From assembly GCF_000260965.1 (NCBI RefSeq), contig NC_017856.1, positions 1,530,001-1,562,000 of the forward strand: a stretch of DNA of 32,000 nucleotides, written 5' to 3'. The DNA is from Methylophaga frappieri (GTDB lineage Bacteria > Pseudomonadota > Gammaproteobacteria > Nitrosococcales > Methylophagaceae). Positions 1 to 32,000 of the stretch are shown here, one piece after another (within the stretch, counting starts at the first letter, position 1; every line of letters starts with the position of its first letter). Both the position numbers and the translations under genes were made by a program. The notes under the pieces are model-generated. The model did not search any database and had not been told where the DNA came from. It saw only the letters and a program-made list of their open reading frames with translations.

Positions 1-42
1 CATTCGTGGATTCATAGCACGTCAGAGTTGATCTTGAAGGGA

Positions 43-792
43 ATGACGCAAATGAATTCAGACGCAGAACAGTCACACGAGAATACAGCTGAAAATCAAA
101 ACGAGTCAGTGCCAGGCGCCCTGCAGGGTGAAGTCTGGTTGACGATTCAGACCTATCAGGCTCAGAGCCTGATCCGCGGCCGCCGTGCAGCCGATGGCAA
201 GCCTGCCATTATGGGATTGATCGGTTTTGCAGATCGGCTGAAGTCGCTATGGCAGGCCGTCCGCTTCGACGACCCTTATGCCGACTGGTGGTTGCTCAAA
301 GTGGAAGAGGGCGTTGCCGATATCCGCGCACAGCTGCAGGGATTGCAGCAAAGGATGGACGCCCTTATCACTGAATCCAACAGTGCTCTCGAATTCAGCG
401 TCGCACAATCGAGTCGACCACAGCGCGTATCGTTACAGTTCGCCAATCCCTACGCCTTCCGCGCTGCACAGTTGCTGGGTGAGTACGACCGGTTGATGTG
501 CGCAGACATGACGTTGCATTACTTAGGTCTCGACATGCCCACTGACCTCATTGAGCAGGTGTCGGGTAGTGGGCGATGGGTGCGCCGGGTGTTTGCGTTG
601 CCCCAGGGGTATCACTGCCTGGACGTTCGTCGCTCCGATATCCGGCAAGGAACACCGGCAGCCATCAAAGCGAGAGAGCGGATGGGCGAGATTCCCCAGG
701 ACATCCTCAATGGTGAGCGGTTGCCGTCTCTGCGTCCCCTGGCATTTCAACAGCTGAATAACAACGCCATCGCAGATTCTGACGAGGGCTGA
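43..792 (+). CDS. Conserved ICE-associated protein, possibly TIGR03761/PFL_4669-type (family assigned from memory only)
   Basis: Long ORF (track 28..792, TTG start). In-frame ATGs at 43 and 52 follow a GAAGGGA purine tract, so the true start is probably 43-52. I can name no catalytic motif. Confidence 0.55.
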   Translation: MTQMNSDAEQSHENTAENQNESVPGALQGEVWLTIQTYQAQSLIRGRRAADGKPAIMGLIGFADRLKSLWQAVRFDDPYADWWLLKVEEGVADIRAQLQGLQQRMDALITESNSALEFSVAQSSRPQRVSLQFANPYAFRAAQLLGEYDRLMCADMTLHYLGLDMPTDLIEQVSGSGRWVRRVFALPQGYHCLDVRRSDIRQGTPAAIKARERMGEIPQDILNGERLPSLRPLAFQQLNNNAIADSDEG

Positions 793-797
793 ACGCC

Positions 798-1193
798 GTG
801 GCCACCAGCACGCTTCAGCAGCTTGTCATCTCGCTCGATACGCGAATTCCACTCGAAGCGATGGTGCTTCAGCGTTTACGCCGCCTGCCTAACAGCAGAC
901 AAAACGAGTGGTTGCGGCAGCTGTTGCTGGTGGGATTTCGAAGCGAGTGTCAGGCCATCCGATCTGAGCAAGCGCTGCCGGCACACGCAATGCCTATGAG
1001 CCAGCCGTGTACATCCACCCAGATAAACGGAAGTCGCGGAGCGGGTTCCGTCCAGCCGCGAACAACCGAGACGATGCTCGATCACGCTGCGCGGTCACCT
1101 GGCAGCTCACACAACAGCGAACGCGCCAGGCTTGCTCCCCCAAACGACACCAGAAAACCCTTTACGCACCTGAGACGAGTGATCGGTGAGTAA
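798..1193 (+). CDS. Hypothetical protein
   Basis: GTG-start ORF beginning 6 nt after the upstream stop, on the same strand as its neighbours. The C-terminal half is low-complexity and basic. No recognisable motif. Confidence 0.35.
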   Translation: MATSTLQQLVISLDTRIPLEAMVLQRLRRLPNSRQNEWLRQLLLVGFRSECQAIRSEQALPAHAMPMSQPCTSTQINGSRGAGSVQPRTTETMLDHAARSPGSSHNSERARLAPPNDTRKPFTHLRRVIGE

Positions 1194-1225
1194 AGACGTC
1201 TAACCCCGATATCAGGAATCGCACC

Positions 1226-2332
1226 ATGACAGAACTGACCGATGAGAAATTTTCTGACGAAGACAAACCTCCCGTGACCACTCATCCCATGGCGGTTGGG
1301 CAGGTGGGTCTCGATGACGGCTATGCCTATACCAAAGTGGCGTTACCGGATGGTCGCCTCCTGGCGGTGCCTTCGCGGGCACGCATGGGATCGGCCGGTG
1401 TCACCTGGATACGGGATGAGGAACAGAAAATTTTTGAGTACGAAACCGGTGGCAGTGTGTATTCCGTCGGTGCGGTCGATGGTGAGCCCACTCAATTCGA
1501 TGAATACCCGGGCTCGGCCCTGAATCGGGTGATCGTCCAGCATGCACTGCAACAGGCGGGTTTGTCGGGCCGATCCGTCCATGTGGTGACGGGGTTGCCG
1601 GTCTCCGCCTTTTACCGCAACGATGGTCAGCAACGACGACGAGCGATCCAGGCAAAAAGGGAGGGTTTGAAATTGGCGGTTGAGCCTGTTGTTGCCAGAA
1701 AAGCATCGCAAAGGGCAGCGCAACAGGGGCTCCTAAAGGTGAGCATCGCCTTTCATGAAGTTATTCCGGAGGCGCTGGCTGCCTGGTACGACTATGTGAT
1801 TGTTATGACCGATGATGATGGTGTGACGTTGGACGCGGATCGGGTCAACGCGCCCATCGCCATTGTCGATATCGGTGGCCGCACCACGGATTATGTGGTG
1901 GTCCAGGACCAGGGCATTGTGCATGGTTCCTCCGGCTCTCTGAATCGCGGCATGCTGAACGTCAAGATTCGCGTGGCGAACCGTATACAGGAACAGTTCG
2001 ATATCAACGAACTGGGCGAGCAGAGTATCAGTCGGGCCGTCGATACACATCGGTTGCGCCTGCATGGCAAGGATCACGATGTCTCGGCCATGGTGGCGGA
2101 AGCAAAACGCGAGTTGGTGGAGCGACTCTATACCGAAACCCGCCGCAAGCTTGGACTCGGTGTGGAGTTGGATCGTGTACTGTTCGTCGGCGGTGGCAGT
2201 GCCGCGTTAGCCGCTGATATTGCCAACTGGTTTCCCAATCAAACCATTGCCGACCATGCCGCTTTTGCTAACGCAAGGGGCATGCTCAAGTACCTGCAGT
2301 TTGTCTGCGACGCCCCGGTGAGGGAGGGGTAA
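1226..2332 (+). CDS. parM: ParM/StbA-type actin-fold segregation ATPase
   Basis: Actin-fold phosphate and adenosine motifs are present: GLDDGYAYTK, IVDIGGRTTDY and LFVGGGSAAL. The 368-aa length is typical of this family. Confidence 0.85.
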   Translation: MTELTDEKFSDEDKPPVTTHPMAVGQVGLDDGYAYTKVALPDGRLLAVPSRARMGSAGVTWIRDEEQKIFEYETGGSVYSVGAVDGEPTQFDEYPGSALNRVIVQHALQQAGLSGRSVHVVTGLPVSAFYRNDGQQRRRAIQAKREGLKLAVEPVVARKASQRAAQQGLLKVSIAFHEVIPEALAAWYDYVIVMTDDDGVTLDADRVNAPIAIVDIGGRTTDYVVVQDQGIVHGSSGSLNRGMLNVKIRVANRIQEQFDINELGEQSISRAVDTHRLRLHGKDHDVSAMVAEAKRELVERLYTETRRKLGLGVELDRVLFVGGGSAALAADIANWFPNQTIADHAAFANARGMLKYLQFVCDAPVREG

Positions 2333-2346
2333 CGACTTTGTACGTG

Positions 2347-2477
2347 GCCACTGCGGTCTCAGTGGCAAAGAAGATGTCAGCGGATTGTGCAAGTGACATC
2401 GCGGTTTTACCGTCAATCCAGTGTCAGGGCTTGCCCTGATTTTACTCACCCTGCCGGGAAATACCTTCCCGCCAGGG
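2347..2477 (+). promoter_or_regulatory. Cluster of four stem-loops in the leader of the DUF3577-like gene
   Basis: Four stem-loops: GCCACTG/CAGTGGC (2347-2366); GATGTCA/TGACATC (2372-2400); CAGGGC/GCCCTG (2425-2438); CCCTGCCGGGAA/TTCCCGCCAGGG (2449-2477), a 12-bp stem with one C-C mismatch. Confidence 0.4.
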
Positions 2478-2521
2478 AATCGTGTTCTCCGGCTTTCCAT
2501 TATGTTCAAGGAGAAACTGTT

Positions 2522-2950
2522 ATGACCAGTAGACAATCTACCCCTGAAAAACCGAAGTATTTCGATCTTGATATCCACGGCATTGGTTACCTCAACCGGG
2601 TTCGCGAAGTAACACCCGAGAATGGGTTCCCCTTTCTCAGTGTCACCATCGCGGCGCTACGAGGGCCAGCCGATAACGTTCAGCACACGCATTTCGAGTG
2701 CGTGGTGGTGGGTGAAGAGGCGAAGGATCTGGTGCGTCAGCTGCTGCCTGCGGTGGAAGCTGACTTTAAAGTGCTGGTGGGTTTTCACCTCAGTGATTTG
2801 CAAGCCGAAACCTTCATCTTCAAAAACGGTGATCGAGCCGGTACGACGGGCATCAGCCTGAAGTCCCGGTTACTGCGGTTCCAGTGGATCAAAGTCGAAG
2901 GTCAGCCCTTTCCGGCGCCGACGGCTGAGACCCACAACGCCGTAGCCTGA
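2522..2950 (+). CDS. DUF3577 / STY4534-like ICE protein (OB-fold, ssDNA-binding-like; family assigned from memory)
   Basis: The ATG at 2522 is preceded by AAGGAGA. The N-terminal sequence KYFDLDIHGIGYLNRVREV resembles remembered DUF3577 proteins. The upstream extension to 2387 covers the hairpin cluster and looks non-coding. Confidence 0.6.
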   Translation: MTSRQSTPEKPKYFDLDIHGIGYLNRVREVTPENGFPFLSVTIAALRGPADNVQHTHFECVVVGEEAKDLVRQLLPAVEADFKVLVGFHLSDLQAETFIFKNGDRAGTTGISLKSRLLRFQWIKVEGQPFPAPTAETHNAVA

Positions 2951-2961
2951 CGACCAAATCT

Positions 2962-2990
2962 GATCGCATCTTGTGATGCGATCAATTTTT
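2962..2990 (+). terminator. Rho-independent terminator
   Basis: Perfect 9-bp stem GATCGCATC/GATGCGATC with a TTGT loop, followed by AATTTTT. It begins 12 nt after the stop codon at 2948-2950. Confidence 0.65.
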
Positions 2991-3024
2991 CAACCCAGCG
3001 AGGGAGATTCTCCCTTGCTGGGCA

Positions 3025-3050
3025 GGTCTCCTCGACTCTTCAAGGAGACC
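3025..3050 (+). promoter_or_regulatory. Hairpin sequestering the radC Shine-Dalgarno sequence
   Basis: Perfect 8-bp stem GGTCTCCT (3025-3032) / AGGAGACC (3043-3050). The 3' arm is the AAGGAGA ribosome-binding site for the ATG at 3055. Confidence 0.4.
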
Positions 3051-3054
3051 GCTC

Positions 3055-3570
3055 ATGGCTTCCAAATCCTCACCCTCCCGGGTGATTCCTAAAAACCGTT
3101 TTGCGGCCATTCGCATGGCGTCGTTGAACGATCCTGAAAAGCAATCCCTGCTGCAGCTGGCCTTTGCGATCTTGCAGGACCTGCACCAGCCGGGCCTGGA
3201 GCTACCGAGCCCCAACCACACCCGTGATTACTTGCGGATGTTGTTGGCTGAACGCAAAGCGGAAGTCTTTGGTTGTGTGTACCTGGATAACCGGCATCGG
3301 GTAATCGAAGCCGCAGAGTTGTTCCAGGGAACCATTGATGGCGCCTCGGTGTACCCCCGCGTGGTGGTACAACAGGCGCTGACGCTTAACGCGGCAGCGG
3401 TGATGTTTTTTCACAATCACCCGAGTGGTGTCGCCGAGCCCAGTCACGCGGACGAAGCGATTACCCGGCGATTAAAAGATGCGCTGGCACTCGTTGACAT
3501 CCGTGTACTGGATCACTTTGTGGTCACGGTGGGGGAATCAGTTTCCTTCGCCGAACGCGGATTGCTGTAA
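3055..3570 (+). CDS. radC: RadC-like JAB/MPN domain protein
   Basis: JAMM-type motif FHNHPSGVAEPSHADEAIT, followed by the C-terminal LDHFVV typical of RadC. The 171-aa length fits. Confidence 0.9.
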   Translation: MASKSSPSRVIPKNRFAAIRMASLNDPEKQSLLQLAFAILQDLHQPGLELPSPNHTRDYLRMLLAERKAEVFGCVYLDNRHRVIEAAELFQGTIDGASVYPRVVVQQALTLNAAAVMFFHNHPSGVAEPSHADEAITRRLKDALALVDIRVLDHFVVTVGESVSFAERGLL

Positions 3571-3584
3571 CGCCATTTACTTAA

Positions 3585-3613
3585 CCCATTGGGGAGTCTT
3601 CTTCCCCAATGGG
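3585..3613 (+). terminator. Strong stem-loop after radC (possible terminator or attenuator, no T-tract)
   Basis: Perfect 11-bp stem CCCATTGGGGA/TCCCCAATGGG with a 7-nt loop. A second 7-bp hairpin CTCCCTG (3623-3629) / CAGGGAG (3650-3656) overlaps the GGGAGAA ribosome-binding site of the next gene. Confidence 0.4.
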
Positions 3614-3663
3614 AAGGAGGTGCTCCCTGAATTTCTTAATTCATTTCTCCAGGGAGAAACCTT

Positions 3664-4089
3664 ATGAAAAATTCAGAGTACAAGTCGTTGGAAGATGTCT
3701 TCGGTCCTGTTGTCGCAAGTTACAGTCGTGCACAGGCTATAGAAGATGGCGTCCTGATCGATGTCACCGCTATGGCACGTGAGGCTGGCTTCAAGTGGCC
3801 AGTCGCACTTACCCACACGGCTTGGTGTGATTGCGTAGCCTGGACAGAGCGGGATAACCGCTTTCAAGTGCACCAGGACGAGTCTGGCCGTTTGTGGGAC
3901 GTGCTGTTTATGGCGTTCTACGCCATTCGAACGGCTACTGCTCCTGGTGATCGGTTGCTGTTCTCGTTGTACCGCGTGCCGAAAGACGGGCATTCGACAG
4001 AAGCCGGCGAGGTGAGTTTGAAACTGATGGTTGGCCCCGGTGATGCCGGTGAACCGGTCGTCACGATCATGCTGCCCAACGAAGATTAA
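3664..4089 (+). CDS. Conserved hypothetical protein (leading-region type, function unknown)
   Basis: ATG preceded by GGGAGAAA. The 141-aa ORF has protein-like composition, but I cannot name a motif. Confidence 0.55.
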   Translation: MKNSEYKSLEDVFGPVVASYSRAQAIEDGVLIDVTAMAREAGFKWPVALTHTAWCDCVAWTERDNRFQVHQDESGRLWDVLFMAFYAIRTATAPGDRLLFSLYRVPKDGHSTEAGEVSLKLMVGPGDAGEPVVTIMLPNED

Positions 4090-4930
4090 TGTCGCCGATC
4101 GAATCGGCTCCTTGCCCTGGCCACTTGGGATAAAGTGGCACTTCATCTGCTCCCGCCTGCCGTTCCGCTTAATCTTGCTTTCAATCGGAAGTGCCAACAC
4201 CGCATCAACCTGACGTTTTGCTTATGGTTCCACTGTAACCATGGGTCGAACAGATTTGTCTGTTCAACTGCCATGACAGGTCGCAGACCTGGCGTGGTAG
4301 TTGATTCGAACGAAGCCCTCGTCACTGCTTAGCGAAGCGGGGTAGTGACGAGGGCGGCGGAGCACGGAACGACAACGGATTGCGCTCGGATTGATGCGTT
4401 CCCAGCGAGTTCGCTCTAACTATACTAGCGGGCAAGAAACGTAAACAGTTCCATACGCGGCCACGGCGGTAACGTGGATGAGGATTGTCGCCCTCGCCAT
4501 CGAAAATGGCAAAAACGGCAACGGCGCCAGCCGAGCTACCATGGCGCACAGCATCAGCTGCGGCTCATCTTCAACGTTTCCTCAATAGCAGGACGTTCGT
4601 CCTCACTTCAATCTGGCTAACGCCACCTCAAACCCGGCTTGCAAGTAGCCGACTTTTCAACGCGCCGTTTAACCGACGGTTTCTTTCAACTCGCGGACCG
4701 ATGGTTCCGCTCATTTAAAAGGAGGTGAAGTACTCACCATCGCAACTGACTCTTAGAGTCCATTGGTTTACCCGGCACCATCTTCAGCAGAAGAGCAGCC
4801 AGGTTGCCTGCGACCAGGCTTATCAGGTCGAACGGGGAGTAGTGTCCCTTGACCCTTCCGCTTCGGCGGACCCAGTCAGGCTACGAGCCTGTGGTTGGTC
4901 AGAAACACTTACCAGACTGGAAAGTACACG

Positions 4931-5797
4931 ATGAGAGACCTGAACTACCAATTGAAACAGTTGTGCAAACGCAATCGCGATGGCAGTTACAGTACGCAAG
5001 CCAATCGAGCGCGCATACTTAATCAGATTGCCAATCAACTGCAGGAGATGGGGTATCGGCGTATGACTACCCGATCCCTGAAGCCGAAGCACGTGGACGC
5101 CCTGGTGAAACGATGGCTCAGCGAGGGCATGGCAGCCGGTACCATCAAAAACCGTATGAATTGCTTGCGCTGGTGGGCTGCCAAGGTGGATAGACGCAAT
5201 GTTATCGCCAGATCGAATGAGTTCTACGGCATTCCCGATCGGCAGTTCGTCAGTCAACACTCCAAGGCGGTGGTTGTCGGTAACGATGCGTTGACCAGCG
5301 TTAAAGATGAGCATGTGCGAATGACTCTGGAGTTACAGCGCGCCTTCGGATTGCGCAGGGAGGAAGCAATCAAATTTATCCCAGCTTATGCCGATCAGGG
5401 TGATCACATTCGGTTGAAAGCCAGTTGGACGAAAGGAGGCAAGACGCGGATGGTGCCGGTGCTCACCCAGGAACAGCGTGCCGTCTTGAATCGTGCCCAC
5501 CGACTGGTGGGATCTGGTTCCCTGATTCCACCGCAGAAAACCTACATCCAGCAGCTGCGGACCTACGAACGTCATACCACTCAGGCAGGTTTATCGAAAC
5601 TGCATGGCCTGCGCCATGCGTATGCCCAGTCACGCTATCAGGCGTTGACGGGTTGGGCCTGTCCTGCGGCGGGTGGACCAGTCGCAAACAGTTTGAGCAT
5701 TGAGCAACGAAAGCAGGACCATCAGGCACGACTCACCATCAGTCGCGAATTGGGCCACGCCCGCGAGCAGATCAGCGCTGTGTATTTAGGTCGATGA
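4931..5797 (+). CDS. Tyrosine recombinase (small integrase-domain protein)
   Basis: The catalytic set is present: AFGLRREEA (Arg), KGGKTRMVPV (Lys), HGLRHAYA (HxxR) and LGHAREQISAVYLGR (His...Tyr). The ATG at 4931 follows GGAAAG. The track start at 4895 is a TTG. Confidence 0.8.
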   Translation: MRDLNYQLKQLCKRNRDGSYSTQANRARILNQIANQLQEMGYRRMTTRSLKPKHVDALVKRWLSEGMAAGTIKNRMNCLRWWAAKVDRRNVIARSNEFYGIPDRQFVSQHSKAVVVGNDALTSVKDEHVRMTLELQRAFGLRREEAIKFIPAYADQGDHIRLKASWTKGGKTRMVPVLTQEQRAVLNRAHRLVGSGSLIPPQKTYIQQLRTYERHTTQAGLSKLHGLRHAYAQSRYQALTGWACPAAGGPVANSLSIEQRKQDHQARLTISRELGHAREQISAVYLGR

Positions 5798-5911
5798 GTT
5801 TGGGTTGAGGCGTCTCATGGATAAGCACGACACTCACCGAGTGGATTAACCATTCACGCCAGAAGATCACTTGGCGATTATGATGCCATTCATCACGATT
5901 GAGGCCAAAAC

Positions 5912-6406
5912 ATGTCTCCGTTTAAACATCATGGAATCCCTCGTCTCCTAACGATAATGGTGTGCTGTTCTGGTGCTGCCGTCGGGAGCCATTCGGTAGT
6001 GGCGGCCGAGCGGCCCGTCACAACAATGACCACACTGACCCAAACGAGTCGCTATTCAGTGATGGTCGCTCAGCCGACCGCCGGGCAGCGGGATCTGTTA
6101 TCGGTGACGAGAGCGATCACGATTCCAGGCGACATCGACAGTGTGGGGGAGGCTTTCCACTGGATGTTGCGAGATTCCGGCTATCGCCTGGCGGCCGATG
6201 CTGTGCTGTCGGAGGAGGCGAAAGCCATGCTGGCGCTGCCACTGCCAGCGGTGCATCGCCGCTTTGAGCCCATGCCACTTCAAACCGTGATGGGACTTAT
6301 GATCGGTCCTGCTTTTCATCTCATCCAGGATCCCGTTCACCGCCTCATTGCGTTCGAGCGTTGCGTGGATATTTCTTCCCCCAATGTGACGGGAGGTGCG
6401 CAGTAA
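5912..6406 (+). CDS. PilL-like (TIGR03748-type) conjugative-region lipoprotein or secreted protein
   Basis: N-terminal signal-like peptide with Cys residues (LTIMVCCSGAAVG). Its position immediately upstream of the CxxC and SLT genes matches remembered ICE synteny. Confidence 0.5.
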   Translation: MSPFKHHGIPRLLTIMVCCSGAAVGSHSVVAAERPVTTMTTLTQTSRYSVMVAQPTAGQRDLLSVTRAITIPGDIDSVGEAFHWMLRDSGYRLAADAVLSEEAKAMLALPLPAVHRRFEPMPLQTVMGLMIGPAFHLIQDPVHRLIAFERCVDISSPNVTGGAQ

Positions 6407-6633
6407 TGGAGGCCTTCGTCATTGCCATCGTTTTTGTTACCGCATGGTTTTTGGGTGCTGAGTCCAGGCAAGTTGATCCGGAACCGCGTGCTGAAAGTGA
6501 GGCGGTTTCGATCGGCGATCAGATAGACGATCGAGAATGCTCCGTGCGTATTTTTGATCAGGAGTATCAGCTGATCATTCAGCGCGATCTGACCGTGCCC
6601 GTTGATCAACAGGTCAATGAAGATGACCATTGA
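6406..6633 (+). CDS. Small hydrophobic protein (hypothetical)
   Basis: The ATG overlaps the upstream TAA (TAATG). The N-terminal sequence MEAFVIAIVFVTAWFLG is a predicted transmembrane helix. The acidic tail is weakly convincing. Confidence 0.35.
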   Translation: MEAFVIAIVFVTAWFLGAESRQVDPEPRAESEAVSIGDQIDDRECSVRIFDQEYQLIIQRDLTVPVDQQVNEDDH

Positions 6634-6640
6634 GCATCGC

Positions 6641-7441
6641 ATGAGAAAACCTGCCATCGCATTAGTCGGGTTCTGCCTTTGCATCACGTTGCCCGTGAAC
6701 GCGGATACCCGACAGGCAGCCGAATCAAAATCTTCAAACGCCCCGACTGTCGAGCAATCGACGACAGAACGTATCGATTCTCAGACGTTTCGTGCTGACC
6801 AGTGGGGATTAGATGAATCGGAATGGCAGCGTTACCAATCTTTGCTGCAAGGTATCCGGGGCAGCGTGAGTCCTGCGACCTTGTCACCCCTCGAAGTGCT
6901 GGGCATCCACGCCCGCAGTGCCGATGAACGTCGGCGCTACGCTGAACAGTGGGCAGTGATGATGCGTGACGATGCCGAGCGCATCCTGGCGTTTCAGCGG
7001 GCTTACGACGACGCCCAGCGGCGCTTGTTCCCCAACGGTTTGTTGATCGATCCCGGTGTTGCAGCGTCCACCAAGCCGGATCAAGGTCTGGCTGGAAAAT
7101 TCGTGTGGCAATCGTCGGACCGGGTGTTGTTCTTTACCGATACCCAATGCCCGACCTGCGATGCGGTGCTGGAGCGATTGGTCAGCCAGATCAAACAGTT
7201 CTCCGGCATCGATCTGTACCTGATCGATGTGTTTGCCGGTGAGGAATCTCGCATACGTGATTGGGCGGCCTCGAAACAGATCGATCCCCAGTGGGTGAGC
7301 GAGCACAAGATTACCCTGAACATCGACGCCGGTGCGCTAGGTAAGGTCTCCGCACATACGGGGCTGCAAGGAAAAGATTTGCCCGTACTGATACTGCGGC
7401 GGGATGATCGCTTGATGCCCTTGCCGGTATCACGATTCTAG
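6641..7441 (+). CDS. Thioredoxin-fold CxxC protein (TIGR03759-type ICE protein)
   Basis: Signal peptide MRKPAIALVGFCLCITLPVNA and a CPTC redox motif in FFTDTQCPTCDAV. The start is uncertain: TTG at 6602, or ATG at 6617, 6623 or 6641. Confidence 0.7.
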   Translation: MRKPAIALVGFCLCITLPVNADTRQAAESKSSNAPTVEQSTTERIDSQTFRADQWGLDESEWQRYQSLLQGIRGSVSPATLSPLEVLGIHARSADERRRYAEQWAVMMRDDAERILAFQRAYDDAQRRLFPNGLLIDPGVAASTKPDQGLAGKFVWQSSDRVLFFTDTQCPTCDAVLERLVSQIKQFSGIDLYLIDVFAGEESRIRDWAASKQIDPQWVSEHKITLNIDAGALGKVSAHTGLQGKDLPVLILRRDDRLMPLPVSRF

Positions 7442-7453
7442 CGGGCGCCGGTC

Positions 7454-8014
7454 ATGGGGAGTTGGCCGATCATACCTTGTGTCATCGGTTTGCTGTGGTG
7501 GTCGACGGCCGCGCAGTCGCAATCCGTGCCAGTGGGGTATCAGCAAGTCGCGAGCGAATACGGCCTGCCTCCGGGCCTGCTCTACGCGGTGGCCTTGACC
7601 GAGAGCGGACAAAGCTCGCTTAGCGATGGACAGTTCCGCCCCTGGCCGTGGGCTCTCAATATTGATGGGGAAGGACACTATTTCCTGTCGCGTCAGATGG
7701 CATGGCAGGCCTTGGAGAAGGTGTTGACGGAAACCAAAATCTCGGTGGATATCGGGCTGATGCAAATCAGCTGGCGTTACCACCGTTCAGTCCTGGGTTC
7801 ATCCTGGCAAGCGCTGGATCCCTACCACAACCTGCGTGTGGCCGCCGCGATCCTGCGCGACTGCTTCGTCGAACACACCCACTGGATTCAAAGCGCCGGC
7901 TGCTATCACGCACCCAACGATCCTGCCCGAGCTGATCGCTATGGTCAGCGGGTCAAGGCGCACTGGATGCGGTTGGCCGATACATCACAGGAGGTACGCT
8001 TTGAGAATCCGTAA
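7454..8014 (+). CDS. Lytic transglycosylase (SLT domain)
   Basis: SLT motifs are present: LLYAVALTESG (catalytic Glu), DIGLMQIS and AGCYHAP. An N-terminal signal peptide is also present. Confidence 0.9.
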   Translation: MGSWPIIPCVIGLLWWSTAAQSQSVPVGYQQVASEYGLPPGLLYAVALTESGQSSLSDGQFRPWPWALNIDGEGHYFLSRQMAWQALEKVLTETKISVDIGLMQISWRYHRSVLGSSWQALDPYHNLRVAAAILRDCFVEHTHWIQSAGCYHAPNDPARADRYGQRVKAHWMRLADTSQEVRFENP

Positions 8015-8570
8015 ACAACGATCGTTACCAGTCCTCGTGCTCGGGCTGGTCATGAACTCCTCCGTATTGGCTGAGCTGGCGGTGATTTATGACAGTGGTG
8101 AGACCCGGCCCTTGGCGCCGTTACTCAGCCCACTTTTGTTGAAGAATACTCAATCGACCGCCCCGGCTGAATCGAACAACCAGAATCTATCTTCAAAGTC
8201 CTTGCTCGGTCCGGCGACTCTCAGCAATTTATTGCCCATACGGTCACCCGGATTGGCGGTTGGCGATACCGCCGATAGCCAACTGAATCCCGAAGCCCTG
8301 GCGCGTTTGGCGCAAGGGAATCCACGCCCCTTCTTTCTCATCGGCTCGGATGCGTTGTCATTGCAATGGCTGGCGACTCACCACGACACTCTCAAAGACC
8401 TGGGTGCGGTGGGCATGTTGGTACAAGCCGATACCGAGGCGGATGTTCGACGGGTTGCTGAAGTGGCGCAGGACTTATCCATCACTCTGGGGTCCGGGAG
8501 TGATCTGGCCGCCGCATTGGGTATTCAACATTACCCGGTATTGATTACCCGTGATGGCATCCGGCAATGA
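8001..8570 (+). CDS. Secreted ICE protein (TIGR03765-type)
   Basis: The TTG at 8001 lies 6 nt after a perfect AGGAGG (7989-7994). This start gives the signal peptide MRIRKQRSLPVLVLGLVMNSSVLA. It overlaps the SLT gene by 14 nt. Confidence 0.6.
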   Translation: MRIRKQRSLPVLVLGLVMNSSVLAELAVIYDSGETRPLAPLLSPLLLKNTQSTAPAESNNQNLSSKSLLGPATLSNLLPIRSPGLAVGDTADSQLNPEALARLAQGNPRPFFLIGSDALSLQWLATHHDTLKDLGAVGMLVQADTEADVRRVAEVAQDLSITLGSGSDLAAALGIQHYPVLITRDGIRQ

Positions 8571-10696
8571 GCTCGCATCCGATGGAAGCGCTGTTGCGGC
8601 CTCCCGTGGAGTTGTGGTCCACCTGTACGGCGTTTGCGGCGGGTACACTGGCCTGGCTCGCCCCCTGGGCCTTGATGATGCCACCGGGTATCGCAATGGC
8701 CACCAGCCTGACCTTTTTCGGTTTTGGCTTGTGGCGGAGCCGTCAAGCATGGCGTGTATTGCGCTACCAGCATCACATGAAGCGGCTGCCGGATTACCAA
8801 GTGCGGGCCAACCAGATTCCCGTCAGTCGCCATAAGCTGTTTTTGGGCAAAGGCTTTCGCTGGAGCCAGCAACACACTCAGCGTCTGCGCGATACCCTGA
8901 AGCCCGAGGTTCAACGTTACGTTCAGCCGGGCACGCTTTACCAGTGGGCGCGACAAAAGGAAGTTGCCTGGGAATCGATTCCAGTCCTGTCTTTGCTGAC
9001 CAAAGCTCTGCGTAGTCGCAGCCGTTGGAACCCGCTGGCGCCATTACCGGCCGTCGGCGGTAAGCCCGCCCTGCACGCGGTTGAACCGCAAGAGCAGCCA
9101 GTGTGGATGGATCTGGGTGAACGGGTCGGGCACACGCTGGTGTTGGGCACCACGCGCGTCGGTAAGACACGCCTGGCGGAACTGCTGATTACCCAGGACA
9201 TCCGCCGGGGTGATGTCGTCATTGTCTTCGATCCGAAAGGGGATGCCGATCTGTTGCGTCGCATCTACGCCGAGGCAAAGCGCGCCGGTCGGCTGGACGA
9301 TTTTTATCTGTTCCATCTCGGTTTTCCGGAACTGTCGGCGCGTTACAACGCCATCGGGAACTTCTCCCGCATCACCGAGGTCGCGACTCGCATCGCCAAT
9401 CAGCTGCCCAACGAGGGCAACTCAGCTGCCTTCAAGGAGTTCGCCTGGCGCTTCGTGAATATCATTGCGCGCGCCTTGGTGGCCCTGAAACGCCGGCCGG
9501 ACTACCAGCAGATCCGTCGCTACATCAACGACATTGAGCCCTTGTTTGTGGAATACGCCGGGCACTGCGCCGGTGTGGCCGACATCGAAGCCTGGCCGTC
9601 TCTGGTTGAAGCGCGCGCGGCGGATATCAAAGAGCGCAATTTACCCAATGCCCTGCGTGGCCGGTCGATGGAAGCCATCGCCTGCATGCGCTTGCTGCAG
9701 GAGAAGGCCATTTATGACCCTGTCCTGGACGGGCTGATTTCCGCGTTCAAATACGATAAGACTTATTTCGACAAGATCGTCAGCTCTGTCGGCCCGTTGA
9801 TGGAAAAGCTGACCACCGGCACCATCGCCGGGTTGATCTCACCGGATTACCAGGACGAGCAGGATGCGAGGCCGATCTTTGAATGGATGGATGTGGTGCG
9901 CCGCAAGGGTATCGTGTATGTGGGATTGGATGCGCTCACCGATACCACGGTCGCCAGTGCAGTGGGCAATTCCATGTTTGCTGATTTGGTGTCTGTGGCA
10001 GGGCATATCTACAAGCACGGCGTCGCGGCCAATGGCGCTGATGCGTCCGAATCAGAACGTCAGCGGCATTCGACCCCCACCATCTCTATGCATGCGGATG
10101 AGTTCAACGAGTTGATCGGTGATGAATTCGTGCCGCTGTTGAACAAGGCGGGCGGGGCAGGCTTTCAGGTCACGGCCTACACCCAGACCTGGTCGGACGT
10201 CGAAGCGCGTATCGGTAGTCGGGCCAAAGCGGGGCAGGTGGCCGGTAACTTCAACACTATGCTGATGCTACGAGTGAAGGAGTTGGATACTGCCGCCATG
10301 CTGACCGAGCAGTTACCGCGGGTTGAAGTCTTCACCCTGATGAGTGTCTCTGGCGTCGATGATTCGTCGGATCCCGGTTCCGGGGTCGACTTCAAATCCC
10401 GCAACGAAGACCGGATCAGTGTCTCGGAAGTACCGATGCTAACTGCCGCCGATATGGTCACGCTGCCCAAAGGGCAGGCCTTCGCCCTGCTGGAAGGCGG
10501 CCAGCTGTGGAAAATCCGTATCCCATTGCCGGACGACCGCGAGGATACGGCCATGCCCGACGACTTCGAGGCAATAGCCGAGGCCATGCGCCGCAGCTAT
10601 ATCACCAACGATCACTGGTACCGGGTCACCGACCACTGGTGGCACGCAGTCTCCGAGGCCGCGATCCGACCCTCAGACGCCGGTGAGCAGGCTTGA
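8567..10696 (+). CDS. traD: Type IV coupling protein TraD
   Basis: N-terminal transmembrane helices, Walker A GTTRVGKT and Walker B-like ISMHADEF. The length is 709 aa. The start overlaps the upstream stop (ATGA). Confidence 0.9.
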   Translation: MSSHPMEALLRPPVELWSTCTAFAAGTLAWLAPWALMMPPGIAMATSLTFFGFGLWRSRQAWRVLRYQHHMKRLPDYQVRANQIPVSRHKLFLGKGFRWSQQHTQRLRDTLKPEVQRYVQPGTLYQWARQKEVAWESIPVLSLLTKALRSRSRWNPLAPLPAVGGKPALHAVEPQEQPVWMDLGERVGHTLVLGTTRVGKTRLAELLITQDIRRGDVVIVFDPKGDADLLRRIYAEAKRAGRLDDFYLFHLGFPELSARYNAIGNFSRITEVATRIANQLPNEGNSAAFKEFAWRFVNIIARALVALKRRPDYQQIRRYINDIEPLFVEYAGHCAGVADIEAWPSLVEARAADIKERNLPNALRGRSMEAIACMRLLQEKAIYDPVLDGLISAFKYDKTYFDKIVSSVGPLMEKLTTGTIAGLISPDYQDEQDARPIFEWMDVVRRKGIVYVGLDALTDTTVASAVGNSMFADLVSVAGHIYKHGVAANGADASESERQRHSTPTISMHADEFNELIGDEFVPLLNKAGGAGFQVTAYTQTWSDVEARIGSRAKAGQVAGNFNTMLMLRVKELDTAAMLTEQLPRVEVFTLMSVSGVDDSSDPGSGVDFKSRNEDRISVSEVPMLTAADMVTLPKGQAFALLEGGQLWKIRIPLPDDREDTAMPDDFEAIAEAMRRSYITNDHWYRVTDHWWHAVSEAAIRPSDAGEQA

Positions 10697-11430
10697 GCAC
10701 GGTGGAGCCCCGTGATCCCCGACGGCCGGTTGCACAGCCGGGTACCGTATCCCGGTTGCTGACGGGTATCGCCCAGTGCCTCAAGTGGCTGTTTCTCTCC
10801 CTGTTGTTCTCCATTCTGGTGGAGTGGGTCGGCATGGTGTTCTGGTGGGAAGAGCAAGGACTTGGCCACAGTCGACAGATGCTGGTGAACGAATTGCAGT
10901 TCCTCGGCACCGACTTTCATCGCAGCTGGTTAACCGCCCAGCCGATGGTGTTCGCCAGTAACCTCTCGGATCGCGTCTACCAGTTTGCCTTCGAGTGGAC
11001 GGGGCTCGTGGATCTGATTCATTGGATCACACCGGTACCGTCTGCGGAGGAGACTGGTCTGAGACCGGTACTGCACCGATTTTACCGGCCCGTCGCTGAC
11101 TATGTGCTGGCGGGTATGCAAATCACCCAGGTCTTTGCGGTACGACTCGCCATCCTGACGCTGGCCACGCCGGTATTTGGACTGTTCACCCTGGTAGCGC
11201 TGGTGGATGGGCTGGTGCGGCGCGACCTGCGGCGTTGGGGCGGCGGCAGGGAAAGTTCTTTCGTGTACCACTACGCCAAGAAAGCCGCCATACCGCTGAT
11301 CATCATGGCCTGGGTGTTGTACCTGGCGCTGCCGTTCAGTTTGCACCCGTCCTGGATCATCCTGCCATTCGCGCTGGCCTTTGCCTTCGCCGTCACCATC
11401 ACAGCCAGTACCTTTAAAAAGTACCTTTAA
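10693..11430 (+). CDS. ICE integral membrane protein (TIGR03747-type)
   Basis: Several hydrophobic helices. The start overlaps the traD stop. Its position after traD matches remembered synteny. Confidence 0.65.
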   Translation: MSTVEPRDPRRPVAQPGTVSRLLTGIAQCLKWLFLSLLFSILVEWVGMVFWWEEQGLGHSRQMLVNELQFLGTDFHRSWLTAQPMVFASNLSDRVYQFAFEWTGLVDLIHWITPVPSAEETGLRPVLHRFYRPVADYVLAGMQITQVFAVRLAILTLATPVFGLFTLVALVDGLVRRDLRRWGGGRESSFVYHYAKKAAIPLIIMAWVLYLALPFSLHPSWIILPFALAFAFAVTITASTFKKYL

Positions 11431-11449
11431 TACAAAGTGATTGAGCCAG

Positions 11450-11504
11450 TTGACTGTACCGTTACAGTCTGCTAGGCTGCATTTAAGCACTGTAAAGATA
11501 CAGT
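11450..11504 (+). promoter_or_regulatory. Candidate sigma70 promoter with two palindromic operators for the Xre/RES operon
   Basis: TTGACT (11450-11455), a 17-nt spacer, then TAGGCT (11473-11478). Palindrome 1 is GACTGTA-CCGT-TACAGTC (11452-11469). Palindrome 2 is ACTGTA-AAGA-TACAGT (11489-11504). An AGGAGG lies 6 nt before the ATG at 11529. Confidence 0.55.
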
Positions 11505-11528
11505 CTGAATGCTGTTTAGGAGGCAATC

Positions 11529-11930
11529 ATGATCGCTCAAGCCGAACAACTGCTGCAACGTGGTTCCAGTGTCACCAGGTCACTGCTGCCGGCGATTTTC
11601 ACTATCTTCAGCCAGTGGCGCCTCACTGGTGCCCAGCAGATGACGCTACTGGGGCTCAGCAATGAGAAGACCCTCTATAACTGGAAGAGCCAACCCGAGA
11701 AGGCCAAGCTGACGCGAGACCTGTTGGAACGGGCCAGCTACATTTTGGGGATCTACAAGTCCCTGCAAATCCTGTTGCCTGATCAGGTGCTGGCTGACCA
11801 GTGGCTGGCCACACCGAACGACAACCCGCTGTTCAATGGCACGGCGCCGCTGGACCGGATACTCGCTGGTCAGGTGGTCGACCTGGCCGTGGTCAGGGAT
11901 TTTCTTGATGCGGAGCGGGGTGGCTGGTGA
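11529..11930 (+). CDS. Xre/MbcA/ParS-type antitoxin (DUF2384 toxin-binding domain)
   Basis: The C-terminal sequence WLATPNDNPLFNGTAPLDRILAGQVVDLAVVRDFLDAERGG is typical of DUF2384. The gene overlaps the RES gene by 4 nt. Confidence 0.85.
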   Translation: MIAQAEQLLQRGSSVTRSLLPAIFTIFSQWRLTGAQQMTLLGLSNEKTLYNWKSQPEKAKLTRDLLERASYILGIYKSLQILLPDQVLADQWLATPNDNPLFNGTAPLDRILAGQVVDLAVVRDFLDAERGGW

Positions 11931-12619
11931 TTGCAATCGATACGCTACCCAGCAGCGAGGTCAATGAACCGGTCTATCGGGTCATACTGTCGCGCTACCC
12001 GCAGATCCACCTGTTCGAACGCGTCTCCAGCCCACAGGATTGGGAGGTGCTCTACGCCGTCGAGTCCCTGACGAATCCCAGGCTACGGGATGAAGTTGGT
12101 GATATTCGCCTGGTGCCGCCGGAAGACCGGGTCTACGGTGACGGTGCATCCTGGATAATGGCGGCCTTTACCCACCCGCCAGTGGATGGCCGAGGTGGTC
12201 GCTTCAACCGGGACTTCGGCATCTATTACTGCGCTGCCGATGAAGCAGTCGCCATCGCCGAATCGTCCTACCACCGGGCGCGATTTCTGCGTGAGTCCCG
12301 AATCGACAAGACCACCCAGGAAATGCGCGTGATTCGCGCACAGTTGGGGCCGACAACTCTCCACGATGTCCGTCACCTGCTTGAAGACGCCATCTACGAC
12401 CTTGATCATTATGACGAAGCCCAGCAGCTCGGTTACGCGTTACGTGATGCTAAAAGTTACGGTGTTCACTACCAAAGCGTGAGAGCAAAAGGGGAGTGCT
12501 ACGGAGTGATGCGTGCCCGATCGCTGTCCGATGCGATTCACTGGCGTTATCTGAGCTACCACTATGACCAGGGGGCGATAGTCAACGTCGAATCTCTCGA
12601 TGGCAGTGGCAGGAGGTGA
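11927..12619 (+). CDS. RES-domain toxin (NAD+-targeting family)
   Basis: R-E-S signature: GGRFNRDFGIYYCAADEAVAIAES and YGVHYQSVRAKG. The 230-aa length fits the family. Confidence 0.9.
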   Translation: MIAIDTLPSSEVNEPVYRVILSRYPQIHLFERVSSPQDWEVLYAVESLTNPRLRDEVGDIRLVPPEDRVYGDGASWIMAAFTHPPVDGRGGRFNRDFGIYYCAADEAVAIAESSYHRARFLRESRIDKTTQEMRVIRAQLGPTTLHDVRHLLEDAIYDLDHYDEAQQLGYALRDAKSYGVHYQSVRAKGECYGVMRARSLSDAIHWRYLSYHYDQGAIVNVESLDGSGRR

Positions 12620-12624
12620 TGGCA

Positions 12625-13215
12625 ATGTATAAAGAGCTGCTGTGGATCTTCACACAACTCCCGGACGATTACATCGTCCTCGATACCGAAACCACCGGTC
12701 TCCCTGACGAAAACGGCCCGCCGGATATCGTGACGATTGGCTTCACCGTGGTGAGAAATCGAGAGATAGCGGAATCCGTCGAGTTTAAAACACGGCCACA
12801 AAAACACATTTCAGAAGAAGCGCAGTCGATACACGGTATTACCAATGAACAGGCTGCAGGATTTGATGCCTTTGATTCCCAATGGAACCAGATTGCCGAC
12901 TACCTGAAAGATCAACTCATCGTCATCCACAACGCCAGTTTTGACTGGCCGATCCTGCTGGATCACGTCGCCCGATACGGTTTATCAATGCCGCCAATTC
13001 AAGGTGTGTTCTGCAGTCAGAAAGCCGCCATTCCGTGGGCACAGGCAGCGAATTTGCCGTGCAGCCACAGAGGTCCATCGTTAGACGCGTTGACGAAAGC
13101 GGTTGGCGTTGAAGATCTCAGAGCAAAGATTGGTGGAGCTCATGGGGCGGAAATTGATAGCAGGCAGACGGCTCAAGTGACAGAGGTGATGAGACGTAAT
13201 GGAAATGCAAATTAG
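12625..13215 (+). CDS. DEDDh 3'-5' exonuclease (DnaQ/epsilon-like, stand-alone)
   Basis: ExoI VLDTETTGL, ExoII VIHNASFDWPIL and ExoIII HGAEIDSRQT. An AGGAGG at 12611-12616 lies inside the end of the RES gene. Candidate starts are GTG 12616, ATG 12619 and ATG 12625. Confidence 0.85.
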   Translation: MYKELLWIFTQLPDDYIVLDTETTGLPDENGPPDIVTIGFTVVRNREIAESVEFKTRPQKHISEEAQSIHGITNEQAAGFDAFDSQWNQIADYLKDQLIVIHNASFDWPILLDHVARYGLSMPPIQGVFCSQKAAIPWAQAANLPCSHRGPSLDALTKAVGVEDLRAKIGGAHGAEIDSRQTAQVTEVMRRNGNAN

Positions 13216-13309
13216 GTTTTAACCTTGAGTCATGATGAGCGAAATTGCGCAATGAATTGCCACCAGTTTTCTAGCCAAAGAGTGGCTTATCAATGGAGGA
13301 TAAGTGTAG

Positions 13310-14656
13310 ATGCTTGATCAGATGTTCACTGCGGAAAATTTCCGACGTATCTATGATAGTGAAAATCGGAAGGGTCTTGATCTCGCAGGTCTCTATTTTC
13401 CCGATCTCGAACCCCATACTCTCGCTGTTCGCAACAAAGTTCAGGAAATTCGTGCGTATCGATCAAGAGAATCCAGCATCAAGGCTGAAGATTTCAAGCA
13501 GAATCTAGACGCCCTAAAGGCTGAGCTCGTCCATTTGAAAGCCACAAAGTCCGCTGCGATTGACGAGAAAATGGATGATATTAGCCTCAAGGTACTGCAG
13601 CCTAGCTTCAAAATCGAACTTAGCCAAAAGACTGGACCCAAGGGAAAGCTTGTTTATTGTATTGATTCGAAGCCAGAGACCTTTTTTGTCATCAAACAGC
13701 TTCAGCGTAATATCTACCGGATTTATGGCGTCAAACAGGCCAATCGCCACGATCTCGTATGCCAAGTGCGTGATACCGTCGGGACAAAATTTCCTTTTGA
13801 GATGGTTCGGACAGACATCTCAACGTTCTACGAAAGTATTGACAGAAAGAGGCTCATCAAGAAACTTGATAAGGATCAGCTCCTAAGCCCTTCCTCAAAA
13901 AAGTTCATTAATCAGGTATTGGATTCCTACGGGGTTCTATCCGGAACATCCACCGGTATCCCTAGGGGTGTAGGCATCAGCGCTTATTTAGCTGAACTCT
14001 ACTTGCGTCCAGTTGACAAGGCAATTCGCGCCATTCCAGGGCTTATTCTTTACTGCCGTTTTGTCGATGACGTAGTGGCGATCTTTGCGCGTCCTCCCAC
14101 TGGCACGGATCTTGGCTCATATAAAGATCACGTCATCAAAGTTTTTGCAGAAAATGGTCTGACACACAATCTGGACAAGACTTATGAATTTGATCTGAAG
14201 AGGCAGGAGCCGAAGAAGTTCGAGTACCTTGGTTATCGATTTCTGGTCCAGCCTGGCCAGTGCCAAATTAAAGCCAGTTCTGCGAAAATTCTGAAATATA
14301 AGAACCGCATGAACGCTGCATTTGAAGACTACTGGAAAAGCTGCTCCACTGACTCCAGGCGGGCTTATCGTGTTCTTGTATCGCGAATAAAGTTTCTAAC
14401 AGGTAACACTCGCCTTTCGAATAGCAAGTCACGGGCGGCAACGGGGATATATTACAACAATTCCATTGCAAACGATCTCTCTAGTTTCGAGATGCTGGAT
14501 AAACTAATGAAGAAACGTGTGGCGAAGATTAAGCGTGCAAGTCTTCGGAAGCGGCTCAAAACTTACAAGTTCACGGAGGGTTTTAAGACTCGGCGTTTTC
14601 ATAATTTCAATTCGCGTGAGCTGCAAACGATAGTAAAGGCTTGGAAATATGAGTAA
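13310..14656 (+). CDS. Reverse transcriptase 1 (448 aa; UG3/Drt3a-like by architecture, unverified)
   Basis: RT palm motifs: VRTDISTFYESID (motif A Asp), GIPRGVGISAYLAELYLRPVD, YCRFVDDVVAIF (motif C FVDD, nt 14060-14071), GLTHNLDKTYEF and FEYLGYRF. GGAGGA lies 9 nt before the ATG. Confidence 0.9.
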   Translation: MLDQMFTAENFRRIYDSENRKGLDLAGLYFPDLEPHTLAVRNKVQEIRAYRSRESSIKAEDFKQNLDALKAELVHLKATKSAAIDEKMDDISLKVLQPSFKIELSQKTGPKGKLVYCIDSKPETFFVIKQLQRNIYRIYGVKQANRHDLVCQVRDTVGTKFPFEMVRTDISTFYESIDRKRLIKKLDKDQLLSPSSKKFINQVLDSYGVLSGTSTGIPRGVGISAYLAELYLRPVDKAIRAIPGLILYCRFVDDVVAIFARPPTGTDLGSYKDHVIKVFAENGLTHNLDKTYEFDLKRQEPKKFEYLGYRFLVQPGQCQIKASSAKILKYKNRMNAAFEDYWKSCSTDSRRAYRVLVSRIKFLTGNTRLSNSKSRAATGIYYNNSIANDLSSFEMLDKLMKKRVAKIKRASLRKRLKTYKFTEGFKTRRFHNFNSRELQTIVKAWKYE

Positions 14657-16718
14657 ACGGCGTGCCACTCTCACCCATAGAAAGCAGCGATCCGTTCTAA
14701 CGGATATGCTGCCGTTTGAGGTGCCTCCGACCTTCTCCAATCGAGGTTTTTACCGATTTTTAAGAGATCACGATATAGAGATTGATGATGGATGTATTCG
14801 CTGGGTTTCAGATACCAATGATCTCGATGCAACAATGCAACTGTTATTCGGCATCGAAGACAAGGGCTCGATTGAAACCGAAATTTTAAGCGAGTGGGGG
14901 AGGACGAAGACGCGTAGATATGTTCGTTTGAAAAAATGCAATATGACAACAATACCTTTCAATTTCCAGATTTCTCACAATCTCGACGGTCGAACCCTAA
15001 GTGTCGTGCATCCGCGCAATCAGGTTGCGGTCGCGAGTTTCTATGCGGCGCAAAGCGCGCTAATTGTTTACTACACTTCTTTAAGTGACTTCTCGATTCG
15101 GCGGCCGGTTTCGGTATCTCGCCATGCATATTTCAATGACAGATTGCATCAGGAAAAGCTGGATTCCGTCGCCGGTGTGGAAGAAGAAGACAAGGAATAT
15201 GAACAGCTTGGCTCTTATTTTGTTTACAAAAAGTACCGCAATATTCACCAGTTCTTTGAGTCGTACAAATATCATCGATGTGAGAAAAAATATGACGCGA
15301 TGGTCCAAATAGACGTAAATAAATGCTTTGATAGTATTTATACTCACTCTCTACCTTGGGCTGTGCTCGGAAAGTCGCAGACAAAGTTCAGTTTATCGGA
15401 ATCCAAACATACGTTCGGTGGATTGTTCGATACATTGATGCAGAACCTCAATCACAATGAAACCAACGGGATTGTGATCGGGCCAGAATTCTCCCGAATT
15501 TTTTCAGAGATTATCCTGCAGGCGGTCGATGTCGAGCTTTCGAAGCGTCTGTCCGAAGACTCTAATCTTACGCATAAAGTTGATTATGAGATTTTTCGTT
15601 ACGTTGATGACTACTTTGTTTTTTACAATGAGGAGTCTACACAGTTAAAAATTATAGAAACGCTGCAAGCTTTTTTGAAGGTCAATAAGTTAAGTATTAA
15701 TACCTCCAAGATTAAGCACTATCAAAAGCCCATCATCACCGAAATCACGATTGCCAAGAATCGCATATCAACGCTATTGAATAACGAAATCAATCCGGCC
15801 ACTGAAGAGGTTGTTGTAGAGGACCCTGAGGAGGCAGGGGCTATAAAGCTCGCATGTCCCGTAAATTCAAATCGGCTCATTATTCGCTTCAAGACGGTAA
15901 TTAAAGAAACGTCTGTCACTTACGGCGAGCTACTGAATTACACTCTCGCTATTACCGAAAACAAAATCGAAAAACTTTTTCAATCCTATCTGGCGTGTGA
16001 CAAAACAATACATGACCAGAAGCAGCTACTTAAAACGCTTTTGGCGGTTATGGAGTTCGCATTTTTTGTGTATTCTGCAAACCCGCGCGTAAATCATACG
16101 ATTCGGCTTTGCCGGATGATTACAGCCTCAATTGACTTTCTCTGCGTTAATTCACTTCCTTATGAATTGAAGCACTTGCTGTTCAAATACGTCCATGACA
16201 ATGTATTGCAACAGCTGGAAAAGAACGCGATGAACGCTCATTGTGAAGTCGAAAGCTTATATCTTCTCATTTCTTTGTCGCAAATCGGGCGAGAGTATTG
16301 GCTACCTGAGTCAGTCTTGCTGCGGCATTTTCTCATTACGGAGGAAGAGGCCACGCACAAGTATCAGCGTGTCGGATTCATGAGTCATTTTTCCATTACG
16401 GTGCTGTTGTCTTACATAAAGGATAAAGTCCGCTATGCGAAACTTAAGGCCTTCACTGAAGAGCACATCATTCGTAAGCTCGAGTATATGAGAGCGCATT
16501 GCCACAATGATGCGGAAGCCATGATCCTTCTATTGGATTTGATTGTATGCCCCTACATTAGCACCGCTACTAAGGACGCGATAGGCCAGTTTTTCGGGCT
16601 GGATGCCACAACACTTACAGCTATTCAGAAGACCAATGACCACTGGTTTACGGCATGGGGGGGCAAATTCGATCTCGGTAAAGAGCTAGACGCCAAGCGC
16701 AGTCGTGAAGTATATTAG
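14649..16718 (+). CDS. Reverse transcriptase 2 (689 aa; UG8/Drt3b-like by architecture, unverified)
   Basis: RT motifs: VQIDVNKCFDSIYTHSL, NGIVIGPEFSRIFSEIILQAVD, IFRYVDDYFVFY (YVDD, nt 15600-15611) and KLSINTSKIKHY. There is an N-terminal extension of about 215 aa and a C-terminal helical region of about 320 aa. The start overlaps the RT1 stop (ATGAGTAA). Confidence 0.9.
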   Translation: MSKRRATLTHRKQRSVLTDMLPFEVPPTFSNRGFYRFLRDHDIEIDDGCIRWVSDTNDLDATMQLLFGIEDKGSIETEILSEWGRTKTRRYVRLKKCNMTTIPFNFQISHNLDGRTLSVVHPRNQVAVASFYAAQSALIVYYTSLSDFSIRRPVSVSRHAYFNDRLHQEKLDSVAGVEEEDKEYEQLGSYFVYKKYRNIHQFFESYKYHRCEKKYDAMVQIDVNKCFDSIYTHSLPWAVLGKSQTKFSLSESKHTFGGLFDTLMQNLNHNETNGIVIGPEFSRIFSEIILQAVDVELSKRLSEDSNLTHKVDYEIFRYVDDYFVFYNEESTQLKIIETLQAFLKVNKLSINTSKIKHYQKPIITEITIAKNRISTLLNNEINPATEEVVVEDPEEAGAIKLACPVNSNRLIIRFKTVIKETSVTYGELLNYTLAITENKIEKLFQSYLACDKTIHDQKQLLKTLLAVMEFAFFVYSANPRVNHTIRLCRMITASIDFLCVNSLPYELKHLLFKYVHDNVLQQLEKNAMNAHCEVESLYLLISLSQIGREYWLPESVLLRHFLITEEEATHKYQRVGFMSHFSITVLLSYIKDKVRYAKLKAFTEEHIIRKLEYMRAHCHNDAEAMILLLDLIVCPYISTATKDAIGQFFGLDATTLTAIQKTNDHWFTAWGGKFDLGKELDAKRSREVY

Positions 16719-17000
16719 GCGTGGCGCACCGCTCTACCCTTAATGGCTGTTGGCAGCCCACACACAAGCGCCTTCACGGCTCCTATATCAATTGGGGGTT
16801 GGGTAACCAGGCGGCAGGAGCGGGTCGTCTCCCCCCCCCCTAACTATCGCGGTATCACCTCAGTCTCTTGCTCACATTCATATTCAGAATCTCGAGGATA
16901 GTTTGCTCAAGTAATATCCCTCCTGGTAGCAACTGTTGAATGACGATCTAGAATTAAAAACCACCCCACCCACCGAATAGATTTCCCCTCGTCCCCCATC
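16719..17000 (+). ncRNA. Candidate non-coding RNA associated with the RT pair (hypothesis)
   Basis: This stretch contains no ORF. It holds a hairpin GGCTG-TTGG-CAGCC (16745-16758) followed directly by (CA)4 (16759-16766). G5/G3 tracts (16794-16803) face a C10 run (16831-16840). There is a bulged hairpin GAGGATA...TATCC(C)TC (16894-16922) and C-rich tracts CCACCCCACCCACC (16961-16974) and CCCCTCGTCCCCC (16985-16997). Strand and ends are unknown. Confidence 0.3.
16831..16840. repeat. C10 homopolymer
   Basis: Ten consecutive C residues read directly from the sequence. Confidence 0.95.
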
Positions 17001-17049
17001 ATTAATTCTCGCACTATGCCCCGTAACAACTCACGGGAGCAGCAGTGCC

Positions 17050-17352
17050 ATGAAACGCCATCTCTGGCTACCTTCTTTTCTGATTATAGGCTTGGTTGTC
17101 ACGCCGGCGGCTTTTGCCAATGCAGGCGCCGAGCGCGAGGCGCTCGCCAAAGTCATCCATGAGCTCAATGCCCTCGAGTCATTAATCAAGCGTGCCGAGG
17201 CCAACGCCGAGCAGGATTCCCGTATCCGATTTCGCTATGACTGGCTGCGTCAGGATCTGAAGCAGATCAAGGATGGCATCCATTCACACATCGACTCTCC
17301 CCGTGCTCAGCCTCGCTCATTTCCGCCATTGCGCGGCGATTACCGTCGATAG
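17050..17352 (+). CDS. RAQPRD-family ICE protein
   Basis: Signal peptide MKRHLWLPSFLIIGLVVTPAAFA and the C-terminal signature SPRAQPRSFPPLRGDY. Confidence 0.85.
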   Translation: MKRHLWLPSFLIIGLVVTPAAFANAGAEREALAKVIHELNALESLIKRAEANAEQDSRIRFRYDWLRQDLKQIKDGIHSHIDSPRAQPRSFPPLRGDYRR

Positions 17353-17360
17353 GTCTCGTC

Positions 17361-17591
17361 ATGAACGCCGCACAACAAACAGCCTTTCAAGCCGGTTCCG
17401 GTATTACCCCGGCCACCATGCTGACGGCCATCGCGTCGATGGTGTTGGTGTTGGCGTTTGTCTGGGTGATTTGGGTAGCGTTAGGAACTTTTCGGGCCTG
17501 GCAGGAAGGGCAGGCCACGCTCTTTGATCTGACCTGGAGCACCCTGCGGGCAAGCATTGTGTTGATGGTTTTGGGTTTCTATTTGCGGTGA
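17361..17591 (+). CDS. Small ICE membrane protein (TIGR03758-type)
   Basis: 76 aa with two hydrophobic helices. Its position after the RAQPRD gene matches remembered synteny. Confidence 0.6.
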   Translation: MNAAQQTAFQAGSGITPATMLTAIASMVLVLAFVWVIWVALGTFRAWQEGQATLFDLTWSTLRASIVLMVLGFYLR

Positions 17592-17702
17592 GTCGATCGA
17601 GTTGAGACCGAGAAAGTCCGGTAAGGGCAAACGGCGATGCAGCGCAGTGGGATGCGGGGATGGTTCCCCTTTTTATCAGCGTTACAGAAGAGGACATTTG
17701 TT

Positions 17703-18080
17703 ATGGACACATCAAATACAAAAAGCGGTTTCAACAAGAAATCTGTTGCCATCCGCAAGTCGCTATCGGCAGCGGTCGCGGGGCTATTACCACTGCCGCT
17801 CTGGGCGGCGTTGCCGACGCCGGTTGCGCCGAGTACGGCGCCGCCAGCGGGTGACTGGATCGGCTTGATTCAGGGCTACATCAAAGACGGCGGCTTGGTA
17901 CTCGGACTGGCCATCGCTGTACTGGGTTTTCTCTGGATCGCCTACCTAGGCTTCGCAAAATTCAATGAAGCTCGCCAGGGCAAGGCAGAGTGGGCTGAAG
18001 TCGGTGTGCTGGGGATTGTCGGCGCGATCGTGCTGATCTTTGCCAGCTATCTGCTCACAGAAGCGGCCGGCGTTATTTAA
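17703..18080 (+). CDS. ICE membrane protein, pilin-like (TIGR03745-type)
   Basis: The ATG at 17703 follows GAAGAGGA. It has a signal-like segment AVAGLLPLPLWAALP and two C-terminal transmembrane helices. The track start at 17637 is unlikely. Confidence 0.6.
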   Translation: MDTSNTKSGFNKKSVAIRKSLSAAVAGLLPLPLWAALPTPVAPSTAPPAGDWIGLIQGYIKDGGLVLGLAIAVLGFLWIAYLGFAKFNEARQGKAEWAEVGVLGIVGAIVLIFASYLLTEAAGVI

Positions 18081-18118
18081 CACCCGACGTCAATATCAAC
18101 TTGCCGTAGGAGACGCGA

Positions 18119-18499
18119 ATGTCCAACGACCATGAAATTCTGGCGGATCGGCTCAATGCCGAGCCCGCCATTTTTAAGGGTTGCTCATCTTCTGAGCTGG
18201 GCATGATTGTGGGGTTAGCCATTGTGATATGGCTGCCCCTCAGTCTGTTGCTGGCCTGGTTGCTGGGTGCCATCACCATGGGTTTTGGTATTGCCGGTGT
18301 CGGTGTGGTGGCCACTGTAGTCACTCTGGCGACGCTCTTTCAGCGTATCAAACGCGGCCGGCCTGAAGGCTATTACCAGCAATGGCTGCGTATTCGTCTG
18401 CAGACGATGGGGCTGTATCGCACGCCCTGGGTACTACGCAGCGGTTCCTGGGATATAGGGAGAACGCACTATGCGCCGCTACCGACTCGAAATCGATAA
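18119..18499 (+). CDS. Conjugative transfer region membrane protein (TIGR03750-type)
   Basis: An AGGAGA ribosome-binding site, two adjacent transmembrane helices and a 126-aa length. Confidence 0.6.
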   Translation: MSNDHEILADRLNAEPAIFKGCSSSELGMIVGLAIVIWLPLSLLLAWLLGAITMGFGIAGVGVVATVVTLATLFQRIKRGRPEGYYQQWLRIRLQTMGLYRTPWVLRSGSWDIGRTHYAPLPTRNR

Positions 18500-19148
18500 C
18501 GTGCGGTCCCATTTGCGCTCCCTGTGGGTCGTGATTGGCTTGCAAGGGATGATCATTCTCGCGCTCTGGATCGGCTGGAGCCAGGCACCCAAGCAGCTGC
18601 GTGTTTATGTGCCACCTGATCTGCGGTCGGGTGCTGTTCTGGCGGCCGAAGAAGTGCCTCCGGCCAATGTCTATGCCTTTGCGTTCTACATTTTCCAGCA
18701 GCTCAATCGCTGGCCAGAAAACGGCGCAACGGATTACGGCAGCGCAATTTTTCGGCTCTCGCCCTACCTGACACCGCGCTACCGCAATGACCTGATCGCC
18801 GATATGGAACTCAAAGCCCGGCGCGGCGAGTTGGCCTACCGGGTGCGCGGTGTCCATGAAGTGCCGGGGCACGGCTACGAGGAGCGCCGCGTCGATGTGT
18901 TATCGCCCGATGTCTGGATTGTCTGGCTGGATCTGGATCTGCTGGAGTCCGTGAAAGGCATGACCGTCAAGCAAACCACGATTCGCTACCCGATTCGGGT
19001 GGTGCGTCAGGCTATCGATCCGGAAACCAATCCCTGGGGCCTGGCACTCGATGGGTACTCTAGCGACGGCCCGCGTCGATTAACCGAAGCCGAGTTGGCT
19101 GAACCCAGCGTGACTGGCGCCATTACCAATAAGGAATCCTCCCAATGA
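18471..19148 (+). CDS. ICE protein (TIGR03746-type), N-terminal membrane anchor
   Basis: GGGAGAA lies 8 nt before the ATG. There is one transmembrane helix (LWVVIGLQGMIILALWIGW). It overlaps the upstream gene by 29 nt. Confidence 0.6.
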   Translation: MRRYRLEIDNVRSHLRSLWVVIGLQGMIILALWIGWSQAPKQLRVYVPPDLRSGAVLAAEEVPPANVYAFAFYIFQQLNRWPENGATDYGSAIFRLSPYLTPRYRNDLIADMELKARRGELAYRVRGVHEVPGHGYEERRVDVLSPDVWIVWLDLDLLESVKGMTVKQTTIRYPIRVVRQAIDPETNPWGLALDGYSSDGPRRLTEAELAEPSVTGAITNKESSQ

Positions 19149-19966
19149 ATTCTCGTGATTTCTTTACGCCATTGAGATGGATCGCTTTGCTCGGTCTCTG
19201 TTTCCCGCTGCTGTCCTTTGCACAAGTCGATGATGCGGCTCCGAACGTTCCAGAACGCGTTGTCTGGAACAAAGCGCCCATCGCAATTCCGTTGGTCGTT
19301 GGTGAAGAGCGCCAGGTGCATTTTCCGGATTCGGTGAGCATCGGCCTGCCGCAGTCACTGACACCGTTGCTGCGCAGCCAAAGCATCAACGGCACTCTAT
19401 ACCTGTTGGCCAGGCAAGCCTTTGAGCCCACCCGTGTCATGGTGCGCTCGGAAACCGACGGCCCAATCTACGTCCTCGATATTTCAGCAGCGCCAGGCGG
19501 AGCAGGCGGTCGATCATTGCCGGATGTGCAGGTACTGCTGAAATCACCACAGGATTTGTCGGAAGATGCTGGTGCCGATCAGTCAACTTCGGACAAGCAA
19601 TCACAGTCTTTGGGTTATGCCGCTTTAACCCGGTATGCCGCGCAACAACTCTATGCGCCAACACGACTGATCCCCCGGCAGCCGGGCGTGGTTGCCGTAC
19701 CCGTAAACCCCGAACCGGTCGATCTTGTAGTGGGCGGCAAGATCGAAGCCGTGCCGGTTGCTGCCTGGAAGGCGGGTTTGCGTTACGTCACTGCCGTCAA
19801 GCTGATCAATCGTACCCAAAGCCCCGTCGTGCTGGATCCACGCGAACTGCGCGGGTCATGGCTGGCGGCAACCTTTCAGCACAATCGCCTGTTACCCGCT
19901 GGCAGTGAGGCCGATACCACAGCCGTCTATCTGGTGTCGGATCGGCGCTTTGATGCGGCCTTTTGA
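19145..19966 (+). CDS. Secreted ICE protein (TIGR03749-type)
   Basis: ATGA start/stop overlap with the upstream gene, and the signal peptide LRWIALLGLCFPLLSFA. Confidence 0.6.
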   Translation: MNSRDFFTPLRWIALLGLCFPLLSFAQVDDAAPNVPERVVWNKAPIAIPLVVGEERQVHFPDSVSIGLPQSLTPLLRSQSINGTLYLLARQAFEPTRVMVRSETDGPIYVLDISAAPGGAGGRSLPDVQVLLKSPQDLSEDAGADQSTSDKQSQSLGYAALTRYAAQQLYAPTRLIPRQPGVVAVPVNPEPVDLVVGGKIEAVPVAAWKAGLRYVTAVKLINRTQSPVVLDPRELRGSWLAATFQHNRLLPAGSEADTTAVYLVSDRRFDAAF

Positions 19967-19998
19967 TGTGGCGCTTTGAGAGAGGATAGGAATCCACC

Positions 19999-21420
19999 AT
20001 GTCGATGGTCACCAGTAATCGTTTGTTACCACTTCTTGCCGGTTCCGTTGTGCTGATGGCGGTGGTCGTCGCGGTGAAGTCCTGTTCCCCGAGTGACCAT
20101 CAACCCCAGCTGTTGGAAGCCGTGCCACAGGCACCGAAACCGGATGCCGATACCCCGGCGGATACCATCAAGACACTGACGGCCAATGTCAGCGCCATGA
20201 CTTCGGAGCTCAACGCCTTGCGCCGGGATAACACCGCACTCAAACAGGAAAACCGCGATTTGATCGAAGACCGAAAGCAGATCGAGAACAACGTGTTGTC
20301 GAGAGTGCAGACAGCCTTGGAGGCAAAGCGTAGCGACGCCGCGCCAAGCGAAACCACGTCGGCCATCGCCGCGTTGACGGCGAGGGTGGATTCCCTGGCC
20401 AACCGCTTTGGGACATCATCGACACAGCGGTCTTCCACGGGTTCTGATATTCCGGTCGGGCTCGGTCTGGATGGTGTCAGAGGATCATCTGCGGAAGCGG
20501 AATCGCTGGTGTGGGTCAGCCCTCTCGAACTCACTCCGTCAGCTGACAATGATAAGGAGACGATGCTCAACCGCTTCAGTCGCGGCAGCCGCAATGCGTT
20601 AGATAGCGCCGGTCCGGAAGTGAAATCGCTGGTAACGAAAGGATCTGAAGCCCTCAATACCGCTCTGCCGGTCTACACCGTGCCGCGCAATGCCACCCTG
20701 ATTGGATCAACTGGCATGACCGCCTTGGTGGGCAGGGTGCCGATTCAGGGACAGGTGCGCGACCCCATGCCGTTCAAGGTGATTACCGGCAAAGAAAACC
20801 TCGCCGCCAATGGACTGCGCATTCCAGGCATTGAAGGCATGATCTGGAGTGGAACGGCAGTTGGCGACTGGACGCTCTCCTGTGTGACCGGAAAGCTGGA
20901 ATCGGTGACCTTCGTGTTCGAGGACGGCACCATTCAGACCCTCTCCAGCGATGACAACCAACGGGGTGGTTCCAGTGGAAGCAGCGATAGACCGCTGGGC
21001 TGGATCTCCGATGCACGGGGTATCCCTTGTATCACGGGCGAACGCAAGACCAACGCACCCGCATTCCTGACACAGCGCATTGGCGTGATGGCTCTCGAAG
21101 CGGCTGGTGAAGCGGCAGCACAGGCCGAAACCACAACGCTGATCAATGATTCAGGCTCGGCCACCAGTGTGGTCTCTGGTGAGACCGGTAAATACGTACT
21201 GGGCAAAACCCTGAGCGGCGGTAGCGACGAAGTCGCCCAGTGGCTGCGGGAGCGTCAGGCACAGAGCTTCGATGCGGTCTTCGTGCCCGCCGGTGTCGAG
21301 CTGGCAATCCACGTTGATCATGAACTCCCCATCGATTTCCATTCCAACGGCAGGAAACTTCATCATGAAACCCATCTTTTCCAGCAAGCGACGATTACCA
21401 CTGGTTCTGGTCTGGACTAG
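19999..21420 (+). CDS. ICE protein (TIGR03752-type; VirB10/TraB-like role inferred)
   Basis: A GAGAGGA ribosome-binding site, an N-terminal transmembrane helix, a coiled-coil stretch (LNALRRDNTALKQENRDLIEDRKQIENN) and a large C-terminal domain. Confidence 0.65.
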   Translation: MSMVTSNRLLPLLAGSVVLMAVVVAVKSCSPSDHQPQLLEAVPQAPKPDADTPADTIKTLTANVSAMTSELNALRRDNTALKQENRDLIEDRKQIENNVLSRVQTALEAKRSDAAPSETTSAIAALTARVDSLANRFGTSSTQRSSTGSDIPVGLGLDGVRGSSAEAESLVWVSPLELTPSADNDKETMLNRFSRGSRNALDSAGPEVKSLVTKGSEALNTALPVYTVPRNATLIGSTGMTALVGRVPIQGQVRDPMPFKVITGKENLAANGLRIPGIEGMIWSGTAVGDWTLSCVTGKLESVTFVFEDGTIQTLSSDDNQRGGSSGSSDRPLGWISDARGIPCITGERKTNAPAFLTQRIGVMALEAAGEAAAQAETTTLINDSGSATSVVSGETGKYVLGKTLSGGSDEVAQWLRERQAQSFDAVFVPAGVELAIHVDHELPIDFHSNGRKLHHETHLFQQATITTGSGLD

Positions 21421-21823
21421 CGCCTTGATGGTCGGCTGCGCCAGTACTAAAGAGACAGTACTACCGCAGGACGGCCCGACCATGAAGTCCATTTACGATC
21501 AGCACATGGTGGATGTTCAGAAGCCAGACCATCGGCGAGTCATCGGTGGTCAGCCGTTACCGCAATCCGGTATCGACCACTACCAGGGCTTTGTGCGAGA
21601 GGCCGCTAATGAAATCGACACGGTATTTCCCCGTCTGCCGAATCCTACGCTGGTGATGTATATCTTTCCCCACCTGTCGGGCAGTGAGCGCACCCCGGTA
21701 CCAGGTTATGTCACCACCTTTCCCTTCTATGAAAAGGTGGAGTACGCCTTACCGGGAGAAGTGCCGGGGGAAGTACCTGGTGAATCGTCCGCAACGGCCA
21801 ATCATTCGACGTTGGATCAGTAG
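21365..21823 (+). CDS. Conjugative transfer lipoprotein (TIGR03751-type)
   Basis: The ATG at 21365 gives MKPIFSSKRRLPLVLVWTSALMVGC, which carries a lipobox. It overlaps the upstream gene by 56 nt. It contains the tandem peptide repeat GEVPGEVPGE (nt 21752-21784). Confidence 0.7.
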   Translation: MKPIFSSKRRLPLVLVWTSALMVGCASTKETVLPQDGPTMKSIYDQHMVDVQKPDHRRVIGGQPLPQSGIDHYQGFVREAANEIDTVFPRLPNPTLVMYIFPHLSGSERTPVPGYVTTFPFYEKVEYALPGEVPGEVPGESSATANHSTLDQ

Positions 21824-21832
21824 GAACGCTTG

Positions 21833-24556
21833 ATGCCAAAACATAAACCTAACCTTCCCGAGGGTGCGCCCTTAACCACTGCCGCGGTCAAACAACACTA
21901 TACCCGCCCGCCGTCGTTTACCGATTTGCTGCCTTGGATGGAATACATTCCCGAGAGTAGAGCTTTTCTGTTAGAGGATGGGGTCAGCCTCGGCGCGCTG
22001 TTCGAGGTGCAGCCGGTCGGTTGTGAGGCAAGGACGCCAGCCTTTATGACCCAGCTGCGTGACGCCATTCAAACGGCAATCAACGAGGCCATTCCCGAGC
22101 GCGACGATGCGCCTTGGGTATTGCAGATCTATGTGCAGGACGAGCCCAGGCTAACTCAATTCAATGAGTCGTTGGCCCGTTATCCGTCGCCGGCGGTTCG
22201 TGCTTCGGATTACTCTCAACATTACCAGTCGGTGATGTCGAAGCACCTGCAAGCGATTTCCCGACCGGGTGGGTTGTTTGACGATACCACCGTCACCGGT
22301 TCGCGTTGGCAGGGGCAGCAACGGCGGATCCGCGTTGTGCTCTACCGCCGTTTGAAAAGCAACGGCAAAATGCCACCCGCTGTTGAAGTGGAGGAGGCGC
22401 TCAATGACGTGGCCACCAAATGGATCGCCTCACTGACCTCTGCCGGAATCAACGCCCAACGGGTCAATGGTCAGGCGTTTTATCATTGGTTGCTGAGCTG
22501 GTTCAATCCCAATCCACCGCTGGCAGACGGTAATCCAGAATCAATGCTCCAGTTGGCACCCTATCCGGGCGATGACAATTTACCCTTCGGCTATGACTTT
22601 GCCGAACAGCTGACCCTGTCGATGCCCCGTTCCGACGAGACAACAGCGACTTGGCTCTTCGATAACTTGCCTCATACGGTGGTGACCATTCAAAGTCTGC
22701 GGCGGGCGCCAGATATAGGGCACTTCACGGCGGAACGCCAGGCCGGGGATCAGGTGTATTCGCTGTTCGATCGTTTACCCGAGCACACCATCATGGCGAT
22801 AACTCTCACGCTCAAACCGCAAGACACTACCCGCAATCACATTGCCCAGATCAAGCGTGCTTCGGTAGGCGATTCCGCTGAGGCGTCGATCACCCGGGAA
22901 GATGCGGAACACGTGGAGCGGGAAATGGCGCAGGGGAACAAGCTGTATCCCGTGAGCATGGCCTTCTATGTGCGCGGAGATAATCAAAAGGCGCTACGGA
23001 ACAATTTGAATCGTCTCCACGCGCTGCTTTTGCCCAATGGTCTGCAGCCCATTGCCCAGGAAGCTGACCTGCTGTCGCTCGACAGTTACATCCGTAACCT
23101 GCCCATGGCCTACGACGCCGACCTGGACAAATCCCGCCGACGCTCGCGGCTGATCTTCTCTCGGCATATTGCCAATATGGTACCGTTCTACGGCCGTTCC
23201 CGTGGCACCGGTCATCCCGGCCTGGTGTTCTACAACCGGGGCGCCGAACCGCTGGTCTTCGACCCGTTGCACAGGGATGACCGTAAGAAAAACGCCCACA
23301 TGCTGATCCTTGGGCCGACGGGGGCGGGCAAGTCGGCACTGTTGGTATATCTGCTGCAGCAGATGATGGCACGGCATCGGCCACGGTTTTTTATTATCGA
23401 GGCAGGGGCTTCGTTTTCGTTGCTGGGGCAGCATTTTGCGCATCACGGTCTGTCAGTGAACCAGATCACCCTGAACCCTAATGTCGATGTTAGCCTGCCG
23501 CCTTTCGCCGATGCGCTTCGACTTCTGGATCGGCGTCACGCGTTTAATCCACTCGATGTCGATGTATCCACAATGGAGGAGACGTTAGACGAAGATGATG
23601 AGATCGAGGAGGAAGGGGGCGGTCGCGATATCCTCGGCGAAATGGAGATCGCTGCACGTATCATGATTACCGGCGGCGATGAACGCGAAGACGCGCGATT
23701 GACCCGGGCCGACCGACTGCTGATCCGCAATGCCATATTCCTTGCCGCAAAAACCGTGAAAGAGACCAGTCGAACCCAGGTGATTACCCAGGATGTGGTC
23801 AACGCCTTCCAGACCATCGCCACCAACAGGGAATTGCCCGAACACCGGCGTAATCGAGCCCTGGAAATGGGGGATGGTATGGCGTTGTTCTGTTCGGGCC
23901 TGGCGGGCCACTTCTTCAACCGGCCGGGACAGTCCTGGCCTGAAGCCGATGTCACTATCCTCGAAATGGGCATGTTGGCCAGAGAGGGCTACGAGGATCA
24001 GCTCACCGTCGCCTACCTGTCCATGATGAGCCATATCAATGACCTGGTGGAACGTCATCAACATGACGATCGGCCCACGCTGGTGGTGACTGACGAAGGC
24101 CACATCATTACCACCAATCCCTTGCTGGCGCGCTACGTGGTCAAGATCACCAAAATGTGGCGCAAGCTCGGTGCCTGGTTCTGGATCGCCACCCAGAATC
24201 TGGAAGACTTTCCGGATGCCAGCCGCAAGATGCTCAACATGATGGAGTGGTGGCTGTGCCTGGTCATGCCGAAAGAAGAGGTGGAGCAGATCGCCCGCTT
24301 CAAGGATCTCAATGACGAACAGCGCAACCTCCTGTTGTCTGCCCGCAAGGAGCCGGGAAAATACGTGGAAGGAGTCGTCCTGGCCGACAAGGTCGAAGCG
24401 CTGTTCCGCAACGTACCGCCAGCCTTATCGCTCGCCCTGGCCATGACCGAAAAGCATGAGAAGGCTGAACGTGCAGCGATTATGCGTGAGAAGAACTGCT
24501 CGGAGCTGGAGGCGGTTTACGAGATCGCCAAGCGTATCGAGCAGTCTCGTGCGTAG
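21833..24556 (+). CDS. Conjugative transfer ATPase (VirB4/TraC-like, TIGR03744-type)
   Basis: Walker A GPTGAGKS and Walker B TLVVTDEGH. The length is about 907 aa. AGGAA lies 6 nt before the ATG at 21833. Confidence 0.9.
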   Translation: MPKHKPNLPEGAPLTTAAVKQHYTRPPSFTDLLPWMEYIPESRAFLLEDGVSLGALFEVQPVGCEARTPAFMTQLRDAIQTAINEAIPERDDAPWVLQIYVQDEPRLTQFNESLARYPSPAVRASDYSQHYQSVMSKHLQAISRPGGLFDDTTVTGSRWQGQQRRIRVVLYRRLKSNGKMPPAVEVEEALNDVATKWIASLTSAGINAQRVNGQAFYHWLLSWFNPNPPLADGNPESMLQLAPYPGDDNLPFGYDFAEQLTLSMPRSDETTATWLFDNLPHTVVTIQSLRRAPDIGHFTAERQAGDQVYSLFDRLPEHTIMAITLTLKPQDTTRNHIAQIKRASVGDSAEASITREDAEHVEREMAQGNKLYPVSMAFYVRGDNQKALRNNLNRLHALLLPNGLQPIAQEADLLSLDSYIRNLPMAYDADLDKSRRRSRLIFSRHIANMVPFYGRSRGTGHPGLVFYNRGAEPLVFDPLHRDDRKKNAHMLILGPTGAGKSALLVYLLQQMMARHRPRFFIIEAGASFSLLGQHFAHHGLSVNQITLNPNVDVSLPPFADALRLLDRRHAFNPLDVDVSTMEETLDEDDEIEEEGGGRDILGEMEIAARIMITGGDEREDARLTRADRLLIRNAIFLAAKTVKETSRTQVITQDVVNAFQTIATNRELPEHRRNRALEMGDGMALFCSGLAGHFFNRPGQSWPEADVTILEMGMLAREGYEDQLTVAYLSMMSHINDLVERHQHDDRPTLVVTDEGHIITTNPLLARYVVKITKMWRKLGAWFWIATQNLEDFPDASRKMLNMMEWWLCLVMPKEEVEQIARFKDLNDEQRNLLLSARKEPGKYVEGVVLADKVEALFRNVPPALSLALAMTEKHEKAERAAIMREKNCSELEAVYEIAKRIEQSRA

Positions 24557-24570
24557 CAGTTTTACTGATC

Positions 24571-25398
24571 TCAGGGGTGTTTCACGACTCCACGGCAGGC
24601 CGGATAGGTTGCGCATCCCCAAAATTGATTGCCGGCGTTTTGTCCCTTTCTGGCCGTTCTTGGCACCATCGTACCGCCACACTTTGGGCACTGTTTTTGA
24701 CTTTGGGGCGTCGTTGACGCTGTGACTGACGGCACGACTGCGGGGGCGGCTGGCGGTGAGGGAGCCTTCTTCTGGCGCAAATGCTTGACGTGCTGTCGGT
24801 TGGTGGTAAACCCCCGCTGTAATCTCAGCTGTTCGATTTGTGCCGTCATAGTATCCACGGCGGCCTGGCTGAGGATCACTTCGCGCCGCGCTTTGATATA
24901 CCGGATATACCCACCGGCATAAACCACATTCTCGGGCAACTCCGTCTTGAACGTCGAATCACCGACAAACACCACCAGCGAGTGAATCGCGGAAGCCGGA
25001 ATATTCAGCAGGGTTTCCAGGGTTTTGACGTGTTTATAGTTCTGGTGCAGTGGGTTCTGAAATTTATGGGTGTGTTTGTAGATTTTCTGGGTCCAGGTTT
25101 TCTGGTTGGCCGAGCCGAATATCCAGCCCTTCATATTTTTGGTTTCAATTACGAATACGCCGTAGCGCGACACAATGATGTGGTCGATCTGTGTGGTGCC
25201 ATCATCGGTTTGTAATGTCACATCCTTGATCAGGCGGTATTCGTCCTTTGGAAGAAACAGTCGTGCGGCCGTATTCACCAGAAACTCACCGGTAATGCCT
25301 TTGAACCAGGGGGACTTGAGAACACCTGCCAGGATGGCGAGAGGTATGAGGTACCACAGCGCGCCGTAGACCTGTTGGATGATGGGGCTGAAATCCAT
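24571..25398 (-). CDS. NERD-domain protein with C-terminal topoisomerase-type zinc ribbon
   Basis: An N-terminal transmembrane helix, the NERD core DHIIVSRYGVFVIETKNMKGWIFG, and a C-terminal CPKCGGTMVPRT...FWGCATYPACRG motif. It is convergent with the ATPase gene, leaving a 14-nt gap. Confidence 0.85.
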   Translation of the reverse strand: MDFSPIIQQVYGALWYLIPLAILAGVLKSPWFKGITGEFLVNTAARLFLPKDEYRLIKDVTLQTDDGTTQIDHIIVSRYGVFVIETKNMKGWIFGSANQKTWTQKIYKHTHKFQNPLHQNYKHVKTLETLLNIPASAIHSLVVFVGDSTFKTELPENVVYAGGYIRYIKARREVILSQAAVDTMTAQIEQLRLQRGFTTNRQHVKHLRQKKAPSPPAAPAVVPSVTASTTPQSQKQCPKCGGTMVPRTARKGQNAGNQFWGCATYPACRGVVKHP

Positions 25399-25518
25399 TC
25401 CTGTATTTCTTCCGTTACGAATGTCCCGCCATTATAGGAATGTCGCCTCTGGTCGGCCAGAAACATCGACGCTTCATGTCTGGATTTTCCGTTTATCCCC
25501 CACCGTCAATCCTTCAGC

Positions 25519-25998
25519 ATGAATGCTCTGTCAAAGGTATGTGGATCCGGATGGCCGCCAGTGAATATTGCAAGAGCTCATCTCATTCTTTCGATCGGTC
25601 TAACAGGGGTGCTCTGTGAGCCGGTTTTGGCTGACGAACCCTCAACTGCGATCGAGGTATTTACCGATTCAATGAACCCGGTCGCGAATAATGCGGACGG
25701 TATAACGGTGTACTACATAGACCGTATTGATCGACTTCAGAAGGAACTCTCCAAAGACTTGCCAGCGAATCCCGAAGTTGCAAAACAGACAGCCCTCCAT
25801 CGCTTTCAGCGTATGGACAATAAACTCAGCCATGAACTGGAAAACGCCGCTAACGGTTTGGTGCAGGCGATGCAGTACGGCATTGATCGCTACCCGGCCA
25901 TTGTCTTCGATGGCAATGCGGTGGTTTACGGCATCACTGACATTCGAGCGGCAACCCAACGGTATCGGCAGTGGCAGGCCGGGGAGGCTCGACCATGA
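25519..25998 (+). CDS. Secreted ICE protein (TIGR03757-type)
   Basis: Signal-like N-terminus. Its position after the ATPase matches remembered synteny. The start is not supported by a clear ribosome-binding site. Confidence 0.55.
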   Translation: MNALSKVCGSGWPPVNIARAHLILSIGLTGVLCEPVLADEPSTAIEVFTDSMNPVANNADGITVYYIDRIDRLQKELSKDLPANPEVAKQTALHRFQRMDNKLSHELENAANGLVQAMQYGIDRYPAIVFDGNAVVYGITDIRAATQRYRQWQAGEARP

Positions 25999-27020
25999 TG
26001 CGCGCTATCCGCCGTTGTGGATTCATCCTGCTGATGTGTGCGCCGCTCATGAGCCATGCTGGAACCATCTCCACCACGGAAATCGTCTCCCAGACCACGA
26101 GTGCCGCGCTCAGCTGTATGCGCTGGATGCCCGTGGGGATGTGCTTTTGGCTGCGCTGTTCCATTTACGAATGCGATGTCGAGACCTCAATCAAAGTTGG
26201 CCATTACCAGCCGGATGCGGTGGTGAGCAGTTACAACGAACTTGGTAGCAATCCCTGGACAGAGATTCGCAGCATTCTTGGAGCCGCCCAAAGTTCCGCC
26301 GCGACAGGACTGCTCGGTAGCTTGCTGGCCGTGCCCATCGAGAGCGCCGGGAATCGAACGGAAGGTGGGCAGGGCAACAAGGATCACCGCAATCTGATCT
26401 TTCGGGAGACCGATGTCATTGGCCACCCTTTAGGTTCGCTGTCGGGTGTCCTCGCTGGTACCGGCTATTTGTGTGAATCGGAAACCACCTCCTTTTATCC
26501 CTATTTCATGTCGAGCCTGGATGCACTCTCCTGGCGGATGGAAATCCCGGAGATGTTCTATCCAGCGAGCCTGATCCCCGGTCTGCGGGAAATCGGTAAT
26601 TGGCCATCGCAAACCTGGGGTGGTGTCTACCCCAGAACAGGCTGGACCACACAGGCAGAGGAACCCAAGGCCGCAGCAATCAATGCGCAGCGAGCCGGGG
26701 ATATCGTGACCCGGAACGGTCAGCCGCACATTTACGATCAGATCGAACCGTCTTCCAGCTCCGACCAGCGGATTTGGTCGCCGGGTCCATTGGTTGAAGA
26801 CGATCCCGCCACCGGTGAGTGGCAGATGTTGCTCCCCAAAGCAGAATCAAGCTGCGCTGTTTTTGGCACCAACGATCTCGCTAGCGCCAATGGTTGGGGT
26901 GGTGGCCGCGTGGACGAGGAGGGTGATTACGCCTGGAACCTGTGGAGGCCTTATCAGTGCTGTGAAAAAGAAGGTCAGTTTTTTCTGTTCGACATCAACT
27001 GGATCGATTACCCGCCATGA
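25995..27020 (+). CDS. Secreted ICE protein (TIGR03756-type)
   Basis: The ATG at 25995 overlaps the upstream TGA (ATGA) and follows GGGGAGG. It gives the signal peptide MMRAIRRCGFILLMCAPLMSHA. Confidence 0.65.
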   Translation: MMRAIRRCGFILLMCAPLMSHAGTISTTEIVSQTTSAALSCMRWMPVGMCFWLRCSIYECDVETSIKVGHYQPDAVVSSYNELGSNPWTEIRSILGAAQSSAATGLLGSLLAVPIESAGNRTEGGQGNKDHRNLIFRETDVIGHPLGSLSGVLAGTGYLCESETTSFYPYFMSSLDALSWRMEIPEMFYPASLIPGLREIGNWPSQTWGGVYPRTGWTTQAEEPKAAAINAQRAGDIVTRNGQPHIYDQIEPSSSSDQRIWSPGPLVEDDPATGEWQMLLPKAESSCAVFGTNDLASANGWGGGRVDEEGDYAWNLWRPYQCCEKEGQFFLFDINWIDYPP

Positions 27021-28357
27021 TCAAACACAACCCTATTCACTGTCTGCTGATCGCTTTGGCCGTCGCTATTGTCCCCGACAGCTATGCCGCTCAGGCGCCC
27101 ACGGAAGATGGGCTGTGGTATTACGAGATCGGTGGCGCCGAACCGGTCTCGGTACCGGCCAATCCTGCTGTGGTCTCCACGACATTGGGAGGCTCTGCCC
27201 AACTGGGACTCGGCTACAGCTGCGGCAAGTTCGATCCGGTGGCGGCGGTCACCAATACCCTGAACGACATCGGTTCCGGTGTCGACAACATGATGAACGC
27301 CATGACGGCAGCGGCCACCAGTGCTATTGCGTCGTTACCGGCGCTCATTCTGCAACGAGCCAACCCCGGCCTGTACGATCTCTTCCAGAATGCCCTGATC
27401 AAGGCCGAAGAAACCATGCAGCTGGCGACCAAATCCTGTGAGCAGATGGAGGCCGAAATCGCCCAAGGCAAGAACCCCTACGCCGATCTGATCACTCTAT
27501 CCAAAGGCAACGACTGGAAGGTGCAAATGGGTATAGGCGGCAATGATGCCGTCACCGCCAAAGATACGGTGGAATCCTCTAACGGCGATAACGGTGTGCC
27601 CTGGATCGGCGGGCAGGCCGGAGGAACCGGCCAGCCAGTGCTGGAGTTCACCGGCGATATCGTCGAGGCTGGTTACAACATCAATATGAATCGCGCCGTG
27701 ACTGACGCCAGTCCAGTACCGGCCGCATCGGCCACCCATCTGTCGGAAATCTGGGGGTCGCCTGCCGAAGCCCGGGACTGGACCGTGGATGTGGTGGGCG
27801 AGAATATCGTCACTACCTGCGATACCTGCCGCAAGGACAGCATTCCCGGTACGGGCCTGCTGCCGAAGCTCTATCAGGAATCCGCCACCGTCACCACCGA
27901 GATCCAGAACCTGGTCAGTGGCGCGACACCACCCACTCTGGCTAACCTGGACCAGATCACCGCCCCCGGCGTGGCCATTACCCGCCAGGTGATCGAAGCG
28001 ATCCGCGAGATGCCTGCCTCAGAGCAGAGCCTGATCATGGGCCGACTGGTCTCCGAGATCAGCACTGCGCGCACGGTCGAGAAGGCACTGTACGCCCGCC
28101 GTCTGCTGCTGTCGGGGCGGCAGGTGCCCGAAGTCTATGCCACCGAAGTGGCCCGCGAGCATGCCGACAACTCCATCGCCGAGCTCGATAAAGAAATCGA
28201 AAACCTGCTGTTTGAAACCCGTGTGCGCAAAGAAGTGGTGTCCGACACCGTTGCCACATTACTGGAGCGAGCGGCTGCCAAACGGCAGAGTTCACTTACC
28301 GTACCGGAAGTGCCGACCCTGGATCCCAATCCGTTGCGAGGTGGGCGTGTTCAATAA
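27017..28357 (+). CDS. Secreted ICE protein (TIGR03755-type)
   Basis: ATGA overlap with the upstream gene, the signal peptide IHCLLIALAVAIVPDSYA and a 446-aa length. Confidence 0.65.
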   Translation: MIKHNPIHCLLIALAVAIVPDSYAAQAPTEDGLWYYEIGGAEPVSVPANPAVVSTTLGGSAQLGLGYSCGKFDPVAAVTNTLNDIGSGVDNMMNAMTAAATSAIASLPALILQRANPGLYDLFQNALIKAEETMQLATKSCEQMEAEIAQGKNPYADLITLSKGNDWKVQMGIGGNDAVTAKDTVESSNGDNGVPWIGGQAGGTGQPVLEFTGDIVEAGYNINMNRAVTDASPVPAASATHLSEIWGSPAEARDWTVDVVGENIVTTCDTCRKDSIPGTGLLPKLYQESATVTTEIQNLVSGATPPTLANLDQITAPGVAITRQVIEAIREMPASEQSLIMGRLVSEISTARTVEKALYARRLLLSGRQVPEVYATEVAREHADNSIAELDKEIENLLFETRVRKEVVSDTVATLLERAAAKRQSSLTVPEVPTLDPNPLRGGRVQ

Positions 28358-28715
28358 CCTCCGATCACGGCGAAAAAACTTTCTGCTATGCACCACCATG
28401 GCTGTGTTGCTGACGGGACTGGTGGGGTATCTCCTGATGCATCGATTACAAACGGATTCCGTGCAATCCGTCCAACAATGCATCGATACCTGGCGGACGA
28501 CACTAACAGCCATGCGCTGGACAGTGATCGCCGTCATTGCCTTTGGCTGGAATCATCTGGTTGCCTGGCTGGCTGATGCGGAGATCCTGAACCGGGCCAA
28601 AGCAACCCGGCTAACAGACTTACGCTGGCGCGCCGTCACCTGGTTGGTTTTGCTCGAATTGGTGCTAGGGCAGGGTGTGTTGGTCAACGCCATTGGCTTG
28701 ATGGTTAGAGCTTGA
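28347..28715 (+). CDS. Small membrane protein (hypothetical)
   Basis: Three predicted transmembrane helices. The start is uncertain: GTG at 28341 or 28347 after GAGG, or ATG at 28398. The track start at 28137 lies inside the upstream gene. Confidence 0.45.
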   Translation: MFNNLRSRRKNFLLCTTMAVLLTGLVGYLLMHRLQTDSVQSVQQCIDTWRTTLTAMRWTVIAVIAFGWNHLVAWLADAEILNRAKATRLTDLRWRAVTWLVLLELVLGQGVLVNAIGLMVRA

Positions 28716-28731
28716 TCGTTGGAGCAGGGCA

Positions 28732-30297
28732 ATGAGTGTCGATAGCTATCTGGAGCTCTTTACTTCCCTTTTTGGCTGGACCTTCTACGGCATTCTGTGG
28801 GACGTGCTGGTCAGTACCGGCATCGTCTATCTTCCGTTTCTGGGCATCCTGATCGACAACTGGCGCGAACCGGCGCAGGGCGGTGAGGTGGGCCATGCCA
28901 GTGGCCTCTCACTGCGGCGCATGGAGATCGAGCTGTTCATTGCGCTACTAGTGGTTGTGCTGGCCGGGCAACCCGCTGCCCTCACGCCACTCAATGCCGG
29001 TACCTTGTCCTACTCGCCGCCGCCGACCTTGCTGAATCCAACGCCAACAACCGTGACTGTCGCGGCCCCACAGAGCACCTATGGCACGACCGGCTTCACG
29101 GGTTCTGCCGCAACCGTCAATGTTCCCGTCTGGTGGTACGGTGTGATCGCCCTCAGCTCCGGCCTGAATCACGCCATTGTCGAAGGCCTGCCAACCGTGG
29201 CGGATATGCGCACCTTCGAGCAACAAGCACACCTGGCCACCATCGCCGATCCGCGACTCCGGCAGGAGGTGAGCGATTTCTTCAGCCAGTGCTATATCCC
29301 GGCCCGCTCCAAATACCAGGCTGAACGACCAAACACAGCGGCCATCAATGGCATTCTCACCACCTACGGCGCCGATGACCCCGACTGGATGGGCTCACAC
29401 GTCTACCGGGATACCGCAGGCTTCTACGACACCTTGCGACCGGCCAATCAAATCACCGGCTGGGCTTACAACCCGATCAGGGATACCGAATACGATCCCG
29501 CGACACCGCCCGCCTGGGGCAAACCCTACTGCAAACAGTGGTGGGAGGATGGAGCCATCGGCCTGCGGGAAAAGCTGATCAACGAGGCGGATGCCACCTC
29601 TGCCGGCTTCTCCGGTCTGGTGGTCGCTATTGCGCCGGCACTGGCCAGTGAACAGCAAAACGATGCTGTCGCCAAAACCGTGCTTACCAATGCGCCGCCT
29701 TCCTGGTCGAGCAACGAACTGATCGCCAATAATGCCTCCGGCTCGGGCTTGTTTAATACGGCAGGGAATATCGTCAAAGGCGGCCTGGCGACCGGTGGTG
29801 TGGTCACCGCATCGGCCCTGTTTTCTGTCACCATGACCGCCGTGCTGCAATCATTGCCGATGGTGCAGGCCATACTGCTGCTGGGCATCTATGCTCTGCT
29901 GCCGCTGGTCGTGGTCTTGTCCCGCTACTCCATCGCCATGATGGTAATTGGTGGCATGGCCATCTTCACCATCAAGTTCTGGACAGTGCTCTGGTATCTG
30001 GCTATGTGGGTCGATCAGAACCTGATTCTGTCCATGTACCCGGACGTCAATGTCTTCCTGCAGATCTTCGCCAACCCCGGCGAACACGACGCCAAGCGCA
30101 TGCTGCTGAATATGATTACCACCAGCCTCTATTTGGGATTGCCGTTGCTGTGGAGTGGGATGATGGCGTGGGCAGGTGTGAAAGTAGGGCGGTCGATTGA
30201 CGCCGCAGCGAGCCCCATCAAGGCTCCCGCGCAGGACGCGGGAAACCAGGGGGGAAGTATCGGGAAAATGGCGCTAACCAAGGGCAAGAAGCGTTAA
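28732..30297 (+). CDS. TraG N-terminal-domain conjugal transfer membrane protein
   Basis: A 521-aa polytopic membrane protein with a large periplasmic loop. It occupies the last position of the mating-pair-formation block, as in this ICE class. Confidence 0.65.
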   Translation: MSVDSYLELFTSLFGWTFYGILWDVLVSTGIVYLPFLGILIDNWREPAQGGEVGHASGLSLRRMEIELFIALLVVVLAGQPAALTPLNAGTLSYSPPPTLLNPTPTTVTVAAPQSTYGTTGFTGSAATVNVPVWWYGVIALSSGLNHAIVEGLPTVADMRTFEQQAHLATIADPRLRQEVSDFFSQCYIPARSKYQAERPNTAAINGILTTYGADDPDWMGSHVYRDTAGFYDTLRPANQITGWAYNPIRDTEYDPATPPAWGKPYCKQWWEDGAIGLREKLINEADATSAGFSGLVVAIAPALASEQQNDAVAKTVLTNAPPSWSSNELIANNASGSGLFNTAGNIVKGGLATGGVVTASALFSVTMTAVLQSLPMVQAILLLGIYALLPLVVVLSRYSIAMMVIGGMAIFTIKFWTVLWYLAMWVDQNLILSMYPDVNVFLQIFANPGEHDAKRMLLNMITTSLYLGLPLLWSGMMAWAGVKVGRSIDAAASPIKAPAQDAGNQGGSIGKMALTKGKKR

Positions 30298-30524
30298 TTT
30301 TTTTCGTACCAGCCAGCGGCGTCTGTGCCGTCGTCGAGTTTGCCGGTGCGGTAGTTCATAACGCCTCCACGAACAGTATCAGACGACGTTCTTTCAGCGT
30401 CAGTGTCTGCACCTTCAGCGAAAAAACCAAGCACATCGCGTAGAAAATGGCCGATGGCGGCTATAACCGCAAAGGCAGCCAACAATACTCGGCGAGTACG
30501 GGGTTTTTCCGCTGTAGCGGTCAT
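30294..30524 (-). CDS. Small membrane protein (hypothetical)
   Basis: A strong GAGGAGG lies 4 nt upstream of the ATG on the minus strand. The ATG overlaps the stop of the upstream reading frame (ATGA). There is one transmembrane helix (VLLAAFAVIAAIGHF). Confidence 0.5.
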   Translation of the reverse strand: MTATAEKPRTRRVLLAAFAVIAAIGHFLRDVLGFFAEGADTDAERTSSDTVRGGVMNYRTGKLDDGTDAAGWYEKN

Positions 30525-30799
30525 GATTCCTCCTCAAACTCCACTGAATTAAAGCGCAGGACGTTACAATTTTCCTTGACCGCGCGTTGCATGGATTCGT
30601 CAAATCCGTCACGGCTGCTGGCTTCAATCTCAACCGAAATTTTGACATTGACGCCAAGCTTGGCCGTGAACTGCTGAACGACTTCATCCATGATTGTAGC
30701 AAAGTCCATTTTGGCTTTGACCGGGTCAAGCGAGATGGTTCCGTAAAATTGCTTTTTGGTCGCGGCTGGTGTGGGTTGGCTGTTTTGAATGCTCTCGCG
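30521..30799 (-). pseudogene. 3' fragment of a larger gene (C-terminal ~92 codons only)
   Basis: The minus-strand frame is open from the TAG at 30800-30802 down to the TGA at 30521-30523. It reads RESIQNSQPTPAATKKQFYGTISLDPVKAKMDFATIMDEVVQQFTAKLGVNVKISVEIEASSRDGFDESMQRAVKENCNVLRFNSVEFEEES. The only start codon is an internal ATG at 30709 with no ribosome-binding site. Confidence 0.4.
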
Positions 30800-30826
30800 C
30801 TAGGCCACTACGGCTTTTATTTGCAT

Positions 30827-32000
30827 TTAATTACATTTTGAGCGAATAGCGTTTAAAGCCCATGCTCTGTCAGATGCCGGAGGTGCAGGCCTTTCGCTTA
30901 ATTTTCTCACAGCTTTGTAATATTCATCAAAATCAGCTTCAAATAATTGGCGCTCTTTACTGCTAAGCACCTTGAGGGCTTCTCTTTCAAAACATAAACA
31001 ATATTTTTTACTGGGATCATAGGTGTTCATACAGGACCCATACAATGAAGATTTGGATTTACTACTTTCAGCAACAGCGTTCTCTAAAACAATACCCGCC
31101 TTTTGCAAAGAAGGCTGTCCTTTTGCTGCGCGCAGAAAGTTTTCCCTTAGCTGGTAAACAGCAGATGTCTCGCAGCCACCTGATGATGCGATAAAGCGAG
31201 ACAATTGATGGATGGGTTCATTATTGATTGCGCCGCCTAGAACGTCGGATAAACCGCGTCCCCTTGATATCGAAGTATTTGCCTGACTTTGCAGTGTTCG
31301 TTTCTGTTGCTGCATAAAGCTGGAGACATCATCTTGATAGGCATCGTAGAGCTCAATGAATTTCGGATCAATCAGTGCGCTACGCTCAACCGGAGTATCC
31401 TTATAGCCATCACTGTAAACATTCCATGTGACATATCCTCGCTTTACCGTGTTGGCCGGAAGATAGGGTTTACAGCTATCTGAATAGGCCCATTGCATGG
31501 CTGAAAAATATACTTTGAACGTTTTGGATGATGTATCGCTGAAATTACCCTCAAAAACATCCTTGACCGTACCGCTAAATTGAAGACGATCCCAAAACTC
31601 CTGATCCTTAACCACTTGTTTTCCGAGCGCTGGGTTAATTTCTGGTTTCGTTATAGCAATTTCAGCCTGACGTTTACTTCGAAGGCTGGCAATCGTAGAA
31701 GGCAGTTTCTTTCTTTTTGTATCCTGCGTACCTTTTGCATAATGTATTTTTGGCACCCCTGTTTTTCCAAGTGCCTCATAAGCAGGCCGCATGGGTGATC
31801 TTTGATTTTTTCTCTCAAAATTCAAGCCTGTTATCCATTGTTCCGGCTCTTCAAGGTCTGGATTTGGTGATTGCGTGCTTAGTGGTGAGCCGGAGAAATA
31901 TTCACCTTTCGAATATACAAGAATTCTTAAGTAATTCTTTTCTCGGCGCTCTGGAAACTTCTCATCTACCGGACCAATAATATGCTGATTGACTAGATCA
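30827..32000 (-). CDS. Low-GC hypothetical protein, probably 5'-partial (frame open to the window edge)
   Basis: The track ORF 30827..31825 starts at a TTG. The same frame stays open from 31825 to 31999 (DLVNQHIIGPVDEKFPERREKNYLRILVYSKGEYFSGSPL...) with no ATG or GTG. The gene therefore probably starts beyond 32000. No recognisable motif. Confidence 0.6.
   Translation of the reverse strand, partial: DLVNQHIIGPVDEKFPERREKNYLRILVYSKGEYFSGSPLSTQSPNPDLEEPEQWITGLNFERKNQRSPMRPAYEALGKTGVPKIHYAKGTQDTKRKKLPSTIASLRSKRQAEIAITKPEINPALGKQVVKDQEFWDRLQFSGTVKDVFEGNFSDTSSKTFKVYFSAMQWAYSDSCKPYLPANTVKRGYVTWNVYSDGYKDTPVERSALIDPKFIELYDAYQDDVSSFMQQQKRTLQSQANTSISRGRGLSDVLGGAINNEPIHQLSRFIASSGGCETSAVYQLRENFLRAAKGQPSLQKAGIVLENAVAESSKSKSSLYGSCMNTYDPSKKYCLCFEREALKVLSSKERQLFEADFDEYYKAVRKLSERPAPPASDRAWALNAIRSKCN

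Follow-up and report, generated by a model that had tools for sequence, protein, structure and literature searches.

A complete DRT3 cassette, a reverse transcriptase pair with its predicted template RNA, carried as ICE cargo in Methylophaga frappieri

The window analysed here, a stretch of 32,000 nucleotides of Methylophaga frappieri (NC_017856.1, positions 1,530,001 to 1,562,000 of the forward strand), contains two adjacent reverse transcriptase (RT) genes, and both ORFs and their overlap were found exactly where an earlier note on this DNA had placed them (Table 1). Both RT active sites are intact, with motif A of the first protein reading TDIS at aa 168 (D169) and its motif C FVDD at aa 251 (nt 14060-14071), while the second protein has IDVN at aa 221 (D222) and YVDD at aa 318-321 (D320, D321; nt 15600-15611); the translations thus confirm the motifs and catalytic aspartates listed in that note. 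The ATGnnTAA/TAG type of overlap between the genes recurs in each of the 21 related loci examined, which suggests that their translation may be coupled. The pair also forms the low-GC islet described before, its GC content of 0.441 comparing with 0.57 in the flanking ICE on either side.

Table 1. Features of the DRT3 cassette, in positions of the window
Feature	Position	Strand	Basis
Cargo leader, left break of ICE-backbone homology to drt3a start; GGAGGA ribosome-binding site	13255..13309	+	backbone comparison
drt3a (UG3, class 2 RT), 448 aa, ATG start	13310..14656	+	NF041747, PADLOC PDLC03768, PDB 9z6y_A
8-nt drt3a/drt3b overlap ATGAGTAA, drt3b start within drt3a stop	14649..14656	+	sequence
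drt3b (UG8, class 1 RT), 689 aa, ATG start	14649..16718	+	NF041748, PADLOC PDLC03784, PDB 26cz_A/9z6y_H
DRT3 ncRNA core, ~108 nt	16723..16830	+	conservation, RNAalifold consensus, covariation, covariance model
ncRNA helix P1	16723-16728/16767-16772	+	consensus structure
ncRNA P2, stem-loop abutting template	16745-16749/16754-16758	+	consensus structure
5'-ACACAC-3', predicted Drt3a template, single-stranded between P2 and P1 3' strand	16760..16765	+	invariance, EcoDRT3 precedent
ncRNA helix P3	16775-16785/16793-16803	+	consensus structure
ncRNA helix P4	16809-16815/16824-16830	+	consensus structure
Possible ncRNA pseudoknot	16729-16735 with 16817-16823	+	candidate pairing
Cargo trailer, up to resumption of ICE-backbone homology	16831..16937	+	backbone comparison

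The search with drt3a/drt3b (UG3/UG8) profiles that had been proposed for these genes placed both proteins above the PADLOC Drt3a and Drt3b models (E 5.5e-121 and 6.4e-199, respectively) and above the curated NCBIfam equivalog cut-offs. Drt3a reached 413.6 bits where the cut-off is 200, with profile positions 1-412/412 covered, and Drt3b 722.6 bits where it is 350, with positions 1-647/647 covered. Both proteins also carry generic RVT_1 matches in Pfam (5.6e-12 and 1.1e-13), which like the DRT3 matches are well past anything chance would give. Their top PDB matches are solved DRT3 chains, 9z6y_A for Drt3a (E 3.3e-23) and 26cz_A (SUMO-EcoDRT3b; E 3.9e-72) and 9z6y_H (E 1.3e-62) for Drt3b; both are only modestly identical to the characterised E. 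coli proteins, and the two Drt3b chains match in the aligned core only. The earlier note had regarded a lack of co-occurrence of the two genes as contrary evidence; drt3a immediately precedes drt3b in all 25 related loci with enough sequence, and the a-then-b order also holds in the annotated plasmid DRT3 loci (5/5).

Drt3b consists of an RT-like domain, an alphaRep oligomerisation domain and a C-terminal tail ending in Tyr689. What had been taken for an N-terminal extension of about 215 aa is, judged by the solved Drt3b structure, part of the RT-like domain, in which E24 and R115 are situated; what the note described as a C-terminal helical region is the alphaRep domain plus a tail bearing the predicted priming tyrosine. 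Residues E24, R115, D222, F227, R283, the YVDD motif and Y689 match E22, R71, D182, F187, R241, YVDD and Y666 of the E. coli protein, the equivalences of E24, R115 and R283 having been assigned by residue-level alignment to 26cz_A. By this alignment, Drt3b has the predicted counterpart of every residue tied by experiment in E. coli DRT3b to priming and "templating" of poly(dC-dA). In an alignment of 120 diverse homologues and the window protein (n=121), each key residue is kept in 114-121 sequences: E24 in 118, R115, R283, D222, D320 and D321 in all 121, and a Tyr at the aligned C-terminal position in 120. This tyrosine is last or penultimate in 118/120 homologues and terminal in 101/120. Among close loci, Drt3b ends in EVY-stop in 20/21 and in DVY-stop in the remaining one.

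A predicted RNA element, beginning 4 nt past the drt3b stop and directly 3' of the gene, is conserved in 24/24 related loci, with a mean column identity of 84% as against about 69% nucleotide identity in the genes. The region is non-coding, because indels among related loci break the frame. In the 23 aligned sequences ACACAC is present without exception, inside an invariant ACACACAAGCGCC block and unpaired in the RNAalifold consensus, and in 24/24 loci it stands 42 nt past the drt3b stop; in distant plasmid DRT3 loci it occurs no more than 250 nt downstream of drt3b in 5/5. Two-sided compensatory changes were counted in 8 pairs; shuffles gave 1.7 such pairs and slid controls 1-5. A covariance model (R1) of the element finds it once in the window, with a score of 130.7 bits. 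Homology among related loci stops at 16830-16841, so that the 3' hairpin exactly marks the end of the conserved module. A search of Rfam gave no family match for this ncRNA, and the covariance model did not recognise the DRT3 ncRNAs of Enterobacter, Phaeobacter, Vibrio and Bacteroides, giving only a weak match to that of Zymomonas (11.8 bits, E 0.2); on this evidence the scaffold is, by sequence comparison, clade-specific. The ncRNA had not been located in the earlier note, although it falls within the clone span proposed there (13216-17049).

Backbone homology with ICEs lacking DRT3 stops at or before 13254, in agreement with the comparison to an almost empty version of the site (locus L061), and homology within the DRT3 lineage (L001, L110) begins at 13273. 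On the right, ICE-backbone homology restarts at 16912-16959 and the empty-site alignment at about 16938, while in related DRT3 loci outside the ICE lineage (L001-L026) homology ends at 16830-16841. A conserved promoter upstream of drt3a was looked for in the leader and was not found. The ICE setting given in the earlier note was borne out by TraD, TIGR03747, RAQPRD, TIGR03758/45/50/46/49/52, TraC and TIGR03755-57, all above NCBIfam cut-offs. A conserved Xre-RES-DEDDh trio precedes the cassette and the RAQPRD gene follows it, and sister ICEs carry Qat, Gabija, Tmn, CBASS or a retron at the same site. DRT3 was acquired as a 3.7-kb cargo block (13255-16937) in the traD-RAQPRD hotspot of a PFGI-1/ICEclc-class ICE. 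This defence hotspot has been published as GI-Hotspot 8 (PMC12629846), a paper whose main text does not contain the term DRT3. Like the hotspot of the Pseudomonas PAGI-2/PAGI-3/LESGI-3 islands, the present site has the same backbone position (TraD-TIGR03747 ... RAQPRD) and interchangeable defence systems across sister elements, including CBASS, Gabija and retron; as a difference, the conserved trio here separates TIGR03747 from the variable slot, and the sister elements come mostly from marine metagenomes.

Could the upstream genes belong to the system? The DEDDh 3'-5' exonuclease (12616-13215), the Xre-RES toxin-antitoxin, or both, might form a composite system with the RT pair, either as its effector or by regulating the cDNA products. 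They immediately adjoin the RT pair and are co-oriented with it, the DEDDh protein matches CRISPR-associated DEDDh and the PADLOC candidate PDC-S48, and there is precedent for host nucleases restraining DRT products (PMC13174585). Such an arrangement would parallel the gating of DRT9, DRT10 and DRT3 by host exonucleases. We nevertheless consider it very unlikely, since the related DRT3 loci L001-L026 all lack DEDDh, RES and Xre, whereas the trio is present in 78/80 related ICE fragments, of which only 2 carry DRT3 and the rest other cargo. Moreover, the break in backbone homology falls between DEDDh and drt3a, the upstream genes have a GC content of 0.51-0.58 against 0.44 in the RT pair, and SbcB, an ssDNA exonuclease, is without effect on DRT3 in E. 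coli (PMC13174585). Judging by its distribution, the trio is ICE backbone and not DRT3 cargo.

Two further explanations concern the RTs themselves. The least probable of all, with hardly any weight left to it, is that the pair is a selfish retroelement or belongs to a different class of RT defence (group II intron, retron, AbiK/AbiP2/DRT4-type or CRISPR RT). Besides the RVT_1 matches in both proteins, there are weaker cross-matches to the group II intron RT model TIGR04416 (63.2 and 51.4 bits), to Drt4 (NF041749, 119.2 bits), and in PADLOC to Drt6 (E 3.6e-46) and AbiK (E 1.3e-23), as well as AbiP2. These scores lie far under the curated cut-offs (300-450 bits; 300 for TIGR04416 and 450 for NF041749) while Drt3a and Drt3b are far over theirs, so that the retron, group II intron, Abi and CRISPR-RT clades, placement in which had been named as speaking against DRT3, are matched far less well. 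Across the whole window Rfam revealed neither a group II intron nor a retron msr nor any further RNA family, RVT_1 is the only Pfam match bearing on a group II intron RT/maturase, and profile searches of the window revealed no cas genes, maturase domain or endonuclease domain. No retron RT model is among the best 25 PADLOC matches listed for either protein, and where a retron would have msr/msd inverted repeats, the ncRNA carries a short repeat as template. The earlier note had also allowed for a new two-RT variant, which would merely resemble DRT3 and have another product or mechanism, e.g. another repeat or an unseen protein effector. The ncRNA scaffold unrecognised across DRT3 clades and without an Rfam family, motif C of Drt3a reading FVDD and not YVDD, and the 689 aa of Drt3b against 650-667 aa in solved homologues would fit such a variant. 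Against this, both proteins are full length and about two-fold above the equivalog cut-offs, the ACACAC template is invariant and identical to that of the prototype, Drt3b has the predicted priming Tyr and every residue that dictates dC/dA alternation, all of them near-invariant, motif C varies freely between F and Y among close Drt3a homologues (FVDD in 18 and YVDD in 3 of 21), and the conserved module is two genes plus RNA, nothing more. A new variant is accordingly unsupported, and we regard it as highly improbable.

The DRT3 reading, with the full component set of drt3a (UG3), drt3b (UG8) and downstream ncRNA, was the first of the two alternatives given in the earlier note, and is upheld by equivalog and PADLOC profiles and the ACACAC-bearing ncRNA: with a probability of about 0.93, the RT pair and its small template RNA are a complete, intact copy of DRT3 carried as ICE cargo, whose mechanism can be taken by homology from E. 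coli DRT3. For that system, EcoDRT3, Gao et al. 2020 is said to be the earlier source. As described by Wang et al. 2026 (PMC13174585; PDB 9z6y, 9z6z, 26cz), it comprises Drt3a/UG3, Drt3b/UG8 and an ncRNA. The M. frappieri locus resembles it in a-then-b order, overlapping or abutting genes, intact catalytic sites in both RTs, the absence of an effector gene, and an ncRNA downstream of drt3b with a 5'-ACACAC-3' template beside a stem-loop; Drt3b further has the E/R/R set of nucleotide-selecting residues, an alphaRep domain and, at its C-terminal tip, the predicted priming Tyr. It differs, apart from the longer Drt3b and the FVDD of Drt3a (YVDD in the prototype), in that the putative priming Tyr is the last residue and not the penultimate one, in the compact ncRNA close to the stop codon, and in its location on an ICE within a lineage of marine methylotrophs.

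Other ncRNA-templated systems are related to the first protein, whose nearest non-DRT3 PADLOC match is RT_UG17 (E 4.3e-33). DRT10 (UG17) and DRT9 are class 2 UG RTs with ncRNA-templated synthesis of tandem repeats or homopolymers (PMC12632851, PMC12489045). They and DRT3 alike copy a short ncRNA-loop template repeatedly, in a telomerase-like manner, with host exonucleases gating the product, but DRT10 and DRT9 are single-RT systems, DRT10 with a SLATT effector, whereas DRT3 has a second, protein-templated RT and a dsDNA product. Drt3b has its next-best profile matches to Drt6 and Drt4 (PADLOC), and its PDB matches include 7r08, UG15 and AbiK. It shares an RT-like plus alpha-helical-repeat architecture and the predicted tyrosine priming with AbiK, Abi-P2, DRT4 and DRT6, class 1 UG RTs with protein-primed untemplated synthesis. 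The latter work alone and make random or non-alternating ssDNA, whereas the E/R gates of Drt3b are specific for strictly alternating dC and dA, and Drt3a accompanies it in every one of the loci examined.

From the conserved template and residues, we infer that the locus would encode a Drt3a:Drt3b:ncRNA complex making complementary poly(dT-dG) and poly(dC-dA). Drt3a would bind the ncRNA and copy the single-stranded ACACAC, the experimentally proven template in EcoDRT3 (PMC13174585), over and over into poly(dT-dG), with the adjacent P2 stem-loop as template boundary. A Drt3b oligomer would prime DNA synthesis from its own C-terminal tyrosine Y689 and, without a nucleic-acid template, yield poly(dC-dA), E24 and R283, aided by R115, enforcing alternation of dA and dC. 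The two strands would then anneal to poly(GT/AC) dsDNA, which host RecBCD would hold low in uninfected cells; upon entry of a phage that inhibits RecBCD (Gam-like proteins), the dsDNA would build up and cause arrest or death, an abortive infection shielding the clonal population and the ICE. In EcoDRT3 the complementary products anneal, the RecBCD-restrained dsDNA is the toxic or signalling agent, and defence needs both polymerase active sites (PMC13174585); the mechanism of the prototype is also covered by Deng et al. 2026, according to the summary in PMC13314766. The earlier note rightly saw no effector gene; the cooperation of two polymerases, which it left unexplained, has since been accounted for in E. 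coli by the annealed dsDNA (PMC13174585). The seeming absence of an effector is thus explained, since the dsDNA product of EcoDRT3, building up once phage block RecBCD, itself causes abortive infection (2026 literature), and a separate effector protein would be unneeded here because the DNA product would be the effector. The Qat, Gabija, CBASS, Tmn or retron systems that sister ICEs carry in this slot lend contextual support to a putative RecBCD-gated anti-phage role of the cassette. For M. frappieri itself we infer, by analogy with E. coli, expression, complex formation, DNA products, RecBCD dependence and phage defence.

As a complete, intact copy in a known ICE defence hotspot, the cassette is an ordinary addition to a recently solved family. 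Proteins of the 689-690-aa Drt3b clade are found in alpha-, beta- and gammaproteobacteria, and the ncRNA start close to the stop codon, the possible pseudoknot with the P4 loop and a promoter-like -10 that the Val-Tyr-stop codons of drt3b may form are features hinting at a distinct scaffold. We think it unlikely that this widespread clade uses an ncRNA scaffold distinct in architecture from the E. coli prototype and that, in addition, the ICE-borne system chiefly polices incoming RecBCD-inhibiting mobile elements, not lytic phages only. Because the scaffold is clade-specific, RNA-protein contacts and stoichiometry could differ from those of the prototype, and if the scaffold is truly distinct, the ribonucleoprotein might assemble otherwise than the published 6:6:6 complex.

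Two distinct reverse transcriptase (RT) genes are present with the sizes, catalytic motif positions and 8-nt overlap (ATGAGTAA) that the earlier note had described, and both products exceed the Pfam RVT_1 gathering score. When searched against the drt3a and drt3b profiles, as that note had proposed, RT1 was identified as Drt3a in PADLOC (E 5.5e-121) and RT2 as Drt3b (E 6.4e-199), and over the whole length of the NCBIfam equivalog profiles they reached 413.6 bits against NF041747 (cut-off 200) and 722.6 bits against NF041748 (cut-off 350), respectively. The top solved-structure matches of both RTs were DRT3 chains, namely PDB 26cz_A, a SUMO-EcoDRT3b fusion (E 3.9e-72), and the Drt3b chain 9z6y_H (E 1.3e-62) for RT2, and the Drt3a chain 9z6y_A (E 3.3e-23) for RT1. 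Assignment to other clades was rejected, as the scores lay far under the family cut-offs for group II intron RT (63 and 51 bits for the two RTs, cut-off 300), Drt4 (119 bits, cut-off 450) and Drt2 (46 bits, cut-off 390). The database entry 100% identical to RT2, from Methylophaga frappieri (P0001), carries the generic NCBI name reverse transcriptase; close relatives are already called 'antiviral reverse transcriptase Drt3b' by NCBI. No near-identical DNA for 11400-17400 was found among E. coli genomes or PLSDB plasmids.

Features of the DRT3 cassette and its surroundings (nt positions in the window unless marked aa)
Feature	Position	Strand	Remarks
drt3a (RT1)	13310-14656	+	ORF, 448 aa
RT1 motifs	TDIS at aa 168; FVDD at nt 14060-14071	+	
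drt3b (RT2)	14649-16718	+	ORF, 689 aa
RT2 motifs	IDVN at aa 221; YVDD at nt 15600-15611	+	
Drt3b E24	aa 24, in LPFEVPP		Eco E22
Drt3b R115	aa 115		Eco R71
Drt3b D222	aa 222		Eco D182
Drt3b F227	aa 227		Eco F187
Drt3b R283	aa 283, in PEFSRIF		Eco R241
Drt3b YVDD	aa 318-321		Eco YVDD
ncRNA	about 16723-16830	+	~110 nt; comparative conservation; directly after drt3b stop
P1	16723-28/16767-72		predicted helix (RNAalifold); encloses P2
P2	16745-49/16754-58		predicted helix (RNAalifold); abuts template directly
P3	16775-85/16793-803		predicted helix (RNAalifold)
P4	16809-15/16824-30		predicted helix (RNAalifold)
TraD	8567-10696		NCBIfam cut-off passed
TIGR03747	10693-11430		NCBIfam cut-off passed
Xre-like antitoxin	11529-11930		upstream of cassette
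RES toxin	11927-12619		upstream of cassette
DEDDh/DnaQ-like 3'-5' exonuclease	12616-13215		upstream of cassette; start overlaps RES stop
RAQPRD	17050-17352		NCBIfam cut-off passed
TraG_N	28732-30297		Pfam gathering score passed
ORF 104 aa	30415-30729	-	no Pfam, NCBIfam or PADLOC match
ORF 332 aa	30827-31825	-	no Pfam, NCBIfam or PADLOC match

In the E. coli prototype, EcoDRT3, Drt3b is a hexamer in which an RT-like domain (residues 1-322) is joined to an alphaRep domain and a C-terminal tail; it needs neither the ncRNA nor any nucleic-acid template to make poly(dC-dA), with Y666 as the priming residue and dA/dC alternation set by an E22 gate and an R241 switch, R71 contributing (Wang et al. 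2026, PMC13174585). We took residue equivalences from the alignment of window Drt3b to 26cz_A, in which the fusion numbering equals Eco numbering plus 108, and scored conservation in 121 sequences, the window protein having been aligned with 120 representatives of Drt3b that are diverse (30-58% identity) and full-length; the EcoDRT3b sequence itself was absent from the 150 representatives. R115, D222, F227, R283, D320 and D321 are each found in 121/121 aligned sequences and E24 in 118/121, while position 318 has Y in 114 sequences and F in the other 7. With phmmer the tail of Drt3b stayed unaligned to the PDB chain, and the equivalence of the priming tyrosine is based on the family alignment and on profiles that end at the final residue of Drt3b. 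Of the 121 aligned sequences 120 have a C-terminal tyrosine, which is final in 101 homologues and penultimate in 17; window Drt3b closes with ...SREVY-stop, and of 21 close homologues 20 end in ...EVY-stop and the remaining one in DVY-stop. Considering the location of E24 and R115 together with the domain bounds of the solved structure, what the earlier note had taken for an N-terminal extension of RT2 belongs to the RT-like domain and bears the templating residues. What the same note called a helical C-terminal region comprises the alphaRep domain and the tail used for priming.

The ncRNA gene of EcoDRT3 lies downstream of drt3b, and its loop carries the 5'-ACACAC-3' from which Drt3a makes poly(dT-dG) (PMC13174585). 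The UG3 + UG8 + ncRNA layout to which the locus had been likened is matched in the window by a candidate ncRNA. All 24 related loci for which downstream sequence is available share a conserved stretch of approximately 115 nt right behind the drt3b stop, with ACACAC, the putative Drt3a template, at a fixed offset from the stop (16760-16765 in the window). Mean column identity in the 23-sequence alignment is 84%, vs. only ~69% DNA identity for the DRT3 genes, and ACACACAAGCGCC is invariant. RNAalifold yielded a consensus of four predicted helices, with the template predicted to be unpaired 3' of P2; P2 itself, lying 5' of the template, takes the site of the stem-loop that limits read-through in E. 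coli DRT3 (PMC13174585). Two-sided compensatory change was seen at 8 pairs, compared with 1.7 ± 1.1 in column shuffles (0/500 reaching 8) and 1-5 in slid controls, most of it in P3 and P4, with P1 almost invariant. Single-sequence folding was uninformative alone (z-score 0.21), and support for the structure therefore comes from the comparative analysis only. Pairing of 16729-35 with the P4 loop (16817-23) is possible in 99.4% of cases but, since it shows no two-sided covariation and varies on one side only, this pseudoknot stays a candidate; another register was dropped, 2 of its 7 pairs being unpairable in every sequence. An overlapping 52-aa ORF (16743-16901) has its frame broken by 1- and 2-nt indels in the alignment, and the element is therefore non-coding. 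Rfam returned no family match, either at gathering thresholds over the whole window or at E<=1 on 16650-17060.

Upstream of drt3a no promoter proved to be conserved, and the promoter scan gave fewer sites than in shuffled sequence. A sigma-70-like site, TAGACG-18 nt-TATATT, lies at 16687-16716, within the last drt3b codons and just before the ncRNA; ahead of the ncRNA in all related loci there is likewise a -10-like TATAYT with TnGACG 17-18 nt upstream. The -10-like element consists of the Val-Tyr-stop codons. The site may serve the ncRNA as an internal promoter or may reflect mere coding constraint on the priming tyrosine, and the two readings are inseparable.

DNA homology to the related DRT3 loci L001-L026 begins at the drt3a ATG (13309-13310; in L001, which is the closest, it begins at 13273) and stops at 16830-16841, and the conserved unit is thus exactly drt3a, drt3b and the ncRNA. 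The hosts of these loci are alpha-, beta- and gammaproteobacteria, and the GC content of the cassette ranges from 0.44 to 0.56. The two genes occur together, drt3a upstream of drt3b, in 25/25 related loci with enough sequence, and the overlap is conserved as ATGnnTAA/TAG; a new two-RT variant, which the earlier note had offered as the alternative to DRT3, is not supported. Of 21 close homologues, 18 have FVDD as motif C of Drt3a and 3 have YVDD, indicating that F/Y is natural variation in this Drt3 clade. Three of the loci may be decaying DRT3 copies: drt3a of L012 is broken into fragments ~1 kb apart, in L018 the best drt3a match is only partial, and in L026 the best drt3b match ends at residue 393.

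For a more distant comparison we turned to five DRT3 loci annotated on plasmids (Enterobacter, Zymomonas, Phaeobacter, Vibrio, Bacteroides), each of which has drt3a, drt3b and then a non-coding gap. ACACAC occurs within 250 nt in the gap of all five, where we estimate ~0.08 chance occurrences per locus and strand. With a covariance model of the window's DRT3 clade we found a single copy in the window (16719-16845, 130.7 bits) and a weak match at the right position in the Zymomonas locus (11.8 bits, E 0.2), and nothing downstream of drt3b at the expected position in the Enterobacter, Phaeobacter, Vibrio and Bacteroides loci. Across the window clade and these five loci, the putative ACACAC template is universal and the RNA scaffold appears clade-specific, in agreement with the recovery of only 32-41 ncRNAs by the published DRT3 model (PMC13174585).

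As the earlier note had recognized, the RT pair forms a low-GC islet (0.44 vs. 0.57 in the flanks) inside an integrative conjugative element (ICE); the element is of the PFGI-1/ICEclc class. Besides the tabulated genes, TIGR03758/45/50/46/49/52, TraC and TIGR03755-57 are all over NCBIfam cut-offs. The backbone in window 1-7500 includes a PFL_4669-family protein, a ParM/PRTRC-D-like protein, RadC, PilL2 and TIGR03759; an integrase-like protein lies at 4895-5797, and an STY4534-family ICE replication protein scored slightly under its cut-off (147.4 vs. 160 bits). Backbone homology stops at or before 13254 and restarts at ~16912-16959, and one sister ICE (L061) has an almost empty site with ~25 nt between both borders, which places the cargo at ~13255-16937, with no direct repeat above 7 nt at its flanks. 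The proposal that DRT3 is carried as ICE cargo is supported.

A functional link of DRT3 with the adjacent Xre, RES and exonuclease genes was rejected. None of the three was found in L001-L026, and among 80 metagenomic relatives of the exonuclease DRT3 is present in only 2 (L032 and L110), whereas RES adjoins the exonuclease in 78, often with TraD-TIGR03747 upstream; the trio is therefore part of the ICE backbone and lies outside DRT3. The exonuclease also matches the PADLOC candidate PDC-S48. Over the window and L033, L037, L038, L051, L054, L061 (almost empty), L073-76, L079, L087, L089-91, L093, L094, L102, L110 (DRT3) and L111, the slot between exonuclease and RAQPRD is a defence hotspot that shows at least 11 alternative contents: DRT3 and, in sister ICEs, QatABCD, Gabija, Tmn, a type IX retron, the PDC-M14A candidate, a CBASS operon (phospholipase, cyclase, E1-E2) and several sets of unknown genes. 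Proteins of 1088 aa (L051/L054) and 1443 aa (L089/L090) and a pair in L111 had no PADLOC match, and such occupants of no recognised system are candidate new defence genes; the L079 slot has six genes. The position matches GI-Hotspot 8 (traD-RAQPRD), published as a defence hotspot of Pseudomonas islands (PMC12629846).

Elsewhere in the window, a 275-aa protein (24571-25398, - strand) with a NERD nuclease domain and a Top1-type zinc ribbon is encoded where GC drops locally to ~0.53, traC (21830-24556) and the gene for TIGR03757 lying on either side. This is the position of the TraC/TraU 'GI-Hotspot 3' described in the literature, and the weak PADLOC/NCBIfam matches of the protein to PglW and MAD6 overlap the NERD domain residues (49-154 against 33-145). 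The stretch after the TraG_N gene (30298-32000, GC 0.45) may mark the ICE edge, or else a hotspot next to TraG that holds more cargo.

The two EcoDRT3 products, poly(dT-dG) and poly(dC-dA), anneal into dsDNA, RecBCD loss is lethal in combination with EcoDRT3, and abortive infection is set off by lambda Gam (PMC13174585). As summarized in a review, Drt3a, Drt3b and ncRNA form a D3-symmetric 6:6:6 complex, and kilobase-scale poly(GT/AC) dsDNA is made constitutively (Deng et al. 2026, via PMC13314766). The DNA product is thus the effector, which answers the question, raised in the earlier note, of how two polymerases act with no effector domain. By homology, window Drt3a with its ncRNA would repeatedly copy ACACAC into poly(dT-dG), and Drt3b, priming on Y689 and relying on E24, R283 and R115, would produce poly(dC-dA); the strands would anneal, and RecBCD would clear the dsDNA until inhibited by a phage or other invader, with growth arrest as the outcome. 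We infer on the same grounds that the locus would be expressed, assemble the complex, make these DNA products, be gated by RecBCD and confer defence.

Cumulatively, the window system is a member of a known, mechanistically solved family and occupies an ICE defence hotspot of a familiar kind, and our findings extend the current understanding of DRT3 and do not alter it. A generic reverse-transcriptase gene becomes drt3b, its upstream partner drt3a, and a previously unmarked ncRNA with a putative ACACAC template is added, by which the ncRNA of a large Drt3 clade is mapped. The protein-templating residues for poly(dC-dA) persist in this large, taxonomically broad clade distant from the E. coli prototype, and the putative ACACAC template persists where the scaffold has diverged too far for the covariance model. 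Among marine bacteria, ICEs of the PFGI-1/ICEclc type carry many swappable cargos at the traD-RAQPRD hotspot, and DRT3 is one of them.

Follow-up and report, generated by a model that had tools for sequence, protein, structure and literature searches.

A covarying RNA element directly downstream of drt3b is very likely the cognate ncRNA of a DRT3 system in a Methylophaga ICE

The DRT3 genes and the gap downstream of them

The window, i.e. the complete 32,000-nt stretch of Methylophaga frappieri DNA that was analysed, contains the two reverse transcriptase (RT) genes of a DRT3 system, which lie in the same orientation with an overlap of 8 nt and are followed by a gap:

13310–14656, plus strand: drt3a (UG3, Class 2 RT; PADLOC Drt3a with E 5.5e-121, Pfam RVT_1)
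14649–16718, plus strand: drt3b (UG8, Class 1 RT; PADLOC Drt3b with E 6e-199 (6.4e-199))
drt3b stop codon (16718) to the next ATG (17050): gap of 331 nt, split into putative ncRNA, spacer and ICE backbone

The drt3a product showed 31% identity to Drt3a of the E. coli system (EcoDRT3a) and matched chain A (“Drt3a”) of PDB 9z6y with an E-value of 3e-23; the PADLOC runner-up for this protein was UG17 (E 4e-33). For the drt3b product, a protein search yielded 3753 hits at E<=1e-20, with a Methylophaga frappieri protein of 100% identity among them; the product showed 29% identity to EcoDRT3b and matched PDB 26cz and 9z6y. The catalytic RT motifs are FVDD in Drt3a and YVDD in Drt3b, and E24, R283 and Y689 of Drt3b align with the gatekeeper E22, the switch R241 and the priming Y666 of EcoDRT3b. 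By homology, Drt3a would be the enzyme using the ncRNA template, and Drt3b would be a protein-primed, protein-templated poly(dCdA) synthase with its C-terminal Tyr689 matching the priming Tyr666. RNase_T, RES and Xre were rejected as regular DRT3 partners; they were present in ICE relatives only and in 0 of 52 genome loci.

The gap is the longest interval separating plus strand genes in the examined stretch. An original prediction, made from the letters alone, had called it the longest ORF-free gap, which holds for its length between plus strand genes but not for the absence of ORFs, as mechanical ORFs of 40–52 aa lie inside (16721–16843, 16743–16901 and 16907–17029). Its composition had been regarded as that of the islet. 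This was contradicted by a GC content of 0.535 for the whole gap, 0.62 for the ncRNA core and 0.53 for the last 97 nt (ICE backbone) versus 0.44–0.45 for drt3a/b. The fold of the whole gap was not better than that of shuffled sequences (z -0.29). The elements from which the prediction had been built are all located where it had placed them: the hairpin GGCTG-TTGG-CAGCC (16745–16758), CACACACA (16759–16766), the G5 (16794–16798) and G3 (16801–16803) tracts, the C10 run (16831–16840), the bulged hairpin GAGGATA...TATCCCTC (16894–16922) and the C-rich blocks CCACCCCACCCACC (16961–16974) and CCCCTCGTCCCCC (16985–16997). They fall into three unrelated segments of the gap and, taken singly, are not beyond chance; CACACACA was found once in the window versus 1.1 occurrences expected. 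The hairpin and the CA repeat are real features, since they are conserved and covary beside drt3b in other genomes.

Conservation and structure of the element

The regions 3′ of homologous RT pairs were compared using 50 genome loci in which the sequence continues past drt3b. A total of 48 loci, not phylogenetically independent of each other, were aligned, and a covariance model (R1) was built from 47, with the window excluded. An element of approximately 115 nt, starting 5–7 nt past the stop codon, was present in 50 of 50 loci, and conservation across the DRT3 loci stopped after helix P4. ACACACAAGC was invariant in 48 of 48 aligned loci, including those with a Drt3b of only 40–46% identity. 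On the window, R1 scored 118.3 bits (E 2.5e-25) at 16721–16833, with the next best match at 14 bits, and it matched the plus strand only. For many consensus pairs a considerable proportion of the loci have G-U; these would become C-A mismatches on the opposite strand, which supports the plus strand. The Rfam search was negative for the gap at E<=10 and for the whole window at gathering thresholds, and a search of the plasmid database with 16400–17400 yielded no match. The element is composed of the following parts:

16721–16833, plus strand: DRT3 ncRNA core, covariance-model match, 3 nt past the drt3b stop
16723–16727, plus strand: P1 5′ strand GGCGC, pairs with 16768–16772 and closes the putative template domain
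16729–16734, plus strand: pseudoknot 5′ strand CCGCUC, pairs with GAGCGG of the P4 loop (16818–16823)
16745–16758, plus strand: P2 hairpin GGCUG-UUGG-CAGCC, directly 5′ of the putative template
16759–16767, plus strand: putative template region C-ACACAC-AA with ACACAC at 16760–16765, part of the invariant ACACACAAGC
16768–16772, plus strand: P1 3′ strand GCGCC, partner of 16723–16727
16775–16803, plus strand: P3, a two-part stem with the conserved loop UAUCAAU; P3a CAC (16775–16777) with GGG (16801–16803), P3b CUCCUA (16780–16785) with UGGGGG (16793–16798)
16809–16830, plus strand: P4 hairpin, AGGCGGC (16809–16815) with GUCGUCU (16824–16830), loop AGGAGCGG (16816–16823)
16831–16840, plus strand: C10 run, begins the pyrimidine-rich tail after P4; right edge of the DRT3 module

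For this structure of four helices and one pseudoknot, 96.9% of the cells in the alignment were paired, compared to 38–54% in slid controls. Double-sided (compensatory) changes were found in 19 of 32 pairs, and 0 of 500 shuffles matched the observed values; the RNAalifold consensus showed compensatory changes in 16 of 25 pairs. P1 was paired in 98.8% of the cells, with pair 10/70 being C-G in 42 loci, A-U in 3, U-A in 1 and U-G in 2. For P2 (97.1% paired) three pairs with compensatory changes were found, for P3 (92%) 8 of 9 pairs, and for P4 (99.1%) four pairs, with 14 double changes at pair 112/133. The pseudoknot, whose 3′ strand is held by the P4 loop AGGAGCGG, was 99.7% paired versus 33–61% in slid registers, with both sides changed in three pairs, and 0 of 500 shuffles reached it. 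The domain closed by P1 comprises a conserved single-stranded stretch, P2 and the putative template, and P3 and P4 are located 3′ of P1. In the consensus structure the CACACA-like motif is unpaired and sited between P2 and the P1 3′ strand, an arrangement in which P2 may act as a template-boundary element.

Folded as a single sequence, 16721–16833 was unremarkable (z -1.0), and its minimum-energy fold is a nested alternative, not the pseudoknot. This alternative, in which the P1 strands take those of P4 as partners (P1 5′ with P4 3′, P1 3′ with P4 5′), was rejected; its second helix was paired in 23% of the cells and showed no covariation. Pairing of UACCC (16735–9) with GGGUA (16801–5) in place of P3a was paired in 86% of the cells; it was rejected as well, because the 10 loci in which it is broken are precisely those with a changed column 103, and P3a covaries there. 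The G5 and G3 tracts, which had been proposed to pair with the C10 run, turned out to be the 3′ strands of P3, paired with the upstream CUCCUA and CAC. The two registers of the proposed pairing gave 55–62% paired cells, a value reached by 142 of 500 and 292 of 500 shuffles, respectively. The duplex energy was -8.6 kcal/mol with each locus's own tail versus -7.7 kcal/mol with the tails of other loci; as these energies are similar, the effect is one of composition only. The leader at 13216–13309, named before as an alternative site for the RNA, gave no R1 match, and elsewhere only the last ~20–40 nt upstream of drt3a (the ribosome-binding-site region) are conserved.

We conclude that 16721–16833 on the plus strand, possibly extended to the C-run at 16840, is very likely the cognate ncRNA of the DRT3 system, carried as cargo by the Methylophaga ICE. 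A cis-encoded structured RNA serving the RT pair, directly 3′ of the second RT, is what had been predicted, and a conserved, covarying element lies there beside Drt3a/Drt3b. The reader of the sequence alone had picked the functional element correctly, and the central idea was right.

Promoter, pyrimidine-rich tail and the remainder of the gap

A consensus scan yielded one candidate promoter, sited inside the last drt3b codons, from which the ncRNA may be expressed:

16687–16716, plus strand: candidate sigma-70 promoter
16687–16692, plus strand: -35-like box TAGACG
16711–16716, plus strand: -10-like box TATATT, formed by the Val-Tyr-stop codons

TATAYT was kept in 46 of 48 aligned loci, with TTTAYT in the other two. 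The final Val codon was GTA in 46 of 48 loci versus 14% GTA at the other drt3b Val codons. The candidate -10 box would put the start of ncRNA transcription near G16723; the bias for GTA could instead stem from a 5′ extension of the RNA. We consider the chances about evenly balanced that these loci represent a widespread proteobacterial class of DRT3 ncRNA, undescribed in its structural detail, which combines a telomerase-RNA-like core with a -10 box made from the priming-tyrosine codons. The core meant here consists of closing helix, boundary hairpin, template and pseudoknot.

The C-run is not conserved in sequence and is variable in length, with C10 in the window, C9 in L100, TC5 in L054, L055 and L079, and C7TC4 in L001, which diverges directly after it. 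The 12 nt past P4 contained 43% C, 31% T and 8% G over the 48 loci versus approximately 25% each further on. No intrinsic terminator was predicted after P4 in the window, nor elsewhere inside the gap. A U-rich run resembling an intrinsic terminator follows P4 in approximately 8–10 of the 48 loci, and most loci, the window included, are without such a run. The C-run together with the pyrimidine-rich, G-poor tail might be a functional determinant of the 3′ end, acting via Rho-dependent termination or as a slippage-prone switch. We regard this as improbable, and the undescribed class outlined above as more probable. If it were true, changes in tract length (C10, C9, C5 in near-identical ICEs) would tune or phase-vary the amount of correctly ended ncRNA and thereby how active the potentially toxic DRT3 system is, and the tail would stand in for the canonical terminator of EcoDRT3.

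The terminator-like run in the minority of loci also bears on the question whether the element is a cis-acting 3′ UTR of drt3b, i.e. a terminator, stabiliser or translational element, and not a trans-acting template or scaffold RNA. Its start 5 nt past the stop codon would fit such a role. However, a terminator needs neither an invariant 10-nt single-stranded ACACACAAGC nor four covarying helices and a pseudoknot, the U-run is missing after P4 in most loci including the window, and the E. coli counterpart is a discrete, RT-bound RNA required in vitro. A purely cis-acting role is highly improbable.

Downstream of the C-run two further segments were distinguished:

16841–~16911, no strand assigned: islet-specific spacer without detectable function; the “bulged hairpin” has its 5′ half here
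~16912–17049, plus strand: ICE backbone, intergenic region upstream of the RAQPRD/T4SS operon

Used as query, 16841–16955 (115 nt) matched only ICE copies with the DRT3 islet (L054–L057, L079 and L100), and it folded worse than shuffled sequences (z +1.55). Homology to the backbone is weak from ~16912 and strong from 16953–16957. A BLAST comparison was made with 64 related ICE loci; in the approximately 50 without DRT3, similarity started at 16950–16959 in most and at 16912–16940 in a few. The backbone is conserved in >50 ICEs with other cargo, and its motif AACCACCCCACCCACCGAATAGATTT is nearly invariant in the alignment.

These boundaries bear on the notion of one long ncRNA filling all 331 nt, with the C10 run as pairing partner of the G tracts and with additional domains formed by the hairpin and the C-rich blocks that follow. 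All listed elements are indeed present, no terminator is predicted within the gap, and the whole gap is kept in the six closest ICE relatives; this last point says little, since these are ~90–97% identical throughout. On the other hand, the similarity of L001, with a Drt3b of 87% identity, and of 49 other DRT3 loci does not extend past the C-rich tail, and 16953–17049 is common to approximately 50 ICEs without DRT3. Furthermore, pairing of the G tracts with the C-run is no better than in shuffles, and 16841–16955 folds worse than these. The bulged hairpin straddles the junction of spacer and backbone and gave no signal as an RNA element, and the two later C-rich blocks belong to the ICE backbone upstream of the RAQPRD/T4SS operon. 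An RNA of full gap length is even less probable than a cis-acting 3′ UTR. Of the RNA as originally drawn the first ~113–120 nt stand; only this part of the 331 nt belongs to the ncRNA, and the remainder is spacer and ICE backbone.

Less probable again is a basically regulatory role of the gap for the ICE, as promoter or operator of the RAQPRD/T4SS operon with an incidental hairpin and CA repeat. The strong conservation of 16953–17049 upstream of RAQPRD in >50 ICEs with its nearly invariant motif agrees with this, as does the fact that chance would produce CACACACA, taken alone, about once in the window. But this explanation holds for the last ~100–140 nt only; the first ~115 nt accompany drt3b across unrelated genomic contexts, and ICEs without DRT3 lack them. 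The least credible of all explanations is a small protein encoded by the mechanical ORFs at 16743–16901 (52 aa) or 16721–16843 (40 aa), as conservation ends at ~16840 within both of them, the alignment contains 1-nt and 2-nt indels, and substitutions are compensatory across helices and not concentrated at third codon positions. For annotation it is useful that cargo RNA, spacer and ICE backbone can be told apart cleanly in a gap of this type.

Relation to characterised systems and proposed mechanism

The ncRNA of EcoDRT3 from E. coli ECOR12 has a length of 161 nt (Wang, Yoneyama et al., 2026, PMC13174585; Deng et al., 2026, Science). Encoded downstream of drt3b, it has a conserved ACACAC loop that Drt3a uses as template for poly(dTdG), as demonstrated by mutation, sequencing and in vitro synthesis; once the loop is mutated, neither product is made and defence is lost (PMC13174585). 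The RNA occurs as a discrete species that the RTs bind and that synthesis in vitro requires, and no priming residue was identifiable in Drt3a (PMC13174585). Templating of E. coli Drt3a by the ACACAC loop of the ncRNA was also reported by Deng et al. (2026), according to the summary in PMC13314766, which further describes a Drt3a:Drt3b:ncRNA complex of 6:6:6.

Our element shares with the EcoDRT3 RNA the strand and the position just downstream of drt3b (in L122 the EcoDRT3 ncRNA begins 15 nt past the stop), a single-stranded ACACAC preceded by a stem-loop and followed by the 3′ strand of a predicted long-range closing helix, and the partners Drt3a and Drt3b with conserved key E, R and Y residues. 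In contrast, no sequence or model similarity was detectable, as R1 scored 3.9 bits (E 3.3, filters off) on the L122 ncRNA. The EcoDRT3 template is found at ~nt 108–113 of 161, after several internal stem-loops, and is followed by a canonical terminator. The corresponding stretch here lies at ~nt 40–45 of ~113, P3, P4 and the pseudoknot are located 3′ of the closing helix, and there is no U-tract. Finally, EcoDRT3 resides on a P4-like satellite and the system described here on an ICE. An ncRNA with an ACACAC loop beside DRT3 is an already known sort; ours is of the same kind as the EcoDRT3-type (“subgroup 9”) and falls into another structural class than the E. coli RNA that was characterised. 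The constants across the classes are ACACAC and, judging from the E. coli RNA folded as a single sequence, the 5′ stem-loop and the 3′ closing helix. This constancy in the vicinity of the template narrows what Drt3a must recognise.

The loop ACACAC at 16760–16765 is very probably the template copied by one of the two RTs into poly(TG) DNA. Reiterative copying of the CA repeat beside the hairpin had been suggested as a speculation, and it agrees with the invariance of ACACACAAGC in 48 of 48 loci and with the templating known from E. coli DRT3. We are aware of the fact that templating is extrapolated over a large distance, because R1 misses the EcoDRT3 ncRNA and the proteins are 29–31% identical; the assignment leans chiefly on the invariance of ACACAC and on the presence of both RT genes. 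Following the homologous E. coli system, Drt3a would bind the ncRNA and copy ACACAC into (dT-dG). It would halt at the P2 hairpin, shift the product back along the repeat and resume copying in a telomerase-like cycle, yielding poly(dTdG). Drt3b, primed on its own C-terminal tyrosine, would make poly(dCdA) without nucleic-acid template. Both strands would anneal, and accumulation of the resulting dsDNA would trigger abortive infection. DRT3 is among the more unusual DNA-synthesis systems of recent years, with an RNA-templated and a protein-templated RT forming a poly(GT/AC) duplex. Conceptually our locus adds little to this, because the RNA and the CACACA motif were both already known. Its contribution is a transferable structure and covariance model for a class of DRT3 ncRNA from Alpha-, Beta- and Gammaproteobacteria and a few other phyla, which is without Rfam match, includes a covarying pseudoknot and is distinct from the RNA previously investigated in E. 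coli.

A short template in the loop of a structured RNA, copied repeatedly with realignment into tandem-repeat DNA, would be common to DRT3, DRT10 (UG17), DRT9 and telomerase RNA, an analogy with telomerase-type repeat copying that was also drawn by the authors of previous work (PMC13174585, PMC12632851). The closing helix, boundary hairpin, template and pseudoknot may likewise be compared to telomerase RNA by analogy. RT clades, templates and products differ from those of DRT9 and DRT10 (DRT9 makes poly-dA), and synthesis by these two is protein-primed. Unlike DRT9, DRT10 and telomerase, DRT3 has a second, protein-templated RT. Two other assignments were rejected. For a retron msr/msd, the RTs are UG3 and UG8 and not of retron type, and no Rfam match was found in gap or window at gathering thresholds. 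A DRT2/DRT9-type ncRNA lies upstream of a single UG2 or UG28 RT, and the RNA here is located downstream of a UG3 and UG8 pair.

RNAs of related kind were described by Mestre et al. (2022; PMC9226505), who listed 20 groups overall. Groups 1–17 are associated with UG8 and commonly expose a CACACA-like motif, read by these authors as a recognition or attachment site, in otherwise differing structures. Our RNA resembles groups 1–17 in its location downstream of UG8 in Proteobacteria, in a group-specific structure and in a motif at variable distance from the RT stop. A BLAST search in distant mode with 16716–16845 against E. coli genomes yielded nine matches only, and the one inspected (H1) was the DRT3 locus of E. 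coli Y5 (NZ_CP013483.1), which is unannotated and uncharacterised. At this locus (L053) the core directly follows drt3b and scores 29 bits with R1. It shares P1, ACCCUUAAU, the GGCUG-UUGG-CAGCC hairpin and CACACAC with the window, including 36 nt at 94.6% identity. Its 3′ half (P3, P4) has diverged, and its Drt3b and Drt3a are 39% and 34% identical to those of the window, respectively.

A structured RNA directly downstream of drt3b

The original prediction placed a template or scaffold RNA in the gap 16719-17049, which covers 331 nt from the stop of a 689-aa ORF (16718) to the next ATG (17050). No other gap between + strand genes is as long in this part of the window. Mechanical ORFs of 40-52 aa are found inside. 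The elements described for the gap were all located correctly:

16745-16758, hairpin GGCTG-TTGG-CAGCC
16759-16766, repeat CACACACA
16794-16803, G5 and G3 tracts
16831-16840, C10 run
16894-16922, bulged hairpin
16961-16974 and 16985-16997, two C-rich blocks

Taken singly, none of these elements exceeds chance. The repeat was found once in the window with 1.1 occurrences expected, and the whole gap folds about as well as its shuffles (z -0.29). Nor does the gap belong to the islet by composition, as had been proposed, with a GC content of 0.535 versus 0.44-0.45 in the RT genes.

With one genome scanned per species, 52 loci with Drt3b relatives of 38-87% identity were obtained, belonging to Alpha-, Beta- and Gammaproteobacteria, Acidobacteria and Verrucomicrobia. 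In all 50 loci having sequence past the drt3b stop, an element of about 115 nt, beginning 5-7 nt from the stop, is strongly conserved. Throughout 48 aligned sequences, including loci with Drt3b only 40-46% identical, ACACACAAGC was invariant. Conservation of the element ended directly after the last hairpin, and in L001, a locus with 87% identical Drt3b in another genomic context, similarity to the window was lost entirely past the C-rich tail. RNAalifold predicted four helices with compensatory changes in 16 of 25 pairs, to which a fifth P1 pair and a loop-loop helix (pseudoknot) spotted by eye were added. The resulting structure comprises:

16723-7 with 16768-72, P1
16729-34 with 16818-23, pseudoknot, CCGCUC with GAGCGG in the P4 loop
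16745-9 with 16754-8, P2, the hairpin of the original prediction
16759-67, predicted template C-ACACAC-AA
16775-7 with 16801-3, P3a
16780-5 with 16793-8, P3b
16809-15 with 16824-30, P4

For the full structure 96.9% of the cells in the 48-sequence alignment were paired versus 38-54% with slid partners, double-sided changes were found in 19 of 32 pairs, and none of 500 shuffles reached any of the observed measures. For the pseudoknot alone 99.7% of the cells were paired versus 33-61%, with double-sided changes in three pairs. A large share of the loci have G-U at many pairs, which would be C-A mismatches on the opposite strand; this points to the + strand. From the P3 coordinates it follows that the G5 and G3 tracts form the 3' strands of P3; their suggested pairing with the C10 run was no better than in shuffles. 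Two alternatives, the nested fold favoured by single-sequence minimum-energy folding and a UACCC-GGGUA pairing, were rejected.

The 47 other loci, without the window, served to build a covariance model, with which the window was then searched with filters off. The model's only match scored 118.3 bits (E 2.5e-25) and covers 16721-16833 (+), and no other hit exceeded 14 bits. It found nothing in the leader 13216-13309, which had been named as an alternative site of the RNA. It recovered the RNA in six islet-bearing ICE relatives (116-124 bits) and, immediately following drt3b, in E. coli Y5 (29 bits), whose Drt3b is 39% identical to that of the window. An RNA element is encoded in the gap as predicted, while its extent had been overstated threefold and the G and C tracts had been mis-assigned. 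The Y5 match (L053, NZ_CP013483.1, 4484-4600) carries no annotated feature, and its 36-nt core has matches in eight further complete E. coli genomes, likewise at sites without annotated feature. The Y5 system adjoins a Hachiman locus (HamA plus helicase) and an integrase.

Predicted transcript ends and the remainder of the gap

As last sense codons and stop, drt3b has GTA-TAY-T.. in 46 of 48 loci (GTT in the other two), and the resulting -10-like TATAYT ends 7 nt ahead of the first P1 nucleotide. The penultimate codon (Val; window 16710-16718 and its equivalents in L001-L051) is GTA in 46 of these 48 loci, which are not independent of each other, versus 14% of the other drt3b Val codons. Here the codons adjoining the priming tyrosine are constrained at the nucleotide level, as would fit an ncRNA -10 box. 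The consensus scan yielded TAGACG-18-TATATT at 16687-16716. TATAYT conservation, GTA bias and this match together point to a putative ncRNA promoter lying within the 3' end of drt3b; the GTA codon bias would be explained equally well by a 5' extension of the RNA.

At the other end, a U-rich run after P4 was found in about 8-10 loci and is missing in most, including the window. The tail following P4 is rich in pyrimidines and poor in G (43% C, 31% T, 8% G over the 48 loci), without sequence conservation. The length of the homopolymeric C-run (16831-16840) varies among near-identical ICEs (C10, C9, C5), and among close relatives (window, L100, L079, L054, L055, L001) C10, C9, TC5 and C7TC4 were observed; slippage or assembly error could account for this variation.

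Beyond the tail, 16841-16955 folds worse than its own shuffles and as query matched only ICE copies having the DRT3 islet. The bulged hairpin straddles the junction between this spacer and the ICE backbone and gave no signal. Via the RAQPRD protein 64 related ICE loci were gathered. In about 50 of them, all without DRT3, similarity to the window starts sharply, mostly at 16950-16959 and in a few at 16912-16940. The first C-rich block, AACCACCCCACCCACCGAATAGATTT, is nearly invariant in the ICE alignment (>50 ICEs) about 70-95 nt upstream of the RAQPRD start codon, and CACTATGCCCCGTAACAAC..ACGGGAGCAGCAGTGCC-ATG is conserved as well. Because similarity and conserved motifs are found in ICEs without DRT3, the sequence comparison assigns approximately 16912-17049 to the ICE backbone, presumably as regulatory region and 5' UTR of the T4SS operon. 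The motif region 16953-17049 is a candidate operator or promoter of this operon; a consensus scan found no sigma-70 promoter there. A conserved CCCGT...ACGGG hairpin in this region overlaps the ribosome-binding site.

Comparison with known DRT3 RNAs

Structured RNAs downstream of UG8 were predicted in 20 groups, of which groups 1-17 share an exposed 'CACACA'-like motif and are otherwise without similarity (Mestre et al., 2022; PMC9226505). In EcoDRT3, the characterised E. coli system, the RTs associate with the ncRNA from downstream of drt3b, and Drt3a uses the 5'-ACACAC-3' loop of this RNA as template to synthesise poly(dTdG) (Wang, Yoneyama et al., 2026; PMC13174585). Mutation of the loop abolished both products and defence, and read-through into the adjacent stem-loop gave truncated products. 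Drt3b makes poly(dCdA) from Tyr666, gated by E22 and R241; the two strands form dsDNA on annealing, and RecBCD restrains this dsDNA (PMC13174585). A 6:6:6 Drt3a:Drt3b:ncRNA complex was reported by Deng et al. (2026), as summarised in PMC13314766. Residues E24, R283 and Y689 of the window Drt3b align with E22, R241 and Tyr666. The originally predicted functional element, a short repeat next to a hairpin, was correct, and so, very probably, was its guessed reiterative copying.

The proteins of EcoDRT3 and the window are only 29-31% identical, and the published 161-nt EcoDRT3 RNA (L122) was not detected by our model (3.9 bits). The predicted fold of the EcoDRT3 RNA likewise leaves ACACAC single-stranded, preceded by a stem-loop and followed within a few nt by the 3' strand of a long-range closing helix. 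However, its extra stem-loops are enclosed by the closing helix and a canonical terminator comes thereafter, whereas the window RNA has P3, P4 and the pseudoknot outside the closing helix and no U-tract after. The window RNA is of the same kind as the EcoDRT3 RNA, but of another structural class, the pattern described by Mestre et al. (PMC9226505). The kind is already known, and the window RNA will not surprise a specialist; it is of use as a well-supported model for a DRT3 ncRNA class that is widespread and has no Rfam match.

ICE context and cargo

The RT pair encodes Drt3a (UG3; PADLOC E 5.5e-121) and Drt3b (UG8; PADLOC E 6.4e-199), the latter 100% identical to a Methylophaga frappieri protein. 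The surrounding genes are those of an ICE with a GI-type T4SS:

8567-10696, coupling protein
10693-11430, DUF4400
11529-12619, Xre/RES toxin-antitoxin pair
12616-13215 (+), RNase_T-family exonuclease
13310-14656, drt3a
14649-16718, drt3b
16719-17049, gap
17050-17352, RAQPRD
17637-19966, DUF2976, DUF3487, DUF2895, DUF3438
21830-24556, TraC

The slot between DUF4400 and RAQPRD (window ~11500-16911; about 1-2400 in L058-L121, the RAQPRD-fetched loci) is a cargo hotspot of this ICE family, often with defence-like genes. Other ICEs carry there:

ThiF+JAB+DUF6527 (L058)
ThiF+E2 (L104)
another RT (L090)
HD-CE+HATPase (L101)
TatD DNase (L083)
TPR protein (L072)
DUF4238 (L074)

Among the 64 metagenomic ICE loci, just two (L079 and L100) have DRT3. 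The RNase_T/DnaQ-type 3'-5' exonuclease gene and the Xre/RES pair directly upstream of drt3a recur only in ICE relatives and are absent from the 52 other DRT3 loci. Identities between the window and the ICE relatives L054-L057 were 76-78% for RNase_T, 93-94% for Drt3b and 96% for Xre. Since DRT3 and DRT10 products are reportedly restrained by nucleases of the host, the exonuclease might be an accessory. Inside its gene (12867-12930, -) a sub-threshold Rfam match to RAGATH-32 (20.3 bits versus a gathering score of 41.8, E 0.22) is most likely due to chance. A second low-GC stretch (GC 0.41-0.46) covers 30500-32000, where a 332-aa ORF (30827-31825, -) gave no Pfam match. Just after traC on the opposite strand, where GC drops locally to 0.49, lies a NERD nuclease gene with a topoisomerase-type zinc ribbon (24571-25398, -), probably a further small piece of cargo inserted in the T4SS region.
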